In this document: piece by piece, positions 1 through 22,406 of the stretch
How positions within the stretch are numbered: position 1 is the first letter of the stretch
Layout: every line of letters begins with the position of its first letter
DNA from: a virus
Lineage: Duplodnaviria > Heunggongvirae > Uroviricota > Caudoviricetes
Strand: one strand, 5' to 3'
IMG/VR virus record: IMGVR_UViG_2537562020_000008
Length of the DNA stretch: 22,406 nucleotides
The notes under the pieces: model-generated
Told to the model about the DNA's origin: nothing
What the model saw: only the letters and a program-made list of their open reading frames with translations
The model's database searches: none
Made by a program: the position numbers and the translations under genes

Positions 1-179
1 CCGAACTGCATACGCTGCAGTTTCGCAACCAGCGCCTTCAGCCGGTTGATTTCGGAAGCATAAGCCGCCACCCGCTGTGAGAGCAGGCGGTTGTATTCGG
101 CCATCTGGCGGATGGTGTCCTGTTGCGTCTGCAACAGTGCCCGCAGGCGGGCATTCTCATGAGCAAGTGAGGTGTCCAT
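1..179 (-). CDS. IS66-family transposase (third ORF), N-terminal fragment only; gene runs off the window
   Basis: Reverse-complement translation from ATG at 179 gives MDTSLAHENARLRALLQTQQDTIRQMAEYNRLLSQRVAAYASEINRLKALVAKLQRMQFG, which matches my recollection of IS66 transposase N-termini (leucine-zipper-like). Confidence 0.75.
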   Translation of the reverse strand, partial: MDTSLAHENARLRALLQTQQDTIRQMAEYNRLLSQRVAAYASEINRLKALVAKLQRMQF

Positions 180-198
180 ATCCTCACTTTACAACGGG

Positions 199-546
199 TT
201 ATATGCGGATGCCAGCGCGTTCCGTTCGTTTCGGGTGCTTCCAGTTGATACCTTCAAGAAGCATGGATAACTGAGCCGGAGTAAGGTGAACCTTTCCATC
301 GCGGGTGACCGGCCAGACGAAGCGGCCCCGCTCCAGGCGTTTGGTGAAGAGGCACAGTCCGTCACTGTCAGCCCACAACACTTTTATCTGGTCACCCCGG
401 CGTCCGCGGAAGATGAACAGGTGTCCGGAGAACGGGTCATCCTTCAGGACGTTCTGAACTTTTGATGCCAGGCCGTTAAAGCCATTTCGCATATCGGTGA
501 TACCTGCAACCAGCCAGATACGCGAACCTGCAGGGAGAGATATCAT
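199..546 (-). CDS. IS66-family Orf2 (TnpB-like accessory protein)
   Basis: 115-aa ORF; the segment GITDMRNGFNGLASKVQNVLKDDPFSGHLFIFRGRRGDQIKVLWADSDGLCLFTKRLERGRFVWP is typical of IS66 Orf2; ATGA overlap with upstream orf1. Confidence 0.85.
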   Translation of the reverse strand: MISLPAGSRIWLVAGITDMRNGFNGLASKVQNVLKDDPFSGHLFIFRGRRGDQIKVLWADSDGLCLFTKRLERGRFVWPVTRDGKVHLTPAQLSMLLEGINWKHPKRTERAGIRI

Positions 547-1223
547 CAGTGGCTGCTCCCTTTTATTTCGCGGATAAGTGTCTGTAATAACGCCGGCGTC
601 AGTTTACCTTTAAGCCTGAGAGTTCCGGCCGGCAGAACCAGCTCACAACACAGACTGTCGGACGGTGTATTTATCTGCTCTGGTTCCTGTGCGGGGGCCG
701 GGATTTTATTATCCGGCTCCGGCGTTAACGTCACGGGAAGCAGTGCCGGCATATTTTTTCCGGAAGGCAGCAGGCCACCTTTCCGGTATTGATGGCGCCA
801 GTTGAAGAGCAGGTTATCGTTGATTCCGTTTTCCCGGGCGATCTGCGCCACACAGGCTCCGGGCTGCAGTGACTGCTCCACTAAGGCGATTTTAAACTCA
901 TAAGGGAAGTTGGGCCGCCGGGGACGTTTTTTTACCACGGGGGCTTCGGATATAACGGTGCTTTCAGGACGTACGACTGGTATCGTGGAAAATTGTCCGT
1001 AAAGGCAGGCATCAAGTTCCTGCTCCGACATGCCTGCGGGCAAAGGCCACGAAAGGCCAGCTCTCCGAAAGCGCACGAACATACTACAAACTGTTGATTT
1101 TGGTACACCCAGGCGACGCCCGGCCACAACCCGGGGTAAATGTTCTTCAAAGTGAAGACGTAAAGCTTCAGTGATCCAGGTCCGGTGTTTCATACGATAG
1201 TGTCCATTAAAAATGATGGACAT
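546..1223 (-). CDS. IS66-family Orf1 (TnpA-like accessory protein, HTH-containing)
   Basis: 225-aa ORF directly upstream of, and overlapping, IS66 Orf2; position and order fit IS66 architecture. True start may be the internal Met (MKHRTW...). Confidence 0.7.
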   Translation of the reverse strand: MSIIFNGHYRMKHRTWITEALRLHFEEHLPRVVAGRRLGVPKSTVCSMFVRFRRAGLSWPLPAGMSEQELDACLYGQFSTIPVVRPESTVISEAPVVKKRPRRPNFPYEFKIALVEQSLQPGACVAQIARENGINDNLLFNWRHQYRKGGLLPSGKNMPALLPVTLTPEPDNKIPAPAQEPEQINTPSDSLCCELVLPAGTLRLKGKLTPALLQTLIREIKGSSH

Positions 1224-1272
1224 TATTTTTGTAGAGCCGGAGGAAACAGACCAGACGGTTTAAATGAGCCGG

Positions 1273-1554
1273 TTACTGCCAAGCCGCAAACACCTGTCCC
1301 GGCTCATTTCCCAGTTCAGGCGATGGCGGCGGTTTTCCATCCCGTCTATCCGGAGGAAACAACACGATCTCCACTGAAGCAGGTGCCGACGTTGGTTTCG
1401 GCAGACGACGTAACTGCTCAACTATTGCTGCGCACGCCGCGCTCTGGAATTTTCGCCCCGCCGCGCTTATCAGGCTCTTACCAGCAAACGCCCCTTTGTT
1501 GGGGTGTCGCCAGTACGTGTTCACGCTGGGCGGAAAAGGCAGGATCAGCTTCAT
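1273..1554 (-). pseudogene. rusA: RusA-family Holliday-junction resolvase, apparently truncated at the C-terminus by the IS66-family insertion
   Basis: N-terminal MKLILPFPPSVNTYWR and ...FPPDRR resemble RusA (LPWPPSNNRYYR ... PDRRRRD). After DRR the sequence becomes a Pro/Gly-rich tail (DGKPPPSPELGNEPGQVFAAWQ) lying where the IS end is expected. Confidence 0.5.
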
Positions 1555-1877
1555 ACTTTCAGGTCCCTCTCATGTAACCAGTGGGTTGCACGCAGCCTTG
1601 CGTTTTCCTCACCGGCAAGCAGTGCGCGGATAATCCCGACCGCCTCGCTGTCGTCGTCCTTCCCCGCGGTATGAAGCGTTATCCCCCGGGCCACGCCACG
1701 CTTTATCGTGATGACGCCTTTTTTCTCCAGTGCGCGAAGATGCTCCACCGCTGCATTCACCGAACGGTATCCCAGCATGGTTGCCACCTCCTGATTGGTT
1801 GGCGGGAAGCCACGTTCTTTCTGATAAGAAATCAGCATATCCAGCACCTGCTGCTGGCATTGAGTTAACGTCGTCAT
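1551..1877 (-). CDS. LexA-like N-terminal DNA-binding domain protein (winged HTH), lacking the S24 peptidase domain
   Basis: 108 aa; TQCQQQVLDMLISYQKERGFPPTNQEVATMLGYRSVNAAVEHLRALEKKGVITI closely parallels the LexA N-terminal domain ([52 protein letters not shown]). ATGA-type overlaps with both neighbours. Confidence 0.6.
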   Translation of the reverse strand: MTTLTQCQQQVLDMLISYQKERGFPPTNQEVATMLGYRSVNAAVEHLRALEKKGVITIKRGVARGITLHTAGKDDDSEAVGIIRALLAGEENARLRATHWLHERDLKV

Positions 1878-2527
1878 GCCGCCATCTCCCTGACCAGTTT
1901 TTCCGCCTGCTGGCGAACCTGCGCCAGAAACGCCTCACCACATGCCTCAAGTTCATCGCGCCCGATGTAGCTGATTGCCGGTCCCTTCCAGGTCTTGTCA
2001 AAAACAGCAATAGCACCAGCGAAAAAAGCTCCTGTCGGTACCTGCTTCTCGTCTTTCGGGATAAACCAGACAGGCAGTTCAAAACCAATACGCCCGCGAA
2101 TAAAAGCAATATGATCTGCATCTTCCGGCCACCACACTTCGCTGGTGGCAGCTTTGATCAGGAAAACATAGCGCCCGCCCTTATCACGCATGGCACTGGC
2201 ATGTTTCATGATGTAACGCATGCCGGTGATGTATTGCCCCTCATGCTGACTGGCGCGGCTGTATGGGGGATTACCAAAGGCAGCACCTTTAAGCTCCGCA
2301 AGACGTTCTGACCAGTCATGCGCCAGCGCGTTGTCTTCCGCCGTGTAATACGCGGCACATTTGGCGTTATCACCGTCAGTGAACAGATCCAGAACAAACG
2401 GGCCAAACAGGGTGTTAATTCCCCAGAAAATGTTGTCCGGCGTGCGCCACTGATCGCCCACTTCCTTCAGTTCATGGGCTGGTTTGTTCCGCAGTTCCAC
2501 CAGCGCCTGGCAATATTTATTACTCAT
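1874..2527 (-). CDS. Phage-type DNA N-6-adenine methyltransferase (Dam family)
   Basis: Contains the NPPY catalytic motif (AAFGNPPYSR) in a context typical of phage Dam-like methyltransferases. Start taken at the ATG at 2527, which shares one nucleotide with the upstream gene stop (TAATG); a longer ORF to 2560 exists. Confidence 0.8.
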   Translation of the reverse strand: MSNKYCQALVELRNKPAHELKEVGDQWRTPDNIFWGINTLFGPFVLDLFTDGDNAKCAAYYTAEDNALAHDWSERLAELKGAAFGNPPYSRASQHEGQYITGMRYIMKHASAMRDKGGRYVFLIKAATSEVWWPEDADHIAFIRGRIGFELPVWFIPKDEKQVPTGAFFAGAIAVFDKTWKGPAISYIGRDELEACGEAFLAQVRQQAEKLVREMAA

Positions 2528-3021
2528 TAAGCCCCCACGTAATTCCCTGACAGATACCACTCTTCACCCGATGCAGCGCGCTTGCTGCTTTTCCGTAAGC
2601 ACCGCTCACGACGCGTCAGAAAATTGTTTCGTTCTGGCTGGGAGTGGCTTTCACGGAATGCCGCCATCCACACGGTTGCAGCACGACGGTATAAGCCCCT
2701 GGACTCCAGTTCTTCCGCCTGGCGGGTCAGGCACAAAATCACACGGGGATCGTTAGTGCCGACATAGAAATTGCGCACAGGTCTGGTTTCACGAACTGGT
2801 TGTGGTTCCGGTTCCTGCGCTCTCTCAGTCAGGCGCGGGAAATGTCTGCGTGTATCTCCTTCACAACGGTGAGCCACACGCCCACTCTGACGTAACTTGC
2901 TTGCTGACTGCAGAACGCGCTGCCGTGAGTAACCGGCAAAAGCATCCGCAATATCTCCGGAAGTACAGCCCGGATGGGCTTCAATGAATTTCTGAACGTC
3001 ATTCAAAAGACTCATGCTCAC
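2527..3021 (-). CDS. Prophage regulatory protein: N-terminal winged-helix-like region and C-terminal PerC-like motif (family uncertain)
   Basis: 164 aa; C-terminal AEELESRGLYRRAATVWMAAF recalls the PerC/Pch signature from memory. GTGA overlap with the upstream replication gene. Confidence 0.45.
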   Translation of the reverse strand: MSMSLLNDVQKFIEAHPGCTSGDIADAFAGYSRQRVLQSASKLRQSGRVAHRCEGDTRRHFPRLTERAQEPEPQPVRETRPVRNFYVGTNDPRVILCLTRQAEELESRGLYRRAATVWMAAFRESHSQPERNNFLTRRERCLRKSSKRAASGEEWYLSGNYVGA

Positions 3022-3959
3022 CCCCTGAATCCTGCCGGGATCTGGCTGTAGTCCACGTTGTCGTAACTGGCTTTGAAGTACGGGTCTTCGCGTTTTTCGG
3101 TGTACGTGCTGACGGACGGCGATAAGCGCAGGGAAAGCTCATCCCATTTTTCCCGCAGCTTCGACGGGCTGAGCACGTTACGGCACCAGAACGGATCGCG
3201 ACTGACGCGGCTGTACATCTCGCAGATTTGTTTATGAGTACGACCATCCTGCACACACATCAGGCGAATTTCGTTTGCCCAGGCTGTCCAGTTCGGTTCT
3301 TTGGGACGAACCACCTCGCCGTCACATTCGGCGGCCTGCTCGTACAGGGCGATGATTTTTTTCCAGAGCCACTGTGCGCAGGTCAAATCATCCTGCGTTC
3401 CCCACTGGCGCTTTTTAGGGCTGAATACAACCGCATCAGGATGGCGAGTTAAAAACTCCTGTTCAGCCGTCTGCGTGTCCGGTTGCGAAGCGTCCGGACG
3501 AGAAGTTTTTTTATCTGACGGATCATGTTTTGATTTTACTGACGGATCCCCGCCAGATTCTGACGGGTGAAAACCCGCTTTTTTGCCAGATTTCGACGCA
3601 TCAAATTTTGACGGGTCAGATTTTGATGCGTCAGATTTTGACGGGTCAGAATCTGACAGTTGAGAAAATGCCGCTGCCTGAAGCTTCGCAACGTTAAGCT
3701 GATAAACATTCGACGCATTGCGGTTACCCTGGCGACGCGCCTTACGCGTTAACCAGCCTTCTGCTTCCAGCCGTGCGATAGCCGTTCTGACGGTACTCAT
3801 CCCCGCGCCAATCTGACGGGCAATGGTTTCAATTGATGGCCAGCACACCCCTTCGTCATTACTGAAATCAGCCAGGCGGGCCATAATTGCCACGCTGGAT
3901 AATTTCATGCCTGACGCTGCGCAACCATCCCATACATAGCCGGTTAATTTAGTGCTCAT
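3018..3959 (-). CDS. Phage replication initiation protein (lambda O-like organiser: N-terminal HTH, repeat-rich linker, C-terminal domain)
   Basis: 313 aa; N-terminal HTH (WPSIETIARQIGAGMSTVRTAIARLEAEGWLTR); central repeats SDSDPSKSDASKSDPSKFDASKS encoded by the iteron DNA; sits downstream of cro and the CII-like gene as in lambdoid phages. Confidence 0.75.
   Translation of the reverse strand: MSTKLTGYVWDGCAASGMKLSSVAIMARLADFSNDEGVCWPSIETIARQIGAGMSTVRTAIARLEAEGWLTRKARRQGNRNASNVYQLNVAKLQAAAFSQLSDSDPSKSDASKSDPSKFDASKSGKKAGFHPSESGGDPSVKSKHDPSDKKTSRPDASQPDTQTAEQEFLTRHPDAVVFSPKKRQWGTQDDLTCAQWLWKKIIALYEQAAECDGEVVRPKEPNWTAWANEIRLMCVQDGRTHKQICEMYSRVSRDPFWCRNVLSPSKLREKWDELSLRLSPSVSTYTEKREDPYFKASYDNVDYSQIPAGFRG
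3513..3664. repeat. Iteron array (about 8 copies of a ~15-bp unit, core TGACGG/TGATGCG) inside the replication gene; putative phage origin
   Basis: Seen directly: attttgacgggtcag / attttgatgcgtcag / attttgacgggtcag / aatctgacagttgag in tandem at 3605..3664, with more degenerate copies at 3513..3604 and an A/T-rich stretch at about 3500..3512. Confidence 0.7.
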
Positions 3960-3968
3960 GACCGACCT

Positions 3969-4307
3969 CTATTTCCCTGAATTTACGACGAAACTGTTCG
4001 AGCGGACTGAAGCACTCATGCTCATAGCCTTCGCGGAGGTAGATAACCCGTTGTGTTTCCGGTTCCCAACGAATGACTCTGACGGGCACTCCGTAGTGAT
4101 CTTTGAACCAGCGGTTAACTTGTCGCAAAGGACTGTCTCCTTCTGCCGGTTGAAATCACCCACAGCCCACTCTGCAAAGCTGTGGGTTACAATTTCCCTG
4201 TCACCTGGTACATTTACTGCATAGCAATACTCCACCTTCGCTTTTCCACCCGGTACAGGAAGCGCAATCAGTTGCGAGCGACGGTAGTGTGTTGTTAAAC
4301 TGTTCAT
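3969..4307 (-). CDS. Hypothetical prophage protein (112 aa)
   Basis: ATGA overlap with the upstream CII-like gene supports translation. An alternative frame with a good RBS and TTG start near 4127 also exists, so the gene model is uncertain. Confidence 0.4.
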
Positions 4308-4855
4308 GCGTTAGTTTCTCCACAGTCACGACACGCCACGGCGCCCGGAGCTGCACACTCGCGGGCGTCATTACTTTCTGAAATGCAAAAGATTTTGTAG
4401 ACCAGTGCTGCATGCTCCTGCAGCTTCGAAATTGAGAGATATAGCTCGTCGTTAATTGCAGTTTTCTCATGCGGTTCCACTACACCGTCTTCGATTGCTG
4501 AACGAATCTGTTTTGAATAACTGCCGATCTGTTCAATGACCTCCAGCAGGCGTTGGTTGATATCGGCGTTGTCCACATCCTCGACATCAGGAAGAGACAC
4601 AAAGACGCCATTTGCAGACTGCGCCACAGCGTCAGCAATGAAGTGAGTTCCACCAGCACGTTGCAAAATCATTGCCCATCCCAGCGGGAAAATCTGATCG
4701 CCATCGGCACGAAGGCGGTTAAATAATGCGTTCTCTGTTACATCCAGCCAGTCAGCAGCTTCAGCGTACCCCCCCGGCAACGCTGCGATAGTTTTTCTGA
4801 CAGCTTTCACGTACCACTCAGGCTGTTTTTCTACTTTCCAGTGATGCTTACCCAC
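4304..4855 (-). CDS. Phage regulatory protein, CII-like (CP76 family) - tentative
   Basis: 183 aa immediately downstream of cro in the rightward operon; overall pattern ([35 protein letters not shown]...) resembles CP76-type CII regulators as I recall them. Confidence 0.5.
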
Positions 4856-5108
4856 GGTTCACCTCCTGTTCCTGTGGTTTAAACCCATTCTGGTTTTGGC
4901 TAGATTGAAAACGTGCCGGATAAAGAATCTGCATTTCGCTGACTTCACCCTTAAAAAAATTGGCTAAACGTTCTGCAAGCTCGATAGATGGAATCTGCTC
5001 CAGCCTCTCAATACGACTCAACGTCGCTGGATTGACTTGAACACCCGCAGCAACATGCTGCAAAGTGAAACCATGCGCCTTACGCACATTTCGTAATGGT
5101 GATTGCAT
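4848..5108 (-). CDS. cro: Cro-like HTH (XRE-family) repressor
   Basis: 86 aa; HTH motif GFTLQHVAAGVQVNPATLSRIERLEQIPSIELAERLANFF; divergent from the cI-like gene across an operator-rich 97-bp spacer. Confidence 0.8.
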   Translation of the reverse strand: MQSPLRNVRKAHGFTLQHVAAGVQVNPATLSRIERLEQIPSIELAERLANFFKGEVSEMQILYPARFQSSQNQNGFKPQEQEVNRG

Positions 5109-5205
5109 ACGCCCTCCAAATATTGCGCGTTATGCATGTTATTTCACGCAATTATTTTGCGCAAGTTGATTTGCTTATCACGCAATAAAGAAATGTAATA
5201 AACGC
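5109..5205. promoter_or_regulatory. Immunity-region operator/promoter region (OR-like) between cro and cI
   Basis: Seen directly: ttgcgcgttatgcat (5123..5137), cacgcaattattttgcg (5144..5160) and ttgcttatcacgcaa (5171..5185), sharing TTGC/GCAA half-sites. Confidence 0.7.
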
Positions 5206-5898
5206 ATGAACATAGGAAACCGAGTCAGACAACTTCGCCAAGCGAAGAACATGAAAATCGCCGATCTCGCTGAAGCGATAGGAGTAGATGCGGCGAACAT
5301 CTCGCGCTTAGAAACGGGTAAGCAAAAACAATTTACCGAACAAACACTGAGTAATATTGCCAAGAGCTTAGGTGTTGATATTGCTGATCTCTTTACCTCT
5401 GCCCACAAAAGTAATACTGTATATAAAAACAGTAATAATGAGGATGTTGCGCAGGTGAAGGATGTGTTCCGTATTGAAATGCTGGATATCAGTGCCAGTG
5501 CGGGAAATGGCCTTATCCAGGGCGGTGATGTCATTGATGTGATTCATGCCATCGAATACAGAACTGATAATGCTGTATCAATGTTCGGCGGACGACCAGC
5601 CAATCACATCAAAGTTATCAACGTTCGTGGGGACAGTATGTGTCCAACCATTGAGCCCGGAGATCTCATCTTCGTTGATGTCAGCATCAATCAGTTTGAT
5701 GGTGATGGTATATATGTCTTTGGTTTTGATGACAAAATATACGTTAAAAGACTTCAAATGATTCCTGACAAACTGCTGGTGATTTCTGATAACCAGATTT
5801 ACCGTGAATGGGGAATTACTAGCGAAAACGAACACCGATTCATGGTCTTTGGAAAGGTCTTAATCAGTCAGTCGCAAACCCTTAAGAGACATAATTAA
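5206..5898 (+). CDS. cI: cI-like prophage repressor (N-terminal XRE HTH + C-terminal LexA-like S24 peptidase domain)
   Basis: 230 aa; HTH (MKIADLAEAIGVDAANISRLETGK) and C-terminal S24-type region (VRGDSMCPTIEPGDLIFVD ... IYVKRL). Confidence 0.9.
   Translation: MNIGNRVRQLRQAKNMKIADLAEAIGVDAANISRLETGKQKQFTEQTLSNIAKSLGVDIADLFTSAHKSNTVYKNSNNEDVAQVKDVFRIEMLDISASAGNGLIQGGDVIDVIHAIEYRTDNAVSMFGGRPANHIKVINVRGDSMCPTIEPGDLIFVDVSINQFDGDGIYVFGFDDKIYVKRLQMIPDKLLVISDNQIYREWGITSENEHRFMVFGKVLISQSQTLKRHN
5415..5434. promoter_or_regulatory. Near-consensus SOS (LexA) box embedded in the cI coding sequence
   Basis: Seen directly: TACTGTATATAAAAACAGTA versus consensus TACTGTATATATATACAGTA; CTGT-N8-ACAG core intact. 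Confidence 0.5.
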
Positions 5899-5917
5899 CC
5901 TCAATATCCCATCCATC

Positions 5918-5942
5918 GGCCACCGAAAGGTGGCTTTTTATT
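5918..5942 (+). terminator. Rho-independent terminator downstream of cI
   Basis: GGCCACC-gaaa-GGTGGC hairpin followed by TTTTTATT, 20 nt after the cI stop. Confidence 0.75.
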
Positions 5943-5952
5943 ACCTATAAAT

Positions 5953-5989
5953 TTGCATATCTCGCAAATATCACTTGCATGTCTCGCAA
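5953..5989. promoter_or_regulatory. OL-like operator pair (two 15-bp TTGC-N7-GCAA sites, 22 bp apart)
   Basis: Seen directly: ttgcatatctcgcaa (5953..5967) and ttgcatgtctcgcaa (5975..5989), same half-sites as the cro/cI intergenic sites. Confidence 0.55.
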
Positions 5990-6175
5990 TTTAATTTTAT
6001 CTTTTGTTCCAGACCAACTACAGGATTACAACAAAATCTGGTTGCAACACGGTGCATGTGTCGTAAGCAGTCAGTAAATGTCAAAAACGAACAGGCAGGA
6101 CGCCCACGAAGTAGCCGCCTGGGGCATATGAAGTCCAGGATGATTCGTTGAGTCATGTTGTGCCACTAGGCACTC

Positions 6176-6472
6176 ATGTTAAAGCAGGTGTATGAAATGA
6201 AAGTCCAGATTTTAAACAATAACTGTGAAGTCGTTTGGTCATACGACATAGCCGCCCCTGTAGATCAGAGCGGCGATAGCTGGACCAATGGGAAACATCA
6301 GATTATGGCTGGAGTTGTGTTCTCTTTACGCCGTGCTTTGGAACAGGCTGAAGTATTTCCATCAGACCCTGAATGGAAATGGCCTTTTTCTATTTGTCCA
6401 AATTCGGAGAGCACATTTCAGAAAATTGGTCAGAAAGTCGCACTCGAAGAGCATCAGCCAACTGTTTCCTGA
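6176..6472 (+). CDS. Hypothetical moron protein (possible start at 6196, MKVQILNN...)
   Basis: ORF downstream of the OL-like sites at the position occupied by rexAB/sieB in lambdoid phages. Its 3' end overlaps the convergent ORF by ~80 bp, so one of the two may be mis-called. Confidence 0.35.
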   Translation: MLKQVYEMKVQILNNNCEVVWSYDIAAPVDQSGDSWTNGKHQIMAGVVFSLRRALEQAEVFPSDPEWKWPFSICPNSESTFQKIGQKVALEEHQPTVS

Positions 6473-6635
6473 TTTTTTCAGGTAACTCGTCGGCATCGCA
6501 GAAACAACAACGCTCGATCATGTTGAAAGCCGATTCGTAGAACTGTTTCTGCTGAGTGTCGCTGAGACAGGAAAAGAGCGACGTTACGATGATTTTATTA
6601 ATTGCATTATCAAGTTCTTTTTCATCAAAAGTCAT
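6390..6635 (-). CDS. Hypothetical small Cys-containing protein (81 aa)
   Basis: Good RBS (aaaaggaaaatcaaATG); contains CCFC; no family recognised. Confidence 0.45.
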   Translation of the reverse strand: MTFDEKELDNAINKIIVTSLFSCLSDTQQKQFYESAFNMIERCCFCDADELPEKIRKQLADALRVRLSDQFSEMCSPNLDK

Positions 6636-7072
6636 TTGATTTTCCTTTTATGTATACGGGCTTAAAAGGATACCACCGAGCCTGAAGTGGTGAAAAGACA
6701 GGCACATAACAGCTAAGTATTTTCAACCAAAGAGAATCCTTAGCGTTGTGGTGAATGCGGCTCAGCGCACGCGGGTTAAGGTTGAGGCTGACAGTCGACC
6801 TTCTGTGGATACCCACCCGTCTGGTGTGCAACCTTCGCCAGGCACCGGGAGGCACCCGGCACCACAACTTTATGCTGTGTGTAGTCCTGGCGGTACCAGT
6901 TTGTACCCTTGCTTCCGGCTGGTACCGTCCTTTTTACAAAACAGAGAAGAGCATCACCGGACGACGGGCTCATAACCCAATCCATCCGGGCGGCTGCCAC
7001 CGCAGGTGTTCTTCTCTGTTTTGTGGAGAAACTAATCGGCCTTGCAGGGTCGATATGATGAGGAGCAGCAAA

Positions 7073-7447
7073 ATGGCTAGCGAACGCAGTACTGATGTAC
7101 AGGCATTTATCGGGGAGCTGGACGGCGGCGTATTTGAAACCAAAATCGGCGCAGTTCTCAGTGAAGTCGCTTCCGGTGTGATGAACAGGAGGGACAGCTG
7201 ATAGAAACAGAAGCCACTGGAGCACCTCAAAAACACCATCATACACTAAATCAGTAAGTTGGCAGCATCACCCAAACTCTCATATGTTCGCCCGACTAAC
7301 CGCGGGAAAATTTCCGAAGAAGACACCACCGAAACGCCGATGTATGTCAATCGCGGTGGTCGCCTGACTATTCTGCAGGAAGACCAGGGACAATTACTGA
7401 CTCTTGCCGGTGAACCTGACGGAAAACTCCGCGCAGCAGGTCATTAA
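7073..7447 (+). pseudogene. Prophage gene split by a ~90-bp IS1-end remnant (5' part 7073..7182, 3' part 7273..7447)
   Basis: RBS gaggagcagcaaaATG at 7073; 5' fragment MASERSTDVQAFIGELDGGVFETKIGAVLSEVASGV stops inside the IS1-derived segment; 3' fragment KLSYVRPTNRGKISEED...GKLRAAGH resumes in the same frame after it. Confidence 0.4.
7183..7272 (-). mobile_element. IS1 left-end remnant (IRL plus ~65 bp; the rest of IS1 absent)
   Basis: Reverse complement reads GGTGATGCTGCCAACTTACTGATTTAGTGTATGATGGTGTTTTTGAGGTGCTCCAGTGGCTTCTGTTTCTATCAGCTGTCCCTCCTGTTCA, matching the IS1 terminus and start of insA as I recall it; similarity ends near 7183. Confidence 0.8.
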
Positions 7448-7512
7448 TATCGTTCTTAATTAACTGATTATTTATCTCATCACTGAATATCTTTATATAG
7501 TGAGGACTTATT

Positions 7513-8337
7513 ATGTCTCAGAACTTAGACGCAACCGCAATTAATCAAATCCATGCCCTTATTTCTGCTCAGGGTGTTAATGAAATTATCAGTAAGATTG
7601 GTGCCGATGCTGTGGCATTGCCTGAGAATTTCCGCATTCATGATCTGGAAAAATTTAATTTAAATCGCTTCCGTTTCCGTGGTGCGCTTTCCACTGCCAG
7701 CATCGATGACTTTACCCGTTATTCTAAAGATCTTGCAGATGAAGGCACCCGCTGCTTTATCGATGCTGATAATATGCGAGCCGTCAGTGTGCTTAACCTG
7801 GGTACTATTGATGAACCAGGTCACGCAGATAACACCGCCACTCTCAAACTGAAAAAGACAGCACCGTTCTCTGCCCTGTTGTCTGTTAACGGCGAGCGTA
7901 ACTCCCAGAAGTCACTGGCAGAATGGATTGAAGACTGGGCCGACTACCTTGTGGGCTTTGATGCTAATGGTGACGCCATTCAGGCAACAAAAGCGGCTGC
8001 GGCGGTCCGTAAAATCACGATTGAAGCAAACCAGACCGCTGATTTTGAAGACAATGACTTCAGCGGCAAACGCTCTCTGATGGAGTCTGTCGAAGCGAAG
8101 ACCAAAGACATTATGCCAGTGGCATTTGAATTTAAATGCATTCCGTTTGAAGGTCTGAAAGAACGTCCGTTTAAATTACGCCTCAGCATTATCACTGGCG
8201 ATCGTCCGGTACTGGTTCTGCGCATTATTCAGCTGGAGGCGGTGCAGGAAGAAATGGCTAACGAATTTCGTGATCTGCTTGTTGAGAAATTCAAGGACAG
8301 CAAAGTAGAAACCTTTATTGGTACTTTCACCGCCTGA
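7513..8337 (+). CDS. yfdQ: YfdQ-like prophage protein (DUF2303 family)
   Basis: 274 aa, the length of the CPS-53 prophage protein YfdQ, and followed by YfdR/S/T-like genes in the same order. Confidence 0.7.
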
Positions 8338-8465
8338 TTTCATTACTGCAAATGCCCCTGCGGGGGCATTTATGGAAACGTAATTAACTCAATAATCGCC
8401 TGATGGCGAGGGTTTTCTTTAACCAAAATTCAGCGCGGTGCAGCGCATATAAAGTGGAGAACAAA

Positions 8466-9002
8466 ATGTCATTTATTAAAACTTTTTCCGGGAAGCATTT
8501 TTATTATGACAAGATAAATAAAGACGACATCGTTATTAACGATATCGCGTTTTCCCTTTCAAATATCTGTCGCTTTGCCGGTCATCTTTCGCACTTCTAC
8601 AGCGTCGCCCAACATGCGGTTCTTTGCAGCCAGCTGGTGCCGCAGGAATTTGCTTTTGAAGCGTTAATGCATGATGCAACAGAAGCGTATTGCCAGGACA
8701 TTCCCGCACCACTGAAACGCCTTCTTCCTGACTATAAACGGATGGAAGAAAAAATAGACGCCGTAATCCGTGAGAAATACGGGTTACCTCCTGTTATGAG
8801 CACGCCAGTGAAATATGCCGATCTCATCATGCTGGCAACCGAACGCCGCGATCTCGGGCTTGATGATGGCTCTTTCTGGCCTGTACTGGAAGGTATCCCG
8901 GCAACAGAGATGTTCAACGTGATTCCACTGGCACCGGGCCATGCCTACGGGATGTTTATGGAACGCTTTAACGAGTTATCGGAGTTACGCAAATGCGCAT
9001 GA
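8466..9002 (+). CDS. yfdR: YfdR-like HD-domain protein (5'-deoxynucleotidase family)
   Basis: 178 aa from the ATG at 8466 (RBS GGAGAA); HD-like motif region (FAGHLSHFYSVAQHA ... ALMHDATEAY). The ORF track extends upstream to 8403. Confidence 0.7.
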   Translation: MSFIKTFSGKHFYYDKINKDDIVINDIAFSLSNICRFAGHLSHFYSVAQHAVLCSQLVPQEFAFEALMHDATEAYCQDIPAPLKRLLPDYKRMEEKIDAVIREKYGLPPVMSTPVKYADLIMLATERRDLGLDDGSFWPVLEGIPATEMFNVIPLAPGHAYGMFMERFNELSELRKCA

Positions 9003-9355
9003 ATGTTTTCGAAATGGAAGGGTTTCTTCGTGGGAGATGTGTACCGCGAGATCTGAAAGTAAATGAAACAGATGCTGAATACCTGGTGCGTAAATTCGAT
9101 GCGCTTGAAGCTAAATGTGCAGCACAGGAAAACAAAGTAATACCAGTGTCAACTGAACTGCCACCAGCAAATGAAAGTGTTTTGTTATTCGATGCTAACG
9201 GAGAAGGCTGGCTAATTGGCTGGCGTTCTCTCTGGTACACCTGGGGACAAAAAGAAACCGGAGAATGGCAGTGGACATTTCAGGTCGGGGACCTTGAAAA
9301 CGTCAATATCACTCACTGGGCAGTAATGCCAAAAGCACCGGAGGCTGGAGCATAA
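8993..9355 (+). CDS. yfdS: YfdS-like prophage protein
   Basis: 120 aa; overlaps the yfdR stop; Trp-rich C-terminus (WLIGWRSLWYTWGQKETGEWQW). Confidence 0.65.
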   Translation: MRMNVFEMEGFLRGRCVPRDLKVNETDAEYLVRKFDALEAKCAAQENKVIPVSTELPPANESVLLFDANGEGWLIGWRSLWYTWGQKETGEWQWTFQVGDLENVNITHWAVMPKAPEAGA

Positions 9356-9660
9356 TGACCACTTTTACCGACAAAGAACTGATTAAAGAAATTAAAGAGC
9401 GTATCAGCAGCCTTGACGTGCGAGACGATATTGAGCGCCGTGCTTATGAAATCGCACTCCTATCTCTGGAAGTAGAACCAGATGAACGCGAAGCTTATGA
9501 ATTATTCATGGAAAAGCGTTTCGGTGACTTAGTAGATCGTCGGAGAGCAAAAAACGGCGATAACGAATACATGGAATGGGATATGACTCTCGGTTGGATC
9601 GTCTGGCAGCAACGAGCTGGTATCCATTTTTCAACAATGTCACAGCAAGAGGTGAAATAA
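9355..9660 (+). CDS. yfdT: YfdT-like prophage protein
   Basis: 101 aa; start coupled to the yfdS stop. Confidence 0.65.
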   Translation: MTTFTDKELIKEIKERISSLDVRDDIERRAYEIALLSLEVEPDEREAYELFMEKRFGDLVDRRRAKNGDNEYMEWDMTLGWIVWQQRAGIHFSTMSQQEVK

Positions 9661-10010
9661 TGGAGCCATACAGCCTCACACTCGATGAGGCCTGTCATTT
9701 TCTCAAGATATCCAGACCGACTGCCATTAACTGGATACGCACAGGGCGTCTTCAGGCAACACGCAAAGATCCCACTAAGAATAAATCTCCTTACCTCACA
9801 ACACGACAAGCCTGCATTGCGGCTCTTCAGTCTCCGCTGCATACTGTCCAGGTGAGCGCGGGTGATGGCATAACAGAGGAAAGAAAATGTCACTCTTCCG
9901 CAGAGGTGAAATATGGTACGCCAGTTTCACATTGCCGAACGGTAAAAGATTTAAACAGTCTCTTGGAACAAAGGACAAAAGGCAGGCGACAGAACTCCAT
10001 GACAAGCTAA
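9660..10010 (+). CDS. xis: Excisionase (P22 Xis-like HTH)
   Basis: [40 protein letters not shown]... matches the P22-type Xis pattern; start shares a nucleotide with the yfdT stop (TAATG); 3' end overlaps the int start. Confidence 0.75.
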
Positions 10011-11050
10011 AGGCTGAAGCATGGCGGGTCAGCAAACTTGGTGAAATACCTGATATAACGTTCGAGGAAGCGTGTGTCAGGTGGCTTGAAGAGAAAGCAC
10101 ATAAAAAATCACTGGACGATGACAAAAGCCGGATCGGATTCTGGCTTCAACATTTCGCAGGAATGCAACTAAGAGACATTACTGAATCAAAAATTTATTC
10201 AGCAATGCAGAAAATGACGAACCGGCGTCATGAGGAAAACTGGAAACTCAGGGCAGAAGCATGCAGAAAAAAAGGGAAACCTGTTCCAGAATACACGCCA
10301 AAACCAGCGTCCGTTGCAACGAAGGCTACGCATCTTTCATTTATAAAGGCCCTACTAAGAGCCGCAGAGCGTGAATGGAAAATGCTGGATAAGGCACCAA
10401 TTATTAAAGTGCCTCAACCAAAGAATAAACGGATCCGCTGGCTGGAGCCCCATGAAGCACAAAGGCTGATTGATGAATGTCCGGAGCCATTAAAGTCTGT
10501 TGTTGAATTTGCACTGGCAACAGGCTTAAGACGCTCGAACATCATCAACCTTGAATGGCAACAAATAGATATGCAGCGCCGGGTGGCATGGATAAACCCG
10601 GAAGAGAGTAAATCAAACCGCGCAATCGGCGTTGCGCTGAATGATACTGCATGTCGCGTTTTGAAAAAACAAATCGGGAATCATCACCGTTGGGTATTTG
10701 TGTACAAGGAAAGCTGTACCAAACCAGACGGAACGAAAGCGCCAACAGTAAGGAAGATGCGGTATGACGCAAACACAGCCTGGAAAGCAGCGCTGAGACG
10801 GGCTGGTATTGATGATTTCAGATTTCACGACTTGAGACACACCTGGGCAAGTTGGCTGGTTCAAGCCGGAGTCCCGTTGTCAGTGTTACAGGAAATGGGA
10901 GGCTGGGAGTCTATCGAAATGGTTCGTCGATATGCTCACCTTGCACCTAATCACCTTACCGAACACGCACGGCAAATAGACTCGATCCTGAACCCATCGG
11001 TCCCAAATTCGTCCCAGTCAAAAAATAAGGAAGGTACTAATGATGTGTAA
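9887..11050 (+). CDS. int: Tyrosine integrase, P22-type
   Basis: 387 aa; [47 protein letters not shown]... and C-terminal [41 protein letters not shown] (catalytic R..HxxR..Y); abuts a tRNA-Thr 3' fragment. Confidence 0.9.
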
Positions 11051-11064
11051 CTTATTGATTTAAA

Positions 11065-11113
11065 TGGTGCCGATAATAGGAGTCGAACCTACGACCTTCG
11101 CATTACGAATGCG
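11065..11113 (-). other. att core: 3' 49 nt of a tRNA-Thr (thrW-type, anticodon CGT) gene; the 5' half of the tRNA is not present here
   Basis: Reverse complement CGCATTCGTAATGCGAAGGTCGTAGGTTCGACTCCTATTATCGGCACCA equals the anticodon-loop-to-CCA segment of tRNA-Thr(CGT) as recalled; the sequence 5' of it is not tRNA-like. Confidence 0.8.
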
Positions 11114-11201
11114 TAAATTGATCTTGTAAAATCAATACCTATCGAATTTAAATGGATTTTTTGCCACAATATTGCCACAGTTCGTTAGGAATCAGACAGA
11201 A

Positions 11202-12275
11202 ATGGCGACTATACGCAAACGTGGTAACTACCAATGGGAAGCTCAAATCCGTAAACGTGGTTTTCCCTCTCAAACCAAAACCTTTAACACCAAAGTAGAA
11301 GCAGAAGCTTGGGCCAAAATGATCGAGTCAGAAATGGCGAGAGGAGTTTGGCTTAGCCGCAGCGAAGCGGAATCTACGACATTGTATGAAGCCCTAACGC
11401 GATATGAAAAAGAGATTGTTCCCGACAAAAAAGGGGCAGTGCAAGACCGATCATTGGTGCGGATACTAAAAGGCACTCAGCTGGCGAAAAACTATATGGC
11501 CAGCATCAGGAGTGCCGATGTCGCCAAGCTGAGAGATGAATGGTTGAAAATCTATGCTCCTGCAACCGTTTTAAGGCGTTTGGCCTTACTTTCTCATGTA
11601 TTCAATGTTTCGCGGAAAGAATGGGGCATGGAGAGCCTGCTGAACCCCGTAGAGGCCATTCGTAAACCCCAACCCAAGAACTCCAGGACCAGACGCCTAG
11701 AAGCGCTGCCTGTAGTTTCTGAGAAAACCGGTGTTACGTCAGGAAAGCAAATAGCCAACGAGATCGAACATATCATCGCCGCAACACATTCATTAGTATT
11801 GCCAGCAATCATTCTTCTGGCGTTAGAGACAGCCATGCGCCGTAGCGAAATCGCAGAGCTTCGATGGCGCTTTATCGATCTTGATCGGCGAGTTGCACAT
11901 CTGCCGGATACTAAGAATGGTAATGCCCGCGATGTCCCTTTATCAACGAAAGCCATTACGATACTGTCCAGTCTCAAGGAACATTCTAAGCCAGCTGCTG
12001 ATAAGGTTTTTGATATGCGTGCAGACGCGATTACCCGAGCTTTTGACCGAGCTGTAAAACGAGCCAGAGAACGATACGAGAAAACAAACTCATTATGTGA
12101 TGAATCTTTCCTTAAAGATTTAAGATTTCATGACCTTCGACATGAAGCAACTTCTCGACTTGCTGAAATTTTCCCTATGCATGAACTAACCAAAATTACA
12201 GGACATAAAGATCCAAGAATGCTAATGCGGTATTATCATCCAAAAGCTGAAGATTTGGCGTTAAAGTTGAAATAA
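11202..12275 (+). CDS. Second tyrosine recombinase/integrase (island integrase; a longer ORF begins at 11172)
   Basis: RBS AGGAA before the ATG at 11202; C-terminal LRFHDLRHEATSRL ... LMRYYH catalytic signature. Confidence 0.8.
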   Translation: MATIRKRGNYQWEAQIRKRGFPSQTKTFNTKVEAEAWAKMIESEMARGVWLSRSEAESTTLYEALTRYEKEIVPDKKGAVQDRSLVRILKGTQLAKNYMASIRSADVAKLRDEWLKIYAPATVLRRLALLSHVFNVSRKEWGMESLLNPVEAIRKPQPKNSRTRRLEALPVVSEKTGVTSGKQIANEIEHIIAATHSLVLPAIILLALETAMRRSEIAELRWRFIDLDRRVAHLPDTKNGNARDVPLSTKAITILSSLKEHSKPAADKVFDMRADAITRAFDRAVKRARERYEKTNSLCDESFLKDLRFHDLRHEATSRLAEIFPMHELTKITGHKDPRMLMRYYHPKAEDLALKLK

Positions 12276-12284
12276 GGACGTTGT

Positions 12285-13061
12285 ATGGATTATAAAAATA
12301 AGTTAGTTGATGCATCACCAAAATTAAACAACCCTCAACTATTGGCTATAATATACTTAATACCTTTTGGATACTTGATTGTAGAAAACCCATTATGGCT
12401 AGAAAATATATACATTGCCGCTCCAATTTTCCTATCATCTATAGCTTTATTAACCAGTGTATACATAGGATATCGTGATTTATTAAATAAAGTATTTAAT
12501 AATGCAGTAGTTAAATGGGGCGTAACTGGCTTTACATATTCCGTATGCTTATGGATCGCAAAGTTTAAGCTTGACATAGCTTATGGTATAGTCCCAGAAA
12601 ACCTTAATTACTCGACATTAGCTTATGCTTTCATGCTCTCATTTCCAATAGGGGCAATGATTTGTGCAATTACAGTCTATATATACATATTTTTGCGAGA
12701 TGTATCCCCAGCAAAAATAGTAATATCCTCTATGATTTCAGTATATATTGGAAGCTTGGCTCAACATCATATACAGATGAACAATCTTCCTGAAAAAATA
12801 ATATTAATAGGACTTATAATTATGGTCCCCTATAACATGGTCAATTTAGCTAGTTCATTAGTTATTAAAAGGAAATTTAATTTTAATCGTTTAGTATCAG
12901 GCTTATCCCTTTTTGCTGTGTCAGTTGCTCTTTTTATTATTAGCATGACAGCAATGAAATACATTGAAAGATTTCAAGAAAAGTTTATTTTTCTCGATGC
13001 AAGAACATCTACGACATGTGGTAGCTCAGAAAGCAAATCTCTTTATATTGAAAAAAAATGA
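12285..13061 (+). CDS. Polytopic inner-membrane protein, unknown function
   Basis: 258 aa with several long hydrophobic segments; starts 10 nt after the integrase stop with an AAGGA RBS; AT-rich codon usage. Confidence 0.6.
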   Translation: MDYKNKLVDASPKLNNPQLLAIIYLIPFGYLIVENPLWLENIYIAAPIFLSSIALLTSVYIGYRDLLNKVFNNAVVKWGVTGFTYSVCLWIAKFKLDIAYGIVPENLNYSTLAYAFMLSFPIGAMICAITVYIYIFLRDVSPAKIVISSMISVYIGSLAQHHIQMNNLPEKIILIGLIIMVPYNMVNLASSLVIKRKFNFNRLVSGLSLFAVSVALFIISMTAMKYIERFQEKFIFLDARTSTTCGSSESKSLYIEKK

Positions 13062-13162
13062 AAATCAGTGTTATAAAATATCAGGAAATAAATTCTCGGA
13101 GTTAAGACTAACTCTTGTAGATAAAAACATCTTGAATATAAATAATAAAGGCACTTCAACTT

Positions 13163-13390
13163 ATGAACAAAAATAACCCTGCTAATTCATTTTCTATAGA
13201 AGCAAGGAAAGAAGCTTTTCGGAGAGCTGAAGCCAGTCTTTTTTTATCAAGTAAAGATCCCAAAGGCTCCTCATTTTTTAATGAAATAAAAACTAAGGTA
13301 ATCAATGGAGAGCTAACCTATGAAGAGGCAAAGAGAGAAGTATTAAATTATCACATTGAACAATCTAAAAATCAAAATAAAAGAGGCTAA
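13163..13390 (+). CDS. Small VbhA-like (Fic-antitoxin fold) protein - tentative; canonical inhibitory Glu motif not evident
   Basis: 75 aa; RRAEASLFLSS ... VINGELTYEEAKREVLNYH parallels VbhA (ARNALASQRLEG ... VVVGELETSDVIKDLMERI) by eye. Confidence 0.4.
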   Translation: MNKNNPANSFSIEARKEAFRRAEASLFLSSKDPKGSSFFNEIKTKVINGELTYEEAKREVLNYHIEQSKNQNKRG

Positions 13391-13406
13391 CATTTAGTTA
13401 GCCTCT
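13382..13406 (-). terminator. Hairpin terminator for the minus-strand 70-aa gene, overlapping the 3' end of the plus-strand small gene
   Basis: AGAGGCTAAC-attta-GTTAGCCTCT perfect 10-bp stem; a U-rich tract follows on the minus-strand transcript. Confidence 0.5.
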
Positions 13407-13411
13407 TCTCA

Positions 13412-13624
13412 CTAGTGAGCTATTTTATAGTCCCTTAATGCATTTTTAAGTAACTCCGTTTGCTCATCAGCATCATCATAATTATAAATTCCCGTAGCAG
13501 AATAATACTCTTCGATGCATAGAATATTTATCAATGGTTCACAAATCTCTTTAATAAAATCCTTGTTGTTATCGGCAAAAATAATTTTTATTCCTTCCAA
13601 AACAAAGCTATTATAATCAGCCAT
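13412..13624 (-). CDS. Hypothetical small acidic protein (70 aa)
   Basis: Strong RBS (AGGAGGTGGATAATG); acidic composition; no family recognised. Confidence 0.55.
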   Translation of the reverse strand: MADYNSFVLEGIKIIFADNNKDFIKEICEPLINILCIEEYYSATGIYNYDDADEQTELLKNALRDYKIAH

Positions 13625-13693
13625 TATCCACCTCCTTACAGGTGTTTAGTGGAAGCGTCAGTTAACGTTACCGCGCTAACTGACGCGCCTAAA

Positions 13694-15097
13694 TCAAGAT
13701 TTTTTACTGCCAGTTAAACTATCACCCTCAAACTCATCCTGTTCGTGGTTAGTCTGACGATCGGCTGTGTGTTTACGTATTTGATTCGCTATTTCCCCAC
13801 CAACGGTCTGTTGTCTTCGGATAGTATTAGTACTTCCCTTCATCATCTGATACTCCGAAGCTCCGTTAGACAGCCCGCTCGCCATGTGAGAAGCCATGCG
13901 GCCAGCTCGTGAGAATGATGAAGCAAACCCCTGGCTTCCTCCGCTGACGCTACCTGTATTACTCCCTGCAGAAGAACCACCGGAACCGCCTGATGGTTGT
14001 CCTCCAGAAGTATCTACGGAACCGGTATCTTCCCCTCCGCCAAATCCTCCACCTGAACCACCTTTATCACCAGAACCAGATTCTTCGGCCATCGCCGCTT
14101 GTGCAGATTCAAATGCTGCTTTTAGAGCGGAAGCACCACCACTGACTTGAGCTGTAGCACTTATTGCCATTGCCCCAGCGCCACTGATTGCAGTAGTAGC
14201 AGCGCCAGTAATCATACCTGCTCCAAAACCACCGATCCCTTGTAAGGACGCTCCTCCAACAACGCCTGATAACAACAACGGTAATTTATTCGTCAATACT
14301 AAAAGAATAATTGACGCCAGAAGTAAAACAATAAGACTATTAAGATCAGGAATATCATTTTTAATAATAGAAAAATACTGATCTATAAATGATTGCCCAA
14401 TCCCAATGATTAATGTCATCGTAAATAACTGAATACCAATCGATAATACTGTGCGTAAGTAATTTATTGCTATATCAGAAGTCCATTTCGAGCCACCAAA
14501 CCCAAGCAAAATAACTCCTGCATAACACAACACCCATGCAGAAACTAACATTATTAGCATATTTATCGCGATAAGCGCCATTACTACTAATACTATTATC
14601 GCGACGGTTATCATAATGGTCGAAATCATTGGAGACCAAATTGATGCTGCTGAACTGACCTTTGTTAATATCACAAATGCCATATCCACTATGCTGGAGG
14701 GTGAAATACCAGTACTTGTTCCTAAAGCATTTGCTGCAAGTTGTCTCATTGAGTTAATTATAGATTGTGATATGGCTGGGCCGTTGATTAAAAGATAATA
14801 AAAAAAACCAATCACGGCAAAAAAACGAACTATTTCTGCAAGTGCACTGATTAAACCTTCCCCTTGCATCGCCAACATACCAAATGTCCAAACCATACTT
14901 ATTAATACCAACCCCCAGAAGAGCCAATTTGCATAATCACCAATTACTAATGACCATGTGCTGGCTACTTGCTGAAACTTATCTAATAACGTATCAAGTA
15001 ATCCGCTACTATCTAATTGACCAGCATAAGCATTTACAGAAAACAAAAAAAACATTCCTAAAAAAGTGAGCTTGCTTACTATTCTCATAATTACCAT
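13694..15097 (-). CDS. trbL: TrbL/VirB6-like type IV secretion protein (polytopic, Gly/Ser-rich C-terminal tail)
   Basis: 467 aa; multiple TM segments then a low-complexity tail (GSGGGFGGGEDTGSVDTSGGQPSGGSGGSS); directly follows trbJ and a trbK-like ORF, as in P-type Tra2 clusters. Alternative start at 15088. Confidence 0.75.
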   Translation of the reverse strand: MVIMRIVSKLTFLGMFFLFSVNAYAGQLDSSGLLDTLLDKFQQVASTWSLVIGDYANWLFWGLVLISMVWTFGMLAMQGEGLISALAEIVRFFAVIGFFYYLLINGPAISQSIINSMRQLAANALGTSTGISPSSIVDMAFVILTKVSSAASIWSPMISTIMITVAIIVLVVMALIAINMLIMLVSAWVLCYAGVILLGFGGSKWTSDIAINYLRTVLSIGIQLFTMTLIIGIGQSFIDQYFSIIKNDIPDLNSLIVLLLASIILLVLTNKLPLLLSGVVGGASLQGIGGFGAGMITGAATTAISGAGAMAISATAQVSGGASALKAAFESAQAAMAEESGSGDKGGSGGGFGGGEDTGSVDTSGGQPSGGSGGSSAGSNTGSVSGGSQGFASSFSRAGRMASHMASGLSNGASEYQMMKGSTNTIRRQQTVGGEIANQIRKHTADRQTNHEQDEFEGDSLTGSKKS

Positions 15098-15264
15098 TCT
15101 CGCTTAGGGCTAGGATTGTTATTGCCACGCAGGGCACATTTATCGTAGTTATGTTCGTTCAATTTATTCTCTGGCGTCGATAAACAATCTTCATCTTTTT
15201 TATCGCAAGAGCATAGAATTAATGAAATTATTAGAATAAAAATGACCAAAAGTTTATCTTTCAT
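15091..15264 (-). CDS. trbK: TrbK-like small lipoprotein (entry exclusion), 57 aa; below the ORF-track size cutoff
   Basis: Own translation: MKDKLLVIFILIISLILCSCDKKDEDCLSTPENKLNEHNYDKCALRGNNNPSPKREW; signal peptide with lipobox-like LCSC; lies between trbJ and trbL. Confidence 0.5.
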   Translation of the reverse strand: MKDKLLVIFILIISLILCSCDKKDEDCLSTPENKLNEHNYDKCALRGNNNPSPKREW

Positions 15265-15275
15265 TCAGCTCTCCC

Positions 15276-16070
15276 TCACCAAATTCGCTTCGGGCTTGGT
15301 GTGTTCTCGCCAGCTAACGCTTTTTCATCAGCGACTATTTGTTGGGCTTCTTTATCAGCCTCAGCCTGTGCCAGTGTTGCTGCAGCGTTTTGCTGAGCTA
15401 CCAGAAGCGAGCGGATTTGCAGCAACTGGTTCGTTTGAGCACTGGCAAGCTGGTTAGCGGCCTGAATAGCTTCCATTTGCCCTTGTGCGCCGGTTGCCTG
15501 CGTTTGCAAATCTGCAAGGTTGTCAGCATCGCTTTGCAGTGTTTCCTGCTGTTCGTCAAGAGCCTTAAATACAGCGTCATTGGCCTTTTTACGTGCCTCA
15601 GAGCTGTTCTGTTCAGCTTTGCGCAGTGCGCTAATTTCATCCGCAGTACATTCAACATTACTGTTAAAGCACGGTGATGAGCGGTAGTAATTCACGTCCT
15701 GATAACGTTTCAGATATGAATCAAGACTCCCGGCCTGGTTTTTGTAGTAATTTAGGGTGTCCTGCGCCTGCAACAATTTGTTGATGGTCGAATTGGCCTG
15801 ATCCCAGATATAGGCTGCAGGTGCGACTGTATTTTTGAGCATGTTTTCATACTGCTGCAGCTGCGTCTGGTACTGCTGGATCTGTTTTGCCACAGCCTGA
15901 ACGTTGTTGACTGCGCTGATTGTGGTCTGCACCACATTAGTACCATCGATTACAGGGATACCGGCTGTCGCCGGTAATGCCATGATGGACGCCAGGAAGG
16001 AAGCAGCTAATGATTTTTTAGCTGCTAAAATCCCTCTCAGTGATGAAAATACTCGGAGCATTAACTTCAT
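15276..16070 (-). CDS. trbJ: TrbJ/VirB5-like type IV secretion protein
   Basis: Signal peptide then GIPVIDGTNVVQTTISAVNNVQAVAKQIQQYQTQLQQYENMLKNT, matching the TrbJ signature as recalled; Gln-rich coiled-coil C-terminus. Confidence 0.8.
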   Translation of the reverse strand: MKLMLRVFSSLRGILAAKKSLAASFLASIMALPATAGIPVIDGTNVVQTTISAVNNVQAVAKQIQQYQTQLQQYENMLKNTVAPAAYIWDQANSTINKLLQAQDTLNYYKNQAGSLDSYLKRYQDVNYYRSSPCFNSNVECTADEISALRKAEQNSSEARKKANDAVFKALDEQQETLQSDADNLADLQTQATGAQGQMEAIQAANQLASAQTNQLLQIRSLLVAQQNAAATLAQAEADKEAQQIVADEKALAGENTPSPKRIW

Positions 16071-16151
16071 TTGCCCACCTCAAATTTAACTGATTATTAA
16101 TATTGAAAACTCGTACTTTTAACAAATACAGATATTTAGGGAACCATAAAT

Positions 16152-16517
16152 TTATTTATTCAAGATTCTATCCATAATATTTCTTAGTTCTTGTCTGGTT
16201 GATTCTATTTTAGCAAGCAACGTTTTTATCAATGAGGGTGAAAAATCAACTGTGCGTGGATCGTTAGCTAACCACAGTTTAAGTAACCCACCAAGTCGAC
16301 CAAGATCAGCATTTACTCGGCTAAGCTCTACAACCTGTTCAATATCTACCATAGACTCAACCTGATAACCCATTGCTACTTTACGAATGAAACTCGCTAC
16401 ACTTAAGCCGGATGCTTCTGCATTATCCTGGATTTGCGCTTTTTCATCTGGCAAACAATAAACTTTAATTGGTGTACTATTTTTTCTAGTCTGAGAAACG
16501 GTCATATCATTCTCCAT
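16152..16517 (-). CDS. mobC: MobC-like relaxosome accessory protein (ribbon-helix-helix)
   Basis: 121 aa; RHH-like N-terminus (KVYCLPDEKAQIQDNAEASGLSVASFIRKVAMG) and DLGRLGGLLKLWL resembling the MobC-family conserved segment. Confidence 0.55.
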   Translation of the reverse strand: MENDMTVSQTRKNSTPIKVYCLPDEKAQIQDNAEASGLSVASFIRKVAMGYQVESMVDIEQVVELSRVNADLGRLGGLLKLWLANDPRTVDFSPSLIKTLLAKIESTRQELRNIMDRILNK

Positions 16518-16584
16518 ACAGGCGGTAGCCGATCAGCCTCGCAGAGCAGGACTCCGTTGAGCAGCTCAGCTGCGAATAAGGGAA

Positions 16585-16635
16585 GGTAAAGTAGAAGCAC
16601 CGTTTACGGTGGGCCTACTTTACATATCCTGCCCT
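16585..16635. other. oriT-like site: 9-bp inverted repeat around an inner palindrome, followed by a MOBP-type nick motif ATCCTGC
   Basis: Seen directly: GTAAAGTAG-aagcaccgtttacggtgggc-CTACTTTAC then acatATCCTGCcc at 16626..16632; lies ~70 bp upstream of mobC. Confidence 0.4.
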
Positions 16636-16787
16636 ACATTTGCCGTTGTGAATCTGTGTACGTATTGTGTATTTCTGTGTACTCAGTGTGTTTTCCTAAA
16701 GCATTTGTGCAGGATTAGTAGTGTAAAAATGTGCAGCATATGTGTTTATTGGAATGGAAATTATTTGAATGCCCCTAAGAGATATTT

Positions 16788-17081
16788 TTATTCTCGCGGC
16801 TTGGGTTTTGGCGGCCTGCCACGTTTCCTTTGACATCTATTTATCTCTTTCGCTATATCGTCATTTTCTGTCTTTGACTCAACAGATTTATCTATCCAGT
16901 CCTTAACATCTTCTCTACGCCAGAGAAGACGTTTATTACCGGGAAGACGGCATCTTGGTGGAAGACATTTTGGATTTCGCGTTGCATCACTGCGGATACT
17001 TTTTACAGTTTTCTTTAATGCAAAAGCCAACTCTTCAACGGTTATAAGTTCTGGCATAACTGATTTCATCGAAGAACCCAT
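16788..17081 (-). CDS. Excisionase/AlpA-like HTH DNA-binding protein with basic AT-hook-like tail
   Basis: 97 aa; LITVEELAFALKKTVKSIRSDATRNPKCLPPRCRLPGNKRLLWRREDVKDWI is an AlpA/Xis-type HTH pattern; C-terminal RKRGRPPKPKPRE. Confidence 0.55.
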   Translation of the reverse strand: MGSSMKSVMPELITVEELAFALKKTVKSIRSDATRNPKCLPPRCRLPGNKRLLWRREDVKDWIDKSVESKTENDDIAKEINRCQRKRGRPPKPKPRE

Positions 17082-17103
17082 CTCTCAGTAGAAATTTGAG
17101 GAT

Positions 17104-17131
17104 TTTAGCGGCTAAAATTTTAGCCGCTAAA
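17104..17131. promoter_or_regulatory. Perfect 28-bp palindrome just upstream of the excisionase-like gene (operator or bidirectional hairpin)
   Basis: Seen directly: TTTAGCGGCTAAAA|TTTTAGCCGCTAAA. Confidence 0.45.
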
Positions 17132-17382
17132 GTTTGCTAACCAACGTTATGAATTGAGAATAATTAAAACTTACTGGCAAAAAGAATAATGTCAACAGGG
17201 TTTTTATTCATCGGATTCTTACTCCATATGAAATTGGTTTTATTGACCGATTTCTGAATGACACTAAGGTTTTAATAATTCCTTTAATCTTTTTGGTTAT
17301 ATAAAAGGTTAAAGATCAGGTTAGAGAGGTGTGGAAAAGCGATATATTCACTTGTTTACTATGACAATTTTAAATTATATCC

Positions 17383-17448
17383 GTACCTCAAATGTCATGA
17401 AAGCGTACCTCATATGTCATAAAGGCGTACCTCATATGTCATATAATA
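17383..17448. repeat. Three tandem copies of a 22-bp unit (GTACCTCATATGTCAT core)
   Basis: Seen directly: gtacctcaaatgtcatgaaagc / gtacctcatatgtcataaaggc / gtacctcatatgtcatataata. Confidence 0.85.
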
Positions 17449-17528
17449 AAAAATAAGCAAACAAGTTATACACAATATTATTAACAGAATCTGTGGATAA
17501 ATACACAGATTATACATGATAAAATAGA

Positions 17529-17734
17529 TTGTTTAGCTAAACTAAATAACAATAAATAAAATGAAACAAAATGTAAATAACAGGGGGGGTGTAGGTGACT
17601 TATAAATTTGGTTAGCTAACCTTTATAAGAAACACTGTTTGTAAATGATTCATTTCTGACAACGGATATATCGAATTTGAGTAAGAAAAACACTTCAACT
17701 AACCTTACTCTCTGATTTGTTTAGCTAAACAAAT
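17529..17734. promoter_or_regulatory. Three palindromes with a shared TTAGCTAA core upstream of the HigA-like gene (putative operators)
   Basis: Seen directly: ttgtttagctaaac (17529..17542), ggttagctaacc (17610..17621), atttgtttagctaaacaaat (17715..17734, perfect 20 bp). Confidence 0.5.
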
Positions 17735-17775
17735 TACTGTAAGGAATCCGATGACGTTAAAAAAAAGGGGGGGAT

Positions 17776-18033
17776 ATGAGGACAATAAATGCTGCACCTT
17801 CAACTGTCGGAGAGATTTTATACGAAGAATTCTTGAAACCATTGGATATGCCTCCCGCAAGACTTGCTGAACTGATGGATACATCATATGAAAAAATTTG
17901 GGAAATAATTAAAAATGAGCGAAATATAACTCTTGAAGAAGCTATTCAACTCTCGATAATTTTCAATACAGATGCATCTTTTTGGGTGAAACTGCAAGAG
18001 CTACATGAGGCATGGTTTAATAAACAAAAGTAA
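17776..18033 (+). CDS. HigA-like HTH (XRE-family antitoxin-type) regulator, no cognate toxin ORF detected
   Basis: 85 aa; VGEILYEEFLKPLDMPPARLAELMDTSYEKIWEIIKNERNITLEEAIQLSIIFNTDASFWVKLQ matches the HigA/VapI pattern; preceded by an A8G7 homopolymer pair. Confidence 0.65.
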   Translation: MRTINAAPSTVGEILYEEFLKPLDMPPARLAELMDTSYEKIWEIIKNERNITLEEAIQLSIIFNTDASFWVKLQELHEAWFNKQK

Positions 18034-18233
18034 GGTTATTCAATTAGATTACTTAGTACTAATACATAATTTGCTTTGAATAATACTCATACATTTCTAA
18101 CGACTTATTAAAGCGATAATATACTCGGACGACTGAGGATTAAAAAATCCGATCCTTGATGATGGGAACCTGCCATGACTAGGTAAGTCATTTTAGCAGT
18201 GGTACAGGCGACATTAAAAGCCGATATAAAGAA

Positions 18234-18266
18234 GCCCGACTGGTAAGATCGGGCCTTTTTATTTTT
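18234..18266 (+). terminator. Rho-independent terminator
   Basis: GCCCGA-ctggtaaga-TCGGGC hairpin followed by CTTTTTATTTTT. Confidence 0.6.
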
Positions 18267-18688
18267 CCACTCTGGCCTGAATAGAACATCCTACATTAGA
18301 CGTTAAGATCTTACATCTAATTATCCGAAACTACTAATGGATGCGTAGTTGCATTTGACCTGACCGCCCATTTGCGGGTTACTCTACCATCGCCAATAAA
18401 GTCCGGCTACTCGAATTCGGAAGTATTAGGCTATAGGTCATAAACCTGAATAACTGCTATGTGCTGAAGCGGATAAAGCTGACATCATTATGCACCAATC
18501 AACTCGGTGTAAGTCAGCTAGTTGGTGATGGAGTGACTTGTCAATAGTTGTAGCCCCTACCAGTGCATCGGAGATTCTTGAGTGTAACCTTAGTTGCATT
18601 AATCAGAAGTAAAGGAAACGTACTATGAAAATCAGTACTCTTAATCAAGAGATCCCCCGTTCTCTCACGGAAAAGGGGGATTGAATTT

Positions 18689-19951
18689 TCAAATTTTCTT
18701 TTTAGCGATAAAAATACAGTAAAAATATAAGGTTTTGATAATGTGATTAATGCTGTGCACCTCGCGAAATAATAGTAATAGCTTCCTCATAAAAGACATG
18801 AAACTAAGTTCGTTGTATTTAGTGCGTTCCATTCCTTCCTTAGCGAAATAGTAGGTTATCATCTGAATTGACTCTTTATATTCATATTTATAATGTGCAA
18901 TGCCATTTCGCAGCTTGTTGTCTAAAGCATTGAGATCAACTATATAAAAGCTATCATCCAATCCGCTTATTTTCGTGCCTAAATCAACGTTTGCATATTC
19001 GTTGAGACTAGAAAAACCTTTAATTAAATCGCCTTTTTTATTTAGTCTTACTGAATCGTCAAAAATATTATGATCTCCGCGTTTTAATAAGTTATTCAAT
19101 CCGGCCACAATTATTAATTGCCGAGAGAATACTTCAGATAAGTCTTTGTAAAAATTGTTACAGTCATCAAATTCGGCAGTTGAAACTCGAGCAGGAATCA
19201 TTGATAAATCTACGTTTTTATCATAATCATAGTAAAGCGCTGGGCGTGAAGGGAGTTCAAAGTCAAGCATTTTGGGATATAGGCTTAAACAATCGAAATG
19301 CAAACTTTTCAGAAACCCACTTCCAATAATATCATCTAAAAATTTATTTAGCTGTTTTGGATGATTTTTCTGAATATAATGAAGAAATTGTGGCATTTTT
19401 TCACTAATTTCAGCATTATGTGCATGTATTGTAAAGGGAAATGACATTGCAGAGGTTGCTGTATAAAGTGCGGAAAGGATATCTTGTATTTTTAGCGAAC
19501 GAGGTTTTTTCAGAGTAGGTAATTCTTTCATTAGGTTACTGAAAGTATTGTAATTTCCTTGTTTGTATTGAGTAATGAGTCGCTGGAGCTTATCGCGATG
19601 TTTATAAATATAATTCATTCCATTTAGATGTGCGTTCAGCATTAAGTATTTTTCATGACCTATTGCACTTGTTATTTTTAAGAATGCTGTTTTTCCTTTT
19701 TCGTATTTTCCAAAGCCTACGGGAAAATCTAAATGCAAATCGATGAATGGATTTGTTGTGCCAAAGTCATTGCTTTCTACAGTTTCCGCACCGTTAAATA
19801 CAGGCTCTCCCTCCCCAAGAGTAAACGATATATTATTCTCACAATTTGGACATGCAAATTGGAACGGTTGTATGTCTCGATTAGACATACCTATTCTTGT
19901 ATCAATGACCGTGTCACATACAAGGCATTTAAATTGCTGTAAAAAATTCAT
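18689..19951 (-). CDS. Uncharacterised 420-aa protein: N-terminal CxxC...CxxC zinc ribbon and C-terminal R-N-x3-H (HEPN-type) motif
   Basis: C9/C12 and C34/C37 (CLVC ... CPNC); RNGIAH at aa 348..353; strongly AT-rich codon usage; no family recognised. Confidence 0.6.
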   Translation of the reverse strand: MNFLQQFKCLVCDTVIDTRIGMSNRDIQPFQFACPNCENNISFTLGEGEPVFNGAETVESNDFGTTNPFIDLHLDFPVGFGKYEKGKTAFLKITSAIGHEKYLMLNAHLNGMNYIYKHRDKLQRLITQYKQGNYNTFSNLMKELPTLKKPRSLKIQDILSALYTATSAMSFPFTIHAHNAEISEKMPQFLHYIQKNHPKQLNKFLDDIIGSGFLKSLHFDCLSLYPKMLDFELPSRPALYYDYDKNVDLSMIPARVSTAEFDDCNNFYKDLSEVFSRQLIIVAGLNNLLKRGDHNIFDDSVRLNKKGDLIKGFSSLNEYANVDLGTKISGLDDSFYIVDLNALDNKLRNGIAHYKYEYKESIQMITYYFAKEGMERTKYNELSFMSFMRKLLLLFREVHSINHIIKTLYFYCIFIAKKKI

Positions 19952-20198
19952 AAATATTTTATTAATCCTATAAATTATAAGTTAAGTATTAGTCTTTTAT
20001 CTACAAACCAAAGCCACTTTACTACTTTACCTAACTGCACTTTAAACAATCATAAGTTCTTTTTTTTTAAAAAGGTAGTCCAAAGATACCAATTTATTCA
20101 ATATCAACGAGAATTCGAGACTCCTATGTGAGTAAAAAACTATGAGCTTCATGCCATGCTTTCAATAAATGTCTTCAGTTACCCATAAATTTACTGGA

Positions 20199-20726
20199 TT
20201 AACAATTTGTAGTCTTTCCGACCAAATTACCGCGCGCAGTGTGACCCCATACTTTAGAGGTCACCTTATCTCTTTCCACTAGTTGTTTACGGTGCATCAA
20301 ATCGGCAAGCAGTATTGAAACAAAGAACATGAATTTTGTTTTGGGAGTATTAGGAACATCTTTGGGTCCAAGCCAAGGTAGCTGCTCCAGTTGATTTTGT
20401 ATTTTGGGTGTTGCGAAGCTAACACCATTCCAACTATGCCCAAAAGCATTTCTAATGCTACGCAGTGTGTTTAGTTCTTTGTATTCGTGTTCCATTATCA
20501 GTCCTAACGCATATGCTAAGCCTGTTCTAGCAGCAAAAGATGATAAAGGCGCTGTTGCACCATTCAGTAGACCTTTAGCTACTTTGTCATTTAACAGGTG
20601 AGCCTGGATGATCTCGGATAACCACTCATCGAAAATGGATGCTGCTATTAGAACAGAGCCACGATCTGATTCTTTATTTAGTTCGGACAAAAATTGACCG
20701 AGTTCAATTTGGGTTTTATCACTCAC
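20199..20726 (-). CDS. Uncharacterised 175-aa alpha-helical protein with R-N-x3-H (HEPN-type) motif; by-eye resemblance to MtlR/DUF4145-like domains
   Basis: RNAFGH at aa 92..97 in ...LAYALGLIMEHEYKELNTLRSIRNAFGHSW; by-eye resemblance to the MtlR helical domain. Confidence 0.55.
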   Translation of the reverse strand: MSDKTQIELGQFLSELNKESDRGSVLIAASIFDEWLSEIIQAHLLNDKVAKGLLNGATAPLSSFAARTGLAYALGLIMEHEYKELNTLRSIRNAFGHSWNGVSFATPKIQNQLEQLPWLGPKDVPNTPKTKFMFFVSILLADLMHRKQLVERDKVTSKVWGHTARGNLVGKTTNC

Positions 20727-21214
20727 AGACTCTGGAACTCCTTTCTCAAAAATTCAACATGAGGACGCTTCGGTCGCACATCAATCTTAACCATTAGATT
20801 ATGAAATTGTGTTAGGTCTGGGTCAAACTATGAACAAAAACAGAAAAAATTATTGTGACGTTATTTAGGGGGACCTACAATGACACATTTTAAACAATTA
20901 CTTTAATATCAATAAATTGGATCGTATTACTGTGTTCCTATTATTGGTTTAGCTCAGCTTGTCGCTCACAGCGGACCTTCAGCTCGATAGCAAGTCCGCT
21001 CCGTTGGAGTGCCAGATGCGCTCTAAATTTGATGGCTAGTATTGAAGAGATACTTGGGCATCATGGTTATGGTGTAAATACCGTCTGTGATACCCGCAGA
21101 GGTGCTAGGTTTAGGCACTGAGAAGGATACATTGAACATGAATTCAGAGTGATGTAACACAAGTCATAGAAAATTAGTGATTTATATTGAAAAGGGGGTT
21201 ATTTTATTAAAGCA

Positions 21215-21234
21215 AGGCCGCCTTTAGGCAGCCT
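21215..21234 (-). terminator. Putative terminator hairpin for the 225-aa gene
   Basis: On the minus-strand RNA: AGGCUGCC-UAAA-GGCGGCCU (one G-U pair) followed by a U-rich tract; 6 nt after the stop codon. Confidence 0.4.
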
Positions 21235-21240
21235 CTTATT

Positions 21241-21918
21241 TTACATGTAGATATTCATTAAACTGTCAAATAGTCTTTTGGTTAACTCTTTTTCCGCTCG
21301 TGCTTCGATTTGAGCCATACCATTTCGGAAGAGTTTTAATTTACCGCTAAATTCTTGGTCATGAATAGTACATGTCAATCGATCAAGTCTCATTTTTTTG
21401 TGAATAAGCTCATCTTTGAAATATTTTTTAAGATCGCTGGTACTATTAATTTGCATCTTGGCAAGAGCAAATTCAGCAACTTGAATTTGAGATACATCTA
21501 GTTGCACTATATTAAGTGTCAACTCTGTGTTTAAAGAACTGAACCATATGAACGGGTCAATCTCAATCTCTTCTAAGCTGGTACCAAGACCAAGGTTTTT
21601 TACCAGTGCCTGAGCAAATGGTTTAAGTGTTCTCGGTGGATTATCAATAAGTAAAACTGGGGTGTATTGTTCGTCAAAACTGAAAGATGTTACTCTATAT
21701 TCAATGCGTTCAACAGCGGTACTGTTGCCGTATAGATTACTTATTCTATCTTCGCTAATTATCTTTTCGATGAAGCGAGCGTGAAAATGAGATGTTCGTG
21801 ATTTATCAAATATAAACCCTTTCCCTTTCTCTTCAGTAAAAGGATCACGCATGAGTTTTTCAACTGTTTCACTAGTAGTGAAACGATTGTTGAGTTTAAT
21901 CCATTTAAATTTTTTCAT
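21241..21918 (-). CDS. Hypothetical protein (225 aa), unknown function
   Basis: Long ORF with AT-rich codon usage; 4-nt gap to the upstream small ORF suggests an operon; no family recognised. Confidence 0.55.
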   Translation of the reverse strand: MKKFKWIKLNNRFTTSETVEKLMRDPFTEEKGKGFIFDKSRTSHFHARFIEKIISEDRISNLYGNSTAVERIEYRVTSFSFDEQYTPVLLIDNPPRTLKPFAQALVKNLGLGTSLEEIEIDPFIWFSSLNTELTLNIVQLDVSQIQVAEFALAKMQINSTSDLKKYFKDELIHKKMRLDRLTCTIHDQEFSGKLKLFRNGMAQIEARAEKELTKRLFDSLMNIYM

Positions 21919-21922
21919 GCTC

Positions 21923-22120
21923 TTACACCTTTTTACCCGTCACGATATTATAGGCGTCTGCTGCTGACTGTTCAATTAGTAGGCTGATTTTCTTCTTTTC
22001 AACTTCATTTGCTGCACGAATAGTAACATTGTATCCACTACCTTTTTGGTTATTGATTCCTTTAATTTGATAGGAAAAATCAGAGCAATTTTCTGAATCC
22101 TTAAAGAAAGCTTCAACCAA
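21923..22120 (-). CDS. Hypothetical small protein, possibly 5'-truncated by the adjacent IS1
   Basis: Reading frame stays open into the IS1 terminus; the first candidate start is a TTG right at the IS1 boundary. Confidence 0.35.
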   Translation of the reverse strand: MVEAFFKDSENCSDFSYQIKGINNQKGSGYNVTIRAANEVEKKKISLLIEQSAADAYNIVTGKKV

Positions 22121-22125
22121 AATCC

Positions 22126-22406
22126 GGTAGTGACTCCAACTTACTGATAGTGTTTTATGTTCAGATAATGCCCGATGACCTTGTCATGCAGCTCCACCGA
22201 TTTTGAGAACGACAGTGACTTCCGTCCCAGCCTTGCCAGATGTTGTCTCAGATTCAGATTATGTCGCTCAATGCGCTGAGTGTAACGCTTGCTGATAACG
22301 TGCAGCTTTCCCTTCAGGCGTGATTCATACAGCGGCCAGCCATCCGTCATCCATACCACGACCTCAAAGGCCGACAGCAGGCTCAGAAGACGCGCCAGTG
22401 TGGCCA
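22126..22406 (-). mobile_element. IS1 (right-end inverted repeat at 22126..22148; element continues beyond window end)
   Basis: Terminus GGTAGTGACTCCAACTTACTGAT matches the IS1 IR as recalled, followed by insB coding sequence. Confidence 0.9.
22141..22406 (-). CDS. insB: IS1 transposase InsB, C-terminal part (5' end outside window)
   Basis: ...[71 protein letters not shown] matches the IS1 InsB C-terminus. Confidence 0.9.

What the first reader, a model, noticed from the sequence alone, without database searches (positions are those of the whole stretch)
1551..1877. Prophage-encoded LexA DNA-binding domain without the autocleavage domain
The 108-aa protein matches the LexA N-terminal winged HTH almost motif for motif but ends before the S24 peptidase domain, so it could not be inactivated by RecA-stimulated autocleavage. 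Such a protein could act as a non-cleavable LexA mimic at SOS boxes, including the one inside cI, or as a dedicated phage regulator. It sits in a translationally coupled block with the Dam methyltransferase and the RusA-like gene.
Basis: partly seen in the sequence, partly recalled or inferred. Interest (0 to 1): 0.5.

Follow-up and report, generated by a model that had tools for sequence, protein, structure and literature searches.

The report
Phage LexA look-alike lacking protease domain
A defective prophage carries an intact, conserved gene for a small protein that copies the DNA-binding head of the bacterial DNA-damage repressor LexA but lacks the part that lets damage signals destroy it; this gene family is common and already annotated, but nobody appears to have tested its function.

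Summary
The ORF at 1551-1877 (-) encodes 108 aa with a complete LexA-type winged helix (Pfam PF01726, E=3e-19; 43% identical to E. coli LexA residues 1-90). The model fits the LexA-DNA crystal structure at 1.0 A. There is no S24 peptidase domain. It is not a truncated gene: it matches PHROG 362 end to end, pN/pS is 0.10 over 48 alleles, and the 1.9-kb block around it occurs in at least 1606 of 5426 complete E. coli genomes and in phages SfII, SfV, mEp460, cdtI and Stx2a/Stx2c. After the wing comes a family-specific helical hairpin, probably for dimerisation.

Four of LexA's five DNA-contact residues are kept (Glu44 is Val). In a sister clade (Klebsiella, Enterobacter), five of five loci place the gene behind a canonical SOS-box promoter, in two of them together with dinI. 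Related phages carry SOS boxes in cI, ahead of a KilA-N gene and at a late methylase gene. The gene sits directly upstream of rusA in ten of twelve diverse contexts.

The best reading is an uncleavable LexA paralogue that re-occupies SOS boxes while RecA is active. This is inferred, not shown. The only characterised analogue is GIL01 gp6, which arose independently. Here the prophage is a remnant, and IS66 cuts rusA.

The parts
1551..1877 (-). Gene for the 108-aa stand-alone LexA-type DNA-binding protein (RefSeq WP_000210155.1, 'LexA family transcriptional regulator'; PHROG 362)
   Evidence: pN/pS is 0.10 over 48 distinct alleles and none is disrupted.
1674..1877 (-). Residues 1-68: LexA-type winged helix-turn-helix (helices 6-22, 28-35, 40-52; strands 56-58 and 66-68)
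   Evidence: PF01726 covers 1-65 of 65. Fit to 3jso_B is rmsd 1.0 A.
1722..1763 (-). Residues 39-52: recognition helix SVNAAVEHLRALEK. E. coli LexA has [14 protein letters not shown]. Contact residues S39, N41, A42 and E45 are kept; E44 is Val.
   Evidence: Alignments. The contact-residue list is from PMC3091678.
1566..1652 (-). Residues 76-104: family-specific C-terminal helical hairpin (helices about 77-88 and 93-103) after a low-confidence linker at 71-75. It is the presumed dimerisation element.
   Evidence: AF2 result. The pattern is conserved in relatives of 38-50% identity. No PDB sequence match was found.
1874..2527 (-). Phage N6-adenine methyltransferase (Dam). Its stop overlaps the start of the LexA-like gene (ATGA).
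   Evidence: PF05869 E=1e-45 and TIGR01712 at 256 bits.
1342..1554 (-). 5' fragment of rusA (residues 1-71). Its start overlaps the stop of the LexA-like gene (ATGA), and it is cut by the IS66-family element.
   Evidence: PHROG 34 hit. RefSeq marks it as a pseudogene. tblastn shows 98.6% identity to SfII RusA residues 1-71.
1..1223 (-). IS66-family insertion sequence, partly inside the window: tnpA 546-1223, tnpB 199-546, and the 3' end of tnpC. It replaces everything downstream of rusA codon 71. The exact IS boundary between 1223 and 1342 was not mapped.
2527..5108 (-). The rest of the early (pR-type) operon that precedes the gene: cro 4848-5108, ymfL/cII-like 4304-4855, DUF4222 3949-4128, O-like replication gene 3018-3959, and PerC-family yfdN 2527-3021. 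Genes overlap or abut. The consensus scan found no promoter or terminator on this strand between cro and the gene.
5415..5434 (.). Canonical SOS box TACTGTATATAAAAACAGTA inside the cI-like repressor gene (5206-5898, +), in the linker between its HTH and S24 domains. It is the only strong SOS box in the window and a candidate target.
   Evidence: PWM score 26.4. It is identical to the umuD and sbmC operators.

Best explanation
The gene encodes a small sequence-specific DNA-binding protein derived from a gammaproteobacterial LexA. It has a LexA winged helix (residues 1-68), a flexible linker, and a family-specific helical hairpin (residues about 76-104) that most likely replaces the S24 domain as the dimerisation element. 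It has no Ser-Lys protease and no conserved cleavage site, so RecA-ssDNA filaments cannot inactivate it. It is made only when the prophage's early operon is derepressed, as a delayed-early 'nin-region' gene translationally coupled to dam and rusA. Its most likely action is to bind CTGT-N8-ACAG SOS operators and restore repression there while host LexA is being destroyed. Candidate targets are phage-borne boxes (inside cI, ahead of KilA-N antirepressor-like genes, dinI-like morons, a late methylase) and possibly host SOS genes. In effect it would be an SOS off-switch that DNA-damage signalling cannot reverse. Shown: the fold, the domain content, conservation, purifying selection, gene order, and the presence and position of the SOS boxes. 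Inferred: dimerisation through the hairpin, binding to SOS boxes, and repression. In this particular strain the prophage is a remnant (rusA cut by IS66; Q, lysis and structural genes absent), so the gene can only be expressed if the resident cI is inactivated.
For: Fold and domain content are established. The gene is full length and constrained: PHROG 362 matches 1-106 of 106 at E=4e-59, and pN/pS is 0.10 over 48 alleles. The 1.9-kb block around it (window 1200-3100) covers at least 80% of the query in 1606 of 5426 complete E. coli genomes, and the protein is found in 67 phage records. The recognition helix keeps S39, N41, A42 and E45 of LexA's five contact residues. Among CTxT-N8-AxAG palindromes, only CTGT-N8-ACAG is enriched in four complete phages carrying the gene: 12 observed against 2.7 expected, and 0-1 for the other three variants. 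In the P0134/P0175 sister clade (38-41% identical), all five loci (L012, L015, L096, L097, L098) have a canonical SOS box (PWM 20.8-27.2) 440-621 bp upstream. In L012 and L015 the box follows a terminator-like hairpin and overlaps a TTGCA(A/T)-N17 promoter-like site by eye, and L098 has the same promoter-like site. In Klebsiella (L096, L097) a dinI-like ORF sits directly behind the box, with Pfam DinI confirmed in L096. The background is zero such boxes in 783 kb of control DNA and 0.01 per shuffled set of five loci. In 80 near-identical loci, 31 carry the cI-internal box, 12 carry a box directly after rusA ahead of a KilA-N gene, and 18 carry a box about 4-6 kb downstream with the sequence found at the start of the late methylase gene in SfV, mEp460 and cdtI. 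All 10 distinct phages with the SfII-type cI also have the gene. From my own recollection of the literature, not checked here: the isolated LexA N-terminal domain still binds operators and dimerises on DNA (Kim and Little 1992), and non-cleavable LexA mutants block SOS induction.
Against: No binding or reporter data exist for any member in the literature I could search. Glu44, one of the five LexA contact residues, is Val here and non-acidic in 8 of 10 tail-bearing relatives, whereas it is Glu in 14 of 19 LexA-length relatives. Specificity or affinity may therefore differ. The SOS boxes near the gene are fully explained by host LexA alone, so their presence does not show that this protein binds them. 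The co-occurrence with the cI box may simply reflect linkage, since the two lie 4 kb apart in one module. In the E. coli clade there is no SOS box next to the gene itself. Dimerisation through the hairpin could not be modelled because no multimer prediction was available. The one characterised phage LexA-domain protein, GIL01 gp6, turned out to be an activator with its own operator rather than a LexA mimic.
Confidence: 0.45

Rival explanations
1. It is a dedicated phage regulator with its own operator, not SOS boxes. By analogy with GIL01 gp6, it might activate or time expression of later phage genes such as Q, the KilA-N gene or the late region.
For: gp6 is a truncated LexA homologue that binds a distinct palindrome and activates the late promoter P3. 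Glu44 is systematically replaced in this family. The family-specific tail could contact RNA polymerase or set a different half-site spacing.
Against: The rest of the recognition helix is almost identical to E. coli LexA. No alternative CTxT-N8-AxAG palindrome is enriched in the phages. The gene has no intergenic region of its own in the E. coli clade where an operator could lie. Only one palindrome geometry was tested.
Confidence: 0.25
2. It is an accessory factor of the RusA Holliday-junction resolvase or of the dam-rusA DNA-metabolism cassette. It would either be a local autoregulator that limits RusA expression to a pulse, or a DNA-targeting partner, rather than a global SOS regulator.
For: The gene lies directly upstream of rusA, usually with a 4-base overlap. 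This holds in the window, SfII, SfV, mEp460, cdtI and in 10 of 12 diverse contexts, including two RusA types too different to cross-hit by tblastn. In the sister clade an SOS box, the gene and rusA form one apparent transcription unit.
Against: Two Klebsiella loci (L096, L097) have the gene without rusA. From my own knowledge, not checked here: RusA works alone as a homodimer, and many phages carry rusA without this gene. Conserved base-contact residues argue for sequence-specific rather than structure-specific binding. The autoregulator version still requires SOS-box binding, so it overlaps with the best explanation.
Confidence: 0.2
3. It is a decaying fragment of a captured lexA gene with no function.
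For: It lies in a defective prophage beside an IS-disrupted rusA. Annotators have given it inconsistent names, including 'RecA-mediated autopeptidases' and 'SOS-response repressor and protease LexA'.
Against: pN/pS is 0.10 over 48 intact alleles. The length is conserved at 104-118 aa, and the C-terminal hairpin is conserved down to 38% identity across Escherichia, Citrobacter, Salmonella, Hafnia, Klebsiella and Enterobacter. It is present in phages isolated as virions or by induction.
Confidence: 0.03

Closest known systems
E. coli LexA repressor (N-terminal domain; PDB 1lea, 3jso)
   Same: It has the same winged helix-turn-helix fold: rmsd 1.0 A, 50% identity over 68 residues, 43% over 90. 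The recognition helix is nearly identical, with S39, N41, A42 and E45 kept.
   Different: It lacks the S24 peptidase domain and the Ser119/Lys156 dyad. The Ala84-Gly85-like 'AG' is not conserved in relatives and lies in a predicted helix. Glu44 is Val. A helical hairpin takes the place of the LexA dimerisation domain.
GIL01 gp6 (Bacillus thuringiensis tectivirus; Fornelos et al. 2018, PMC6182141)
   Same: It is a temperate-phage protein consisting of a LexA DNA-binding domain without the cleavage domain, encoded among early genes.
   Different: gp6 has 66 aa and no C-terminal hairpin. It derives from a Bacillus LexA and shows no detectable BLASTP similarity to this protein, so the two arose independently. 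gp6 recognises its own palindrome and activates a late promoter. Here the LexA recognition helix is largely retained, and repression at SOS boxes is the more likely action.
Non-cleavable LexA mutants (LexA3/Ind-, G85D, S119A) and the LexA(1-84) cleavage fragment
   Same: Both are LexA DNA-binding activity that RecA cannot remove. From my own recollection, not checked here: the mutants keep the SOS regulon shut, and the fragment keeps residual operator binding.
   Different: Those are laboratory mutants or a short-lived cleavage product. This protein is a naturally selected, phage-borne gene with its own dimerisation element.
PHROG 362 / RefSeq 'LexA family protein' of lambdoid phages (SfII_44, SfV orf42, mEp460_046, cdtI orf48)
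   Same: It belongs to the same family at 94-99% identity and sits in the same position between dam and rusA.
   Different: There is no difference in kind. The copy here sits in an IS-disrupted prophage remnant. No member has a tested function in the literature I could search.

Membership tests
LexA repressor proper (TIGR00498 equivalog) | N-terminal LexA-type winged helix-turn-helix | tested here: met
   PF01726 covers 1-65 of 65 at E=3e-19. The model fits 3jso_B at rmsd 1.0 A.
LexA repressor proper (TIGR00498 equivalog) | C-terminal S24 peptidase domain with the Ser-Lys dyad | tested here: not met
   There is no Peptidase_S24 hit. The protein ends at residue 108. TIGR00498 is matched only over positions 1-91 of 203.
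LexA repressor proper (TIGR00498 equivalog) | Ala-Gly self-cleavage site in the linker | tested here: not met
   An 'AGE' aligns with LexA A84-G85-E86. However, it is replaced in relatives by RE, RK, GG, DQ, EE, CS, DT and EL, and it lies in a confidently predicted helix.
LexA repressor proper (TIGR00498 equivalog) | Score above the curated family cutoff | tested here: not met
   The score is 70.1 bits against a cutoff of 110.95.
Pfam LexA_DNA_bind (PF01726) | Score above the gathering threshold over the whole domain | tested here: met
   The score is 69 bits against 23.7, covering the whole profile.
PHROG 362 (phage 'transcriptional repressor') | End-to-end match to the family profile | tested here: met
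   E=3.6e-59, with protein residues 1-108 matching profile positions 1-106 of 106.
PHROG 362 (phage 'transcriptional repressor') | Repressor activity, as the family name implies | not testable with these tools
   The name is an annotation only. No experimental paper was found.
GIL01 gp6-like phage LexA homologues | Stand-alone LexA DNA-binding domain encoded by a temperate phage | tested here: met
GIL01 gp6-like phage LexA homologues | Sequence relatedness to gp6 | tested here: not met
   BLASTP finds no alignment at E<=100. The two are independent captures of different host LexA proteins.
GIL01 gp6-like phage LexA homologues | Activation of a late promoter from its own palindromic site | not testable with these tools
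   This needs EMSA and reporter assays.
SOS-box-binding proteins (functional LexA mimic) | LexA base-contact residues S39, N41, A42, E44, E45 | tested here: inconclusive
   Four of five are kept and E44 is Val.
SOS-box-binding proteins (functional LexA mimic) | Dimer able to span CTGT-N8-ACAG | not testable with these tools
   Only a monomer model was possible. The conserved amphipathic hairpin and the flexible linker are compatible with a dimer.

The most novel reading that the evidence does not exclude
Lambdoid prophages of Enterobacterales carry a naturally evolved, RecA-proof LexA paralogue. It would be expressed either on prophage derepression or directly from an SOS-box promoter, in Klebsiella together with the RecA-coprotease inhibitor DinI. 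It would then re-impose repression on SOS operators while RecA is still active. This would switch off phage-borne SOS-controlled genes (KilA-N antirepressor-like genes, dinI morons, a late methylase, and the site inside cI) and the host SOS regulon, including mutagenic polymerases, competing prophages and colicins. If so, it is a phage-encoded SOS off-switch module genetically coupled to the RusA resolvase.
Probability: 0.35. Interest if true: 0.7.

Novelty: new variant of a known kind. Interest (0 to 1): 0.45.

Why it matters
If the protein does occupy SOS boxes, then the roughly 30% of complete E. coli genomes that carry this gene block (including Stx2a/Stx2c, cdt and Shigella serotype-converting phages) encode a regulator that can override the host DNA-damage response during induction. 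That would bear on several questions: the timing of Shiga-toxin phage induction, SOS-driven mutagenesis and antibiotic tolerance in lysogens, competition between co-resident prophages, and the logic of LexA-controlled antirepressors. It would also be a second, independently evolved case of a phage capturing the LexA DNA-binding head, after GIL01 gp6, probably with the opposite regulatory sign. The hypothesis can be tested with simple EMSA and reporter experiments. If the protein instead has a private operator, the finding is an ordinary uncharacterised phage regulator.

Tried and rejected
(1) Cleavage-site relic or pseudo-substrate for S24 proteases. BLAST and HMMER align 'LLAGE' with LexA 'VAAGE'. 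The AG is not conserved in relatives and lies in a predicted helix, so I rejected this idea.

(2) Altered half-site. I counted CTAT, CTCT and CTTT variants of the N8 palindrome in four complete phages. None is enriched (0, 0 and 1 against about 2.5 expected).

(3) Similarity of the C-terminal hairpin to solved structures. A profile search of the PDB gave nothing meaningful, and Foldseek matched only the winged helix.

(4) Defence-system membership. PADLOC returned only a weak, irrelevant hit.

(5) Homology to GIL01 gp6. None is detectable by BLASTP.

(6) Species-wide genome scan for distant relatives. Only three loci (L096-L098) were family members.

(7) IMG/VR scan. It returned only near-identical copies at 97-99% identity. 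These were useful for pN/pS and SOS-box positions but not for diversity.

(8) An independent promoter for dam and this gene. The -35 and -10 elements annotated in SfV lie in a conserved coding stretch, are weak, and the -35 is altered in the window. The consensus scan finds no promoter. This remains unresolved.

(9) Literature. Four searches for this family found no functional study. The LexA-DNA structure paper was not held in the library, so the contact residues are cited second-hand from PMC3091678.

(10) A case-control test of SOS-box numbers in lambdoid phages with and without the gene was not run. Shared modules would confound it.

Full report
**Observation.** The minus-strand ORF 1551-1877 encodes 108 aa.
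- Pfam assigns residues 1-65 to the whole LexA_DNA_bind domain (PF01726, E=3e-19). No Peptidase_S24 match appears.
- NCBIfam's lexA equivalog matches only its first 91 of 203 positions and scores 70 bits against a cutoff of 111.
- BLASTP against E. coli LexA gives 43% identity over residues 1-90.
- An AlphaFold2 model built on 20 family members (pLDDT 84.8) superposes on LexA bound to operator DNA (3jso) at 1.0 A over 68 residues.
- The ATGA overlaps with dam (1874-1877) and rusA (1551-1554) are visible in the sequence.
- A GGGAG Shine-Dalgarno-like motif precedes the start codon. I read this from the sequence.

One correction is that rusA is only a 71-codon stump (1342-1554) cut by an IS66-family element.

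**Context.** The window matches ETEC O6:H16-type chromosomes at 99.9%. It covers a degraded lambdoid prophage integrated next to tRNA-Thr and proA.
- The immunity region is of the SfII type, 99.4% identical.
- On the minus strand the order is cro, ymfL/cII-like, DUF4222, O-like replication gene, PerC-family yfdN, dam, the LexA-like gene, then the rusA stump. All of these overlap or abut.
- The consensus scan finds no promoter or terminator between them.
- Downstream, IS66 replaces everything. Q, lysis and structural genes are absent from the annotated neighbourhood.

The gene is therefore a delayed-early 'nin-region' gene, kept silent by the intact cI-like repressor (5206-5898).

**A real gene family, not a truncation.** PHROG 362 matches end to end, 1-106 of 106 at E=4e-59.
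- The 1.9-kb block covers at least 80% of the query in 1606 of 5426 complete E. coli genomes.
- The protein occurs at 94-99% identity in SfII, SfV (orf42), SfIV, mEp460, cdtI, 2H10, Stx2a and Stx2c phages and others.
- Across 48 distinct alleles from 81 copies, none is disrupted and pN/pS is 0.10.
- A scan of 1.84 billion representative proteins found short relatives of 104-135 aa at 38-54% identity that align through the C terminus.
- In the alignment the winged helix is followed by a conserved pattern, EAxxIIRALLxxxxxAxxRAxxWLxxxG. AlphaFold predicts this as a confident helical hairpin after a low-confidence linker.
- No solved structure resembles the hairpin by sequence.
- The 'AGE' that aligns with LexA's Ala84-Gly85-Glu86 is not conserved in these relatives and lies inside a predicted helix. 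It is not a retained cleavage site.

**DNA-recognition residues.** LexA's DNA-contacting residues are Ser39, Asn41, Ala42, Glu44 and Glu45 (PMC3091678).
- The recognition helix here is SVNAAVEHLRALEK, against [14 protein letters not shown] in LexA. Four of the five contacts are kept and Glu44 is Val.
- Among remote relatives, position 44 is Glu in 14 of 19 LexA-length proteins but non-acidic in 8 of 10 tail-bearing short proteins.
- A CTGT-type half-site is thus the best guess, with possibly changed affinity or specificity at one base.

**Genomic associations.** Gene order in the four complete phages is replication gene, PerC-like gene, dam, this gene, rusA, KilA-N gene, hypothetical gene, Q. 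cdtI lacks a separately annotated PerC-like gene.
- Distant homologues (38-50% identity) sit in the same place. They are directly upstream of rusA in L006-L010, L013-L015 and L098. One small gene intervenes in L011 and L012. There is no rusA in two Klebsiella loci.
- A DNA methyltransferase of one class or another often precedes the gene.

I scanned with a weight matrix built from 20 E. coli SOS boxes that I listed from memory. Some of them are confirmed by Table 4 of PMC3009722.
- The window has exactly one strong box, TACTGTATATAAAAACAGTA at 5415-5434 inside cI. It is identical to the umuD and sbmC operators.
- In the P0134/P0175 sister clade, all five loci (L012, L015, L096, L097, L098) carry a box scoring 20.8-27.2 at 440-621 bp upstream of the gene.
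- In L012 and L015 the box follows a terminator-like hairpin and overlaps a TTGCA(A/T)-N17 promoter-like site, which I read by eye. L098 has the same promoter-like site.
- Behind the box comes a conserved 75-85-aa ORF of unknown function. In Klebsiella a dinI-like ORF comes first, confirmed as DinI by Pfam in L096 at E=3e-25.
- Control DNA had no box of score 20 or more in 783 kb, and shuffles gave 0.01 per five loci.
- In 80 near-identical IMG/VR loci, 31 have the cI-internal box. Twelve have TACTGTATTTATGAACAGTG immediately after rusA ahead of a KilA-N gene. Eighteen have a box 4-6 kb downstream.
- The downstream box sequence lies at the start of the late-region methylase-like gene in SfV, mEp460 and cdtI.
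- Of the four CTxT-N8-AxAG palindromes, only CTGT-N8-ACAG is enriched in the four complete phages, 12 observed against 2.7 expected.
- All ten distinct phages in the phage collection with the SfII-type cI also carry the gene. The two features lie only about 4 kb apart, so common descent is a sufficient explanation.

**Interpretation.**
- Shown: this is a stand-alone, selected, LexA-derived winged-helix protein with a private C-terminal hairpin. It is RecA-proof because it has no protease domain. It is expressed from the early lytic operon or, in a sister clade, from an SOS-box promoter. It is embedded in phage genomes that carry canonical SOS boxes.
- Inferred: the hairpin dimerises the protein, the dimer binds SOS boxes, and binding re-represses those promoters while host LexA is being cleaved.
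- The dinI-containing cassette in Klebsiella fits an SOS-damping role. From my own recollection of the literature, not checked here, DinI inhibits RecA coprotease activity.
- I put about 0.45 on this reading.

The rivals are as follows.
- A dedicated regulator with its own operator, as for GIL01 gp6: 0.25.
- A local partner or autoregulator of the rusA cassette, suggested by the strong synteny: 0.2.
- A dead fragment: 0.03, contradicted by the conservation data.

The SOS boxes themselves are fully accounted for by host LexA, so none of the associations proves that this protein binds them.

**Comparison with known systems.** This is not a LexA orthologue. The S24 domain, the cleavage site and the family score all fail.
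- It is a member of Pfam PF01726 and of PHROG 362.
- The only characterised phage-encoded LexA-domain protein I found is GIL01 gp6. It has 66 aa, no hairpin, and activates a late promoter from its own palindrome (PMC6182141).
- gp6 shows no detectable pairwise similarity to this protein. The two are independent captures of different host LexA proteins.
- Four literature searches found no functional study of the enterobacterial family.

**Verdict.** The sequence feature is real and already annotated in databases under inconsistent names, some of them wrong, such as 'RecA-mediated autopeptidases'. Its function is untested.
- New here are the conserved C-terminal hairpin, the systematic loss of Glu44, the tight coupling to rusA, and the SOS-box promoter with dinI in the sister clade.
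- Together these make the uncleavable-LexA-mimic hypothesis concrete and cheaply testable.
- Interest is moderate at 0.45. I classify it as a new variant of a known kind.

Noticed in passing
window 5415-5434 (inside cI-like gene 5206-5898, +): A near-consensus SOS box, identical to the E. coli umuD and sbmC operators, lies in the linker-coding part of the S24-type repressor gene. It is kept at the same place in SfII, mEp460 and the distant locus L006 (box at 836-855). The spacer and the encoded amino acids differ between alleles (VYK, VCK, VFI), which suggests selection on the DNA motif itself. It is present in 31 of 80 related loci. Its role is unknown: a roadblock on cI transcription, an internal promoter, or an antisense promoter.
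   Followed up: partly
window 1-1342; L001 16601-20024: An IS66-family element (tnpA, tnpB, tnpC) has cut rusA after codon 71 and replaced the rest of the prophage's right arm. No Q, lysis or structural genes remain. An IS21-like element (ISEc62, window about 7035-9001) interrupts the left arm. The prophage is a remnant, yet cI, cro and the whole early operon up to the LexA-like gene are intact.
   Followed up: partly
L026 6014-6033 (and L038, L042-L044, L049, L050, L053, L056, L060, L076, L090): In 12 related prophages a strong SOS box (TACTGTATTTATGAACAGTG) sits in the short gap after rusA, directly ahead of a KilA-N-domain gene. This looks like a LexA-controlled antirepressor-type gene immediately downstream of the LexA-like gene.
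   Followed up: partly
L003 34170-34189, L004 41021-41040, L005 44083-44102, L015 7739-7758: A conserved SOS box ((T/C)ACTGTAAAAATAAACAGTG) overlaps the first codons of the late-region methylase-like gene between Q and the lysis genes in SfV, mEp460 and cdtI. In L015 it lies just upstream of an N6_N4_Mtase gene. mEp460 and cdtI also have tandem SOS boxes ahead of a gene that is annotated as DinI-like in mEp460.
   Followed up: no
L012 4713-4961, L015 4724-4951, L096 5697-5954, L097, L098: A conserved 75-85-aa ORF with no Pfam match always lies between the SOS-box promoter and the LexA-like gene in the Klebsiella/Enterobacter clade. A second conserved 67-aa ORF follows the gene in L012 and L096-L098. 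Both are of unknown function.
   Followed up: partly
proteins P0129, P0131, P0143, P0148, P0150, P0159, P0161 and others: Many remote relatives contain two LexA DNA-binding domains in one chain of 140-350 aa. They may be single-chain pseudo-dimers, a different way of dispensing with the S24 dimerisation domain.
   Followed up: no
L003 27346, L004 33200, L005 36220: The palindrome CTGTAAGTAACCACAG is conserved about 100 bp inside the gene after the cII-like ORF in SfV, mEp460 and cdtI. That gene is annotated Rha or antirepressor in mEp460 and cdtI, and 'immunity region' in SfV. Its weight-matrix score is low because the spacer is GC-rich. It could be a weak LexA site or simply conserved coding sequence.
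   Followed up: no
window 2527-3021 (-): The gene upstream of dam is a 164-aa PerC-family protein (yfdN). Its C-terminal PerC/ANR-like segment is residues 98-151, and its N-terminal half gives only weak hits to wHTH/MarR-type profiles (PHROG 1687, BilQ). It is a second uncharacterised putative regulator in the same overlapping block.
   Followed up: no
public annotations of the same gene: Database names for this 108-aa protein include 'RecA-mediated autopeptidases', 'SOS-response repressor and protease LexA' and 'LexA repressor'. These are wrong, since no protease domain exists. The neighbouring Dam is repeatedly mislabelled 'phosphoadenosine phosphosulfate reductase'.
   Followed up: yes

Follow-up and report, generated by a model that had tools for sequence, protein, structure and literature searches.

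The open reading frame considered here lies within a 22,406-nucleotide stretch of tailed-phage DNA (the whole of which is termed the window) and, judged from its sequence, is not new but corresponds to yfdN, a prophage gene annotated before. It is shown to be a delayed-early gene in the early-right operon of a lambdoid prophage of the SfII/SfV/CPS-53 type. The best explanation for its product, to which we would give roughly even chances of being right, is that this delayed-early protein, in which a winged helix is combined with a PerC domain, would act as an accessory modulator of phage development. The initial annotation had moved from a PerC/Pch-like resemblance to the activation of virulence loci in pathogenic E. 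coli and to the regulation of chromosomal genes in trans. The family call is supported but the virulence-activator reading is not, because in the literature only PerC and PchABC are found to activate LEE1. Nothing points to a virulence locus as the target of YfdN, and labelling a prophage gene as PerC-family is no predictor of virulence activation.

A known gene and its two-domain product

The ORF listing gives a frame of 164 codons opening with a GTG at 3019-3021 (Table 1). An alternative ATG at 3013-3015, two codons inside the gene, would yield 162 residues; most homologues use an ATG-type start and open with 'MSLL...', and RefSeq keeps the 164-residue form. The protein is identical to K-12 YfdN (b2357, of the cryptic prophage CPS-53/KpLE1) at 161 of 164 residues (98%), a locus of 100% identity carries RefSeq WP_072146855.1 ('yfdN: PerC family transcriptional regulator'), and near-identical yfdN DNA occurs in 2673 of the 5426 complete E. 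coli genomes. A profile search places essentially the full length (aa 2-163) in PHROG 1324 (E 9e-79), and YfdN has the features of this two-domain subgroup, namely a winged helix and a PerC domain encoded between initiator and methyltransferase genes. Orthologues are found in isolated phages including SfII (SfII_42, annotated as 'PerC transcriptional activator family protein'), SfV (orf40), SfIV, mEp460, ST64B (Sb43) and many Stx2c phages, with 94-99% identity in the E. coli/Shigella phages and 68.5% in ST64B. K-12 YfdN and the orthologues of SfII, SfV, SfIV, mEp460 and ST64B share the gene order O-yfdN-dam-lexA-like-rusA and the same RefSeq name, and at the protein level their differences from the window protein are essentially nil. 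The prophages themselves differ in that K-12 CPS-53 lacks the immunity region whereas the window prophage keeps it, but with its rusA cut by IS66.

Table 1. Coordinates of yfdN, the parts of its product and the surrounding features, numbered from the first letter of the window.
Feature	Position	Strand	Basis
IS66 tnpB/tnpA	199-1223		
Dam N6-adenine methyltransferase, downstream of yfdN	1874..2527	-	PF05869 Dam 156 bits; RefSeq
yfdN-type CDS	2527..3021	-	ORF; K-12 YfdN identity; RefSeq; PHROG 1324
C-terminal tail, aa 152-164	2530..2568	-	alignment, junction sequence, low pLDDT
PerC domain (predicted), aa 92-151, holding the motif quoted in the text	2569..2748	-	PF06069, AlphaFold
Linker (predicted), aa 65-90	2752..2829	-	pLDDT, gap-rich alignment columns
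N-terminal winged helix (predicted), aa 1-64	2830..3021	-	AlphaFold, Foldseek
O-like replication initiator, 313 aa, upstream of yfdN	3018..3959	-	Pfam HTH_36 42.9 bits
cI-type repressor, HTH + S24 autopeptidase	5206..5898	+	Peptidase_S24 68.3 bits, HTH_3/HTH_26

Very little of this is new, in that yfdN is named or annotated in thousands of genomes and already features in the literature as 'the K12 unique PerC homologue', deleted to give a clean background in Pch assays (PMC5931665). The UniProt/EcoCyc-style name stays 'uncharacterized protein YfdN' (bioRxiv 10.1101/2025.05.07.652715), and a literature search found no paper giving YfdN a function, nor any experiment on its function. With a presence in about half of complete genomes, YfdN is among the commonest uncharacterised E. 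coli prophage proteins, so that a straightforward genetic test of what it does would close a modest but real gap in annotation.

What sort of protein does the gene encode? An AlphaFold model of YfdN, built from 19 homologues, together with a separate model of the C-terminal domain, predicts two folded units joined by a linker. The first is a winged helix composed of helices 2-15, 21-27 and 33-46 and a beta-hairpin wing at 49-62, with the block modelled at pLDDT 76-90. Its Foldseek matches in the PDB are the winged helices of ArsR/SmtB, BlaI, MarR and PerR proteins, over about 60 aligned residues with an rmsd of about 2 Å and a probability of 1.0 but an E of only 0.06-0.3, and the full model returns generic winged-helix matches alone, at E values of at least 0.003. 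With respect to sequence families, the domain has a weak HMM match to the MarR-type PHROG 1687 (6e-5) and none in a Pfam search. DNA binding by the winged helix is putative, since it has no significant sequence-family match, and on the model it could contact protein as readily as DNA.

The linker is predicted to be disordered at aa 65-86 (pLDDT <50) and varies in length and sequence among homologues. It is followed by the PerC domain, modelled at pLDDT >90 as three helices (92-107, 111-124 and 128-151). The motif on which the initial annotation had drawn, AEELESRGLYRRAATVW, is real and corresponds to aa 102-118 (window 2668-2718); it had been called C-terminal, but its place is the beginning of the C-terminal domain, not the end of the protein chain. 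Foldseek searches with the C-domain model gave TPR/MIT-like three-helix matches only, all non-significant (E >0.3), such that the model provides a predicted fold class without a functional assignment, and a PDB sequence search with YfdN gave no match at E values up to 10. The tail, ending W-x-L-(A/S)-G-x-(Y/F)-x-G, is kept in the two-domain homologues and is absent in EPEC PerC. Its last codons also hold the G-rich ribosome-binding site of dam, the junction reading ...GTGGGGGCTTAATG. Thus the N-domain, the PerC core and the C-terminal ending are all conserved in the two-domain relatives, while EPEC PerC and the short homologues are without the N-domain.

PerC-family membership and the question of virulence

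The resemblance to PerC, originally put forward from the motif, stands because a search with the PerC family model returned a significant match: Pfam PF06069 aligns to aa 100-151 with 36.6 bits and an E of 5.6e-9, over a gathering cut-off of 22.6, and the C-terminal 82 residues on their own score 38.5 bits. By BLASTP, aa 100-145 are 37% identical to residues 6-51 of the PerC protein encoded on EPEC pMAR2 (46 residues, E 8e-7), and in an alignment of 26 family members that includes EPEC PerC the residues L105, R113, A114, R138 and C141 are invariant. At the level of sequence, then, YfdN is a member of the PerC family. When 1.8 billion cluster representatives were searched exhaustively with HMMER, YfdN gave only 99 clusters at E <=0.001, among them many full-length two-domain relatives with identity down to 25%, and those relatives with a named source all come from genera of the Enterobacterales. 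A 462-residue repeat protein (P0209) among the representative matches proved spurious on inspection of its sequence. Against the PADLOC defence models YfdN gave only a 12.8-bit match, at chance level.

The family is far from uniform, both in architecture and in what its members do. EPEC PerC, an 89-residue protein, is plasmid-borne (pMAR2/EAF) and encoded in the perABC operon with an AraC regulator. It shares with YfdN a core of about 50 residues, A-x2-LE-x-(K/R)G-x-Y-RRAA-x2-W ... R-x2-C, through which both match PF06069, but lacks the N-terminal winged helix and differs in its C-terminal extension. The EHEC Pch proteins (group 1, PchA/B/C, from 315-bp genes; group 2, PchD; group 3, PchE) are likewise short members of the same Pfam family and are borne on mobile elements. 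At 164 residues, with its extra winged helix and linker, YfdN falls outside the single-domain size class of PerC, PchABC and PchE (about 90-105 aa). The possibility that YfdN is simply PchD or PchE was rejected: the primers published for pchE (PMC6265319, supplement) led to a PICI-like island where a PerC-only protein of about 90 residues is encoded downstream of DUF927 primase and SSB genes, and the pchD primer had no match in the window. YfdN therefore represents a fourth group, with an architecture of its own.

Could YfdN nonetheless be an activator of the PerC/Pch kind, one that acts in trans from the prophage to turn on a virulence locus of the chromosome, the LEE or similar? The PerC core is genuine, activation of LEE1 has been demonstrated for PerC (PMC11773190, PMC5931665), and PchA/B/C activate LEE1/ler (PMC5931665, PMC4764244), with at least 4-fold activation of ler (PMC5931665). 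Moreover, the group 1 pch genes are SOS-inducible (PMC5931665) and, with cI intact, so could yfdN be. Against this, PchD fails to activate ler and PchE raises it less than 2-fold (PMC5931665), and a PerC homologue carried on a PICI has a repressing effect on LEE1 (PMC11773190), such that LEE1 activation is not a family-wide property but one confined within the family to PerC and PchABC (PMC5931665, PMC11773190). PchE, for its part, represses csgD and curli and affects flagella (PMC6265319, PMC7369912). The architecture of YfdN differs from that of the activators, and its context is that of a core operon gene and not of an AT-rich moron. The best-matching genomes, moreover, are those of E1648 and related E-numbered diarrhoeal isolates, TW10598, B2C and O6:H16 2014EL-1346-6, which we take to be ETEC strains, and ETEC are not known to carry the LEE. 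The K-12 strain W3110 presumably carries yfdN as well. In one study crude extracts came from W3110 cells that did or did not contain a pch plasmid (PMC4764244). If the strain does have yfdN, the native gene did not replace pch, although it may simply be unexpressed. The step from family membership to virulence activation in trans is accordingly the part of the initial annotation that falls away, and the activator itself appears highly improbable.

A neighbouring family brings in a second possibility, that YfdN is a negative regulator of the ANR kind which, on prophage induction, binds and antagonises an AraC-family activator (in ETEC, for instance, Rns/CfaD) and/or H-NS and so dampens virulence or other host genes. 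The NCBIfam profile ANR_neg_reg (NF033650) aligns to aa 98-144 (23.9 bits, E 2.8e-5), which suggests a common helical core, and the authors who described the repressing PICI protein, annotated as PerC, suspect that it is ANR-like (PMC11773190). ANR proteins occur in a wide range of enteric pathogens, and their action on AraC regulators and H-NS goes via protein contacts (PMC5570504, PMC10148876). The ANR score, however, lies below both the curated cut-off of 32 and the PerC score. The profile, to which proteins such as Aar belong, comprises just 54 positions, and the same reports describe ANR proteins as small and as accompanying AraC/XylS-family activators (PMC5570504, PMC10148876), whereas YfdN is a 164-residue product of a phage operon with no AraC gene nearby in the window or the examined loci. 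An ANR-like role is thus quite unlikely.

The early operon and its conservation

The window holds the left-hand portion of a prophage resembling SfII. An IS66 element inside rusA has removed Q, the lysis genes and the structural genes, and because of this the prophage is defective. After IS66 come the truncated rusA, a gene for a protein consisting only of a LexA DNA-binding domain, dam, yfdN, the initiator, DUF4222, a CII (CP76) homologue and cro; beyond cro lie the divergent cI, then yfdP-T, xis, int, a second integrase and a conjugative-element remnant. The placing of the gene in a prophage early region is borne out by this neighbourhood, with its cI (S24), cro, CII, DUF4222, O-like initiator, Dam, LexA-type and truncated RusA products. 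The cI repressor is 100% identical to SfII CI and, with the whole cro-to-rusA' operon, is intact. The initiator consists of an N-terminal HTH_36 winged helix, a repeat linker and a C-terminal domain, and its gene contains 15-bp repeats at 3510-3661. In SfII and other phages it is labelled 'O protein family' or 'DNA replication protein O'.

Within this operon the coding sequences interlock. The GTG of yfdN overlaps the TGA stop of the initiator gene as GTGA, its TAA shares bases with the ATG of dam (TAATG), and dam in turn runs into the following gene (ATGA). The GC content of yfdN (54.7%) lies among that of its neighbours (53-58%), compared with 34.8% for EPEC perC, and between 1200 and 6000 a crude consensus scan of the coding strand turned up nothing resembling a sigma-70 promoter. 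In GC content, overlaps, promoter scan and fixed position yfdN is therefore not of the AT-rich 'moron' type, but looks like a core operon gene read from PR and not separately regulated. Because of these features it should be silent while cI represses PR, a control by cI that would follow from lambdoid gene order. The authors of the SfV sequence annotated -35/-10 signals for dam within the 3' end of the yfdN homologue, and internal promoters are therefore possible in this region.

The same arrangement recurs well beyond the close orthologues. The genomic context was examined for six two-domain homologues with 26-54% identity to YfdN and for SfII, and all seven loci have the order cI/cro/CII/(DUF4222 or small ORF)/initiator/yfdN-type/methyltransferase/LexA-DBD/RusA/Rha-ANT or KilA-N/DUF968/Q; among isolated phages SfII, SfIV, SfV, mEp460 and ST64B follow the shared early order too. 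The initiator gene is directly upstream of the yfdN homologue in each of the seven lineages, with a stop overlap or a gap of a few bases. The methyltransferase slot varies, being filled by Dam, MT-A70 or an unrelated 250-residue protein, and is missing in SfIV (PMC3851460). The initiators are mosaics built from domains of three types at the N-terminus and two at the C-terminus, and all end ...DYSxIPAGFRG.

The position can also be lost. In phage cdtI an in-frame deletion leaves a 31-residue stub between initiator and dam, and in the Stx2a_WGPS2 provirus IS629 is inserted in the yfdN-type gene; together these two cases count against an essential role and point to an accessory one. The cdtI sequence was deposited as a complete circular phage genome, and the cdtI prophage was reportedly inducible.

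The damage done by IS66 raises the further question of whether an intact yfdN does anything at all here, or is functionally inert, a passenger in a decaying prophage that is neither expressed nor selected. The loss of Q, lysis and morphogenesis genes would be in keeping with inertness, as would the state of K-12 CPS-53, where yfdN survives beside truncated yfdO and yfdM and with no immunity region. In the window, however, the frame is full-length and 98-100% identical to the copies in functional phages and thousands of genomes, the repressor and the operon from cro to rusA' are preserved, and yfdN and its prophage neighbours are present in UPEC expression data sets (PMC5320621, PMC5404293). 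An inert passenger is, on this evidence, very unlikely.

A possible replication accessory or a proposed modulator of phage development

One of the more striking aspects of the gene order is the strict pairing of the two-domain protein with a replication initiator in a phage lineage without a helicase loader, and this is a loose end. No P-, DnaC- or DnaB-like protein is encoded in the early regions of the examined loci, which raises the possibility of a replication accessory of the yfdN type. According to this alternative YfdN would occupy the lambda P/ren slot as an accessory of the replication module, and not as a transcription factor. Its binding partners would be the initiator, perhaps at the conserved ...DYSxIPAGFRG tail of that protein, and/or replication proteins of the host. 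The adjacency to the initiator in every lineage, despite the mosaic nature of the initiators, would be explained in this way; the SfIV authors put the gene inside the 'replication module' (PMC3851460), and the PchE-type genes of PICI-like islands likewise follow primase and SSB genes. Lambda Ren offers a further parallel, as it is encoded in the same place, after the replication gene or genes (following P in lambda) and before nin-type genes, and the YfdN N-domain is faintly Ren-like, with a profile match to PHROG 142 (E 0.0058) and an hhalign E of 0.0016 at a probability of just 15.8%. This weak profile similarity covers Ren aa 5-67 and the winged helix; Ren has no PerC domain, and BLASTP of lambda Ren against YfdN returned nothing. 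To lambda P itself there is no similarity (hhalign probability 0.1%). Moreover, cdtI keeps the initiator and dam yet has deleted all but 31 codons of its yfdN-type gene, the Stx2a_WGPS2 gene is disrupted, and the adjacency may simply reflect one conserved operon that is inherited together. A replication accessory is thus unlikely.

A more specific form of the same thinking would make the fusion of winged helix and PerC domain a dedicated initiator partner in phages of the SfV/SfII/ST64B type, which are without a helicase or loader, with the role of recruiting host replication proteins or of clearing H-NS-type nucleoprotein from an origin within the O gene. We hold such a partnership to be decidedly doubtful. 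If it were true, the virulence regulators would have their PerC domain from a phage accessory of replication or anti-silencing.

The preferred reading, an accessory modulator of phage development, can be set out as follows. The cI repressor would keep the rightward early operon, yfdN included, off until SOS induction, and yfdN would be transcribed from PR only once the repressor is inactivated. The PerC domain would most likely be a contact module for nucleoid or regulatory proteins, by analogy, because Pch displaces H-NS/StpA/Hha complexes and ANR proteins use protein contacts. PchA, which has no recognisable DNA-binding domain or homology, works by relieving the silencing imposed by H-NS/StpA/Hha/YdgT, on which activation by Pch depends entirely (PMC4764244). 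The link to H-NS is carried over to YfdN from PchA, with which the common part is just the core of about 50 residues. The winged helix, absent from PerC and Pch, would supply the DNA targeting. With both parts YfdN would, as an accessory, modulate transcription or the structure of nucleoprotein while the phage develops, and would not be dedicated to activating a virulence island of the host. The candidate roles of YfdN comprise anti-silencing, anti-activation and replication accessory.

In the prophage of the window, cut by IS66 and without lysis genes, SOS induction could still express yfdN, and an effect on host genes is therefore conceivable. As a minor observation, the predicted fold of the C-domain resembles, non-significantly, the protein-binding helices of TPR/MIT type, which fits the view of the PerC domain as a protein-contact module.

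Initiators upstream of yfdN and the fate of the gene itself

The initiators encoded upstream of yfdN-type genes are mosaics, in which three unrelated N-terminal domains and two types of C-terminal domain are found across the window and eight compared phage or prophage loci (L004, L007, L010, L013, L015, L017, L018 and L020). Common to all of these initiators is the tail ...DYSxIPAGFRG (window 3018-3050), the last codons of which double as the G-rich ribosome-binding site for yfdN. The shared tail could reflect conservation of a peptide motif, a junction at which recombination took place, or a constraint imposed by translational coupling.

Three of the loci compared carry shortened or interrupted genes of the PerC family, two of them yfdN homologues and one of pchE type. 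Phage cdtI (AB285204.1) has a natural deletion that stays in frame and shortens yfdN to a 31-aa ORF, MSLLNEVQKFIEAHPGCTSGDIADAFYVGD; this ORF still overlaps both the stop codon of the initiator gene and the start codon of dam, as if translational coupling, and not the protein, were what is maintained. In Stx2a_WGPS2 (AP012537.1), an O157:H7 Stx2a provirus, IS629 has inserted into the yfdN homologue and split it. In E. coli 2013C-3342 the PerC gene of pchE type has a stop codon within its reading frame and bears a pseudogene annotation; it lies in a PICI-like island directly after genes for a DUF927 primase and SSB and so, like yfdN, it also adjoins a replication module.

Within the initiator gene of the window, tandem 15-bp units encode the repeat linker SDSDPSKSDASKSD of the protein, and further, degenerate copies extend the array. 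By analogy with the lambda ori, which lies within gene O, these units are candidate origin iterons.

Positions of the features discussed; L numbers denote compared loci outside the window
Feature	Position	Strand	Remark
IS66 tnpB/tnpA	window 199-1223		inserted in rusA (region 199-1554)
LexA DNA-binding-domain-only protein	window 1551-1877	-	108 aa; without S24 peptidase
Tandem 15-bp units	window 3587-3650		consensus CAGATTTTGACGGGT, 4.3 copies; inside O-like gene (3018-3959, -)
Whole 15-bp array	window 3510-3661		degenerate copies from 3510
Annotated 'tRNA-Ser'	window about 11052-11163		112 nt in strain E1648
PtaRNA1 antitoxin sRNA	window 13618-13690	+	Rfam match, 48.6 bits
traJ-II RNA	window 16535-16634	-	Rfam match, 93.1 bits; upstream of traJ
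Methyltransferase slot	loci L007-L018		Dam PF05869, MT-A70 PF05063 or unannotated 250-aa protein
cdtI yfdN stub	L020:3923-4120		deletion corresponds to window 2543-2937
Split Stx2a_WGPS2 homologue	L005:5028-6829		
2013C-3342 pchE-type gene	L006:7048-7320		

Genes downstream of yfdN

The methyltransferase slot directly downstream of yfdN-type genes is filled by non-homologous genes according to lineage, and in SfIV the slot is without any such gene (PMC3851460). The yfdN and LexA-DBD genes keep their place while the slot between them varies, and the LexA-DBD-only gene is at the same position in most diverged prophage lineages examined. Its product could act as a non-cleavable LexA mimic on SOS boxes.

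The two ends of the prophage

The rusA remnant left by the IS66 insertion is a 93-aa ORF, as against 129 aa in SfII. The prophage is defective because everything beyond the IS66, namely Q and the lysis and morphogenesis genes, is missing. Related genomes carry an Avs2 defence gene just past the IS.

To the right, the RefSeq annotation of strain E1648, which has a closely matching genome, places a 'tRNA-Ser' between two integrases. No tRNA was detected by ARAGORN across the entire window, and the annotated feature may be what is left of an attachment site, or it may have been mis-annotated. Both Rfam matches fall in an AT-rich remnant of a conjugative element to the right of the prophage.

Follow-up and report, generated by a model that had tools for sequence, protein, structure and literature searches.

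Tandem 15-bp repeats within the initiator gene of an SfII/SfIV-type lambdoid prophage as its probable origin of replication

Introduction

The presumed replication initiator gene of the prophage studied here carries a short tandem repeat that also encodes a peptide repeat, which raises the question of whether these repeats are the binding sites of a replication origin or just the coding sequence of a low-complexity linker. The window analyzed, meaning the whole stretch of 22,406 nucleotides from a Caudoviricetes virus record (IMG/VR IMGVR_UViG_2537562020_000008), contains this gene at 3018-3959 on the minus strand, and a first-pass annotation had proposed that an origin is embedded in it as in lambda. 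[quoted passage not shown] The literature searched contained no binding or replication experiment on the initiator family of the window, and the SfIV genome paper deals with the replication module in passing only.

Results

The Initiator Gene and Its Neighbours

The ORF at 3018-3959 encodes a protein of 313 aa that matches the Pfam family HTH_36 (42.9 bits, above the cut-off of 25; E 4e-11) and, over its full length, PHROG 391, 'replication initiation O-like' (E 1.6e-135), and the initiators of SfII and SfIV are 98-100% identical to it. An N-terminal winged helix, a linker predicted to be disordered, a C-terminal domain of the lambda O type and a DnaT-like tail make up its layout. The N-terminal domain (aa 1-98; 3666-3959, minus strand), which is presumed to bind the iterons, was modeled by AlphaFold2 with pLDDT values of 70-87; Foldseek matched it only to winged-helix proteins of the MarR/ArsR/TFE types and Pfam only to HTH_36, GntR and MarR types, and a search for relatives of solved structure by sequence gave weak MarR matches only for this domain and none for the profile of the C-terminal domain. 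Known members of the MarR/ArsR-type winged-helix proteins mostly bind palindromes as dimers. Linker residues 102-165 have pLDDT values below 50, and the helical C-terminal domain (aa 186-280; 3120-3404, minus strand) was modeled at pLDDT 81-97. Homology links the latter to the corresponding domains of lambda O and phi80 gp15: tblastn aligned residues 131-277 of the initiator with the C-terminal half of O at 34.9% identity (E 4e-18), and residues 167-278 are 35% identical to gp15. The database records annotate the gene only as a 'helix-turn-helix domain-containing protein' or 'primosomal protein'.

A PerC-like gene (2527-3021, minus strand; Pfam PerC, PHROG 'transcriptional activator') stands where lambda has P but is no homologue of a loader, and a phage N6-adenine methyltransferase of the Dam family is encoded at 1874-2560 (minus strand; Pfam PF05869, E 1e-45). 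Genes of the Dam family also lie 3' of the initiator in other loci and are frequent neighbours of the initiator family. Two small ORFs crossing the repeat, at 3530-3697 (plus strand) and 3536-3718 (minus strand), were taken as repeat artefacts, and Rfam gave no RNA family match in the initiator gene, so that a reading of the region as RNA structure was dropped.

The Repeat Array

Tandem Repeats Finder reported a unit of 15 nt in 4.3 copies with 81% matches at 3587-3650. Repeat finding, pattern scanning and synonymous conservation across genera define four head-to-tail putative iterons of 15 bp at 3592-3651 (minus strand), whose unit on the coding strand reads TCT GAC NNN TCA AAA, i.e., TCTGA-N4-TCA(A/G)A, an imperfect 14-bp palindrome; the units coding for K are one mismatch away from perfect dyad symmetry. 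TTTTGACGGGTCAGA is present at 3607-3621 and 3637-3651, and TTTTGATGCGTCAGA at 3622-3636. The palindromic pattern TCTGAYNNNTCARA was found without mismatch at 3607, 3622 and 3637 and with one or two mismatches at 3514, 3559, 3592 and 3652, and the rest of the 22 kb holds one further match with at most one mismatch, at 16873. The cluster is confined to the initiator gene within the window and is therefore not a typical operator. Besides the four contiguous units, three or four degenerate or dispersed copies lie within 3514-3665, and a half-site was located at 3539-3552; the first-pass annotation was thus right about repeats of ~15 bp and liberal in counting about eight iterons. It had also placed them inside an O-like gene, and every copy does fall within the ORF 3018-3959, the match to the O-like PHROG 391, in the linker-coding part between the N- and C-terminal domains, where the encoded peptide is ..SDSDPSKSDASKSDPSKFDASKS...

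At the edge of the array, a flanking partial iteron (3652-3665, minus strand; pattern scan, one or two mismatches) forms with the first unit a perfect palindrome, TCAGATTCTGA (codons L-S-D-S-D), and the array start CTGTCAGATTCTGAC recurs in most of the clade-1 loci listed. An isolated iteron-like site, TTTCACCCGTCAGA, was obtained by pattern scan at 3559-3572 (minus strand) and is followed by TCAGAATCTGG (codons P-S-E-S-G), one mismatch off a palindrome; the codons TTT, GAA and TCT are 96-100% invariant here in 46 non-redundant genes. The array could be bound in either of two registers, TCTGA-N4-TCAGA or TCAGA-W-TCTGA, and its 15-bp period leaves ~1.4 helical turns between one site and the next, unlike the iterons of lambda and of plasmids. 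The tandem copy number ranges from 0 to ~10 among close homologues, changing by one or two units (5 or 10 residues). Three full-length homologues (P0017, P0031 and P0069) have lost the whole tandem array and kept only the flanking sites; either few sites are enough or these prophages are defective. The viral contigs scanned with the C-domain profile yielded only sequences that are at least 99% identical, and they were used for copy-number counts and not for diversity.

The A/T-Rich Patch, the GATC Pair and the Joint

The lowest GC content of the gene (0.30) was found at 3500-3539, an A/T-rich patch, assigned to no strand, that is a candidate DNA-unwinding element and adjoins the repeats as the first-pass annotation had stated. 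Relative to the direction of the gene, it follows the iterons on their 3' side, which is also the arrangement in lambda, and it is short and only 70% A+T, hence shorter and weaker than that of lambda. A conserved pair, GATCCGTCAG...N15...GATCCGTCAG, was identified at 3514-3552 (minus strand) by codon invariance and pattern scan; within it, GATC (Dam) sites at 3521 and at 3545 lie on either side of an A/T-rich spacer, and the copy at 3514-3527 is itself iteron-like. Across the 46 non-redundant genes, Asp of the pair is always encoded by GAT, Ser by TCA and Val by GTA, and the pair was also observed in clades 2 and 3. GATC is not enriched over the window (65 sites against ~78 expected), with the conserved pair at 3521/3545 alone being notable, and the Dam-family methyltransferase is possibly linked to this pair. 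No DnaA box was detected in or beside the array, the nearest boxes with one mismatch being at 4316 and 4569.

A conserved joint, ending in ..CTTCTCGTCCGGACGCTTCGCAACCGGAC on the coding strand, was located at 3478-3506 (minus strand), where different cassettes of N-domain and iterons are fused to the same C-domain. The initiator of mEp460 has the sequence in common from SSRPDASQPD onward and differs upstream, the segment is also present in clade 2, and lambda and phi80 carry a related TCGTCCGAGAATTCTG segment at this position.

Codon Usage in the Linker

A total of ~170 related loci was compared, and the codon test was limited to 46 genes with <95% nucleotide identity in the N-domain (mean 72%). 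Where the amino acid is conserved, the major codon accounted for a fraction of 0.54 across 58 columns of the N-domain, against 0.93 across 13 columns (eight of them at 1.00) of the linker segment F.P.ESGGDPSV.S..DP. In 107 SDxSK units, defined by their protein sequence, TCT encodes the first Ser in 90%, TCA the fourth-position Ser in 92% and AAA the Lys in 100%, against 8.6%, 17.6% and 62%, respectively, in the rest of these genes, while the middle codon takes 18 different forms, these codon statistics being drawn from homologous sequences that are related by descent and hence are not independent samples. The amino acids of the repeat shift by single-base steps (K to E/N; S to F/P/Y/C), with the DNA motif still recognisable. 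The comparison shows selection on the repeat as DNA and not as peptide. The SDPSK/SDASK linker named in the first-pass annotation is indeed encoded by the repeats, but SD(P/A)SK looks like a by-product not selected as protein, which is tolerated because the 15-bp period happens to be in frame and the linker is predicted to be disordered.

Clades and a Natural Cassette Swap

The repeats of clade 2 (L008-L012 and L065) follow TTGA-SSSS-TCAA at a 15-bp period and occur in both orientations in the same frame, as TTGACCCCTCAA (IDPSN) and as the reverse complement TTGAGGGGTCAA (VEGST), and the two peptides are unrelated. Clade 3 (L018) carries TCTGAACGTTCAGA, a perfect 14-bp palindrome. N-domains of clade 1 keep the TCTGA-N4-TCA(A/G)A unit with either a lambda-O-type or a Phg_2220_C C-domain. 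A natural swap was observed in mEp460, whose initiator (annotated as 'Primosomal protein I') shares with that of the window the C-domain (97-99% identical), the tail, the absence of a loader and the downstream genes (PerC-like, Dam, LexA-like and RusA), but has an unrelated N-domain and, in the same place, a linker with five 23-nt repeats, spaced at 23 bp and so out of frame, and three 12-nt A/T-rich repeats. N-domain, iterons and A/T patch differ together between the two as one exchanged cassette, whose structure is therefore visible from this swap. At the level of the genomes compared, the repeat type is shown to co-vary with the N-domain of the initiator while the C-domain stays constant.

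The Missing Loader Gene and the C-Terminal Tail

No homologue of P or DnaC was detectable by tblastn anywhere in the window, in agreement with the first-pass annotation, which had listed the PerC-like gene and the methyltransferase as the next genes, and L001, L002 and L084-L086 gave no match to P or DnaC either. The complete genome of SfII, an isolated phage with the same initiator, has no annotated helicase, loader or primase, and neither P nor DnaC lies near the initiator in SfIV, mEp460, vB_EcoS-716R3 and Kp4872-1. The suspicion that the replication module is incomplete is contradicted by the isolated phages SfII, SfIV and mEp460, which share it without a loader, and calling it unusual is fair relative to lambda only. 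As a design, the module without a loader is complete and normal.

The initiator ends in ..DYSQIPAGFRG (3021-3053, minus strand), a proposed docking peptide for DnaC that resembles the C-terminus of DnaT. Host DnaT ends in ..DSQIPPGFRG, with SQIPAGFRG and SQIPPGFRG identical at eight of nine positions, and the tail of the homologue P0101 matches DnaT at 14 of 20 (E 1e-7). Tail type correlates with the loader gene, as ..W..L tails were found in all eight loci with P and IP.GF in all six loci with DnaC. The ORF abutting a dnaC homologue ends in ..IPPGFRG in 74 of 77 viral contigs and represents at least four unrelated protein architectures, in a sample that is closely related (80-94% identity). 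Host dnaT is located directly upstream of dnaC; both in the E. coli dnaT-dnaC pair and in the initiator/DnaC pairs of Rac-type prophages, the protein just upstream of dnaC ends in ..PD..IPPGFRG, and the initiator of the window has a near-identical tail but no dnaC of its own. In contrast to what is proposed for this initiator, DnaT lacks both sequence specificity and iterons, and the identification of the initiator as DnaT ('primosomal protein I' in some records) was rejected, as no likeness to the N-terminal and three-helix C-terminal domains of DnaT was detected beyond the tail.

The ..QIPAGFRG tail suggests that host DnaC may be recruited. DnaT residues 154-179 have no established function, and the authors of a 2026 preprimosome structure tentatively name the N-terminal domain of DnaT instead as the recruiter of DnaB/DnaC (PMC13377028, PMC4132743). 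We consider it possible, at a little below an even chance, that ..IPxGFRG is a portable docking signal for DnaC or DnaB-DnaC, common to host DnaT and several unrelated phage initiator architectures.

Discussion

The repeats are probably the initiator's own iterons, which together with the GATC pair and the A/T-rich patch would form the origin of the SfII/SfIV-type lambdoid prophage. The homology of the C-domain to lambda O supports the ori-in-O reading of the first-pass annotation, and so do the position in the linker, the frozen synonymous sites and the co-variation with the N-domain, all of them drawn from sequence comparison.

The in-frame unit (15 bp, i.e., five codons), the variable copy number between close homologues and the predicted disorder of the linker, with its tolerance of change, would also fit a low-complexity protein linker generated by replication slippage, in which the conservation of the DNA reflects recent descent and homogenisation of the array and has no function in cis. 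We regard this as very improbable, considering that synonymous positions are frozen across genera despite divergence of the N-domain to 72% nucleotide identity, that the DNA motif outlasts single-base changes of the repeat amino acids, that the clade 2 palindrome is found in both orientations with unrelated peptides, and that the 23-bp repeats of mEp460 occupy the same place out of frame. A binder other than the initiator, such as the PerC-like winged-helix protein, a CII-like protein or a host factor, is slightly less credible still: a weak MarR-like match was obtained for the N-terminus of the PerC-like protein, whose gene abuts the initiator gene, but mEp460 has the same PerC-like neighbour and C-domain with different repeats, the repeat type tracks the N-domain of the initiator, and clade-1 arrays are kept with a ParB-like, a Dam, an MT-A70-like or some other gene coming next.

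True initiator sites might also serve autoregulation, copy control or the exclusion of related phages, with the origin lying elsewhere, and plasmid iterons do mediate handcuffing and autorepression. Two papers report that cloned lambda ori sequences inhibit related phages (PMC3349717, PMC4488673), and the segment 3500-3539 is a candidate unwinding element only. This explanation is nevertheless unlikely, as there is no other site cluster in the window and none at the cro-cI promoter region, the array sits beside a homologous C-domain where lambda and phi80 have their origins, it borders on an A/T-rich patch whose GATC sites are invariant, and N-domain, iterons and A/T patch swap together as a cassette.

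The origin reading also bears comparison with known systems. The repeats of the window occupy the same linker position as the iterons of lambda and phi80. In lambda, too, repeated sites with dyad symmetry are found midway along the initiator gene; an A/T-rich tract follows them there, as a shorter candidate patch does here, and iteron number varies among relatives with matching protein insertions in the lambda/Stx group, as for the Stx phages 933W/P27 (six versus four iterons, 13 extra residues), as well as in the family of the window (PMC7466680). The differences from lambda comprise an HTH_36 winged-helix N-domain instead of Pfam Phage_rep_O, 14-bp sites at a contiguous, in-frame 15-bp period instead of 19-bp sites at wider spacing, the absence of P, a tail of ..IPAGFRG instead of ..DWIYGVDL, and the invariant GATC pair in the A/T patch. 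Phi80 gene 15 contains initiator-binding sites in its linker, four of them annotated, but these are ~15-16 nt long, spaced at 21 bp and unrelated in sequence, with a different N-domain and the P-like gene 14 next. The domesticated lambda O/P-like proteins DopC/DopE (Brezellec et al. 2017, PMC5509034) resemble the window in being O-like with an HTH_36 N-terminus, and a C-terminal element of the DnaT type was noted in that family; DopC is chromosomal and pairs with a P-like protein, and iterons were sought in it and none found, whereas iterons are present and P is absent in the window. A plasmid iteron replicon (Rep_3/RepA/pi) was rejected, with no Rep_3 match and RP-C at 17 bits, below the cut-off, and with a 15-bp period and sites inside the gene where such a replicon would have iterons of ~17-22 bp at ~22-bp spacing outside rep. 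The Eru classification of Stx-phage replication regions was also set aside, since Eru1-3 are different proteins; the HTH-type regions listed in a later Eru paper come with neither a mechanism nor iterons (PMC8044961, PMC8951638). Overall, the design is an ordinary lambda-like one.

A working order of events may be proposed. Induction would start transcription from the cro-side promoter, judging from gene order, and the initiator would be made. Its winged-helix N-domain, probably as dimers, would bind the 14-bp TCTGA-N4-TCA(G/A)A palindromes at their 15-bp period, and the resulting nucleoprotein complex would destabilise the A/T-rich patch at 3500-3539, around which the two invariant GATC sites may couple firing to Dam methylation. 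The lambda-O-type C-domain and the ..QIPAGFRG tail would then recruit host DnaB-DnaC, as the correlation of tail type with loader gene suggests; with direct recruitment, no P or DnaC gene of the phage would be needed.

The origin segment was found in 2058 of 5426 complete E. coli genomes, and the prophage family, to which the serotype-converting Shigella phages SfII and SfIV belong, is very common in E. coli and Shigella, so that a probable origin is now located for a common prophage family. The locus also offers a clean natural example of overlapping codes, in which the residues of a predicted-disordered linker are set by an array of putative binding sites, visible from synonymous sites, orientation flips and a natural domain swap. 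If the docking signal is true, the loader-less SfII, SfIV and mEp460 would replicate by mimicry of DnaT, capturing the host loader, tails of the type ..W-x-S-P-E-x-W-E-x-T-L would likewise specify lambda-P partners, and the element would locate where DnaT hands DnaB-DnaC to the restart primosome. This gives a testable hypothesis of how loader-less phages, and perhaps host DnaT, engage DnaC.

Genomic Setting of the Initiator Gene

The window contains the early region of a lambdoid prophage, which is 98% identical to the Shigella phages SfII and SfIV. On the minus strand of this region lie cro (4848-5108), a CII/CP76-like gene (4304-4855), an unknown ORF of 112 aa (3969-4307), the O-like initiator (3018-3959), a PerC-like gene (2527-3021), a Dam-family methyltransferase gene (1874-2560), a LexA-DNA-binding-like gene (1551-1877) and a short ORF of 93 aa (1273-1554), which occupies the position of SfII rusA and gave no match in a Pfam scan. 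The cI gene is on the plus strand (5206-5898), and an integrase (9887-11050) marks the other prophage end. By reading of their translations, the ORFs at 199-546 and 546-1223 resemble IS66-family transposase components, so that the prophage appears to be interrupted by an insertion sequence. The stretch past the prophage integrase (11172-22406) carries another integrase, a gene of TrbL/VirB6 type (13694-15097) and two Rfam matches, PtaRNA1 (13618-13690, +) and traJ-II RNA (16535-16634, -), which suggest an adjacent conjugative or integrative element.

The early-left operon also encodes a YfbR-like HD-domain protein (8403-9002; Pfam E 3.7e-05, slightly below the cut-off), which we suspect, from the family name alone, to be related to the cryptic-prophage protein YfdR. 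YfdR is reported to bind DnaA, and over-expression of the yfdQ-yfdT cluster to inhibit chromosomal initiation (PMC4776307).

Repeat Array and Initiator Protein

Tandem Repeats Finder detected a 15-nt unit in 4.3 copies at 3587-3650, with a separate repeat search being concordant. The palindromic pattern TCTGAYNNNTCARA has three exact matches (3607, 3622 and 3637) and four with one or two mismatches (3514, 3559, 3592 and 3652), while the remaining 22 kb holds a single further match at ≤1 mismatch. Within the initiator gene the repeats encode the peptide SDSDPSKSDASKSDPSKFDASKS, and the GC minimum of the gene (0.30, at 3500-3539) lies 3′ of them in gene orientation. The repeats, peptide, A/T-rich stretch and neighbouring genes described in the first-pass annotation are all present, though its count of about eight iterons was liberal. 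Its statement that no P-like or DnaC-like loader is encoded also held, as no homologue of either was found across the whole window.

The AlphaFold2 model of the initiator, built with 29 homologues, gave four parts: a winged-helix N-domain (residues 1-98, pLDDT 70-87), a segment with pLDDT <50 (residues 102-165) that corresponds to the repeats and the A/T patch in the DNA and is read as a disordered linker, a helical C-domain (residues 186-280) and a floppy tail. The N-domain belongs to Pfam HTH_36 and not to Phage_rep_O, and its Foldseek matches are all winged helices of MarR/ArsR/TFE type. Homology links the C-terminal half to its counterparts in lambda O (E 4e-18 at 34.9% identity) and phi80 gp15.

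Conservation of the Repeat as DNA

The linker DNA was read in 80 genomic loci encoding relatives of the initiator, and the coding-strand unit in the clade of the window (clade 1) was TCT GAC NNN TCA AAA. Codon usage was compared at conserved amino-acid columns in 46 genes with N-domain nucleotide identity <95% (mean 72%), where the major-codon fraction was 0.54 in the N-domain (58 columns) and 0.93 in the linker segment F.P.ESGGDPSV.S..DP (13 columns, eight of them at 1.00). Among 107 repeat units picked by the peptide SDxSK alone, the first serine was TCT in 90% (8.6% elsewhere in the same genes), the second serine TCA in 92% (17.6% elsewhere) and the lysine AAA in 100% (62% elsewhere), while the middle codon took 18 different forms. 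A sister clade (L008-L012 and L065) carries TTGA-SSSS-TCAA with the same 15-bp period, with TTGACCCCTCAA (IDPSN) and its reverse complement TTGAGGGGTCAA (VEGST) occurring in one frame; in a third clade the palindrome, TCTGAACGTTCAGA, is perfect. Phage mEp460 shares the C-domain and tail of the initiator, joined at SSRPDASQPD to an unrelated N-domain, and carries at the array position five 23-nt repeats spaced 23 bp apart, with three A/T-rich repeats of 12 nt after them. Repeats with a period of 23 bp cannot encode a peptide repeat. Clade-1 N-domains retain their repeat unit with either a lambda-O-type or a Phg_2220_C C-domain. The codon bias, orientation flips, mEp460 swap and C-domain exchange together argue that the repeat is a DNA element, which travels and varies with the DNA-binding domain, the signature expected of iterons. 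The iteron-type origin first proposed inside the initiator gene is therefore supported by comparative evidence, namely the frozen codons, the co-variation with the N-domain and the C-domain homology to lambda O.

After the array, all HTH_36-type cassettes examined contain GATCCGTCAG, about 15 A/T-rich bases and GATCC(G/A)TCAG. In these cassettes the retained Asp of the post-array segment is always GAT, giving GATC, while Asp within the array is mostly GAC. The GATC sites of the window (3521-3524 and 3545-3548) bracket the A/T patch, and the phage Dam-family methyltransferase gene (1874-2560) is a frequent neighbour of the initiator. Methylation may plausibly be linked to origin firing.

A DNA joint, ..TCTCGTCCGGACGCTTCGCAACCGGAC, is conserved 3′ of the A/T patch (3478-3506), where differing N-domain and iteron cassettes are fused to one C-domain; the joint or a related segment was also located in other loci (L086 ~3990-4010, L252 ~960-1000 and L082 ~10780-10810), and a related segment, TCGTCCGAGAATTCTG, occupies this position in lambda and phi80. 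Many Enterobacterales prophages combine the clade-1 N-domain and iteron cassette with a Phg_2220_C C-domain (L022-L081, e.g., L022 4001-4870), and wherever the next gene was checked in loci of this type it encoded a methyltransferase, Dam-family or MT-A70-like, and not a loader.

Variation and Prevalence

The lengths of close homologues step by five residues (303, 313, 318 and 323), and some homologues lack the tandem array and keep the flanking sites. Of 80 viral contigs whose C-domain is ≥99% identical, the array form of the window is found in 60, one extra unit in three, two extra units in one and the mEp460 cassette in 12. The origin segment was detected in 2058 of 5426 complete E. coli genomes (38%), with an ungapped 281/281 match in 27 of 30 sampled rows of this search. 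K-12-lineage genomes carry it near 2.47 Mb (e.g., NZ_CP062242.1 2466779-2467059), where one E. coli genome record labels it 'phage replication protein O'; we take this K-12 copy to be probably the CPS-53 yfdO remnant.

Comparison with Known Systems

Lambda has four iterons and an A/T tract at the corresponding linker position (PMC7466680), and in phi80 the annotated binding sites of gp15 fall in the equivalent linker. The predicted origin would work as in lambda, whose O protein has a homologous C-domain. The initiator of the window lacks the Phage_rep_O N-domain, no P gene follows it, and its predicted iterons are contiguous at 15 bp, whereas those of lambda are spaced 19-bp sites. A plasmid Rep_3 iteron replicon was rejected for this element. 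Stx phages already provide examples of variable iteron number accompanied by corresponding insertions in the protein (PMC7466680). In DopC, an O-like protein that combines an HTH_36 N-terminus with a C-terminal element resembling DnaT, no iterons were found (PMC5509034). The comparative evidence supports the element as a further case of an origin inside an initiator gene, a finding in itself of modest interest.

Module Completeness and Proposed Loader Partner

The complete SfII genome has this initiator, and no helicase, loader or primase is annotated among its 58 CDS; SfII and SfIV were isolated as phages (PMC3772137; PMC3851460). Neither a P nor a DnaC homologue was found within the retrieved initiator flanks of mEp460, vB_EcoS-716R3 and Kp4872-1, or within 4 kb in the majority of the 80 genomic loci. 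The suspicion that the replication module might be incomplete was therefore not borne out.

C-termini were aligned and downstream genes typed across loci. In all eight loci with a lambda-P homologue the initiator ends in ..W.SPE.W(E/D).(T/V)L, even with a Phg_2220_C C-domain (L058), and lambda O ends in ..NTDWIYGVDL. Six loci encode a DnaC homologue, 44-51% identical to that of E. coli, and in each of them the initiator tail contains IP.GF. The E. coli dnaT gene lies immediately upstream of dnaC, and DnaT ends in ..SEPDSQIPPGFRG; the homologue P0101 ends in ..ISEPDTEIPPGFRG (14 of 20 residues identical to DnaT), and the initiator of the window, which has no loader gene, ends in ..DYSQIPAGFRG (3021-3053). 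In an independent sample of 80 closely related viral contigs, retrieved via the DnaC homologue, the abutting upstream ORF ends in ..PD(T/S)(E/A)IPPGFRG in 74 of the 77 with a located dnaC start; the other three have no such ORF, probably owing to the contig edge. The proteins upstream of viral dnaC have at least four unrelated architectures. Tail-partner loci include L083 (1979-2518), L087-L090 and L171-L250. No similarity to DnaT was found outside the tail, and a DnaT identity for the initiator was rejected, the likeness being confined to the tail.

As a correlation, tail type thus predicts the helicase-loader partner, ..W..SPE.WE.TL going with P and ..IPPGFRG with DnaC. One DnaT study leaves the role of residues 154-179 undefined (PMC4132743), and the DnaT N-terminal domain has been suggested as the recruiter of DnaB/DnaC (PMC13377028); an IPPGFRG-type motif in a loader-docking context was absent from the searched literature. 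From the tail-partner correlation and the likeness to DnaT, we infer that the DnaT-like tail docks DnaC, and loader-less phages would then use the DnaC of the host. The proposed correspondence between tail type and loader is a more novel lead than the origin itself.

Follow-up and report, generated by a model that had tools for sequence, protein, structure and literature searches.

Putative CI/Cro operators of an SfII/mEp460-type immunity module share the 15-bp inverted repeat TTGCG-N5-CGCAA

The window, i.e., the whole stretch of 22,406 nucleotides that was analyzed, carries an immunity module in which a cro-like gene and cI are transcribed divergently from a 97-bp intergenic region (OR), and in which a second non-coding segment (OL) follows the intrinsic terminator of cI (Table 1). 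The terminator hairpin occupies positions 5918-5935, the first OL site begins 18 bp past this hairpin, and the genes 3' of the predicted PL promoter lie on the + strand as far as int. Shigella phage SfII shares 99.3% identity with the region, and its CI is 100% identical to that of the window.

CI contains an N-terminal helix-turn-helix domain (Pfam HTH_3, 1e-11) and a Peptidase_S24 domain (6e-19), whose GDSM and VKRL motifs align with UmuD; the catalytic dyad is formed by Ser144 and Lys181, and Ala99-Gly100 is a candidate cleavage site. Solved structures provide no close template for CI and only weak XRE and UmuD matches, and the match to the 434 repressor (PDB 1per) is likewise weak (E = 0.008). 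The recognition helix xANxSRxETGKQK is invariant across the CI clade. In the coordinates of the Pfam HTH_3 profile, on which the comparison is based because BLASTP aligns nothing significant between Cro and the N-terminal domain of CI, helix 3 of Cro (A28-T-L-S-R-I-E34) aligns with that of CI (A30-N-I-S-R-L-E36). The two helices share the pattern A-x-x-S-R-x-E and differ in their first positions.

Table 1. Genes, putative operators, and predicted promoters of the immunity region (positions in the window)
Feature	Position	Strand	Basis or remarks
Immunity module (cro, OR, cI, terminator, OL/PL)	4884..6082	.	without SfV similarity, SfV-like flanks
cro-like gene, 86 aa, XRE-type helix-turn-helix	4848..5108	-	ORF; Pfam HTH_3 5e-10; annotated Cro in SfII
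Operator-like site in cro codons 8-12, ATGCGCCTTACGCAC	5073..5087	.	matrix 11.2-11.8 bits; conserved offset
OR-A (OR1-like), TTGCGCGTTATGCAT	5123..5137	.	one mismatch; matrix 17.4 bits
Predicted PR -10, TAACAT	5136..5141	-	TAA.AT invariant in 9 ungapped relatives
Predicted PR -35, TTGCGC	5159..5164	-	invariant TTGCGCAAGT in all relatives
Middle of OR, candidate weak operators	5150..5164 (centre -49), 5157..5171 (centre -42)	.	<3 bits in window
OR-C (OR3-like), TTGCTTATCACGCAA	5171..5185	.	exact match; 19.0 bits
Predicted PRM: -35 TTGCTT 5171-5176, 17-bp spacer, -10 TGTAAT 5194-5199	5171..5199	+	
cI repressor, 230 aa, XRE-type helix-turn-helix + S24 autopeptidase	5206..5898	+	Pfam
cI intrinsic terminator	5918..5940	+	7-bp stem, 5 G-C pairs, T run; annotated in SfII
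OL2, promoter-distal, TTGCATATCTCGCAA	5953..5967	.	exact match; 19.3 bits
OL1, TTGCATGTCTCGCAA	5975..5989	.	exact match; 17.9 bits
Predicted PL: -35 TTGCAT 5975-5980, 17-bp spacer, -10 TATCTT 5998-6003	5975..6003	+	away from cI

The pattern TTGC-N7-GCAA has three exact matches in the window (0.86 expected from shuffles), all of them beside cI at 5171-5185, 5953-5967, and 5975-5989; the probability of at least three matches in the ~197 bp of non-coding DNA flanking cI is ~7e-8 (Poisson). The same inverted repeat is thus common to OR and OL and infrequent in the rest of the window, and an unbiased repeat search ranked the three exact matches first among its direct-repeat families (D1). Since the pattern with one mismatch is not enriched window-wide (13 observed, 15.6 expected), the site at 5123-5137 counts only because of where it lies and because relatives conserve it. 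These data bear out the architecture common to OR and OL that a preceding sequence-only reading had proposed, and all five strings quoted there were found at the positions given for them. The two nearly identical 15-mers past the cI terminator (TTGCATATCTCGCAA and TTGCATGTCTCGCAA) indeed start 22 bp apart and differ in one base. Two of the three related sites placed between cro and cI (TTGCTTATCACGCAA and TTGCGCGTTATGCAT) are retained, and the remaining one (CACGCAATTATTTTGCG, 5145-5161) is an everted GCAA-N5-TTGC element of a different type, whose conserved part in relatives is limited to the TTGCG end. Its possible identity as a PurR box, i.e., CGCAA-N4-TTGCG with a central CG, was also rejected, as the spacing is N5 (TTATT) and the left part is unconserved outside the clade of at least 92% identity.

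A scoring matrix trained only on the sites of relatives was run over the whole window. Its five best matches start at 5073, 5123, 5171, 5953, and 5975, the sixth being far weaker; the four highest scores lie above the 95th percentile of the maxima obtained from shuffles, and all five matches fall within the ~1.2-kb cro-cI module that differs from phage SfV. The list of sites in the sequence-only reading was therefore incomplete, as it lacks the fifth of these, a conserved site at 5073-5087 within cro.

The comparison with phages carrying homologous repressors, which had been suggested as a check, covered 11 relatives from Escherichia, Salmonella, Klebsiella, Citrobacter, Trabulsiella, and Buttiauxella with CI proteins 66-96% identical. 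In all of them, the motif recurs at constant distances from the cI ATG (-126, -76, -28, ~+755, and ~+778), with the outer half-site bases kept and the central bases different. OR-A is found at -76 in all relatives in the form TTGCG-N5-(C)GCAT, its terminal T being invariant because it lies within the -10 hexamer of PR, and OR-C, whose centre varies, occupies -28 in every relative. The spacing of the two OL sites ranges from 22 to 24 bp; since N7 never varies, whereas the spacing between adjacent sites does, TTGC-N7-GCAA itself is the unit. The everted arrangement GCAA-Nx-TTGC was rejected as the true operator, given that its spacing at OL varies from 7 to 9 bp among relatives. Among 41 OL haplotypes with identical CI, the 16 half-site columns contain 4 singleton changes vs. 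34 changes in the 14 centre columns, and OL2 combines a hypervariable centre with almost invariant half-sites.

A simple promoter scan called none of PR, PRM, and PL, and their hexamers are weak consensus matches; we infer the promoter positions from hexamers conserved at 17-bp spacing. For PR, the hexamers TTGCGC and TAA.AT are invariant and separated by 17 bp in nine ungapped relatives; the -35 hexamer sits within the palindrome TTGCGCAA (5157-5164), and OR-A spans the last two bases of the -10 hexamer plus the predicted start, near 5129 on the minus strand. The left half of OR-C coincides with the predicted -35 hexamer of PRM, and the left half of OL1 with that of PL. The PRM -10 hexamer TGTAAT is invariant and lies 6 nt from the cI ATG in all relatives except L094 (7 nt). 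No Shine-Dalgarno sequence precedes cI, and the cI mRNA from PRM is predicted to be leaderless, with a start near 5206, the A of the ATG. The PL -10 hexamer in relatives is TATCTT, TATCAT, or TATGGT (TGTAAT in L004), at a constant 17 bp from the TTGC of the site, and the predicted PL start is near 6010. A covarying RNA element (6086-6150) follows PL. It has no match in Rfam even at E <= 1 and no similarity to the PL-nun (putL) region of HK022; as the window contains no second copy, the PR operon, of which it includes 5 kb, does not fit the two-copy put model over this length.

OR-A and OR-C, the strong sites of OR, are 48 bp (4.6 turns) apart, a spacing ill-suited to simple side-by-side cooperativity. 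Three adjacent OR operators spaced by ~2 turns, which would permit cooperative binding in pairs and activation of PRM from OR2, were not found, OR having no lambda-like OR2. Both candidate weak operators in the middle of OR (-49 and -42) include the invariant palindrome as one perfect half-site. The -49 candidate scores 10-14 bits in five relatives (L005, L091, L092, L007, and L095) and <3 bits in the window; the -42 candidate reaches 15 bits in L091 only. The repeat search also detected the tandem 13-mers TTATTTCACGCAA and TTATTTTGCGCAA (D9) in the middle of OR. OR-A and OR-C score alike, so that the sequence favors neither site in the order of occupancy and hence neither positive nor purely negative autoregulation.

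The site inside cro (minus-strand reading GTGCGTAAGGCGCAT) is centred at -126 from the cI ATG, or ~+49 on the predicted PR transcript. Its score of ~11 bits, the fifth-best matrix match in the window, is close to the average of the best scores in shuffled windows, and the case for it is one of conservation (synonymous-site constraint) and not of matrix strength. All 11 relatives carry it at this offset (8-19 bits), although it was absent from the matrix training set, and a perfect TTGCGATTTTCGCAA occupies this position in L007 and L095. The third bases of cro codons 8 and 11, which fall on critical positions of the site, are an invariant G in 10 sequences, and invariant third bases occur in only 4 of the 52 eligible cro codons (hypergeometric P = 0.0045). 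The site also survives in L093, whose cro is a pseudogene, and in L092, in which cro is unrecognisable. No promoter with acceptable hexamers overlaps it on either strand.

Alignment of window positions 3501-7500 with the SfV locus (blastn) shows that homology stops at 4883 (87%) and restarts at 6083 (96%). Both flanks are thus shared with SfV, which carries an unrelated cro-cI module between them, with other repeats and no TTGC-N7-GCAA. CI homologues ~40% identical have a different recognition helix (helix 3), and the motif is absent. The sites therefore covary with the cI/cro allele, being kept in the 66-96% clade and lost in SfV and in the ~40% homologues. This linkage, the fixed offsets, and the lack of fit to the lambda, 434, and P22 consensus strings favor the earlier proposal that the sites define the likely immunity specificity of the phage. 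The consensus strings used for comparison are lambda TATCACCGC-type, 434 ACAA-N6-TTGT, and P22 ANTNAAG-N4-CTTNANT. None of these fits OR or OL, in agreement with the expected difference from all three phages: the best match to the lambda consensus in OR/OL has 9 of 17 specified bases wrong, that to P22 4 of 10, and that to 434 2-3 of 8 (2 of 8 for the best in OR, at an everted position). The SfII/mEp460 immunity type is distinct from those of lambda, 434, and P22, and its design is classical. The immunity group is accordingly distinct, as had been suggested, but it is not newly seen, since SfII, already sequenced, has the same type. Nor is the term "unusual" that had been applied to the architecture warranted, as a 15-bp inverted repeat with the outer 4-5 bp conserved and the centre free belongs to the classical, 434-like style.

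In the 434 operators, the conserved outer 4 bp are those contacted by the protein, and the centre is free. The similarity to 434 extends to the fold class of the DNA-binding domain and to the key helix-3 residues shared by repressor and Cro. The 434 repressor contacts its operator by Gln28, Gln29, and Gln33; the corresponding residues of the present CI are Ala, Ala, and Arg, and its putative operators differ in having another half-site and one extra central base pair. The module resembles lambda in the divergent cI and cro around the operators, the repetition of the motif past cI at PL, the S24 self-cleaving domain of CI, and, as predicted here, the overlap of the sites with PR, PRM, and PL and the leaderless cI mRNA from PRM. 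It departs from lambda in the putative 15-bp TTGCG-N5-CGCAA operators (vs. the 17-bp TATCACCGC type), in the XRE/434-type DNA-binding domain of CI, and in an OR with two strong sites 48 bp apart (vs. three at 23-24 bp). Further differences are two OL sites, the extra site in cro, and the absence of rexAB between cI and OL. In HK022, an extra repressor site downstream of PR (operator far right, O_FR) was reportedly described by Carlson and Little in 1993; the cro-internal site is similar in being an extra putative site inside the early-right transcription unit and differs in lying within the coding sequence of cro, only ~49 nt from the transcript start. The Stx2 phage 933W has only two sites at OL (PMC5977221), as in this module, which has also been found in Stx2 phages. 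The repressor and operator sequences of 933W are different, and the OR of 933W has three sites. For SfII, no N gene has been reported (PMC3851460).

We consider it very probable that the TTGCG-N5-CGCAA 15-mers serve CI and Cro as operators in the SfII/mEp460-type immunity module. That they might instead be sites for a CII-type activator is suggested by the fact that TTGC is the lambda CII half-site, quoted for epsilon34 (PMC2629481), and by a CII-like gene (Pfam Phage_CP76, phrog_101) adjoining cro. This is very improbable, since the repeats are inverted with an invariant N7, whereas the lambda CII site is a direct TTGC-N6-TTGC straddling the -35 element of a promoter directed towards cI or int, an arrangement that the repeats do not show. 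The sites are located at PR, PRM, and PL, and no PRE-like position is among them. SfV has the cII allele in common with the window (87% identical DNA up to 4883) but not the sites, and the CII-like protein of the window belongs to a family other than that of lambda CII. Equally hard to credit is that the sites are only -35 elements (TTGCxx) with chance symmetry and no protein reading the palindrome. OR-C, OL1, and the PR -35 palindrome do coincide with predicted -35 hexamers, but OL2 and the cro-internal site are conserved while overlapping no predicted promoter, the half-site (C)GCAA on the right, at a distance of 11 bp from the -35 element, is as conserved as that on the left, with varying bases between them, and exchange of the cI/cro allele, as in SfV, removes the sites. 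There is a somewhat larger, still slight, chance that the sites are real but are read by Cro alone or by another factor, with CI binding elsewhere in the module, given that helix 3 of Cro departs from that of CI in its first positions. However, OL adjoins cI far from cro, as expected for control of PL by CI, the sites persist with an intact cI where cro is a pseudogene or missing (L093 and L092, respectively), and OR and OL hold no other repeated motif of comparable conservation.

A more serious competitor, though still an unlikely one, concerns the arrangement of the sites: OR might be a unit for higher-order CI assembly by wrapping or looping, composed of the sites at -126, -76, and -28 together with half-sites, in which case the logic of lambda OR1/OR2/OR3 would be inapplicable. 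The OR spacings of 50 and 48 bp are regular and conserved in all relatives, a lambda-like OR2 is absent, isolated perfect half-sites occur between the strong sites (ACGCAA at 5146-5151 and TTGCGCAA at 5157-5164), and the cro-internal site is under DNA-level constraint. On the other hand, 48-50 bp corresponds to a non-integral 4.6-4.8 turns, and the pairing at OL is an ordinary two-turn one. The switch may differ from that of lambda in its logic, although this is less likely than not: it would lack activation from OR2, and on the PR side three strong operators spaced by ~49 bp, including the one in cro under synonymous-site selection, would act together with half-sites via looping, wrapping, or a transcriptional roadblock.

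With the 15-mers taken as CI/Cro operators, the following scheme can be envisaged. CI, which joins a 434-like XRE helix-turn-helix to a LexA/UmuD-like S24 self-cleaving domain, would bind as dimers to the 15-bp inverted repeats (minimal form TTGC-N7-GCAA), and the cognate Cro, sharing the helix-3 pattern, very probably also binds them. In the lysogen, CI at OL1 would occupy the -35 element of PL, aided by OL2 two helical turns (22 bp) upstream, and the pair would silence the early-left operon, whereas CI at OR-A would block the edge of the PR -10 element and the start point, thereby turning off cro, cII, and replication. At OR-C, which covers the -35 element of PRM, CI at high levels may limit its own synthesis, and Cro may turn cI off. 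The cro-internal site could serve as an auxiliary operator that acts as a roadblock, takes part in looping, or is an anti-virulence element. Induction would follow from self-cleavage of CI at Ala99-Gly100, catalyzed by Ser144 and Lys181 and stimulated by SOS-activated RecA. Conceptually, such a switch varies the lambda paradigm in an expected way.

A search of the literature on SfII, mEp460, and Stx-phage repressors and on the motif found no description of these operators, and no binding, footprint, or transcript work on SfII-type CI was found. The predicted operator map (a consensus, six positions, and three promoters) thus covers a very common and apparently uncharacterised repressor type and is open to testing. 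It may be used for predicting homo- and hetero-immunity among SfII-type prophages and for the design of reporter or induction constructs, and the putative site in cro would illustrate how a natural coding sequence can contain regulatory DNA. Of 5426 complete E. coli genomes, 1039 (19%) contain the immunity module. The repressor of BAA2326 is lambda-like and unrelated to SfII-type CI (PMC5977221). Apart from SfII and mEp460, the SfII-type repressor is carried by several Stx2a/Stx2k phages, and the same module is present in the Stx2 phages Stx2a_1447, WGPS2, 1720a-02, and phiSTEC1575.

The immunity gene map of the window is that of phage lambda in reverse orientation. Positions 4800–6200 share 99.3% identity with the corresponding immunity DNA of Shigella phage SfII (KC736978) and ~90% with mEp460, PhiR47_1, and several Stx2 phages. 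SfII, SfIV, and SfV-type prophages match the window over 1339–11110, as far as the integrase. The SfII record carries annotations for cII, cro, cI, and the terminator, and none for the operators.

Features of the immunity region and RNA matches elsewhere in the window
Feature	Position	Strand	Details
O-like replication gene	3018–3959	−	
CII-like gene	4304–4855	−	Pfam Phage_CP76
cro	4848–5108	−	HTH_3
Site inside cro	5073–5087		cro codons 8–12
Control region between cro and cI			97 bp
OR-A (OR1-like site)	5123–5137		
Predicted PR	5164–5159 (−35), 5141–5136 (−10)	−	TTGCGC, 17 bp, TAACAT; conservation
OR-C (OR3-like site)	5171–5185		
Predicted PRM	5171–5176 (−35), 5194–5199 (−10)	+	TTGCTT (OR-C left half), 17 bp, TGTAAT; conservation
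cI	5206–5898	+	HTH_3 plus Peptidase_S24
Intrinsic terminator after cI	5918–5935		
OL2	5953–5967		past the cI terminator
OL1	5975–5989		past the cI terminator
Predicted PL	5975–5980 (−35), 5998–6003 (−10)	+	TTGCAT (OL1 left half), 17 bp, TATCTT; conserved in relatives
Structured RNA-like element	6086–6150	+	65 nt
PtaRNA1 antitoxin RNA	13618–13690	+	Rfam, 48.6 bits, above gathering score
traJ-II RNA	16535–16634	−	Rfam, 93.1 bits, above gathering score

All five strings that the sequence-only reading had listed as TTGC-N7-GCAA operators are present where it placed them. Exact copies of this pattern occur three times in 22,406 bases (0.86 expected), all three flanking cI (P ~7e-8 for at least three exact sites within the ~197 bp of flanking non-coding DNA), and they form the first family returned by an unbiased repeat search. 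The one-mismatch class is not enriched across the whole window, so that TTGCGCGTTATGCAT, a site of this class, needed other support, which the sequence comparisons below provide. The architecture, previously called unusual, is an ordinary design in the style of the 434 operators, with conserved outer bases and a free centre; the half-site differs from that of 434, and the sites of the window have one more central base. The claimed difference from lambda, 434, and P22 holds, in that the sites match none of these consensus strings.

The comparison with phages carrying homologous repressors covered phage records (CI 96, 83, 71, and 67% identical), 80 IMG/VR contigs (99–100%), and 8 bacterial genomes (100% down to 66%), 7 of which, from Citrobacter, Pseudescherichia, Klebsiella, Trabulsiella, and Buttiauxella, fall at 66–92%. 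Alignment of the control regions is nearly gap-free. In every lineage (CI 66–100%), TTGCG-N5-(C)GCAT is found at −76 from the cI ATG and TTGC-N7-GCAA at −28; two further sites, 22–24 bp apart, are located at ~+755 and ~+778, directly past the cI terminator. Across relatives the outer bases are kept and the central bases vary freely. A 15-column matrix trained solely on the relatives' sites (consensus TTGCGTATTACGCAA) returned 5953, 5171, 5975, 5123, and 5073 as its top five matches in the whole window. Among 41 OL haplotypes with identical CI, 16 half-site columns contain 4 singleton changes, versus 34 in 14 centre columns; this contrast is what marks a site bound by a dimer that makes no contact with its centre.

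Within the identical-CI phages (L008–L088; window 5957–5974), polymorphism in the whole region peaks at the OL2 centre, especially 5959–5962, and at the OL2–OL1 spacer, with up to >9/41 haplotypes differing; the half-sites and, at PL, the spacer and −10 hardly vary. Constraint may be relaxed here, or selection may tune the affinity of OL2. One contig (L029, IMG/VR 2529293213_000044) retains a single OL site after cI, having lost the 22-bp inter-repeat unit in the way that recombination or slippage between near-identical OL1 and OL2 would produce. In Klebsiella spallanzanii (L093) cro is frameshifted with stops, and in a Pseudescherichia MAG (L092) it is not recognisable; both retain an intact cI and intact operators at −126, −76, and −28. 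L092 has no OL sites after cI and a strong site (21 bits) 920 bp upstream. Both are probably defective or rearranged prophages retaining immunity.

The sites are also linked to the cI/cro allele. SfV DNA is 87–96% identical to the left of the module (up to 4883, cII included) and to the right (from 6083), which delimits the immunity module to 4884–6082; all five sites fall within it. Between the shared flanks, SfV is unrelated in cro, cI, and control DNA; its repeats there are of the ATGTACC type, and TTGC-N7-GCAA is absent from this cro-cI segment. CI homologues of ~40% identity (Turner, Bp96115, 3W, Fraca, Stx2_EH2246) differ in helix 3 and are accompanied by other repeats. Throughout the 66–100% clade, helix 3 reads xANxSRxETGKQK in CI and A(T/N)LSR(I/V)ER in Cro, and in Pfam HTH_3 coordinates CI A30-N-I-S-R34-L-E pairs with Cro A28-T-L-S-R32-I-E. 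This likeness fits CI and Cro reading the same half-site; by analogy with the 434 repressor, Arg34 (CI) and Arg32 (Cro) would be assigned to the G of TTGCG.

A further site overlooked by the sequence-only reading, ATGCGCCTTACGCAC, lies inside cro. It scores modestly in the window (~11 bits) and was left out of the matrix training set; it occurs at −126 in 11/11 relatives, as the perfect TTGCGATTTTCGCAA in two of them, and is kept despite the damaged or unrecognisable cro of L093 and L092. Read along the cro sense strand, site positions 3 and 12 are the third bases of a Leu/Val and a Ser/Ala codon and carry an invariant G in 10 sequences, whereas third-codon positions on the non-critical site positions (6, 9, and 15) vary freely. 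Of the 52 eligible cro codons, only 4 never vary at the third base (P = 0.0045 for both critical ones being among them). At the start of cro (minus strand; codons 1–3, window 5100–5108, TGATTGCAT), codons 2 and 3 likewise keep the same third base in ten divergent sequences (ATGCAATCA). TTGCAT, the plus-strand reading here, is an unpartnered left half-site; either constraint on translation initiation or an isolated half-site may explain the invariance.

Positional and half-site conservation together with allele linkage support the earlier operator interpretation, and the 15-mers are, with high probability, the operators of a classical CI/Cro switch. PR would be repressed at OR-A and PL by OL1 plus OL2, 22 bp (2.1 turns) apart; OR-C would serve both for PRM autorepression and as the Cro target for cI shut-off, and the site in cro would act as an auxiliary operator. 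OR-A covers the final two bases of the predicted PR −10 and the start, and owing to this overlap its last base is always T, not A. The invariant PRM TGTAAT is separated from the cI ATG by 6 nt devoid of a Shine-Dalgarno sequence, which predicts a leaderless cI mRNA like that of lambda. All three predicted promoters match the consensus weakly and were thus not called by a simple promoter scan. RecA-dependent induction is expected, given the Ser144/Lys181 dyad of CI and its candidate cleavage site Ala99-Gly100.

The fifth element of the sequence-only reading, CACGCAATTATTTTGCG, is everted (GCAA-N5-TTGC) and not an operator of the type proposed; its right end is part of an invariant palindrome, TTGCGCAA (5157–5164), and conservation of its left end (ACGCAA) is confined to the clade of at least 92% identity. 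The middle of OR contains half-sites only: candidate 15-mers with centres at −49 and −42 reach 10–15 bits in some relatives and <3 bits in the window, and no lambda-like OR2 could be placed in its OR. Distances of 50 and 48 bp (4.8 and 4.6 turns) separate the strong sites on the PR side, unlike in lambda. Such spacing leaves room for another cooperative logic, with higher-order CI assembly at OR by wrapping or looping instead of the OR1/OR2/OR3 scheme, which we consider rather unlikely; the classical switch remains the best reading.

The literature search found no paper describing these operators. The SfIV genome paper notes only that SfII has a cI and a cro unlike their SfV and SfIV counterparts, and describes all three phages as without N, CII, and cIII homologues (PMC3851460). 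The module (5060–6010) is present in 1039/5426 complete E. coli genomes; identity is ≥99% in 297 of them and 90–95% in 587, the latter class being the mEp460-like allele; 446 IMG/VR stretches encode a relative of the window's CI. RefSeq labels the module genes only as 'XRE family transcriptional regulator' and 'helix-turn-helix domain-containing protein'.

The structured RNA-like element, 83 nt past the predicted PL −10, may be the more novel object of the stretch. A core of 27 nt, AGGCAGGAcGCCCACGAAGTAGCCGCC, is nearly invariant, and two helices covary strongly: an outer one (ACGAA/TTCGT, CCACC/GGTGG, TCATC/GATGG) and an inner hairpin (CCTGG/CCAGG, CCGGT/ACCGG, CCACC/GGTGG, and others). In 28 sequences, 97% of cells are paired versus 20–51% in slid controls, with 82 double-sided changes versus 25 in shuffles (0/500 shuffles reach 82). 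The element has no Rfam 15 match even at E ≤ 1 and no similarity to HK022 putL, and its core string occurs in no searchable paper. It is single-copy in the window (89 bits; next best 9.5), present in >120 IMG/VR contigs, and found in other immunity types (SfV, SfIV, ST64B, ZF40, SPN3UB, mEp237). In 70/103 loci the core is preceded by a cI-like ORF (at least 5 different types in all) whose end lies a median of 128 nt upstream. One idea is that it may be an N-independent cis-acting leader RNA of the early-left operon, possibly for antitermination.

The window contains no tRNA genes. The traJ-II and PtaRNA1 matches both lie outside the prophage part, the match to which ends near 11110, and thus suggest a second mobile element adjoining the prophage.

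Follow-up and report, generated by a model that had tools for sequence, protein, structure and literature searches.

Why does the repressor gene of a prophage carry, within its own coding sequence, what looks like an operator for LexA? According to the lambda paradigm, RecA-stimulated self-cleavage is the sole route by which the SOS response reaches such a repressor. A first-pass annotation of a 22,406-nucleotide stretch of viral DNA (the window) had drawn attention to a box of this kind inside cI, and we ask here what the box is, whether it is kept in related genes and what surrounds it.

A LexA operator-like sequence in the cI linker

The cI gene lies on the plus strand at positions 5206-5898 and encodes a repressor of 230 aa (ORF list, Pfam and tblastn) that is 100% identical to the annotated cI of Shigella phage SfII (tblastn vs KC736978). 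All features of a self-cleaving repressor of the lambda type are present: an N-terminal HTH domain (HTH_3/HTH_26, residues 3-64), a linker (residues 65-103), a C-terminal Peptidase_S24 domain (residues 104-218; Pfam), and the self-cleavage residues Ala99-Gly100 (5500-5505), Ser144 in the motif GDSM (5635-5637) and Lys181 in VKRL (5746-5748), which are invariant in the homologue alignment (A2). The gene occupies the prophage immunity region between operator sets, divergent from a cro-like HTH gene on the minus strand (4848-5108). The intergenic control region (5109-5205, assigned to neither strand) is predicted to contain operator-like repeats, a PR-like promoter on the minus strand (-10 at 5141-5136) and a PRM-like promoter, TTGCTT-17-TGTAAT at 5171-5199, with a predicted transcription start close to the cI ATG. 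There is no Shine-Dalgarno (SD) sequence at the true cI start. Rfam gave no match in the cI region, and an AlphaFold2 model of cI, built from a 17-sequence alignment, was confident for the HTH only (mean pLDDT 51) and was set aside.

The putative operator is the 20-mer TACTGTATATAAAAACAGTA at 5415-5434, assigned to neither strand and located inside the cI ORF. As the first-pass annotation had stated, it differs from the consensus TACTGTATATATATACAGTA only in the spacer (2 mismatches, at positions 12 and 14) and keeps the CTGT-N8-ACAG core exactly. The codons under the box, N70 T71 V72 Y73 K74 N75 S76 N77, are read in frame and fall between the Pfam HTH and Peptidase_S24 domains, which confirms the linker position given in that annotation. 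With its two CTG/CAG motifs 10 bp apart, the box is also close to the gammaproteobacterial operator pattern TACTGT(AT)4ACAGTA; the published spacing rule for LexA operators places these motifs exactly 10 bp apart in a 20-bp palindrome (PMC5999292).

The earlier estimate that such a match is unlikely by chance was borne out. Across the whole window the CTGT-N8-ACAG core occurs exactly once, no other site matches the consensus with at most 3 mismatches, and 0/100 dinucleotide-preserving shuffles of the window contained any match at that threshold. On a LexA weight matrix derived from 14 E. coli sites in the literature, with umuD and sbmC left out, the box scores 26.8 bits; the runner-up in the window reaches 10.4 bits, and true E. 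coli sites score 14.4-27.3 bits. By sequence comparison, the umuD operator of E. coli K-12 matches the box in all 20 letters, and the sbmC operator is identical as well (PMC3009722 Table 4). Since TACTGTATATAAAAACAGTA is shared with these two operators, binding of LexA to the naked DNA is expected. Thus, the box is almost certainly a LexA operator, and we infer that LexA occupies it at the cI locus.

Selection on the box at the DNA level

We then compared cI homologues, as the first-pass annotation had proposed, and found that both close and distant relatives keep the box. Some 20 lineages, not phylogenetically independent and drawn from more than 12 enterobacterial genera, carry it at nt 207-210 of cI, down to 50% amino-acid identity. 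These genera include Escherichia/Shigella, Citrobacter, Salmonella (ST64B, Fels-1), Klebsiella, Kluyvera, Pantoea, Mixta, Rosenbergiella, Proteus, Serratia and Cronobacter, among others, and phiNP also bears the box. The homologue boxes score 18.9-28.6 bits on the LexA matrix, and the next best site in any locus reaches at most 13.5 bits.

The linker around the box is otherwise hypervariable among box-bearing lineages. Among 674 windows of 20 nt, the box ranks second in conservation (1.61 bits/nt), with flanks at 0.1-0.9 bits, and four-fold synonymous sites of the cI homologues are near saturation (median identity 0.36). The first-pass annotation had named synonymous variation abolishing the box in close homologues as evidence against its reading; instead of such drift, we observe synonymous positions that are frozen. 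The codon is ACT for T71 in 20/20, AGT for S76 in 20/21 and GTA for V72 in 18/22, and of the 105 conserved degenerate codon columns (means 0.50-0.51), these three deviate most. Residue 75 varies (N/T/P/D/S/H), yet its codon always ends in C, so that CAG is kept. Position 15 of the operator is A or C in all homologues, the two bases that LexA prefers there (PMC5999292), and variation in the homologue boxes is confined to positions that LexA tolerates. The 5415-5434 box is therefore kept by selection at the DNA level across many genera. A recent copy from umuDC was rejected as an origin, as the flanking DNA is unrelated. The ymfK/cohE gene of the E. coli K-12 element e14 was rejected as a homologue for this comparison: the linker of ymfK is unalignable and has no box, and RefSeq names the neighbouring gene ymfL.

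A promoter-like element, an internal start and a terminator around the box

Exactly 17 bp upstream of the box, on the plus strand, lies the -35-like hexamer TTTACC (5392-5397, codons L62-F63-T64), and the first hexamer of the box itself, TACTGT (5415-5420), would serve as the -10. They match the consensus at 4/6 and, for TACTGT vs TATAAT, 3/6 positions, and a strict consensus promoter scan of positions 4800-6200 returned no site. A weight-matrix scan, used after the strict scan came up empty, gives TTTACC-17-TACTGT 7.34 bits, placing it in the top 0.34% of window positions; the PR-like and PL-like promoters of the prophage score 8.0 and 7.75 bits, and TTGATC-17-TACTGT of umuDC scores 8.94 bits. 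The same -35 offset reaches at least 4 bits in 14/16 homologue lineages, a conservation that is inseparable from protein constraint because the hexamer lies within the codons of a conserved L-F-T motif. No other promoter-like arrangement on either strand is as well conserved as TTTAC[C/A/T]-17 bp-TACTGT; the means are 6.5 bits for the plus and 3.5 bits for the minus strand. A 47-bp synthetic fragment with TTGACA 17 bp from the same 20-mer is a working SOS-inducible promoter (PMC9074414), and we infer promoter activity for the intragenic arrangement as well.

Other candidate -10 elements were rejected. Taking AATAAT (5434-5439), downstream of the box, as the -10 of a plus-strand promoter gives 4.5 bits, and the homologues do not keep this arrangement; the central TATAAA is inconsistent across lineages (mean 2.4 bits). 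This central -10 is strong in lineages L096 and L101, whose TACTGT is degenerate.

Downstream of the box, the SD-like sequence GAGGA (plus strand, 5440-5444) stands 10 nt before the in-frame GTG of V84 (plus strand, 5455-5457), the predicted start of a short isoform in the E. coli/ST64B class. GAGGA pairs with the 3' end of 16S rRNA at a duplex energy of -6.4 kcal/mol, which ranks in the gene's top decile, and GTG84 and its SD are conserved in the window and in L005, L004, L090 and L112. The in-frame GTG of V87 (plus strand, 5464-5466) occupies the start position of most other lineages and is an alternative start here. In an unbiased scan of all codon columns, residue 87 ranks first for a start codon with a strong SD: a start is present in 16/23 and a start with a strong SD in 14/23, with a mean energy of -6.5 kcal/mol vs a background of -1.8 kcal/mol.

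All 20 box-bearing lineages have a strong SD 20-30 nt downstream of the box and an in-frame GTG/ATG at residues 84-95 (shifted to residue 95 in L006 and to residue 90 in L106), as opposed to 0/6 box-less or degenerate-box relatives (Fisher p = 9e-5, not phylogeny-corrected). The SD is encoded by differing amino-acid pairs across lineages (EG, GD, RR, GR, QE, QGG), and is therefore selected at the RNA level. Two further signals near the box were discarded: an out-of-frame ATG at 5444 opens an ORF of just 4 codons, and a possible -1 frameshift heptamer (A AAA AAC) does not fit the frame X XXY YYZ and lies in a run that is not conserved.

The predicted nested ORF (plus strand, 5455-5898) would encode an S24 protein without DNA-binding domain (DBD), of 147 aa from V84 or 144 aa from V87, that retains the Ala99-Gly100 cleavage site, Ser144 and Lys181. 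Directly after cI lies an intrinsic terminator on the plus strand (GGCCACC-GAAA-GGTGGCT followed by a T run, 5918-5945), and such a terminator is found 6-30 nt past the cI stop in 19/19 lineages checked; an internal transcript would therefore code for the C-terminal domain only. There is no polymerase gene near cI. The conserved unit is thus the box together with the co-occurring -35, ribosome binding site (RBS), start codon and terminator, a combination that resembles an SOS-controlled gene for the C-terminal domain nested within cI. No description of this box or of a short cI isoform turned up in the literature searched; the -35-like element at umuDC-like spacing, the SD with an in-frame start downstream and the conserved terminator are new here.

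A candidate nested SOS gene and its alternatives

Based on this organisation, the explanation that we favour, with a probability of roughly 55%, is that a LexA-repressed intragenic promoter makes a UmuD-like isoform of cI consisting of the C-terminal domain. The operator would overlap both the start point and the -10 (TACTGT) of a sigma-70 promoter whose -35 is TTTACC 17 bp upstream. In an undamaged lysogen, host LexA would keep this promoter shut while full-length cI is made from PRM, probably on a leaderless mRNA. Strong SOS induction would deplete LexA and let the internal promoter fire, yielding a transcript of about 500 nt that carries the GAGGA SD and the GTG at 5455 or 5464 and ends at the cI terminator. 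Its predicted product of 144-147 aa, a cleavage-site arm plus S24 without the DNA-binding domain, would be built like UmuD. Ribosomes might also use the internal RBS on the PRM transcript, in which case the isoform would be partly constitutive.

LexA, lambda cI and UmuD all dimerise through their S24 domains, and the most likely action of the isoform would therefore be subunit mixing, giving heterodimers with full-length cI that carry one DNA-binding domain. Such mixed dimers would weaken repression, and induction would be reinforced or locked in. This dominant-negative effect is proposed by analogy only; overproduction of a C-terminal fragment of P22 c2 is reported to induce prophage. The more far-reaching version of the proposal, that the 3' two-thirds of cI are an SOS-inducible nested gene for a UmuD-like, built-in antirepressor that poisons full-length cI dimers, is one that we regard as possible and hold tentatively. 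Such a two-in-one gene would then be found in SfII, several Stx2 phages, mEp460, ST64B, phiNP, Fels-1 and many uncharacterised prophages, and heteroimmune prophages with the same C-terminal domain might have their dimers poisoned by its isoform as well.

The closest known counterpart is umuDC, which has the identical 20-bp operator and a -35 placed 17 bp from TACTGT as the -10 within the box, a geometry that the cI promoter would share. Its downstream product is also an S24 protein without DBD and with a cleavage-site arm (139 aa for UmuD, 144-147 aa predicted in cI), and the closest solved structures to the cI C-terminal domain, by sequence, are UmuD/UmuD'. On the other hand, that domain is just 36% identical to UmuD over 83 aa, the cI unit is nested in frame inside a larger gene with unrelated flanking DNA, and cI is followed directly by a terminator instead of an umuC (Y-family polymerase) partner.

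The repressor module as a whole resembles lambda cI/PRM in its HTH and S24 domains, Ala-Gly site, Ser/Lys dyad, divergent cro, operator repeats on both sides of cI, PRM-like leaderless layout and terminator after cI. To our knowledge, lambda cI has neither a LexA operator nor an internal RBS/start in its linker, and the related Turner-type cI family, as compared here, has neither of them. A precedent for the isoform itself is the Tn5 transposase inhibitor Inh, a nested in-frame isoform without the N-terminal DNA-binding part that acts via mixed oligomers. The predicted cI isoform would be alike in having its own internal promoter or start, in DBD loss and in mixed-oligomer action; it belongs to another protein family, and in cI LexA would control the internal and not the full-length promoter.

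Direct SOS control of a prophage anti-repressor factor through a LexA box also has precedents, and the same logic is proposed for cI. Tum of coliphage 186 is a LexA-controlled antirepressor. GfoA/GftA/GfhA of the Salmonella Gifsy phages are LexA-controlled antirepressor modules (PMC3121763). Each of these is encoded by a small gene of its own at another place in the prophage and acts on a non-cleavable repressor, whereas the cI candidate is an in-frame part of a repressor gene that has the Ala-Gly, Ser and Lys cleavage apparatus. Induction of the Tum/Gifsy type needs LexA cleavage, and induction of the box-bearing Fels-1 does not (PMC3121763): a Fels-1 late-operon lacZ fusion is still switched on by mitomycin C in a lexA3(Ind-) Salmonella background (PMC3121763 Fig 2F). 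LexA cleavage and the cI box element are therefore not required for induction, and any role of the element would be modulatory. FsoR, the Fels-1 homologue of cI, is cleaved after mitomycin C (PMC3121763). Lemire et al. describe 'cleavage products', in the plural, for C-terminally FLAG-tagged FsoR under this treatment (PMC3121763); the plural is compatible with an additional C-terminal species and is only a lead.

The dispensability of the element in lexA3 cells would also suit a LexA roadblock or modulator of PRM transcription through cI without any internal promoter, lowering full-length cI mRNA in the undamaged state and raising it upon LexA cleavage, as a buffer against induction. The position of the box 210 nt inside the PRM transcript and its slow-dissociating, high-affinity umuD type of operator are in line with such a block. 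We know of no established mechanism by which LexA roadblocks elongation, and the fixed 17-bp spacing to the -35-like hexamer would be left unexplained, as would the SD and in-frame start that are lost together with the box; we consider a roadblock unlikely. That joint loss and the plus-strand SD/start speak equally against a LexA-repressed antisense promoter. On that reading, minus-strand RNA would extend back through cI to cro and the early lytic genes, hampering PRM and getting round the repression of PR. In its favour, the box is a palindrome whose centre is AT-rich, the direction is that of cro and the lytic operon, and some minus-strand promoter-like matches exist, but these score lower and less consistently than those on the plus strand (in the window, 4.35 vs 7.34 bits at best), and this reading appears quite improbable.

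The first-pass annotation had also suggested that a prophage protein of 108 aa in the nin region (minus strand, 1551-1877) might bind within cI. Its description as a LexA-DBD-only protein was correct: LexA_DNA_bind (PF01726, E 3e-19) is its only domain, it is 43% identical to LexA residues 1-86 and the recognition-helix motif NAA-EH is retained. Binding of the box by this protein is possible, and the gene accompanies this cI in SfII, mEp460, 1720a-02 and Stx2a phages. The suggestion did not hold as the main point, since each element occurs without the other: the gene is also present in phages with other cI types (SfV, SfIV, cdtI, Stx2c phages and others), and searches found no match to it in the box-bearing ST64B, Fels-1, phiNP, Eeyore/Flotzy and Klebsiella Kp48xx group. 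Because the box persists without it, the protein cannot explain the conservation, and it is very improbable that the box serves mainly for this uncleavable protein to bind in cI during lytic growth. Hardly credible, finally, is a conservation unrelated to LexA, through a TVYKNS protein motif, a cI mRNA hairpin or a homology patch for exchange of N- and C-terminal modules. T71, V72 and S76 are indeed invariant residues, the sequence is palindromic and the site is a domain boundary of a mosaic gene. Against this, the codon choice itself is frozen (ACT, GTA, AGT), and residues 70, 73, 74 and 75 are free to change provided that the T, an AT-rich spacer and [A/C]CAG remain; the half-sites are invariant instead of co-varying, which indicates a protein-binding site rather than an RNA stem; and a recombination patch would not give so position-specific a pattern, in which the conserved bases are exactly those contacted by LexA, with only A/C at position 15.

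If the nested LexA-repressed gene that we favour is real, the lysis-lysogeny switch would read LexA depletion in addition to RecA-stimulated cI cleavage, that is, a second, transcriptional SOS input, and an isoform of the repressor itself would be a new mode of encoding an antirepressor. Given a tightly bound operator of the umuD type, the element may set the damage threshold, namely the severity or duration of DNA damage before the prophage commits, which is relevant to the antibiotic-triggered induction of Stx phages. For annotation, regulatory sites and second starts can hide in the codons of a 'variable linker'. The box-bearing cI is the repressor of medically relevant phages, including serotype-converting SfII, Stx2a/Stx2k phages, Salmonella ST64B and Fels-1, and this cI allele is present at 90% DNA identity or more in about 1,040 of 5,426 complete E. 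coli genomes.

A LexA operator within the cI linker

Positions 5415-5434 read TACTGTATATAAAAACAGTA, the sole match to the 20-bp LexA consensus with ≤3 mismatches in the 22.4-kb window; a match was found in 0 of 100 dinucleotide-preserving shuffles of the window, which bears out the earlier claim of the first-pass annotation that such a 20-bp match is improbable by chance. The exact core CTGT-N8-ACAG likewise occurs once in the window, at this box. The box is in frame with a 230-aa ORF (5206-5898, + strand), where the codons AAT ACT GTA TAT AAA AAC AGT AAT encode N70-N77. Because the Pfam HTH domain (residues 3-64) ends before these codons and Peptidase_S24 (residues 104-218) begins after them, the box occupies the interdomain linker of cI, as that annotation had placed it. 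The same 20-mer constitutes the umuD operator of E. coli K-12 (locus L007, 329-348) and the sbmC operator (PMC3009722 Table 4). Recent copying from umuDC was considered and rejected, the DNA flanking the box being unrelated to umuDC.

The gene is a lambda-type self-cleaving cI, and its protein matches the cI annotated in Shigella phage SfII at 100% identity. It belongs to an immunity module, in which a divergent cro-like gene (4848-5108, - strand) lies on the same side as a CP76/YmfL-type gene, the replication genes and the nin genes, while yfdP-yfdT, xis and int lie on the opposite side of cI. A PRM-like promoter (TTGCTT-17-TGTAAT, 5171-5199) stops 7 nt short of the A in the cI ATG and would start RNA at about that base. 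No lineage, moreover, has a Shine-Dalgarno (SD) sequence before the cI start (mean -1.2 kcal/mol), and the mRNA for full-length cI is therefore probably leaderless, like that of lambda. The 15-mer TTGC[A/T]T[A/G]TC[T/A]CGCAA is present in three copies on both sides of cI (5171-5185, 5953-5967 and 5975-5989), which are likely the cI operators (OR and OL); a PL-like promoter, TTGCAT-17-TATCTT, overlaps the last copy. Within 1-1554 an IS66-family element (tnpB 199-546, tnpA 546-1223, tnpC outside the window) sits in the nin region and cuts rusA, of which a remnant is left at 1273-1554; the prophage is probably defective, with its immunity region intact.

We collected cI homologues from E. coli genomes (DNA identity classes ≥99%, ~93% and 70%), from one genome per species across bacteria (24 loci, 100% to 30% amino-acid identity) and from isolated phages (ST64B, phiNP, Fels-1, Cronobacter ENT47670, a Yersinia phage, ST101-KPC2phi6.1 and Turner). 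About 20 lineages, which span more than a dozen enterobacterial genera and reach as low as 50% amino-acid identity, have a LexA box at nt 207-210 of cI, and the remaining linker is hypervariable in both sequence and length. On a LexA weight matrix built from 14 published E. coli sites, umuD and sbmC excluded, the homologue boxes score 18.9-28.6 bits versus 14.4-27.3 for true sites, and the box tops every ~5.7-kb homologue locus by far (runner-up ≤13.5 bits). Across 20 lineages it is the second most conserved of the 674 20-nt windows in cI (1.61 bits/nt), level with the S24 catalytic core, and neighbouring linker bases reach 0.1-0.9 bits. Roughly one in five complete E. coli genomes carries the allele itself, as do SfII, Stx2, ST64B and Fels-1 phages; of 80 near-identical IMG/VR alleles 79 keep this box unchanged and the other has TGCTGT, as does the lexA operator (PMC3009722 Table 4).

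Judged by codon choice, this conservation acts at the DNA level. Synonymous drift is clearly absent from the box: the codons for T71 (ACT, 20/20), S76 (AGT, 20/21) and V72 (GTA, 18/22) are frozen and are extreme outliers among 105 conserved degenerate codon columns, whose mean top-codon fraction is 0.50 (four-fold) or 0.51 (six-fold). Four-fold synonymous sites have almost reached saturation (median pairwise identity 0.36). Residue 75 may be N, T, P, D, S or H, always with a codon-final C, so that CAG is kept; residue 70 also varies, nearly always with a codon-final T. Operator position 15 is A or C and nothing else, the bases that LexA favours there by measurement, and the operator requires CTG-N10-CAG (Culyba et al., PMC5999292). 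By sequence and conservation, therefore, the box qualifies as a LexA operator.

A putative promoter, a predicted internal start and a terminator

The box opens with the hexamer TACTGT, and a -35-like hexamer, TTTACC (5392-5397), precedes it by exactly 17 bp; as a caveat, TTTACC falls within the codons of a conserved L-F-T motif. With a simple sigma-70 weight matrix TTTACC-17-TACTGT reaches 7.34 bits, a score among the highest 0.34% of positions in the window, comparable to the PR-like (8.0) and PL-like (7.75) promoters of the prophage and above the PRM-like one (5.7); a strict consensus promoter scan reports none here. The best promoter upstream of umuD, TTGATC-17-TACTGT, reaches 8.94 bits with the same matrix. 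The layout at the cI box is better conserved than any other promoter-like arrangement of the two strands (mean 6.5 bits, ≥4 bits in 14 of 16 lineages), and in two lineages with a degenerate first hexamer (GACTGT, CACTGT) a central TATAAT with a good -35 gives 10.8 bits. The box can supply a -10, since a 47-bp synthetic fragment, TTGACA-17 bp-same 20-mer, is a working SOS-inducible promoter (PMC9074414).

The alignment was scanned, codon column by codon column, for an in-frame ATG, GTG or TTG downstream of a stretch strongly complementary to the 16S rRNA 3' end. Residue 87 ranks first among all columns of the gene, with a start codon in 16/23 sequences, a start plus top-decile SD in 14/23, and a mean energy of -6.5 kcal/mol versus a background of -1.8 over the gene. 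The E. coli/ST64B class has GTG84 (5455) as a shifted start, preceded by GAGGA (5440-5444). The SD is encoded by differing residues across lineages (EG, GD, RR, GR, QE, QGG), suggesting that selection acts on the RNA. An internal start with SD at residues 84-95 accompanies the box in 20/20 box-bearing lineages and occurs in 0/6 relatives with no box or a degenerate one (two Dryocola loci, Phaseolibacter, the Yersinia phage, ST101-KPC2phi6.1 and Turner; Fisher p = 9e-5, uncorrected for phylogeny). Both box and internal start are missing from the Turner-type cI (43% identity) that is widespread in E. coli. An intrinsic terminator, with divergent but compensated stems, follows 6-30 nt past the cI stop in 19/19 lineages checked, so a transcript from the box can encode only the C-terminal part of cI.

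Two local observations were also made. Between the internal SD and GTG84, ATGTTGCGCAGGT (5444-5456) matches the OR segment ATTTTGCGCAAGT (5154-5166) at 11/13 positions and is kept in the 93% class and not in homologue L090; the resemblance may be accidental, or the segment may be a weak cI half-site within the putative short-transcript leader. In Dryocola clanedunensis (L104) a decayed box, CGCTGTGCAAAAGCACAGCG, at cI nt 210 keeps CTGT-N8-ACAG around a GC-rich spacer (7 bits), GGA takes the place of codon 87 in the alignment, and in the sister locus L103 the CTG is gone too; L104 looks like a lineage caught losing the whole unit.

A proposed nested gene and its alternatives

Taken in order, a -35, an operator doubling as -10, a leader of ~25-35 nt, an SD, an in-frame GTG, the S24 domain and a terminator would form a unit that looks like a nested gene with a LexA-repressed promoter. 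Its predicted product, residues 84 or 87 to 230 (147 or 144 aa), retains the Ala99-Gly100 cleavage site, Ser144 and Lys181 and lacks the DNA-binding domain, an architecture shared with UmuD. By sequence, UmuD/UmuD' are the closest solved relatives of the cI C-terminal domain (E about 2.5e-4; UmuD 36% identical over 83 aa). LexA, lambda cI and UmuD all dimerise through their S24 domains, and the short isoform would thus most likely act through mixed dimers with full-length cI, weakening operator binding and reinforcing induction after LexA depletion. A well-translated isoform could soon outnumber full-length cI, because the latter probably comes from a leaderless mRNA. We infer every step from LexA occupancy onward.

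The Fels-1 repressor FsoR is a box-bearing homologue (L113, NC_010391, 1495-2190), with box TACTGTAAATAAATACAGTG, SD AGAGGAGA and GTG87. Single self-cleavage should yield one C-terminally tagged product. FsoR with a C-terminal FLAG gave 'cleavage products' after mitomycin C (Lemire et al. 2011, PMC3121763 Fig 2D, Western blot), a plural that we take as a lead only and not as evidence for the short isoform. A Fels-1 late-operon lacZ fusion is still activated by mitomycin C in lexA3(Ind-) (PMC3121763); LexA cleavage, and hence the box element, is thus non-essential for induction, and the element can only tune timing, threshold, commitment or cross-talk.

LexA bound at the box might instead roadblock transcription from PRM, which we consider unlikely, as this explains neither the -35 spacing nor the co-varying ribosome-binding site and start. 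An antisense promoter directed towards cro is improbable: promoter scans support it less well (best minus-strand arrangement, mean 3.5 bits over the 16 lineages) and the + strand features stay unexplained. That the box serves mainly the LexA-DBD-only protein of the prophage, a binder raised in the first-pass annotation, is more doubtful again, given that its gene is unlinked to the box, occurs with other cI types and has no match in the box-keeping ST64B, Fels-1, phiNP and Klebsiella phages. Conservation as a protein motif, RNA hairpin or recombination patch is the least credible, for synonymous codons are frozen and amino acids free at exactly the LexA-tolerant positions.

The proposed nested gene resembles known systems in part. 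It would follow the logic of the antirepressors that LexA controls in 186 and the Gifsy phages, but does not belong with them, having no separate gene, a cleavable repressor and induction without LexA cleavage. It has the operator of umuDC and, as predicted, a similar geometry and product architecture, yet lacks umuC and is embedded in cI. The literature searched, including for the exact 20-mer, describes neither a short cI isoform nor this box within a phage repressor; its coverage is incomplete, so that an earlier description is possible. The nested-gene hypothesis is open to direct testing.

The LexA-DBD-only protein, and an island beside the prophage integrase

The LexA-DBD-only protein (108 aa, 1551-1877, - strand, PF01726) is 43% identical to residues 1-86 of E. 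coli LexA, keeping the NAA-EH recognition-helix motif and an 'AGE' cleavage-site remnant with no protease domain. Its gene, found in 61 phage records (SfII, SfV, SfIV, cdtI, mEp460 and Stx2a/2c/2k phages), always adjoins dam and rusA there. If produced in lytic growth, such an uncleavable LexA mimic could re-repress host SOS genes.

From about 11050 to 22406 a second integrase and an island adjoin the prophage integrase. The island carries P-type conjugation genes (trbL, trbJ, traJ) and VbhA and HigA antitoxins. Rfam matches in this stretch are traJ-II RNA (16535-16634, - strand) and PtaRNA1 (13618-13690, + strand). A 112-nt 'tRNA-Ser' at about 11052-11163 is annotated by RefSeq and not called by ARAGORN; in other strains (FORC_031) tRNA-Thr and proA adjoin the same prophage instead.

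Follow-up and report, generated by a model that had tools for sequence, protein, structure and literature searches.

A covarying leader RNA and an exchangeable convergent gene pair in the probable early-left operon of an SfV/e14-type lambdoid prophage

The DNA analysed here (the window, the whole stretch of 22,406 nucleotides) carries, beyond the repressor gene cI, a compact series of signals, small genes and structured elements that occupies positions 5944 to 7447. The order is cI terminator, operators, leader, convergent gene pair, STnc100/PasD-like RNA, long hairpin and yfdP-yfdQ-yfdR, with xis and int further along. The individual features are:

5206-5898: cI, with HTH and Peptidase_S24 domains (Pfam)
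5918-5940, plus strand: cI intrinsic terminator, GGCCACC-GAAA-GGTGGC followed by a T run (terminator scan)
5953-5989, no strand assigned: two OL operators, TTGCATATCTCGCAA (5953-5967) and TTGCATGTCTCGCAA (5975-5989)
5975-6003, plus strand: putative PL promoter, with -35 TTGCAT, a 17-nt spacer and -10 TATCTT, as read from the sequence
6084-6152, plus strand: structured leader RNA of the PL transcript, 69 nt, delimited by covariation and conservation
6197-6472, plus strand: first PL-driven gene, 91 aa, SfV orf33, PHROG 3195, start ATG at 6197 (MKVQILNN)
6390-6635, minus strand: convergent gene, 81 aa, PHROG 3311, with an RCC[F/Y]C motif and an AAGGA ribosome-binding site (RBS)
6667-6711, no strand assigned: short conserved module with a hairpin at 6672-6691; the minus strand reads hairpin, then U-rich tail
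6723-6938, plus strand: divergent STnc100/PasD-like module, core junction domain 6743-6875; ymfH in e14
6889-6938, plus strand: 3' intrinsic terminator of the STnc100-like module, a 13-bp stem followed by UCCUUUUUAC
6938-7022, plus strand: long hairpin ("hairpin 2"), 85 nt, with an 18-bp lower stem
7073-7447, plus strand: yfdP pseudogene (SfV orf32 homologue), from DNA alignment to SfV and 720R4 and from yfdP in related records
7182-7272, minus strand: IS1 terminal remnant, one inverted-repeat end, ending at 7272

Exact TTGC-N7-GCAA sites occur only three times in the 22 kb window, at 5171 on the OR side and at 5953 and 5975. Because of the latter two operator sites, OL and PL adjoin the cI terminator and both small ORFs lie downstream of PL. 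The putative PL promoter scores under the threshold of a consensus scan. The original prediction had assigned the interval to the rexAB/sieB-equivalent position next to cI, in the slot between cI and the PL-driven antiterminator; with operators at 5953-5989, all sequence to the right of about 6000 is downstream of PL, so that the interval is not between cI and PL, and this assignment is wrong. No protein antiterminator gene that the slot could precede was found, and no ORF among those scanned from cI to yfdR had a Pfam match to lambda N. The plus-strand ORF is the first PL-driven gene, the place taken by N in lambda. Over 6083-7500 the window is 96.5% identical to SfV. On balance, and taking architecture and mechanism jointly, we think it probable that 5944-7447 is the promoter-proximal part of the early-left (PL) operon in a lambdoid prophage belonging to the SfV/SfII/e14/CPS-53 type.

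The leader is built from a stem, P1 (AACGAA/TTCGTT), an invariant 23-mer, AGGCAGGACGCCCACGAAGTAGC, a hairpin, P2 (CCTGG/CCAGG), with the loop GGCATATGAAGT, and the junction GGATGA. The exact 23-mer is present in at least 120 IMG/VR contigs, and among the matches listed the full element is found in 52 of 120 species genomes; all but one of the leader-bearing genomes with an organism shown belong to the Enterobacterales, where prophages of about 15 genera carry it. In SfV, e14, ST64B, YeP1 and ZF40 it is always found about 100 nt beyond cI. Its fold energy is unremarkable (z-score -1.2). An alignment of 97 distinct sequences has 94.5% of cells paired, with changes on both sides in 10 of 11 pairs and a covariation score of 0.742 against 0.19 in shuffles; all slid controls scored low. 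A covariance model detects one copy in the window, at 92 bits, and neither this model nor a sequence search found a second copy on the PR side. The leader has no match in Rfam (release 15) at gathering thresholds over the whole window or with E up to 10 on 5850-7550, and a full-text literature search, which included the motif sequences and SfV antitermination, found no description of it. A crude home-made count of terminators downstream of the leader at 86 loci gave more matches on the control strand.

We suggest tentatively, at less than even odds, that this leader represents a new class of cis-acting RNA that governs early-left transcription where no N is found, together with modules that mark the borders around swapped cognate gene pairs. 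Within this suggestion, it would most likely be a processive antiterminator that is analogous to the put RNAs of HK022 but unrelated to them. The absence of a match in Rfam is uninformative about put, because Rfam has no put family and the HK022 locus itself is without a match; put was therefore tested separately. No similarity was found by BLAST or by covariance model: HK022 putL retrieved HK022, HK75, phiEt88, HK639 and similar phages and no SfV- or e14-type phage, and the leader model (R1) gave no more than chance-level scores on the HK022 locus. Because of this dissimilarity, the case for antitermination is drawn entirely from position and from finding no N. A serious possibility, if one short of an even chance, is that the leader does not antiterminate and is instead a stability or processing element, a host RNA chaperone site, or a switch, responsive to a ligand or a protein, by which early-left expression is tuned. 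Such a role would suit an invariant 23-nt core set inside covarying stems, which resembles aptamer-like or protein-binding RNAs, as well as the lack of likeness to put and of a PR-side copy. It sits less easily with the sequence 3' of P1, which varies between cassettes, so that no consistent terminator or RBS-sequestering platform follows the leader, and with a location just after PL, with no N found, that matches nutL and putL.

The two small ORFs beyond the leader (6176-6472, plus strand, 98 aa, and 6390-6635, minus strand, 81 aa) are both in the ORF list and converge with an 83-nt overlap, as originally described. The in-frame ATG of the plus ORF at 6176 is probably not used; a start at 6197 is indicated because 720R4 has a different sequence upstream of this ATG, at which the majority of database copies begin. 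The strong RBS reported for the minus ORF is AAGGA, about 7 nt upstream of the ATG, and its CCFC motif forms part of RCCFC at residues 42-46. Homologues of the minus ORF from four genera share 31 invariant residues, among them C43, C44 and C46. A Klebsiella-type cassette (L012) retains both ORFs at about 60% amino-acid identity; compared with it, the non-overlapping parts have pN 0.18 and pS 0.86 in the plus ORF and pN 0.19 and pS 0.83 in the minus ORF. Purifying selection, on which the original prediction had made its case depend, thus acts on both ORFs (pN ~0.18 vs pS ~0.85). The plus-ORF tail that overlaps the minus gene has an omega of ~1.1 and is frameshifted in L010 and L011. Plus and minus genes are inherited together and, judged by these substitution patterns, both are real genes that evolve together as a unit.

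Of the searches that the prediction had called for, those by homology covered both proteins and the fold search covered the minus protein; they returned PHROG membership, and a relative of known function emerged for neither. PHROG 3195 (plus ORF) and PHROG 3311 (minus ORF), both without functional annotation, are the only family matches; no Pfam, NCBIfam or PADLOC family was matched by either ORF, which upholds the claim that they are unlike N, Rex and SieB, and the minus ORF, considered for membership of the SieB and Rex families, had no Pfam match at all. No likeness of either protein to a family of defence, exclusion, toxin or antitoxin proteins emerged from Pfam, NCBIfam, PADLOC, PHROG, PDB or fold searches, and neither has a sequence match in the PDB. 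AlphaFold2 models the minus protein as a three-helix bundle (pLDDT 83), with which Foldseek found no match under E = 0.8 in the PDB or BFVD; confidence is low for the plus-protein model (pLDDT 54), which is too poor for a fold search. Two sequences considered as diverged plus-ORF homologues, P0043 and P0050, are frameshift variants and were rejected, and comparison likewise rejected e14 YmfJ/YmfI and the YeP1 pair as homologues of the window pair.

The description of the site as a moron-like accessory slot holds well: across 50 related loci, which were chosen with the same flanking RNA modules as anchors, it contains at least 25 unrelated cassettes and is empty in some. The usual layout is one plus-strand ORF facing one minus-strand ORF, and it recurs in the unrelated cassettes of e14 (YmfJ/YmfI), the SfIV type, L017, L021, L073 and YeP1. 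Other cassettes encode a family of 150-166 aa proteins with a hydrophobic stretch that looks two-TM-like by eye, and further orphan proteins, as is typical of prophage accessory hotspots. The membrane-like 150-166 aa proteins were considered as SieB and rejected for want of a Pfam or PADLOC match; among the cassette proteins tested, one BssS-family and one ClpX zinc-finger protein were the only ones to match PADLOC, Pfam or NCBIfam. In mEp237, kil is the first gene after the same leader. The short module at 6667-6711 adjoins the 5' side of the minus-strand cargo gene in many cassettes, and on its own is common to many otherwise unrelated loci and Klebsiella phages. Its hairpin (6672-6691) folds at -6.8 kcal/mol and appears in the scan as a minus-strand terminator-like site; a terminator-like hairpin immediately ahead of the minus gene sits awkwardly with a simple promoter model, and consensus scanning and sequence reading found no convincing sigma-70 promoter for that gene.

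It is possible, though in our view rather doubtful, that the interval in its entirety is a moron occupying the rexAB/sieB position and that its small ORFs provide lysogen defence or superinfection exclusion. The hypervariability of the slot, purifying selection on both ORFs, the two-TM-like family and hotspot-type orphans of other cassettes, and the orientation of the minus gene, antisense to PL like that of sieB, would all accord with it. The locus, however, is placed beyond PL instead of between that promoter and cI; the plus ORF, being PL-driven, is not lysogen-expressed; the tested cassette proteins are without PADLOC, Pfam or NCBIfam matches beyond the BssS-family and ClpX zinc-finger proteins; and the GC-rich block and hairpin are conserved RNA modules, not cargo. 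We consider it unlikely that the pair is instead a self-regulating early kil or toxin-antidote module, with the 91-aa protein acting on the host, the 81-aa protein or its antisense transcript restraining it, and no exclusion of phages. The position of kil in mEp237, the convergent overlap, which could be built-in antisense control, and the joint inheritance of the two genes are in keeping with such a module, but for neither protein was similarity found to Kil or to a family of toxins or antitoxins, and the plus protein can bear frameshifts in its C-terminal tail. That the ORFs are chance frames in non-coding leader sequence is highly improbable: they belong to very small families (just 19-28 clusters in billions of proteins, with most copies nearly identical) and frameshifted plus-ORF variants exist, but outside the overlap synonymous sites are saturated with little amino-acid change in both frames, minus-ORF homologues with 31 invariant residues occur in four genera, and the minus-protein fold is predicted with confidence.

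To the right of the pair, the GC-rich structured block of the original prediction is present (G+C 0.55-0.58 over 6725-7024 vs 0.35-0.37 over 6500-6724), but it is composed of conserved RNA modules and is not part of a moron. The module at 6723-6938 matches Rfam RF02076 at 39.5 bits (E 1.1e-6, with model positions 1-206, the full model, aligned), which is sub-threshold against a gathering score of 47 bits; the ST64B and e14 copies are likewise under threshold, and the module can be aligned to STnc100 copies that pass the threshold, those of L115 and L024 (52-114 bits). Features common to it and STnc100 are an outer helix formed by UUGUGGUG and CACCACAA, the junction GGUGAAU, a hairpin, CACCGGGAGGCACCCGGCACC, that does not vary, and an intrinsic terminator at the 3' end, so that closing helix, junction and CCGGG-AGGCA-CCCGG hairpin are all found, with covariation. 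Eleven of 21 predicted pairs are kept through changes on both sides; the outer helix, which occurs as UGUGGUG, UGCGGUG, UACGGUG and CAUGGUG with matching partners, covaries, as does one long-range helix. The terminator at 6889-6938 (-23.8 kcal/mol, z-score -3.7) corresponds to the Rho-independent terminator of STnc100. A resemblance of the core to put (GGATGA/CCGGGAG) was dropped after comparison with HK022 put sequences, and the other Rfam matches on 5850-7550 with E up to 10, such as DicF and ftsZ-DE, are noise. No convincing sigma-70 promoter for the STnc100-like RNA was found by consensus scan or sequence reading.

After hairpin 2 (-41.9 kcal/mol, z-score -4.9) come GGAGAAAC, a small hairpin and the RBS of the next gene. 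No other part of the GC-rich block is shared as widely as hairpin 2, which shows compensatory changes in ST64B, L125 and L129 and has no match in Rfam at gathering thresholds over the whole window or with E up to 10 on 5850-7550. In e14 the homologous sequence carries a RefSeq annotation as ymfH, and the window has a 148-aa open frame at 6755-7201; that the block encodes a protein YmfH rather than RNA is nevertheless scarcely credible, since the window module, 90.7% identical to e14 ymfH, has 1-nt indels relative to it within the frame, the FORC_031 copy is frameshifted according to PGAP, the block falls into sub-modules found independently, its helices covary with above-threshold STnc100 RNAs, and a G+C of 56-58% is expected to give open frames by chance. 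K-12 ymfH is thus probably a misannotated RNA module.

The gene that the original prediction had described as split by an IS1 fragment proves to be yfdP, in which ~76 nt have been replaced by ~85-90 nt of an IS1 end. The inserted piece is 96-100% identical to IS1A/IS1B ends in thousands of E. coli records, and its left junction lies within the microhomology TGAACA. It comprises ~90 nt of one end, where a complete IS1 has both inverted repeats and the transposase genes, and is by its sequence a remnant and not a mobile copy. In place of the intact frame of about 120 aa expected of YfdP (PF27127), a 42-aa N-terminal and a 62-aa C-terminal piece are left, neither fragment alone having a Pfam match, and yfdP is, from the frames that remain, inactivated by the IS1 remnant.

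Taken together, the early-left reading that we favour suggests how the locus may work. In the lysogen, cI would shut off PL and the 81-aa gene would be transcribed from the conserved module on its right, serving as the lysogen-expressed accessory function of the slot, possibly an exclusion-like one. On induction or infection PL would fire, giving the 91-aa protein as first product, and convergent PL transcription would silence the minus gene through antisense and collision; the 91-aa protein may be the cognate partner or the antagonist of the 81-aa protein. The leader would act in cis in the manner of nutL or putL, allowing polymerase to pass the STnc100-type terminator and reach xis and int, and the long hairpin could be an RNase III-like processing site that separates the sRNA from the downstream mRNA.

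On the more tentative reading of the leader as a new class of RNA, the leader, the STnc100-like module and hairpin 2 would border a recombination hotspot in which phages swap cognate pairs made up of a lysogen-expressed gene and its PL-driven partner. The leader, with its invariant 23-nt core, offers a concrete, mutable candidate for passage from PL to xis and int where no N is found (SfV, SfII, ST64B, e14 and others); the limited literature covered contained no treatment of that passage in lambdoid phages lacking N. The slot, with dozens of alternative small gene pairs across the Enterobacterales, is a place to seek exclusion, defence and host-modifying functions together with phage-encoded partners, and the STnc100/PasD family gains a divergent early-operon subtype.

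RNAs of the HK022 put type suppress terminators in cis by binding RNA polymerase at the beta' zinc-binding domain. HK022 putL and putR are antiterminator RNAs that need no dedicated protein factor (PMC9378689). The leader is like putL in being a structured RNA of ~70 nt at the start of the PL transcript, with no N found and terminators further down the operon, and, as with put in phages without N, it stands just 3' of an early promoter: a TTGACA-17-(C/T)A(T/C)A(A/T)T promoter lies immediately 5' of it in SfV, e14, YeP1 and ZF40. It differs in architecture, having a single closing stem and a single hairpin, with 27 unpaired nt around the invariant 23-mer, where put has two long stems, and in being single-copy in the window, with no PR-side counterpart, where HK022 has both putL and putR. 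STnc100 and PasD are prophage-encoded Hfq-associated sRNAs (bioRxiv 10.64898/2026.05.13.724894), and STnc100-family paralogues are transcribed in EHEC lysogens, one of them confirmed by Northern blot (PMC5331693); STnc100 is characterised as a discrete Hfq-associated species of about 200 nt; the expression data for this family come from EHEC and EPEC paralogues only, and the window subtype is known from sequence. The window module differs from STnc100 in its internal hairpins and in lying within an early-left operon, whereas PasD and the STnc100 copies of Stx phages lie after Q or stx.

The layout as a whole is that of e14 ymfJ-ymfI-ymfH and SfV orf33-orf32, namely cI, leader, a plus ORF facing a minus ORF, an STnc100-like block and the downstream genes. 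The e14 leader and GC-rich block are homologous to those of the window, but e14 YmfJ and YmfI are unrelated to the window proteins; the SfV annotation omits the minus ORF, and e14 lacks yfdPQR while the yfdP of the window is broken by IS1. In lambda and P22, sieB is a gene near the immunity region, antisense to PL. The minus gene likewise opposes PL, an orientation that could permit its expression in the lysogen and its silencing by antisense transcripts from PL. Unlike SieB and Rex, its 81-aa product is modelled as a three-helix bundle and, by sequence reading, has no hydrophobic segment, so that it would not be a membrane protein; unlike lambda rexAB, the gene lies downstream of PL. With phage morons and prophage hotspots the slot shares conserved borders, many alternative small genes and some empty sites, but it departs from the general moron concept in that its borders are structured RNA modules and its cargo usually follows a fixed convergent two-gene design.

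The window includes a lambdoid prophage's immunity and early-left region, arranged as follows.

Features of the prophage region and of the DNA beyond its integrase
3018-3959, minus strand: O-like replication gene
4304-4855, minus strand: CII/YmfL-like gene
4848-5108, minus strand: cro
5206-5898, plus strand: cI repressor (HTH domain, S24 peptidase domain)
5918-5940: cI terminator
6084-6152, plus strand: structured RNA (the leader)
6197-6472, plus strand: plus ORF, 91 aa
6390-6635, minus strand: minus ORF, 81 aa
6667-6711: short module
6723-6938, plus strand: STnc100-like module
6938-7022, plus strand: hairpin 2
Rightward of cI: yfdQ (DUF2303), yfdR (HD-domain), xis and int (9887-11050)
13618-13690, plus strand: PtaRNA1 antitoxin RNA (Rfam, 48.6 bits, above gathering score)
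16535-16634, minus strand: traJ-II RNA (Rfam, 93 bits, above gathering score)

Exact TTGC-N7-GCAA sites occur only three times in the 22 kb, at 5171 (OR), 5953 and 5975, the last two directly after the cI terminator, and PL must overlap 5953-6003. The locus therefore lies downstream of PL, not between cI and PL; the original prediction had placed it at the rexAB/sieB-equivalent position. The plus ORF is thus the first PL-driven gene, with the minus ORF lying antisense to PL. On the PR side, cro and the CII/YmfL-like gene overlap by 8 nt (4848-4855), leaving no intergenic room there for a putR- or nutR-like element. Shigella phage SfV matches the 5900-7500 stretch with 96.5% identity across 6083-7500, SfII is 99% identical to its left part, and 260 of the 5,426 complete genomes of E. 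coli contain at least 80% of it; this prophage adjoins tRNA-Thr and proA in E. coli FORC_031. The traJ-II and PtaRNA1 matches beyond the prophage integrase suggest plasmid- or ICE-like DNA beside the prophage.

Alignment of the window with e14 reveals two conserved nucleotide blocks flanking unrelated coding cargo. The leader, together with either the STnc100-like module or hairpin 2, served to anchor 50 loci; across these, the slot takes at least 25 inserts unrelated to one another, 270-1,400 nt long, and it is empty in ST64B and two further loci. These observations support a moron-like accessory hotspot. The moron-type locus originally proposed stands as an accessory slot; its rexAB position does not, nor does the inclusion of the GC-rich block, an sRNA module of a known kind. 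Many inserts place a short plus-strand ORF opposite a minus-strand ORF of 63-173 aa, and the recurrence of this paired design suggests that it has a function. No known defence annotation was found among the cargo proteins scanned; the annotations obtained were one BssS-like protein and a ClpX-type zinc finger on some plus-strand ORFs. A recurrent family of 150-166 aa, phrog_6315, takes the place of the minus gene in three distinct cassettes (L017, L091 and L134) and has a hydrophobic stretch that on visual inspection resembles two transmembrane helices; the family is like SieB in its size and topology, without a Pfam or PADLOC match.

The finding of greatest interest, not flagged in the original prediction, is the covarying leader RNA. 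In SfV, e14, ST64B, Yersinia YeP1 and Pectobacterium ZF40 this left block (6084-6152) lies ~100 nt past the repressor gene, and it precedes kil in mEp237; a consensus promoter stands directly upstream in four of these phages. Its invariant 23-mer is found exactly in at least 120 IMG/VR contigs, and the full element in 52 of 120 species genomes among the matches listed for its 18-mer core. Where the organism is shown among the matches listed, the hosts are Enterobacterales, one record excepted: this record, titled Chryseobacterium sp. 18061 (L203, a Bacteroidota assembly), carries a complete enterobacterial-type leader and is likely a contamination or a mislabelled contig. Measured over 97 distinct sequences, pairing in the two proposed helices reaches 94.5%, with both-sided changes in 10 of 11 pairs and a covariation score of 0.742, against 0.19 for shuffled and at most 0.16 for slid controls. 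The closing stem, P1, comes in three compensating forms (CGAA/TTCG, CCACC/GGTGG and GTCATC/GATGAC). As the U-G pairs are compatible with the plus strand only, the leader is an RNA on the PL transcript. It has no match in Rfam (release 15), and no description was found in the searched full-text literature. The window contains one copy, with none on the PR side. Elsewhere, L102 has a second copy on the same strand 690 nt downstream (E 1e-8), and ~11 loci with the CCACC stem (L085, L080, L075, L098, L123, L094, L095, L099, L046, L089 and L069) show a weak second profile match (~14 bits) on the opposite strand, at a constant distance of ~1.38 kb downstream.

The two small ORFs of the slot are present as predicted (6176-6472 and 6390-6635), convergent and overlapping by 83 nt. 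For the plus ORF the start needs correcting to the conserved ATG at 6197, which makes it 91 aa long. The minus ORF has the strong ribosome-binding site (AAGGA) and the CCFC motif (RCCFC) ascribed to it. In keeping with the lack of resemblance to N, Rex and SieB, neither matches Pfam, NCBIfam or PADLOC, and their sole family placements are PHROG 3195 (plus) and PHROG 3311 (minus), both without known function. Database copies are mostly near-identical, and seemingly divergent plus-ORF matches proved to be frameshift variants in which the minus ORF is intact. A truly diverged cassette, found at locus L012, whose immunity context is Rac-type, as well as in genomes of Klebsiella, Salmonella and Yersinia, retains both ORFs at ~60% amino-acid identity. 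In the non-overlapping parts, synonymous change has reached saturation and there is little amino-acid change (pN 0.18 and pS 0.86 for the plus ORF, 0.19 and 0.83 for the minus ORF), consistent with purifying selection on both. Since the diverged cassette keeps both ORFs under this constraint, they are real genes, inherited together. Within the overlap, constraint is absent from the plus frame (omega about 1.1) and persists in the minus frame (0.36); the functional core of the plus protein spans roughly residues 1-66. The 81-aa protein is modelled as a three-helix bundle (pLDDT 83), with C43, C44 and C46 invariant among homologues. The plus protein folds poorly in silico. An exhaustive HMMER search (19 representative clusters among 1.8 billion proteins), Foldseek and PDB sequence searches returned no relative of known function for the 81-aa protein. 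In many cassettes, the minus-strand cargo gene has the short 6667-6711 module on its 5' side.

The GC-rich segment is evident as a rise in G+C from about 0.36 to 0.55-0.58 across 6725-7024. Its first part, 6723-6938, matches the entire Rfam STnc100 model at 39.5 bits, below the threshold of 47; it shares with above-threshold copies a closing helix, a GGUGAAU junction and the invariant CACCGGGAGGCACCCGGCACC hairpin, and covaries with them in the closing helix and one long-range helix. A 13-bp terminator hairpin with a U run behind it forms the module's end. The sRNAs STnc100 and PasD are encoded by prophages; they have multiple copies in EHEC, are transcribed in lysogens (PMC5331693) and recovered with Hfq (bioRxiv 10.64898/2026.05.13.724894). 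In e14 the homologous DNA, which spans both the STnc100-like module and hairpin 2, carries the annotation of a protein gene, ymfH (L004 3582-3893). Its coding status is doubtful given 1-nt indels between copies, a PGAP "frameshifted" call and the modular make-up of the block, and K-12-type ymfH probably represents an RNA region that was misannotated. The copy in e14 has a deletion within the otherwise invariant CCGGGAGGCACCCGG hairpin and may therefore have decayed. One viral contig (L024) holds three STnc100-type modules, at 175-740 (minus) and 10134-10383 (plus): two above the Rfam threshold, in tandem on the same strand, and a divergent subtype after the leader. In ST64B (L006), a C4 antisense RNA (79.7 bits) beside isrK (64.3 bits) at 242-430 (minus), to the right of its immunity region, suggests that this leader-bearing phage has a c4-type control module like that of P1/P7.

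Hairpin 2 (-41.9 kcal/mol, z-score -4.9) adjoins the STnc100-like module of the window. No other piece of the GC-rich block is as widely shared; L006, L125, L129, L117 and L134 have it too. With compensatory stem changes, an invariant internal sequence (GACGGGCTCATAACCCAATCCA) and no Rfam match, hairpin 2 stands as a separate conserved structured element. It lies upstream of the ribosome-binding site of the next gene, be that yfdP or another, and the 18-bp stem makes it a putative RNase III site. The gene described as split by IS1 is yfdP (SfV orf32), in which ~76 nt are replaced by ~90 nt of one IS1 end (~7182-7272).

The minus gene may provide a lysogen-expressed function that would be switched off by convergent PL transcription, with the PL-driven plus gene as its putative cognate partner or antagonist, an arrangement that we liken to sieB, esc and sas of P22. 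The plus ORF has the place taken in lambda by N. BLAST and a covariance model detected no relationship between the leader and HK022 put. A strong terminator lies downstream of the leader, which PL transcripts must cross to reach xis and int. The leader occupies the same position as nutL and putL, here in phages where no N was found, and by that position is a candidate put- or nut-like element.

What the first reader, a model, noticed from the sequence alone, without database searches (positions are those of the whole stretch)
6750..7060. GC-rich segment with nested perfect inverted repeats: candidate structured RNA or recombination relic
Seen directly: a 15-bp perfect inverted repeat ACAAAACAGAGAAGA (6936..6950) / TCTTCTCTGTTTTGT (7010..7024) enclosing a GC-rich core; a 9-bp perfect inverted repeat CGGTACCAG (6891..6899) / CTGGTACCG (6919..6927); and CCGGG-aggca-CCCGG (6845..6859). 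All six-frame ORFs here look like arginine-rich read-through rather than real proteins. Composition differs from the flanking phage DNA. I could not match it to a known RNA family.
Basis: seen in the sequence. Interest (0 to 1): 0.5.

Follow-up and report, generated by a model that had tools for sequence, protein, structure and literature searches.

The report
Structured leader RNA of prophage operon
The GC-rich block is a chain of conserved RNA structures (a relative of the prophage small RNA STnc100, a transcription terminator, and a new hairpin motif) in front of the early genes of an SfV/e14-type prophage; E. coli K-12 annotates the same stretch as the protein gene ymfH, probably wrongly.

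Summary
All three inverted repeats are real, at the stated coordinates, and not chance. Each belongs to a different conserved RNA element on the + strand, in the untranslated leader between the early-left promoter PL (about 5975-6003) and yfdP (ATG 7074).

- **CCGGG/CCCGG (6845-6859)** is the invariant last hairpin of a multi-helix, pseudoknotted domain (6745-6868). The domain is a sub-threshold relative of Rfam STnc100 (39.5 bits, cut-off 47, E 5e-7).
- **The 9-bp repeat** is the stem of an intrinsic terminator, T1 (6889-6935).
- **The 15-bp repeat** is the base of a three-way-junction RNA, "B" (6936-7024). B has 13 of 31 pairs with compensatory changes across about 15 genera and matches no Rfam family.

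The block travels with the prophage, not with IS1, and is found in 2778 of 5426 complete E. coli genomes. It is homologous to K-12 e14 "ymfH". No reading frame is conserved: indels are not multiples of three, codon-position variation shows no periodicity, and one homologue has stops in all six frames.

Most likely role (inferred): a terminate-or-read-through checkpoint that releases an STnc100-like RNA, followed by a cis-acting 5'-UTR element. The function of B is unknown.

Verdict: a new variant of a known kind, of moderate interest.

The parts
5953..6003 (+). Context: left operators and early-left promoter PL. Two copies of TTGCATrTCTCGCAA; -35 TTGCAT at 5975-5980; 17-nt spacer; -10 TATCTT at 5998-6003. 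Lies just after the cI terminator (5918-5935).
   Evidence: repeat family D1 (5171-5185 in the cI/cro region, 5953-5967, 5975-5989); terminator; 5206-5898 is an HTH + S24 repressor. The hexamers were read from the sequence. The start site near 6010 is inferred.
6087..6154 (+). Context: E1, a conserved 68-nt two-hairpin RNA element close to the promoter. It is a candidate antiterminator by its position only.
   Evidence: 43 distinct variants were found, and in the loci inspected it lies just downstream of PL promoters with several different operator sets; 5 of 12 pairs have compensatory changes; 92.3 bits here, and no hit to HK022 put.
6664..6706 (+). Context: P motif, ACCACCGAGCCTGAAGTGGTGAAAAGACAGGCA. 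Two interleaved 4-5 bp complementarities (ACCAC/GTGGT and GCCTG/CAGGC).
   Evidence: 24 variants, always in the same orientation as the leader, with one compensatory variant (GCCGG/CCGGC). In phage LLS it begins about 10 nt after the PL start site. It may instead, or also, be the promoter of the divergent ymfI-like gene 6635-6390(-).
6712..6744 (+). H0, the hairpin that precedes the domain (GCTAAGTATTTTC / GAGAATCCTTAGC).
   Evidence: inverted repeat I2. A hairpin occupies the same position in other leaders, with different sequences.
6745..6868 (+). Domain A, an STnc100-superfamily structured RNA.
- P1: 6745-6753 / 6860-6868
- AAU: 6754-6756
- P2: 6756-6759 / 6766-6769
- X: 6778-6784, pairing with the P4 loop 6829-6835 (pseudoknot)
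- Variable P3: 6785-6819
- P4: 6820-6826 / 6836-6842
- P5: 6845-6849 / 6855-6859
- Invariant 22-mer: 6843-6864
   Evidence: Rfam STnc100, 39.5 bits, E 5.3e-7, model positions 1-206; the 22-mer is exact in at least 120 viral contigs; the outer pairs of P1 covary (GC 13 / AU 11); pseudoknot test; fold.
6869..6888 (+). Conserved single-stranded linker, TTTATGCTGTGTGTAGTCCT.
   Evidence: TGCTGTGTGTAGTC is kept in leaders from many genera and in phiES15 and LLS. Its reverse complement has no other match in the window.
6889..6935 (+). T1, an intrinsic terminator: 13-bp stem 6889-6901 / 6917-6929, then TTTTT at 6931-6935.
   Evidence: -20.5 kcal/mol, z -3.95; all 19 diverse leaders have a GC-rich hairpin (about 9-14 bp) ending 0-2 nt before a run of 5-8 T, with different stem sequences.
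6936..7024 (+). B, a three-way-junction leader RNA. It has a 19-bp basal stem, an arm carrying the near-invariant loop GACGGGCTCATAACCCAATCC (6963-6983), and a short variable arm GCGG..CCGC (6989-7002).
   Evidence: 20 sequences, 97.4% of cells paired, 13 of 31 pairs with changes on both sides, 0 of 500 shuffles reach the covariation score, and slid controls pair only 37-58% of cells.: + strand 112.9 bits, - strand 37.6 bits; single copy in phage SfV.
7025..7073 (+). Rest of the yfdP 5' UTR: conserved GGAGAAACTAA, small hairpin h (7035-7054), Shine-Dalgarno GAGGAG (7061-7066).
   Evidence: fold of 7025-7080; conservation.
7074..7447 (+). yfdP, the first gene after the leader. Here it is disrupted: about 73 nt are replaced by an 85-nt IS1 end fragment (7187-7272).
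   Evidence: alignment with SfV orf32; the IS1 part matches thousands of places that are annotated as IS1 transposase regions.

Best explanation
Window 6745-7073 is not a gene for a protein. It is the structured, untranslated leader RNA of the early-left (PL) operon of an SfV/e14-type lambdoid prophage. It is transcribed left to right from PL (about 5975-6003), which is held off by the cI-like repressor in a lysogen. It is the same locus that E. coli K-12 calls ymfH.

**Parts.**
1. Domain A (6745-6868). It is closed by a 9-bp helix and carries a pseudoknot. It ends in the 22-nt block that is invariant in the STnc100/PasD prophage sRNA superfamily.
2. A conserved linker, then an intrinsic terminator T1 (6889-6935).
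3. B (6936-7024), a three-way-junction RNA with a near-invariant loop. It begins directly after the U-tract of T1.
4. A small hairpin and the yfdP ribosome-binding site.

**Shown here.**
- The structures, their strand and their conservation.
- The absence of any conserved reading frame.
- The position of the block inside the PL operon.
- The absence of a sigma-70-type promoter match directly in front of domain A. Canonical STnc100 copies do have one.

**Inferred mechanism.** After derepression, part of the PL transcription stops at T1. This gives an RNA whose 3' module (domain A + linker + terminator hairpin + U tail) is a stable STnc100-like RNA. By analogy with STnc100 and PasD it may bind Hfq and act in trans. 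The polymerases that read through T1 continue into B and the yfdP...xis-int genes. Read-through may be leakage, or it may be helped by the promoter-proximal elements E1 and/or P, since this phage group lacks an N protein.

B then acts in cis on the downstream message. The options are processing or stabilisation at its 19-bp stem, or binding of a factor to its invariant loop. Which of these applies is not determined.
For: **Anatomy and folding.**

**Known-family link.**
- Rfam STnc100, full-length alignment, E 5.3e-7.
- The 22-mer CACCGGGAGGCACCCGGCACCA is shared exactly with copies that do score as STnc100 at 54-132 bits.

**Superfamily structure.**
- P1 covaries.
- The pseudoknot between the strand after P2 and the P4 loop is at least 6 bp in 90% of 70 distinct sequences. 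The figure is 19% for mismatched partners and 8% for shuffled loops. At least 10 different covarying pair types occur, including AAGGUUG/CAACCUU (window) against AAGGCUG/CAGCCUU (phiES15).

**B.**
- 13 of 31 pairs are compensatory and 97.4% of cells are paired; controls fail.
- The G-U pairs and the model scores show it is a + strand RNA.
- It occurs only behind leader-type copies of A.

**T1.** A terminator is kept in 19 of 19 diverse leaders, with changed stem sequences.

**Not coding.**
- B homologues differ by +2, +13, +16 and +25 nt, and several have stops in every + strand frame.
- Locus L017 has no open frame across B on either strand.
- Variation by codon position is 0.127 / 0.120 / 0.148.
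- No Pfam or NCBIfam family matches.
- PHROGs 'families' exist for ORFs on both strands of the same DNA.
- The K-12 ymfH ORF exists only because of a 1-nt deletion and a G>A change inside the otherwise invariant 22-mer.

**Operon context.**
- Operators and promoter.
- The same order, cI - (orf33) - leader - yfdP...int, in SfV, ST64B, mEp460 and LLS.
- In e14 the leader directly precedes xisE-intE. In phiES15, A + T1 precede kil-gam.
- No + strand promoter match in 6300-7258.

**Literature.**
- STnc100 and PasD are related, Hfq-associated prophage sRNAs seen on Northern blots (bioRxiv 10.64898/2026.05.13.724894; PMC8550237; PMC5331693).
- LLS has no N homologue (PMC12315714).
- ymfH is listed in an intE-xisE-ymfH operon and in the e14-induction (YmfT) iModulon (PMC12132413).
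Against: - There is no transcript, 3'-end or Hfq-binding data for this variant. Every functional step is inference.
- The Rfam score is below the curated cut-off.
- By energy alone domain A is unremarkable (z -1.9).
- In this copy the X strand can also form a local 8-bp hairpin (6778-6785 / 6795-6802) that competes with the pseudoknot.
- The promoter scan is a crude consensus match, so a weak or non-sigma-70 promoter in front of A cannot be excluded.
- In the window, PL lies about 900 nt upstream with an ORF (6197-6472) in between. A would therefore be a 3'-UTR-type RNA that needs processing to become a 'small' RNA.
- How T1 is passed is unknown. E1 shows no detectable similarity to HK022 put. 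About half of the B-containing loci (51 of 100; most are IMG/VR contigs that encode a YfdP identical to SfV's) matched neither of my simple E1 or P patterns.
- GC-rich DNA has few stop codons, so long open frames do exist in some homologues.
Confidence: 0.6

Rival explanations
1. The segment is a protein-coding gene of the YmfH family that has become a frameshifted pseudogene in this prophage. The inverted repeats are incidental.
For: - K-12 annotates ymfH (103 aa) over the homologous DNA.
- PGAP calls a 'frameshifted hypothetical protein' at the equivalent of 6748-7058.
- The + strand ORF fragment 6930-7058 matches a PHROG.
- Overexpressing the ymfH clone has a phenotype: it triggers the retron-Sen2 toxin (bioRxiv 10.1101/2020.06.22.160242).
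Against: - The frame is not conserved. Indels are not multiples of three, stops occur in all frames in some homologues, and there is no third-position bias.
- The 'intact' K-12 frame depends on mutations inside a block that is invariant in more than 100 other copies.
- An ORF on the opposite strand matches a PHROG even more strongly (1.4e-89). Such matches therefore reflect DNA conservation, not a protein.
- No Pfam or NCBIfam family matches.
- Substitutions come in base-pair-preserving pairs.
- The clone's phenotype could equally be due to its RNA.
Confidence: 0.06
2. Domain A + T1 is a free-standing small-RNA gene with its own promoter, like canonical STnc100/PasD. It would be expressed in the lysogen and act only in trans through Hfq. 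Its position in the leader would be incidental.
For: - Homology to STnc100.
- Canonical copies have a TTGACA-17-TAAATT type promoter ending about 7 nt before the 5' helix, and they have their own terminator.
- They are expressed in lysogens (PMC5331693, PMC8550237).
- The linker is conserved and single-stranded, as a seed region would be.
Against: - No promoter-like match on the + strand upstream of 6745. The best -10-like hexamer, GAGAAT (6732-6737), has no -35 and is not conserved in ST64B or mEp460.
- The domain is always preceded by a hairpin H0, and it always lies between PL and the first early-left gene.
- The same slot can hold a tRNA, a csrA-like gene or nothing.
Confidence: 0.15
3. 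B is a processive antiterminator of the HK022 put type, or a nut-like site. Its invariant loop would bind RNA polymerase or Nus factors and make the elongation complex resistant to terminators and Rho across yfdP...int.
For: - This phage group has no N protein (PMC12315714).
- B is a compact two-armed RNA at the start of a 4-kb operon.
- The loop GGCUCAUAACCC loosely resembles boxA (GCUCUUUAAC; from memory), and the GU-rich tail resembles boxC.
- It is strongly conserved across genera.
Against: - B lies downstream of T1, not upstream of it.
- It occurs once per phage, with no copy in the rightward operon.
- There is no sequence similarity to putL or putR.
- The boxA-like bases are partly paired in the consensus.
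- Only weak terminator-like sites lie downstream.
Confidence: 0.12
4. A DNA-level feature: a recombination relic, a cruciform, or a sequence brought in by IS1.
For: Perfect inverted repeats. A GC content that differs from the flanks. An IS1 fragment 120 nt away.
Against: - The block is 100% identical in phage SfV, which has no IS1 there.
- It is present in 2778 of 5426 E. coli genomes, almost always chromosomal and prophage-borne.
- The G-U pairs and the strand-asymmetric model scores show selection on one RNA strand.
Confidence: 0.02

Closest known systems
STnc100 (Rfam RF02076) and PasD1/PasD2 prophage small RNAs
   Same: - The 5' closing helix followed by GAAU.
- An identical 22-nt 3' block (hairpin P5 plus the 3' strand of P1).
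- The P4 hairpin whose loop pairs with the strand after P2.
- A linker and an intrinsic terminator.
- A lambdoid prophage host.
- A full-length Rfam alignment at E 5e-7.
   Different: - It scores 39.5 bits, below the 47-bit cut-off, as do all the other leader-type copies tested.
- P2 and the interior differ.
- It has no promoter of its own.
- It lies in the early-left leader, not in the late region. Canonical copies sit beside tRNA genes or downstream of stx2, often in tandem arrays (PMC12370729).
- Expression and Hfq binding have not been tested for this variant.
E. coli K-12 e14 gene ymfH (b1142)
   Same: The same locus. Roughly 90% of aligned bases are identical from the P motif to the small hairpin, and the order of elements is the same.
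   Different: - K-12 annotates a 103-aa protein. Its copy carries a 1-nt deletion and a G>A change in the invariant 22-mer, which fuse two frames.
- In e14 the leader runs straight into xisE-intE, not into yfdP.
Lambda PL leader (nutL, RNase III hairpin, N, tL1) and the lambda PR'-6S RNA-tR' unit
   Same: The same genome position: between the repressor gene and the early-left genes. A terminator that must be passed to reach xis/int. A long hairpin just before the first ribosome-binding site. A short terminated transcript as the default product. (Textbook knowledge.)
   Different: No N gene and no recognisable boxB. The terminator comes before the first conserved gene. The structures are unrelated in sequence.
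HK022 put antiterminator RNAs
   Same: A lambdoid phage without N that relies on cis-acting leader RNA (PMC9378689). In one locus with HK022-type operators (L014), element E1 lies where HK022 has putL.
   Different: No sequence or model similarity for E1, P or B. One copy per phage, not two. No functional test.

Membership tests
Rfam RF02076 STnc100 | Covariance-model score at or above the curated gathering cut-off (47 bits) | tested here: not met
   39.5 bits at 6723-6938. Absent from the gathering-threshold scan. Canonical copies score 54-132 bits, and all leader-type copies fail.
Rfam RF02076 STnc100 | A statistically significant alignment covering the whole model | tested here: met
   E 5.3e-7, model positions 1-206 of 206.
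Rfam RF02076 STnc100 | Conserved core: 5' (R)UGGUGAAU, and 3' CACCGGGAGGCACCCGGCACCA closing the domain | tested here: met
   6748-6756 and 6843-6864. The 22-mer is exact in at least 120 viral contigs, including copies that pass the Rfam cut-off.
Rfam RF02076 STnc100 | Pairing between the P4 loop and the upstream strand. This feature was derived here from the superfamily; it is not part of the Rfam model. | tested here: met
   AAGGTTG 6778-6784 pairs with CAACCTT 6829-6835. Family-wide: 90% of sequences, against 19% and 8% in the controls. A competing local hairpin exists in this copy.
Rfam RF02076 STnc100 | Independent gene: own promoter immediately upstream and own terminator | tested here: not met
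   The terminator is present. There is no + strand promoter match upstream, unlike canonical copies.
Rfam RF02076 STnc100 | Expressed, Hfq-associated small RNA | not testable with these tools
   Known only for canonical copies and PasD (PMC5331693, PMC8550237).
YmfH protein family | A reading frame conserved among homologues, with a coding substitution pattern | tested here: not met
   (indels not in threes, stops in all frames in some homologues, no periodicity). (no Pfam or NCBIfam family).
Intrinsic (Rho-independent) terminator | A GC-rich hairpin directly followed by a U-tract, conserved in position | tested here: met
   13-bp stem, -20.5 kcal/mol, then UUUUU. Present in 19 of 19 diverse leaders. 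Termination itself was not measured.
HK022 put RNA | Sequence and structure similarity to putL/putR | tested here: not met
   Only 7-8-nt chance words are shared with the leader. The E1 model finds nothing in HK022.
HK022 put RNA | Lies between an early promoter and the terminators it suppresses; one copy in each early operon | tested here: not met
   B lies after T1 and is single-copy in SfV. E1 lies before T1 but is also single-copy.
tRNA / tRNA-like element | Recognised by tRNA detectors | tested here: not met
   ARAGORN finds none in the window. In Phytobacter loci L021 and L026, however, the same slot holds a genuine tRNA whose acceptor stem (GUUGUGGCG/CGCCGCAAC) is almost the P1 helix.

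The most novel reading that the evidence does not exclude
SfV/e14/ST64B/LLS-type lambdoid phages lack N. They may run their early-left operon with an RNA-only control region built from exchangeable modules:
- a promoter-proximal antiterminator analogue (E1 and/or P), unrelated in sequence to HK022 put;
- a 'cargo slot' closed by a helix like a tRNA acceptor stem;
- a checkpoint terminator (T1);
- a new factor-binding leader motif (B).

The cargo slot can carry an STnc100-type pseudoknotted RNA, other structured RNAs, a real tRNA or a csrA-like gene. In this reading the STnc100 fold is not a plain base-pairing sRNA. It would be a tRNA-mimicking, RNase P/processing-competent domain (P1 stacked on P5, like acceptor stem on T arm). 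The K-12 gene ymfH, including its retron-triggering activity, would be an RNA.
Probability: 0.22. Interest if true: 0.75.

Novelty: new variant of a known kind. Interest (0 to 1): 0.5.

Why it matters
**Re-annotation.** A stretch present in about half of complete E. coli genomes is annotated as a protein: ymfH in K-12, and 'hypothetical' or 'frameshifted' proteins elsewhere. It is better explained as structured RNA. This affects genome annotation, and it affects how ymfH phenotypes such as retron-Sen2 triggering are read.

**The STnc100 family.** The STnc100/PasD family is treated in the literature as ordinary Hfq sRNAs. Here it turns out to have a conserved pseudoknot and an invariant 22-nt block. 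It also has a divergent branch embedded in early-operon leaders. This points to a function that depends on a tertiary fold.

**Early antitermination without N.** The leader offers concrete, testable candidates (E1, P, T1, B) for how N-less lambdoid phages pass early terminators. This question was left open when phage LLS was described (PMC12315714).

Tried and rejected
- **put homology.** HK022 putL and putR were extracted and compared with the leader. Only chance 7-8-mers are shared. A covariance model of E1 does not find them. King 2011 (further put-like RNAs) could not be read. The put alignment in PMC9378689 is an image.
- **A second copy of B or E1 in the rightward operon.** None in the whole SfV genome.
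- **B next to canonical STnc100 copies.** None in 100 loci.
- **Other Rfam families at relaxed thresholds.** Only noise (ftsZ-DE, DicF, cyano-S1, Hairpin, Sphinx_2).
- **A target for the conserved linker or for the B loop inside the window.** No complementary site.
- **A named Salmonella sRNA in ST64B.** The STnc3750 lead was wrong; it lies at pgtE.
- **A tRNA or tmRNA call in the window.** None.
- **Protein reading.** Pfam, NCBIfam and PHROGs were tried on all overlapping ORFs. The PHROG hits on both strands are ORF calls at this same conserved locus.
- **P motif as a proven pseudoknot.** Only one compensatory variant was found, so it is left open.
- **Not run.** I did not run the large protein-database searches on YmfH. 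The frame-conservation tests already answer the question.
Full report
**1. The observation.**

- The 15-mer 6936-6950 / 7010-7024 extends to 25-nt arms.
- A fourth perfect 9-mer, GTTGTGGTG 6745-6753 / CACCACAAC 6860-6868, encloses the left half of the block.

G+C is 0.577 in 6750-7049, against about 0.40-0.45 in the flanks.

As RNA, 6700-7073 folds to -159.8 kcal/mol (z -6.2). Hairpin 6932-7030 alone gives z -6.9, and the 6889-6929 hairpin gives z -4.0. The 5' domain 6745-6868 is not exceptional by energy (z -1.9).

**2. Where it lies.**

The window carries an SfV-like lambdoid prophage.
- 6700-7073 is 100% identical to phage SfV. There it is the unannotated gap between orf33 and orf32 (= yfdP).
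- 5206-5898 encodes an HTH + S24 repressor, followed by a terminator at 5918-5935.
- Two copies of the operator TTGCATrTCTCGCAA follow. The same operator occurs in the cI/cro region. They overlap a -35 TTGCAT / -10 TATCTT promoter that points rightward (read).

The block therefore lies in the early-left (PL) transcription unit: PL - E1 - orf33 (6197-6472) - leader - yfdP yfdQ yfdR ... xis int (9887-11050).

No sigma-70-like match on the + strand lies between 6300 and 7258.

The block does not travel with IS1.
- It is found in 2778 of 5426 complete E. coli genomes, and 1825 of them carry at least 80% of it. Almost all places are chromosomal.
- It usually lies upstream of an intact yfdP.
- In the window, yfdP itself carries an 85-nt IS1-end scar at 7187-7272 that replaces about 73 nt.

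**3. The left half is a relative of STnc100.**

At Rfam's curated thresholds nothing is reported here. A relaxed scan aligns 6723-6938 to the whole STnc100 model (RF02076) at 39.5 bits (cut-off 47) and E 5.3e-7.

That block is exact in at least 120 viral contigs. Many of these copies pass the Rfam cut-off at 54-132 bits. They often form tandem arrays next to tRNA genes.

Comparing about 70 distinct copies gives a common architecture:
- a closing helix P1, whose outer pairs covary (GC 13 / AU 11);
- GAAU;
- hairpin P2;
- a short strand X;
- a variable insert;
- hairpin P4;
- the invariant hairpin P5, which abuts the 3' strand of P1.

X is complementary to the P4 loop. It forms at least 6 bp in 90% of sequences, against 19% when X and loop come from different copies and 8% for shuffled loops. 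At least ten different covarying pair types occur.

In the window, X is AAGGUUG (6778-6784) and the loop partner is CAACCUU (6829-6835). Cronobacter phage phiES15 has AAGGCUG/CAGCCUU. I did not find this pseudoknot described in the papers I read on the family.

One caveat applies to this copy. X can also form a local 8-bp hairpin.

The literature treats STnc100 and PasD as related, Hfq-associated prophage sRNAs of unknown function (bioRxiv 10.64898/2026.05.13.724894; PMC8550237; PMC5331693; PMC12370729).

**4. How this copy differs from canonical STnc100.**

Canonical copies have a good promoter (for example TTGACA-17-TAAATT) that ends about 7 nt before P1, and their own terminator.

The window's type (P1 = GUUGUGGUG/CACCACAAC) has no such promoter and is preceded by a hairpin (H0, 6712-6744). 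It is always found between the repressor gene and the first early-left genes:
- yfdP in SfV, ST64B, mEp460 and LLS;
- kil-gam in phiES15;
- xisE-intE in e14.

All the leader-type copies tested fall below the Rfam cut-off.

Across about 25 yfdP loci from other genera, the space closed by the P1-like helix is a variable slot. It holds:
- this domain, or other structured cassettes;
- nothing at all;
- a csrA-like ORF (Providencia);
- in Phytobacter, a genuine tRNA (ARAGORN and Rfam, 52.8 bits) whose acceptor stem GUUGUGGCG/CGCCGCAAC is almost the P1 helix.

**5. The 9-bp repeat is a terminator.**

Positions 6889-6901 / 6917-6929 form a 13-bp GC-rich stem followed by UUUUU. In all 19 diverse leaders examined, a GC-rich hairpin (about 9-14 bp) ends 0-2 nt before a run of 5-8 T at the same place. 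The stem sequences differ.

The linker before it (UGCUGUGUGUAGUC) is conserved and predicted to be unpaired.

**6. The 15-bp repeat is the base of a new conserved RNA, B.**

I aligned twenty homologues from Escherichia, Salmonella, Mangrovibacter, Enterobacter, Atlantibacter, Leclercia, Kosakonia, Phytobacter, Scandinavium and others. They give a three-way junction:
- a 19-bp basal stem;
- an arm presenting the near-invariant GACGGGCUCAUAACCCAAUCC;
- a short arm of variable length.

The support is as follows.
- Thirteen of 31 pairs show changes on both sides, and 97.4% of cells pair.
- No shuffle out of 500 reaches the covariation score.
- Sliding the partners by 1-3 columns drops pairing to 37-58%.
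- Conserved U-G pairs, and model scores of 112.9 bits (+) against 37.6 bits (-), show selection on the + strand RNA.

B is single-copy in SfV. It occurs only behind leader-type copies of A. It has no Rfam match. It starts at the last U of the terminator tail. It is followed by the conserved GGAGAAACUAA, a small hairpin and the ribosome-binding site of yfdP.

**7. It is not a protein gene.**

PGAP marks a 'frameshifted hypothetical protein' over the equivalent of 6748-7058. The reason is K-12 e14 ymfH (b1142, 103 aa). It is the homologous DNA, running from GTGGTGAAT (the 5' strand of P1) to a TGA after the small hairpin.

The K-12 frame is continuous only because that copy has lost one base from the P5 loop and carries a G>A change in the otherwise invariant 22-mer.

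Across homologues:
- B differs in length by +2, +13, +16 and +25 nt;
- several have stops in every + strand frame;
- one (L017) has no open frame across B on either strand;
- variation is flat over codon positions, at 0.127 / 0.120 / 0.148.

Pfam and NCBIfam find nothing. PHROGs holds 'families' for ORFs on both strands of this DNA, and the stronger match is to the antisense ORF. This is what conserved non-coding DNA looks like in ORF-based clusterings.

The literature lists ymfH in an intE-xisE-ymfH operon and in the e14-induction (YmfT) iModulon (PMC12132413). That fits a leader that is co-transcribed with those genes.

A ymfH clone triggers the retron-Sen2 toxin (bioRxiv 10.1101/2020.06.22.160242). 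Whether the active agent is a protein or an RNA has not been tested.

**8. How it most likely works.**

Shown here: a chain of conserved + strand RNA structures with a canonical terminator in the middle, inside the PL operon, with no conserved coding frame.

Inferred:
- After derepression, some polymerases stop at T1. This gives an RNA whose 3' module is the STnc100-like domain plus the terminator hairpin and U tail, which is the usual build of an Hfq-binding sRNA.
- Others read through into B and the early-left genes.

This phage group has no N protein (PMC12315714). Read-through may therefore be leakage, or it may be promoted by upstream RNA elements. Two candidates turned up.

*E1 (6087-6154).*
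- It is a 68-nt two-hairpin element with 43 distinct variants in the loci collected. In those I inspected it lies directly downstream of PL promoters carrying several different operator sets.
- One locus with HK022-type operators has it where HK022 has putL.
- Five of its 12 pairs are compensatory.
- It shows no detectable similarity to put and is single-copy.

*The P motif (6664-6706).*
- In LLS it starts about 10 nt after the PL start site.
- Only one compensatory variant was found.
- It may double as the promoter region of the divergent ymfI-like gene.

About half of the B-containing loci (51 of 100; most are IMG/VR contigs that encode a YfdP identical to SfV's) matched neither of my simple patterns. 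The antitermination idea is therefore a hypothesis, not a finding.

B's role is open. The options are an RNase III-type processing or stabilising hairpin, a binding site for a protein or for polymerase through its invariant loop, or a translation-control element. I rank a cis-acting 5'-UTR role above a put-like role, because B lies after the terminator and is single-copy.

**9. Verdict.**
- Observation: confirmed.
- 'Structured RNA': supported.
- 'Recombination relic' or a link to IS1: rejected.
- The left half is a new, leader-embedded variant of the known STnc100/PasD kind.
- The right half (B) is a well-supported RNA motif with no match in Rfam 15.
- The ymfH protein annotation is probably wrong.
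- Function is inferred. Interest is moderate.

Noticed in passing
window 6087-6154 (+): E1, a conserved 68-nt two-hairpin RNA element. Forty-three distinct variants were found, and in the loci inspected it lies directly downstream of PL promoters with several different operator sets. In locus L014, which has HK022-type operators, it lies where HK022 has putL. It has no Rfam match and no detectable similarity to put. It is a candidate processive antiterminator by position only.
   Followed up: partly
window 6664-6706 (+): P motif, ACCACCGAGCCTGAAGTGGTGAAAAGACAGGCA. Two interleaved complementarities make it look like an H-type pseudoknot. It is always in the same orientation as the leader, and in phage LLS it starts about 10 nt after the PL start site. 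Only one compensatory variant was found. It may instead be the promoter (TTCACC-16-TGgTATCCT on the - strand) of the divergent gene 6635-6390.
   Followed up: partly
L021 2222-2300 and L026 1186-1264 (Phytobacter); L031 and L033 (Providencia); L012, L030; L003 2735-2890: The position held by the STnc100-like domain is a variable slot. In other leaders it holds a genuine tRNA(AAU) whose acceptor stem nearly equals helix P1, a csrA-like ORF, a different large structured cassette (closing helix CUUCGGGAGGGG.../...CCCCGCCCGAAG), or nothing.
   Followed up: partly
L009 and L010 about 2300-2362; also L019, L024, L028, L029, L031-L033 (terminator T1 variants): In many genera the T1 hairpin is longer and contains a Shine-Dalgarno sequence plus a tiny ORF (for example AGGAGG-ATGAAGATAGTGTTCTGA, MKIVF*). 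Its stop codon overlaps the 3' arm of the terminator stem, and 'GATAATGTTCTG' is conserved. This looks like a translation-coupled attenuator. The window's copy lacks it.
   Followed up: no
window 7187-7272: yfdP is disrupted. About 73 nt of the gene are replaced by an 85-nt fragment of an IS1 end, with no transposase. This is a scar of an IS1 insertion followed by deletion.
   Followed up: partly
window 6197-6472 (+) and 6390-6635 (-): Two convergent ORFs overlap by 83 nt. Both match PHROGs strongly (phrog_3195 and phrog_3311). They mirror the overlapping ymfJ/ymfI pair of K-12 e14. The minus-strand gene sits inside the PL transcription unit.
   Followed up: no
window 11172-22406: Immediately after the prophage integrase comes a second integrase (11172-12275), followed by parts of a conjugative or mobilisable element: TrbL/VirB6 (13694-15097 -), a NikA-like protein (16152-16517 -), a traJ-II RNA (16535-16634 -, 93 bits) and PtaRNA1 (13618-13690 +, 48.6 bits). 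This is an integrative element in tandem with the prophage.
   Followed up: partly
L135 342-1253; L124 1121-1794; L141 7683-8235; L123 6036-7174: Canonical STnc100 copies occur as tandem arrays of two or three, and directly beside phage tRNA genes or isrI.
   Followed up: no
L003 407-595 (-) and L004 323-511 (-): ST64B and mEp460 carry a C4 antisense RNA and an isrK RNA on the rightward side of the immunity region. These phages therefore also use P1/P4-type RNA control of an antirepressor.
   Followed up: no
L005 7248-7604 (K-12 CPS-53, upstream of yfdP): K-12's own yfdP (prophage CPS-53) has lost the whole leader. Only the last 30 nt or so, with the ribosome-binding site, are shared. K-12 keeps a degenerate copy of the leader in e14 instead, annotated as ymfH.
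   Followed up: yes

Follow-up and report, generated by a model that had tools for sequence, protein, structure and literature searches.

The window analysed here, a whole stretch of 22,406 nucleotides, carries inside the prophage gene yfdP a piece of IS1 that is best regarded as a dead solo left end of the element, which has replaced part of the gene and made it a pseudogene. The IS1 piece is a genuine sequence feature of the contig and belongs to a known kind: it is the scar that a mobile element ordinarily leaves, or possibly an error of the draft assembly, rather than an element of a new type. With a single inverted repeat, and neither a transposase gene nor a target duplication, it cannot move. 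As to its origin, we tentatively favour, at somewhat less than an even chance, the copying of the IS1::yfdP junction from a second prophage, located near yjjG, by homology-anchored illegitimate recombination, a reading drawn from sequence comparison.

The window is the complete contig AQCZ01000128.1 from the draft assembly GCA_000354315.2 of the enterotoxigenic Escherichia coli (ETEC) strain BCE019_MS-13, and its left end lies in IS66 and its right end in IS1. BCE019_MS-13 is a CS3-expressing enterotoxigenic strain that was studied together with Bangladeshi ETEC isolates (PMC6301781). Five chromosome-level ETEC genomes match the window at 99.6%, over positions 1-22128 in E1648, E1654, E8 and E54 and over 2825-22128 in E1316. 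At the locus, the remnants of a yfd-type prophage and of an integrative element stand in tandem beside thrW/proA. At this thrW locus yfdP is intact in the closest genomes (E1648, E1654, E8 and E54); it is annotated as intact in E1648, and the same holds for the ETEC isolate L1_E925. Outside the IS1 stretch, nearly all differences between the window and E1648 fall in yfdQ-yfdR.

The IS1 sequence lies in reverse complement at positions 7182-7272, which equal IS1 nt 1-91 at 100% identity (BLAST E-value about 1e-38) and start at the exact terminus of the left inverted repeat (IRL), whose tip is at 7272. The 23-bp IRL itself is found on the minus strand at 7250-7272, where the number of matches expected from shuffled sequences is 0. 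IS1A and the IS1 isoform of the sister strain E1648 both agree with the window at 91 of 91 bases; the remnant is not assignable to an isoform, because nt 1-91 are the same in both. A functional IS1 is not present: there is an IRL and no right inverted repeat (IRR), only nt 1-91 of about 768 bp, and no insB. The first-pass annotation, which had recognized an IS1 left end here, was thus right on this point, and its proposal to align the region with full IS1 and with intact homologues of the flanking gene has now defined both junctions.

When the window yfdP was aligned with four intact alleles, it was found to be identical or almost identical to them up to GGTGTGATGAACA and again from CAAACTCTCATATG on, whereas the middle is wholly different and 12 nt longer. 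In terms of the gene, 73 nt (yfdP nt 116-188) are gone and 85 IS1-only bases (7188-7272) stand in their place, a net gain of 12 nt. The IS1 piece is flanked by GGTGTGATG on the left and CAAACTCTC on the right. At the right joint, the IRL tip adjoins CAAACTCTC, which starts at yfdP nt 189 (29-mer across the joint, GTTGGCAGCATCACCCAAACTCTCATATG). At the left joint (32-mer, CCGGTGTGATGAACAGGAGGGACAGCTGATAG), the six bases TGAACA at 7182-7187 are common to yfdP nt 110-115 and to the complement of IS1 nt 86-91, and this motif is found a single time in each of yfdP and IS1. Microhomology at one joint is thus combined with continuous homology on the other side. We found no target-site duplication of the 8-9 bp expected of IS1, no direct or inverted repeats around the piece within 7120-7330, no other IS1 inverted repeat in the window nearer to it than 22126, and no Rfam match at or near it. 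The piece occurs as a single copy in the window. The coordinates of all features are collected in Table 1.

Table 1. Features of the IS1 remnant, the disrupted yfdP gene, the adjacent yfdQ-yfdR patchwork and the IS1 at the contig edge (window coordinates)
Feature	Position	Strand	Basis or remark
Native yfdP nt 1-115	7073..7187	+	Alignment with intact alleles; differs from E1648 only at 7099, synonymous
Truncated yfdP ORF, 42 aa, annotated EMV33138.1	7073..7201	+	Exact protein on the BCE019_MS-13 contig only
insA GTG start and first 12 insA codons fused to antisense yfdP; 19-codon dead ORF	7158..7217	-	
TGAACA microhomology at the left (novel) joint	7182..7187	.	yfdP nt 110-115 = complement of IS1 nt 86-91
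IS1-specific bases 85 to 1	7188..7272	-	With the microhomology, IS1 nt 1-91 at 100%
Promoter-like site in IRL, inward, CTGCCA-16-TATGAT; would read antisense into yfdP 5' part	7238..7265	-	Consensus match only
IS1 IRL, outer tip at 7272; sole IS1 inverted repeat at the yfdP site	7250..7272	-	
Annotated 62-aa ORF EMV33139.1; first five codons (MAASP) are the IS1 tip	7259..7447	+	
Candidate outward hybrid promoter: -35 TTGGCA (IS1 tip), 18-nt spacer, -10 TATGTT (yfdP)	7259..7288	+	9/12 consensus matches
Native yfdP nt 189-363, 3' part including stop	7273..7447	+	Alignment with intact alleles
thrW allele	7443-7531		
Patchwork yfdQ-yfdR	7532..8827	+	Blocks alternate between thrW-locus (L005) and yjjG-locus (L007/L020) alleles
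yjjG allele	7779-8076		
thrW allele	8100-8295		
yjjG allele	8386-8550		
thrW allele	8570-8720		
yjjG allele	8740-8807		
thrW allele	8828 onward		
Partial IS1, IRR end, contig edge	22126..22406	-	Identical to the yjjG-locus IS1 isoform of E1648

This anatomy bears on the two origins that had been suggested for the fragment from the sequence alone. A MITE-like miniature IS1 element, or a footprint left by the transposase in an adjacent deletion, is barely credible and is refuted by the anatomy: beyond the presence of an IS1 end nothing speaks for either, no other copies of the 91-bp unit were found, and the breakpoint lies inside IS1 and not at its tip. The miniature insertion fails on its single inverted repeat, on the lack of flanking direct repeats and of a target duplication, and on the loss of 73 nt of host gene. 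The deletion footprint proved only loosely right. An IS1 end does sit in a disrupted gene; however, an adjacent deletion made by the transposase starts exactly at the end of the element and leaves it whole, as in the yjjG-locus record L007, and the breakpoint here falls within IS1 nt 86-91, at the 6-bp microhomology.

Intact yfdP, which is 363 nt long and codes for 120 aa, is preceded by a long structured leader and followed by yfdQ; 'protein YfdP' is annotated in the K-12-type prophage CPS-53 and in thousands of E. coli genomes. The two flanks of the IS1 piece are the 5' and 3' parts of this one gene and are in the same frame, as the first-pass annotation had claimed. Its view of a frame-preserving insertion held as regards the frame (net +12 nt) and failed as regards a simple insertion, 73 nt of yfdP having been exchanged for 85 IS1 bases. 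Nor would precise removal give back an ORF of about 94 aa, as had been supposed: the native protein has 120 aa, and excision of the IS1 piece would not restore yfdP because the 73 nt of nt 116-188 are absent. The preserved frame is without functional effect in any case, since the IS1 piece holds in-frame stops at codons 43, 44 and 59. The product consists of 38 native residues followed by RRDS from IS1 and then a TGA, 42 aa in all. As the window encodes only YfdP residues 1-38 and 64-120, split by stops, its yfdP is a pseudogene. The annotated proteins EMV33138.1 and EMV33139.1 are pieces of this one dead gene, the second of which starts within IS1 and is probably not a real gene.

An intact YfdP homologue matches PHROG 204, a family of unknown function, over residues 1-119. 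Our local copy of Pfam gave no YfdP match, and there is a precomputed hit to the YfdP family PF27127. In K-12, the spacer between yfdO and yfdP is bound by SrsR (PMC9181523). In many draft assemblies a contig ends inside yfdP, at about codons 34-49, and PHROGs holds separate families for the N-terminal half of YfdP (phrog_33467) and for its 62-aa C-terminal half (phrog_17027), which suggests that E. coli genomes often have yfdP in a split form or at the boundary of a repeat.

The yfdP-yfdT operon has in its leader, some 30 nt ahead of the start of yfdP, a very stable hairpin (6917-7041, plus strand) whose 25-bp stem, with a few G-U pairs, joins 6931-6955 to 7005-7029 (minimum free energy -60.4 kcal/mol, z-score -5.7). 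It is near-invariant in 15 yfd-type prophages, shows no covariation and has no match in Rfam. The PGAP pipeline annotates a 'frameshifted hypothetical protein' over the hairpin. It could be a processing or antitermination element.

In the collections searched, the remnant allele is confined to the contig studied. A survey of related genomes for the uninterrupted allele, also proposed in the first-pass annotation, recovered intact yfdP at the same locus in the sister strains and did not recover the remnant elsewhere. A junction probe for the left joint had no match among 5,426 complete E. coli genomes; the exact junction patterns had none in species-representative genomes or in JGI metagenomes, and the exact right-joint pattern had none in viral contigs. 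Exact look-ups of the junction-specific proteins matched the BCE019_MS-13 contig only.

The right joint has a counterpart at another chromosomal site. A second yfd-type prophage lies beside yjjG in E1648 and E1654, and a 90-bp right-joint probe (IS1 tip plus yfdP from nt 189 on) matched these two genomes at 100% at that locus, the only places where the right joint occurs among the 5,426 complete E. coli genomes. In the yjjG-locus prophage, a full-length 768-bp IS1 abuts yfdP at the same base and in the same orientation as in the window (positions 8278-9045 of L007, the record from E1648). The same structure is seen in the records L020 and L028 and in several draft sister assemblies. This IS1 has no target duplication either, and on its IRR side it adjoins DNA that lies upstream of a late-region methyltransferase gene. 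Relative to the intact prophage L027 at the same site, the region from Q to cI and the 5' part of yfdP are missing. The endpoint at the IS terminus and the wholeness of the element, seen in both L007 and L020, mark the yjjG-locus IS1 as a classical, textbook IS1 adjacent deletion, by which the immunity region was removed.

That both loci share an identical right joint speaks for one insertion of IS1. The left joint, being unique and having its 6-bp microhomology inside IS1, points to an illegitimate, non-transposase join, by illegitimate recombination or slippage. A donor with the same junction is present in the sisters E1648 and E1654 and in three draft sisters, and was not seen in the strain's own assembly. 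Look-ups with YfdR, TrbL and the ORFs of 258 aa and 108 aa returned sister assemblies and one independent run over 11084-22151, and none of these covers yfdP. In L020, from the sister draft GCA_000356705.1, the IS1 has IS1A-type bases at nt 573, 597 and 636, scattered among bases of the other isoform, which reflects either a true variant or a consensus mixed from several IS1 copies.

Beyond 7273 on the right, the window can be aligned with each paralog at an identity of about 98% or higher, and in yfdQ-yfdR it is a patchwork of the two (Table 1). Between 7443 and 9468, every site that differs between L005 and L020 carries in the window either the L005-type or the L020-type base, and a base unlike that of either parent occurs in the compared stretch at position 7099 alone. 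Each block is consistent within itself, and parental switches occur within as little as 20-24 nt (8076/8100, 8720/8740 and 8807/8828). This yfdQ-yfdR combination was found in no complete genome, the best match being 98.6%. The exact YfdR of the window occurs elsewhere only at the yjjG-locus prophage, in eight other assemblies, and in the BCE019_MS-13 assembly a yjjG-type YfdR is found only on the thrW-locus contig. In the wider population, yfd-type prophages are mosaic at the same or similar block boundaries. The mixture in yfdQ-yfdR was caused either by gene conversion or by the collapse of a repeat during draft assembly.

The direction and mechanism of a transfer between the two prophages are what we infer from four observed features, namely the anatomy of the remnant, its microhomology, the occurrence of an identical junction in the paralog and the patchwork of two parents. 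In the copying reading, one IS1 would first have inserted into yfdP of a yfd-type (CPS-53/KpLE1-like) prophage in the ETEC lineage of the strain, with its IRL tip next to CAAACTCTC. A full-length copy would survive near yjjG in the sisters, where an adjacent deletion by IS1 would have taken the 5' half of yfdP and the immunity region. The junction would then have been copied into the thrW/proA prophage, with homology on the right (the 3' part of yfdP, yfdQ and yfdR) as an anchor, and the left side may have been closed by an illegitimate join where IS1 nt 86-91 and yfdP nt 110-115 share their 6 bp of microhomology. In this way 73 nt of yfdP would have given way to 85 nt of IS1, so that YfdP ends at 42 aa, and the patches in yfdQ-yfdR may be traces of the same or related exchanges. 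Four observations stand against copying. The four informative sites nearest to the remnant (7443, 7455, 7461 and 7531) are of recipient type, which leaves an imported tract no more than about 170 nt of homology up to the first switch; there are at least six switches within 1.3 kb, many for a single event; yfd-type prophages of the wider population are mosaic at the same boundaries; and the assembly of the strain itself did not show the donor locus.

The recipient-type SNPs at 7443-7531, immediately to the right of the remnant, fit slightly better with an origin in situ, the main biological alternative, which we consider rather unlikely overall. According to this alternative, a full IS1 in yfdP of the thrW copy, at the site used in the paralog (through a hot spot or an earlier gene conversion), later lost about 765 bp by a spontaneous deletion between the two TGAACA repeats, an imprecise excision through slippage or illegitimate recombination that removed 677 nt of IS1 (nt 92-768), a presumed 9-bp duplication, 73 nt of yfdP and one copy of the repeat. 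The end product would have the same anatomy and the same 6-bp microhomology, and IS1 is active in the lineage, which has an extra copy at 22126 that E1648 lacks. However, under this scheme IS1 must have inserted a second time, at exactly the base and in the orientation seen in the paralog, or an additional conversion must have taken place; no genome with a full IS1 and target duplication in yfdP of the thrW locus was found; and the yjjG-type blocks in yfdQ-yfdR are not explained by an in situ origin by itself.

The extra copy is the partial IS1 at the right edge of the window, which shows 0/281 mismatches to the yjjG-locus IS1 at yfdP in E1648 and 25/281 to IS1A. Because it is lacking in E1648, it indicates recent IS1 activity in the BCE019_MS-13 clone, and the same insertion site is present in the independent run ERR14366168. 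The remnant does have the same orientation as this IRR end, as had been pointed out, and the past rearrangement hinted at from it holds in an indirect sense only: a rearrangement between the two copies in the window does not explain the structure. Recombination between direct repeats would leave a whole IS1 and not 91 bp, and the right-edge IS1, shared with ERR14366168, is a separate insertion and was rejected as a partner of the remnant.

A third origin lies in the assembly itself. If the strain, like its sisters, had an intact yfdP at thrW and IS1::yfdP at yjjG, the short-read assembly of 2013 could have merged the copies, which are about 98% identical, into a mixed consensus with a false junction. 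We regard such a chimera as unlikely, although a collapsed-repeat consensus in yfdQ-yfdR is plausible. The window is a whole short-read draft contig that ends in IS66 and IS1, its exact two-parent patchwork in yfdQ-yfdR was seen in no complete genome (98.6% at best), the BCE019_MS-13 assembly has no separate contig with a yjjG-type YfdR, the remnant allele is unique to contig AQCZ01000128.1, and a sister assembly from the same accession batch has IS1A-type bases scattered in its IS1. However, k-mer or overlap assemblers cannot join sequences over six shared bases without spanning reads, and the IS1 stretch matches at 91/91 with no native bases mixed in. Switches within 20-24 nt between consistent blocks fit real recombinant molecules better than per-column voting, and ERR14366168, an independent run, likewise shows two other features specific to the contig, namely an A8 run and the 22126 IS1.

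The A8 homopolymer (13044-13051; A7 in E1648) cuts a 296-aa hypothetical protein to 258 aa. Since this allele is also present in the independent Logan assembly of ERR14366168, it probably reflects the genome and not an error in the consensus. Two single-base differences are unique to the contig: one at 1663, giving G72 instead of V in a 108-aa protein with a LexA DNA-binding domain (the exact protein occurs nowhere else), and one at 7099, synonymous in yfdP. These are either private mutations or consensus errors. Behind the second integrase, the remnant of a conjugative element (TrbL, TrbJ and NikA/TraJ-like proteins) contains two Rfam matches, a traJ-II RNA (93 bits; 16535-16634, minus strand) and a PtaRNA1 antitoxin RNA (48.6 bits, just over the gathering score; 13618-13690, plus strand). 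Between the two tandem integrases, at about 11052-11120 on the minus strand, there is only the 3' part of tRNA-Thr (thrW), about 50 nt long, and ARAGORN found no tRNA in the window. At the corresponding position of E1648, PGAP annotates a 112-nt 'tRNA-Ser', probably a mis-annotated partial duplicate of the att site.

No function is needed to explain the IS1 remnant. A regulatory role would nevertheless be compatible with any of the proposed origins: the -35 hexamer in the IS1 tip, together with the TATGTT in yfdP, may drive yfdQ-yfdR-yfdS-yfdT independently of the prophage repressor, a case of 'promoter fixation' that we consider improbable. The candidate promoter, TTGGCA-18-TATGTT at 7259-7288, is kept with the same junction at two loci. 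An outward -35 box and hybrid promoters have been described for IS1 ends (PMC8764528), and there are documented cases in which the remnant of an IS persists as a fusion promoter (PMC9330008). However, the match extends to only 9/12 consensus positions with a long, 18-nt spacer, the region's three promoter-like sites do not exceed chance (1.6 +/- 1.2 in shuffled sequences), and the allele is rare. It is more doubtful still that the IS1 tip is a 'fixed' mobile promoter of yfdQ-yfdR-yfdS-yfdT in a repressed prophage that was copied between co-resident prophages by homology-anchored illegitimate recombination; if this were true, an IS-borne regulatory module would spread among paralogous prophages without transposition.

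Beyond annotation, the remnant is of little importance. It is a clean example of how an IS1 insertion common to two co-resident prophages, together with recombination between them, can give rise to a solo IS end. Features of this kind in short-read draft contigs need confirmation at the level of reads before they are interpreted.

In its genetic context, the disrupted gene corresponds to yfdP of the K-12 prophage CPS-53/KpLE1, the first gene of the yfdPQ unit: the flanks of the IS1 piece are near-identical to it in DNA and the gene order yfdP-yfdQ-yfdR-yfdS-yfdT-int is the same, but the gene in the window is disrupted. With IS1 (768 bp; IS1A and related isoforms) the remnant shares bases 1-91, including the 23-bp IRL, the promoter-like site in the IRL and 12 codons of insA, whereas nt 92-768, with the larger part of insA, the whole of insB and the IRR, are missing, as is a target duplication. 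Homology-facilitated illegitimate recombination combines one homologous anchor with a joint at 3-10 bp of microhomology, and deletions at short direct repeats are also known. The copying reading has in common with it the 6-bp joint, the homology on the other side and the exchange of a 73-nt segment for one of 85 nt; the donor here, however, would be a paralogous prophage of the same chromosome and not incoming DNA, and the mechanism is a proposed one. IS1-mediated adjacent deletion is an intramolecular transposition (cited in PMC9330008); it matches the paralogous locus of the sisters and not the remnant in the window, whose breakpoint is internal to IS1. Remnants described under 'promoter fixation' include about 200 bp of ISEcp1 upstream of blaOXA-232 and the end of ISAba125 upstream of aphA-6 (PMC9330008). 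The IS1 remnant is likewise a short IS end by host genes whose remaining part has been lost, with an outward -35-like hexamer in its tip, but it lies inside a gene that it destroys, and its promoter is only a candidate.
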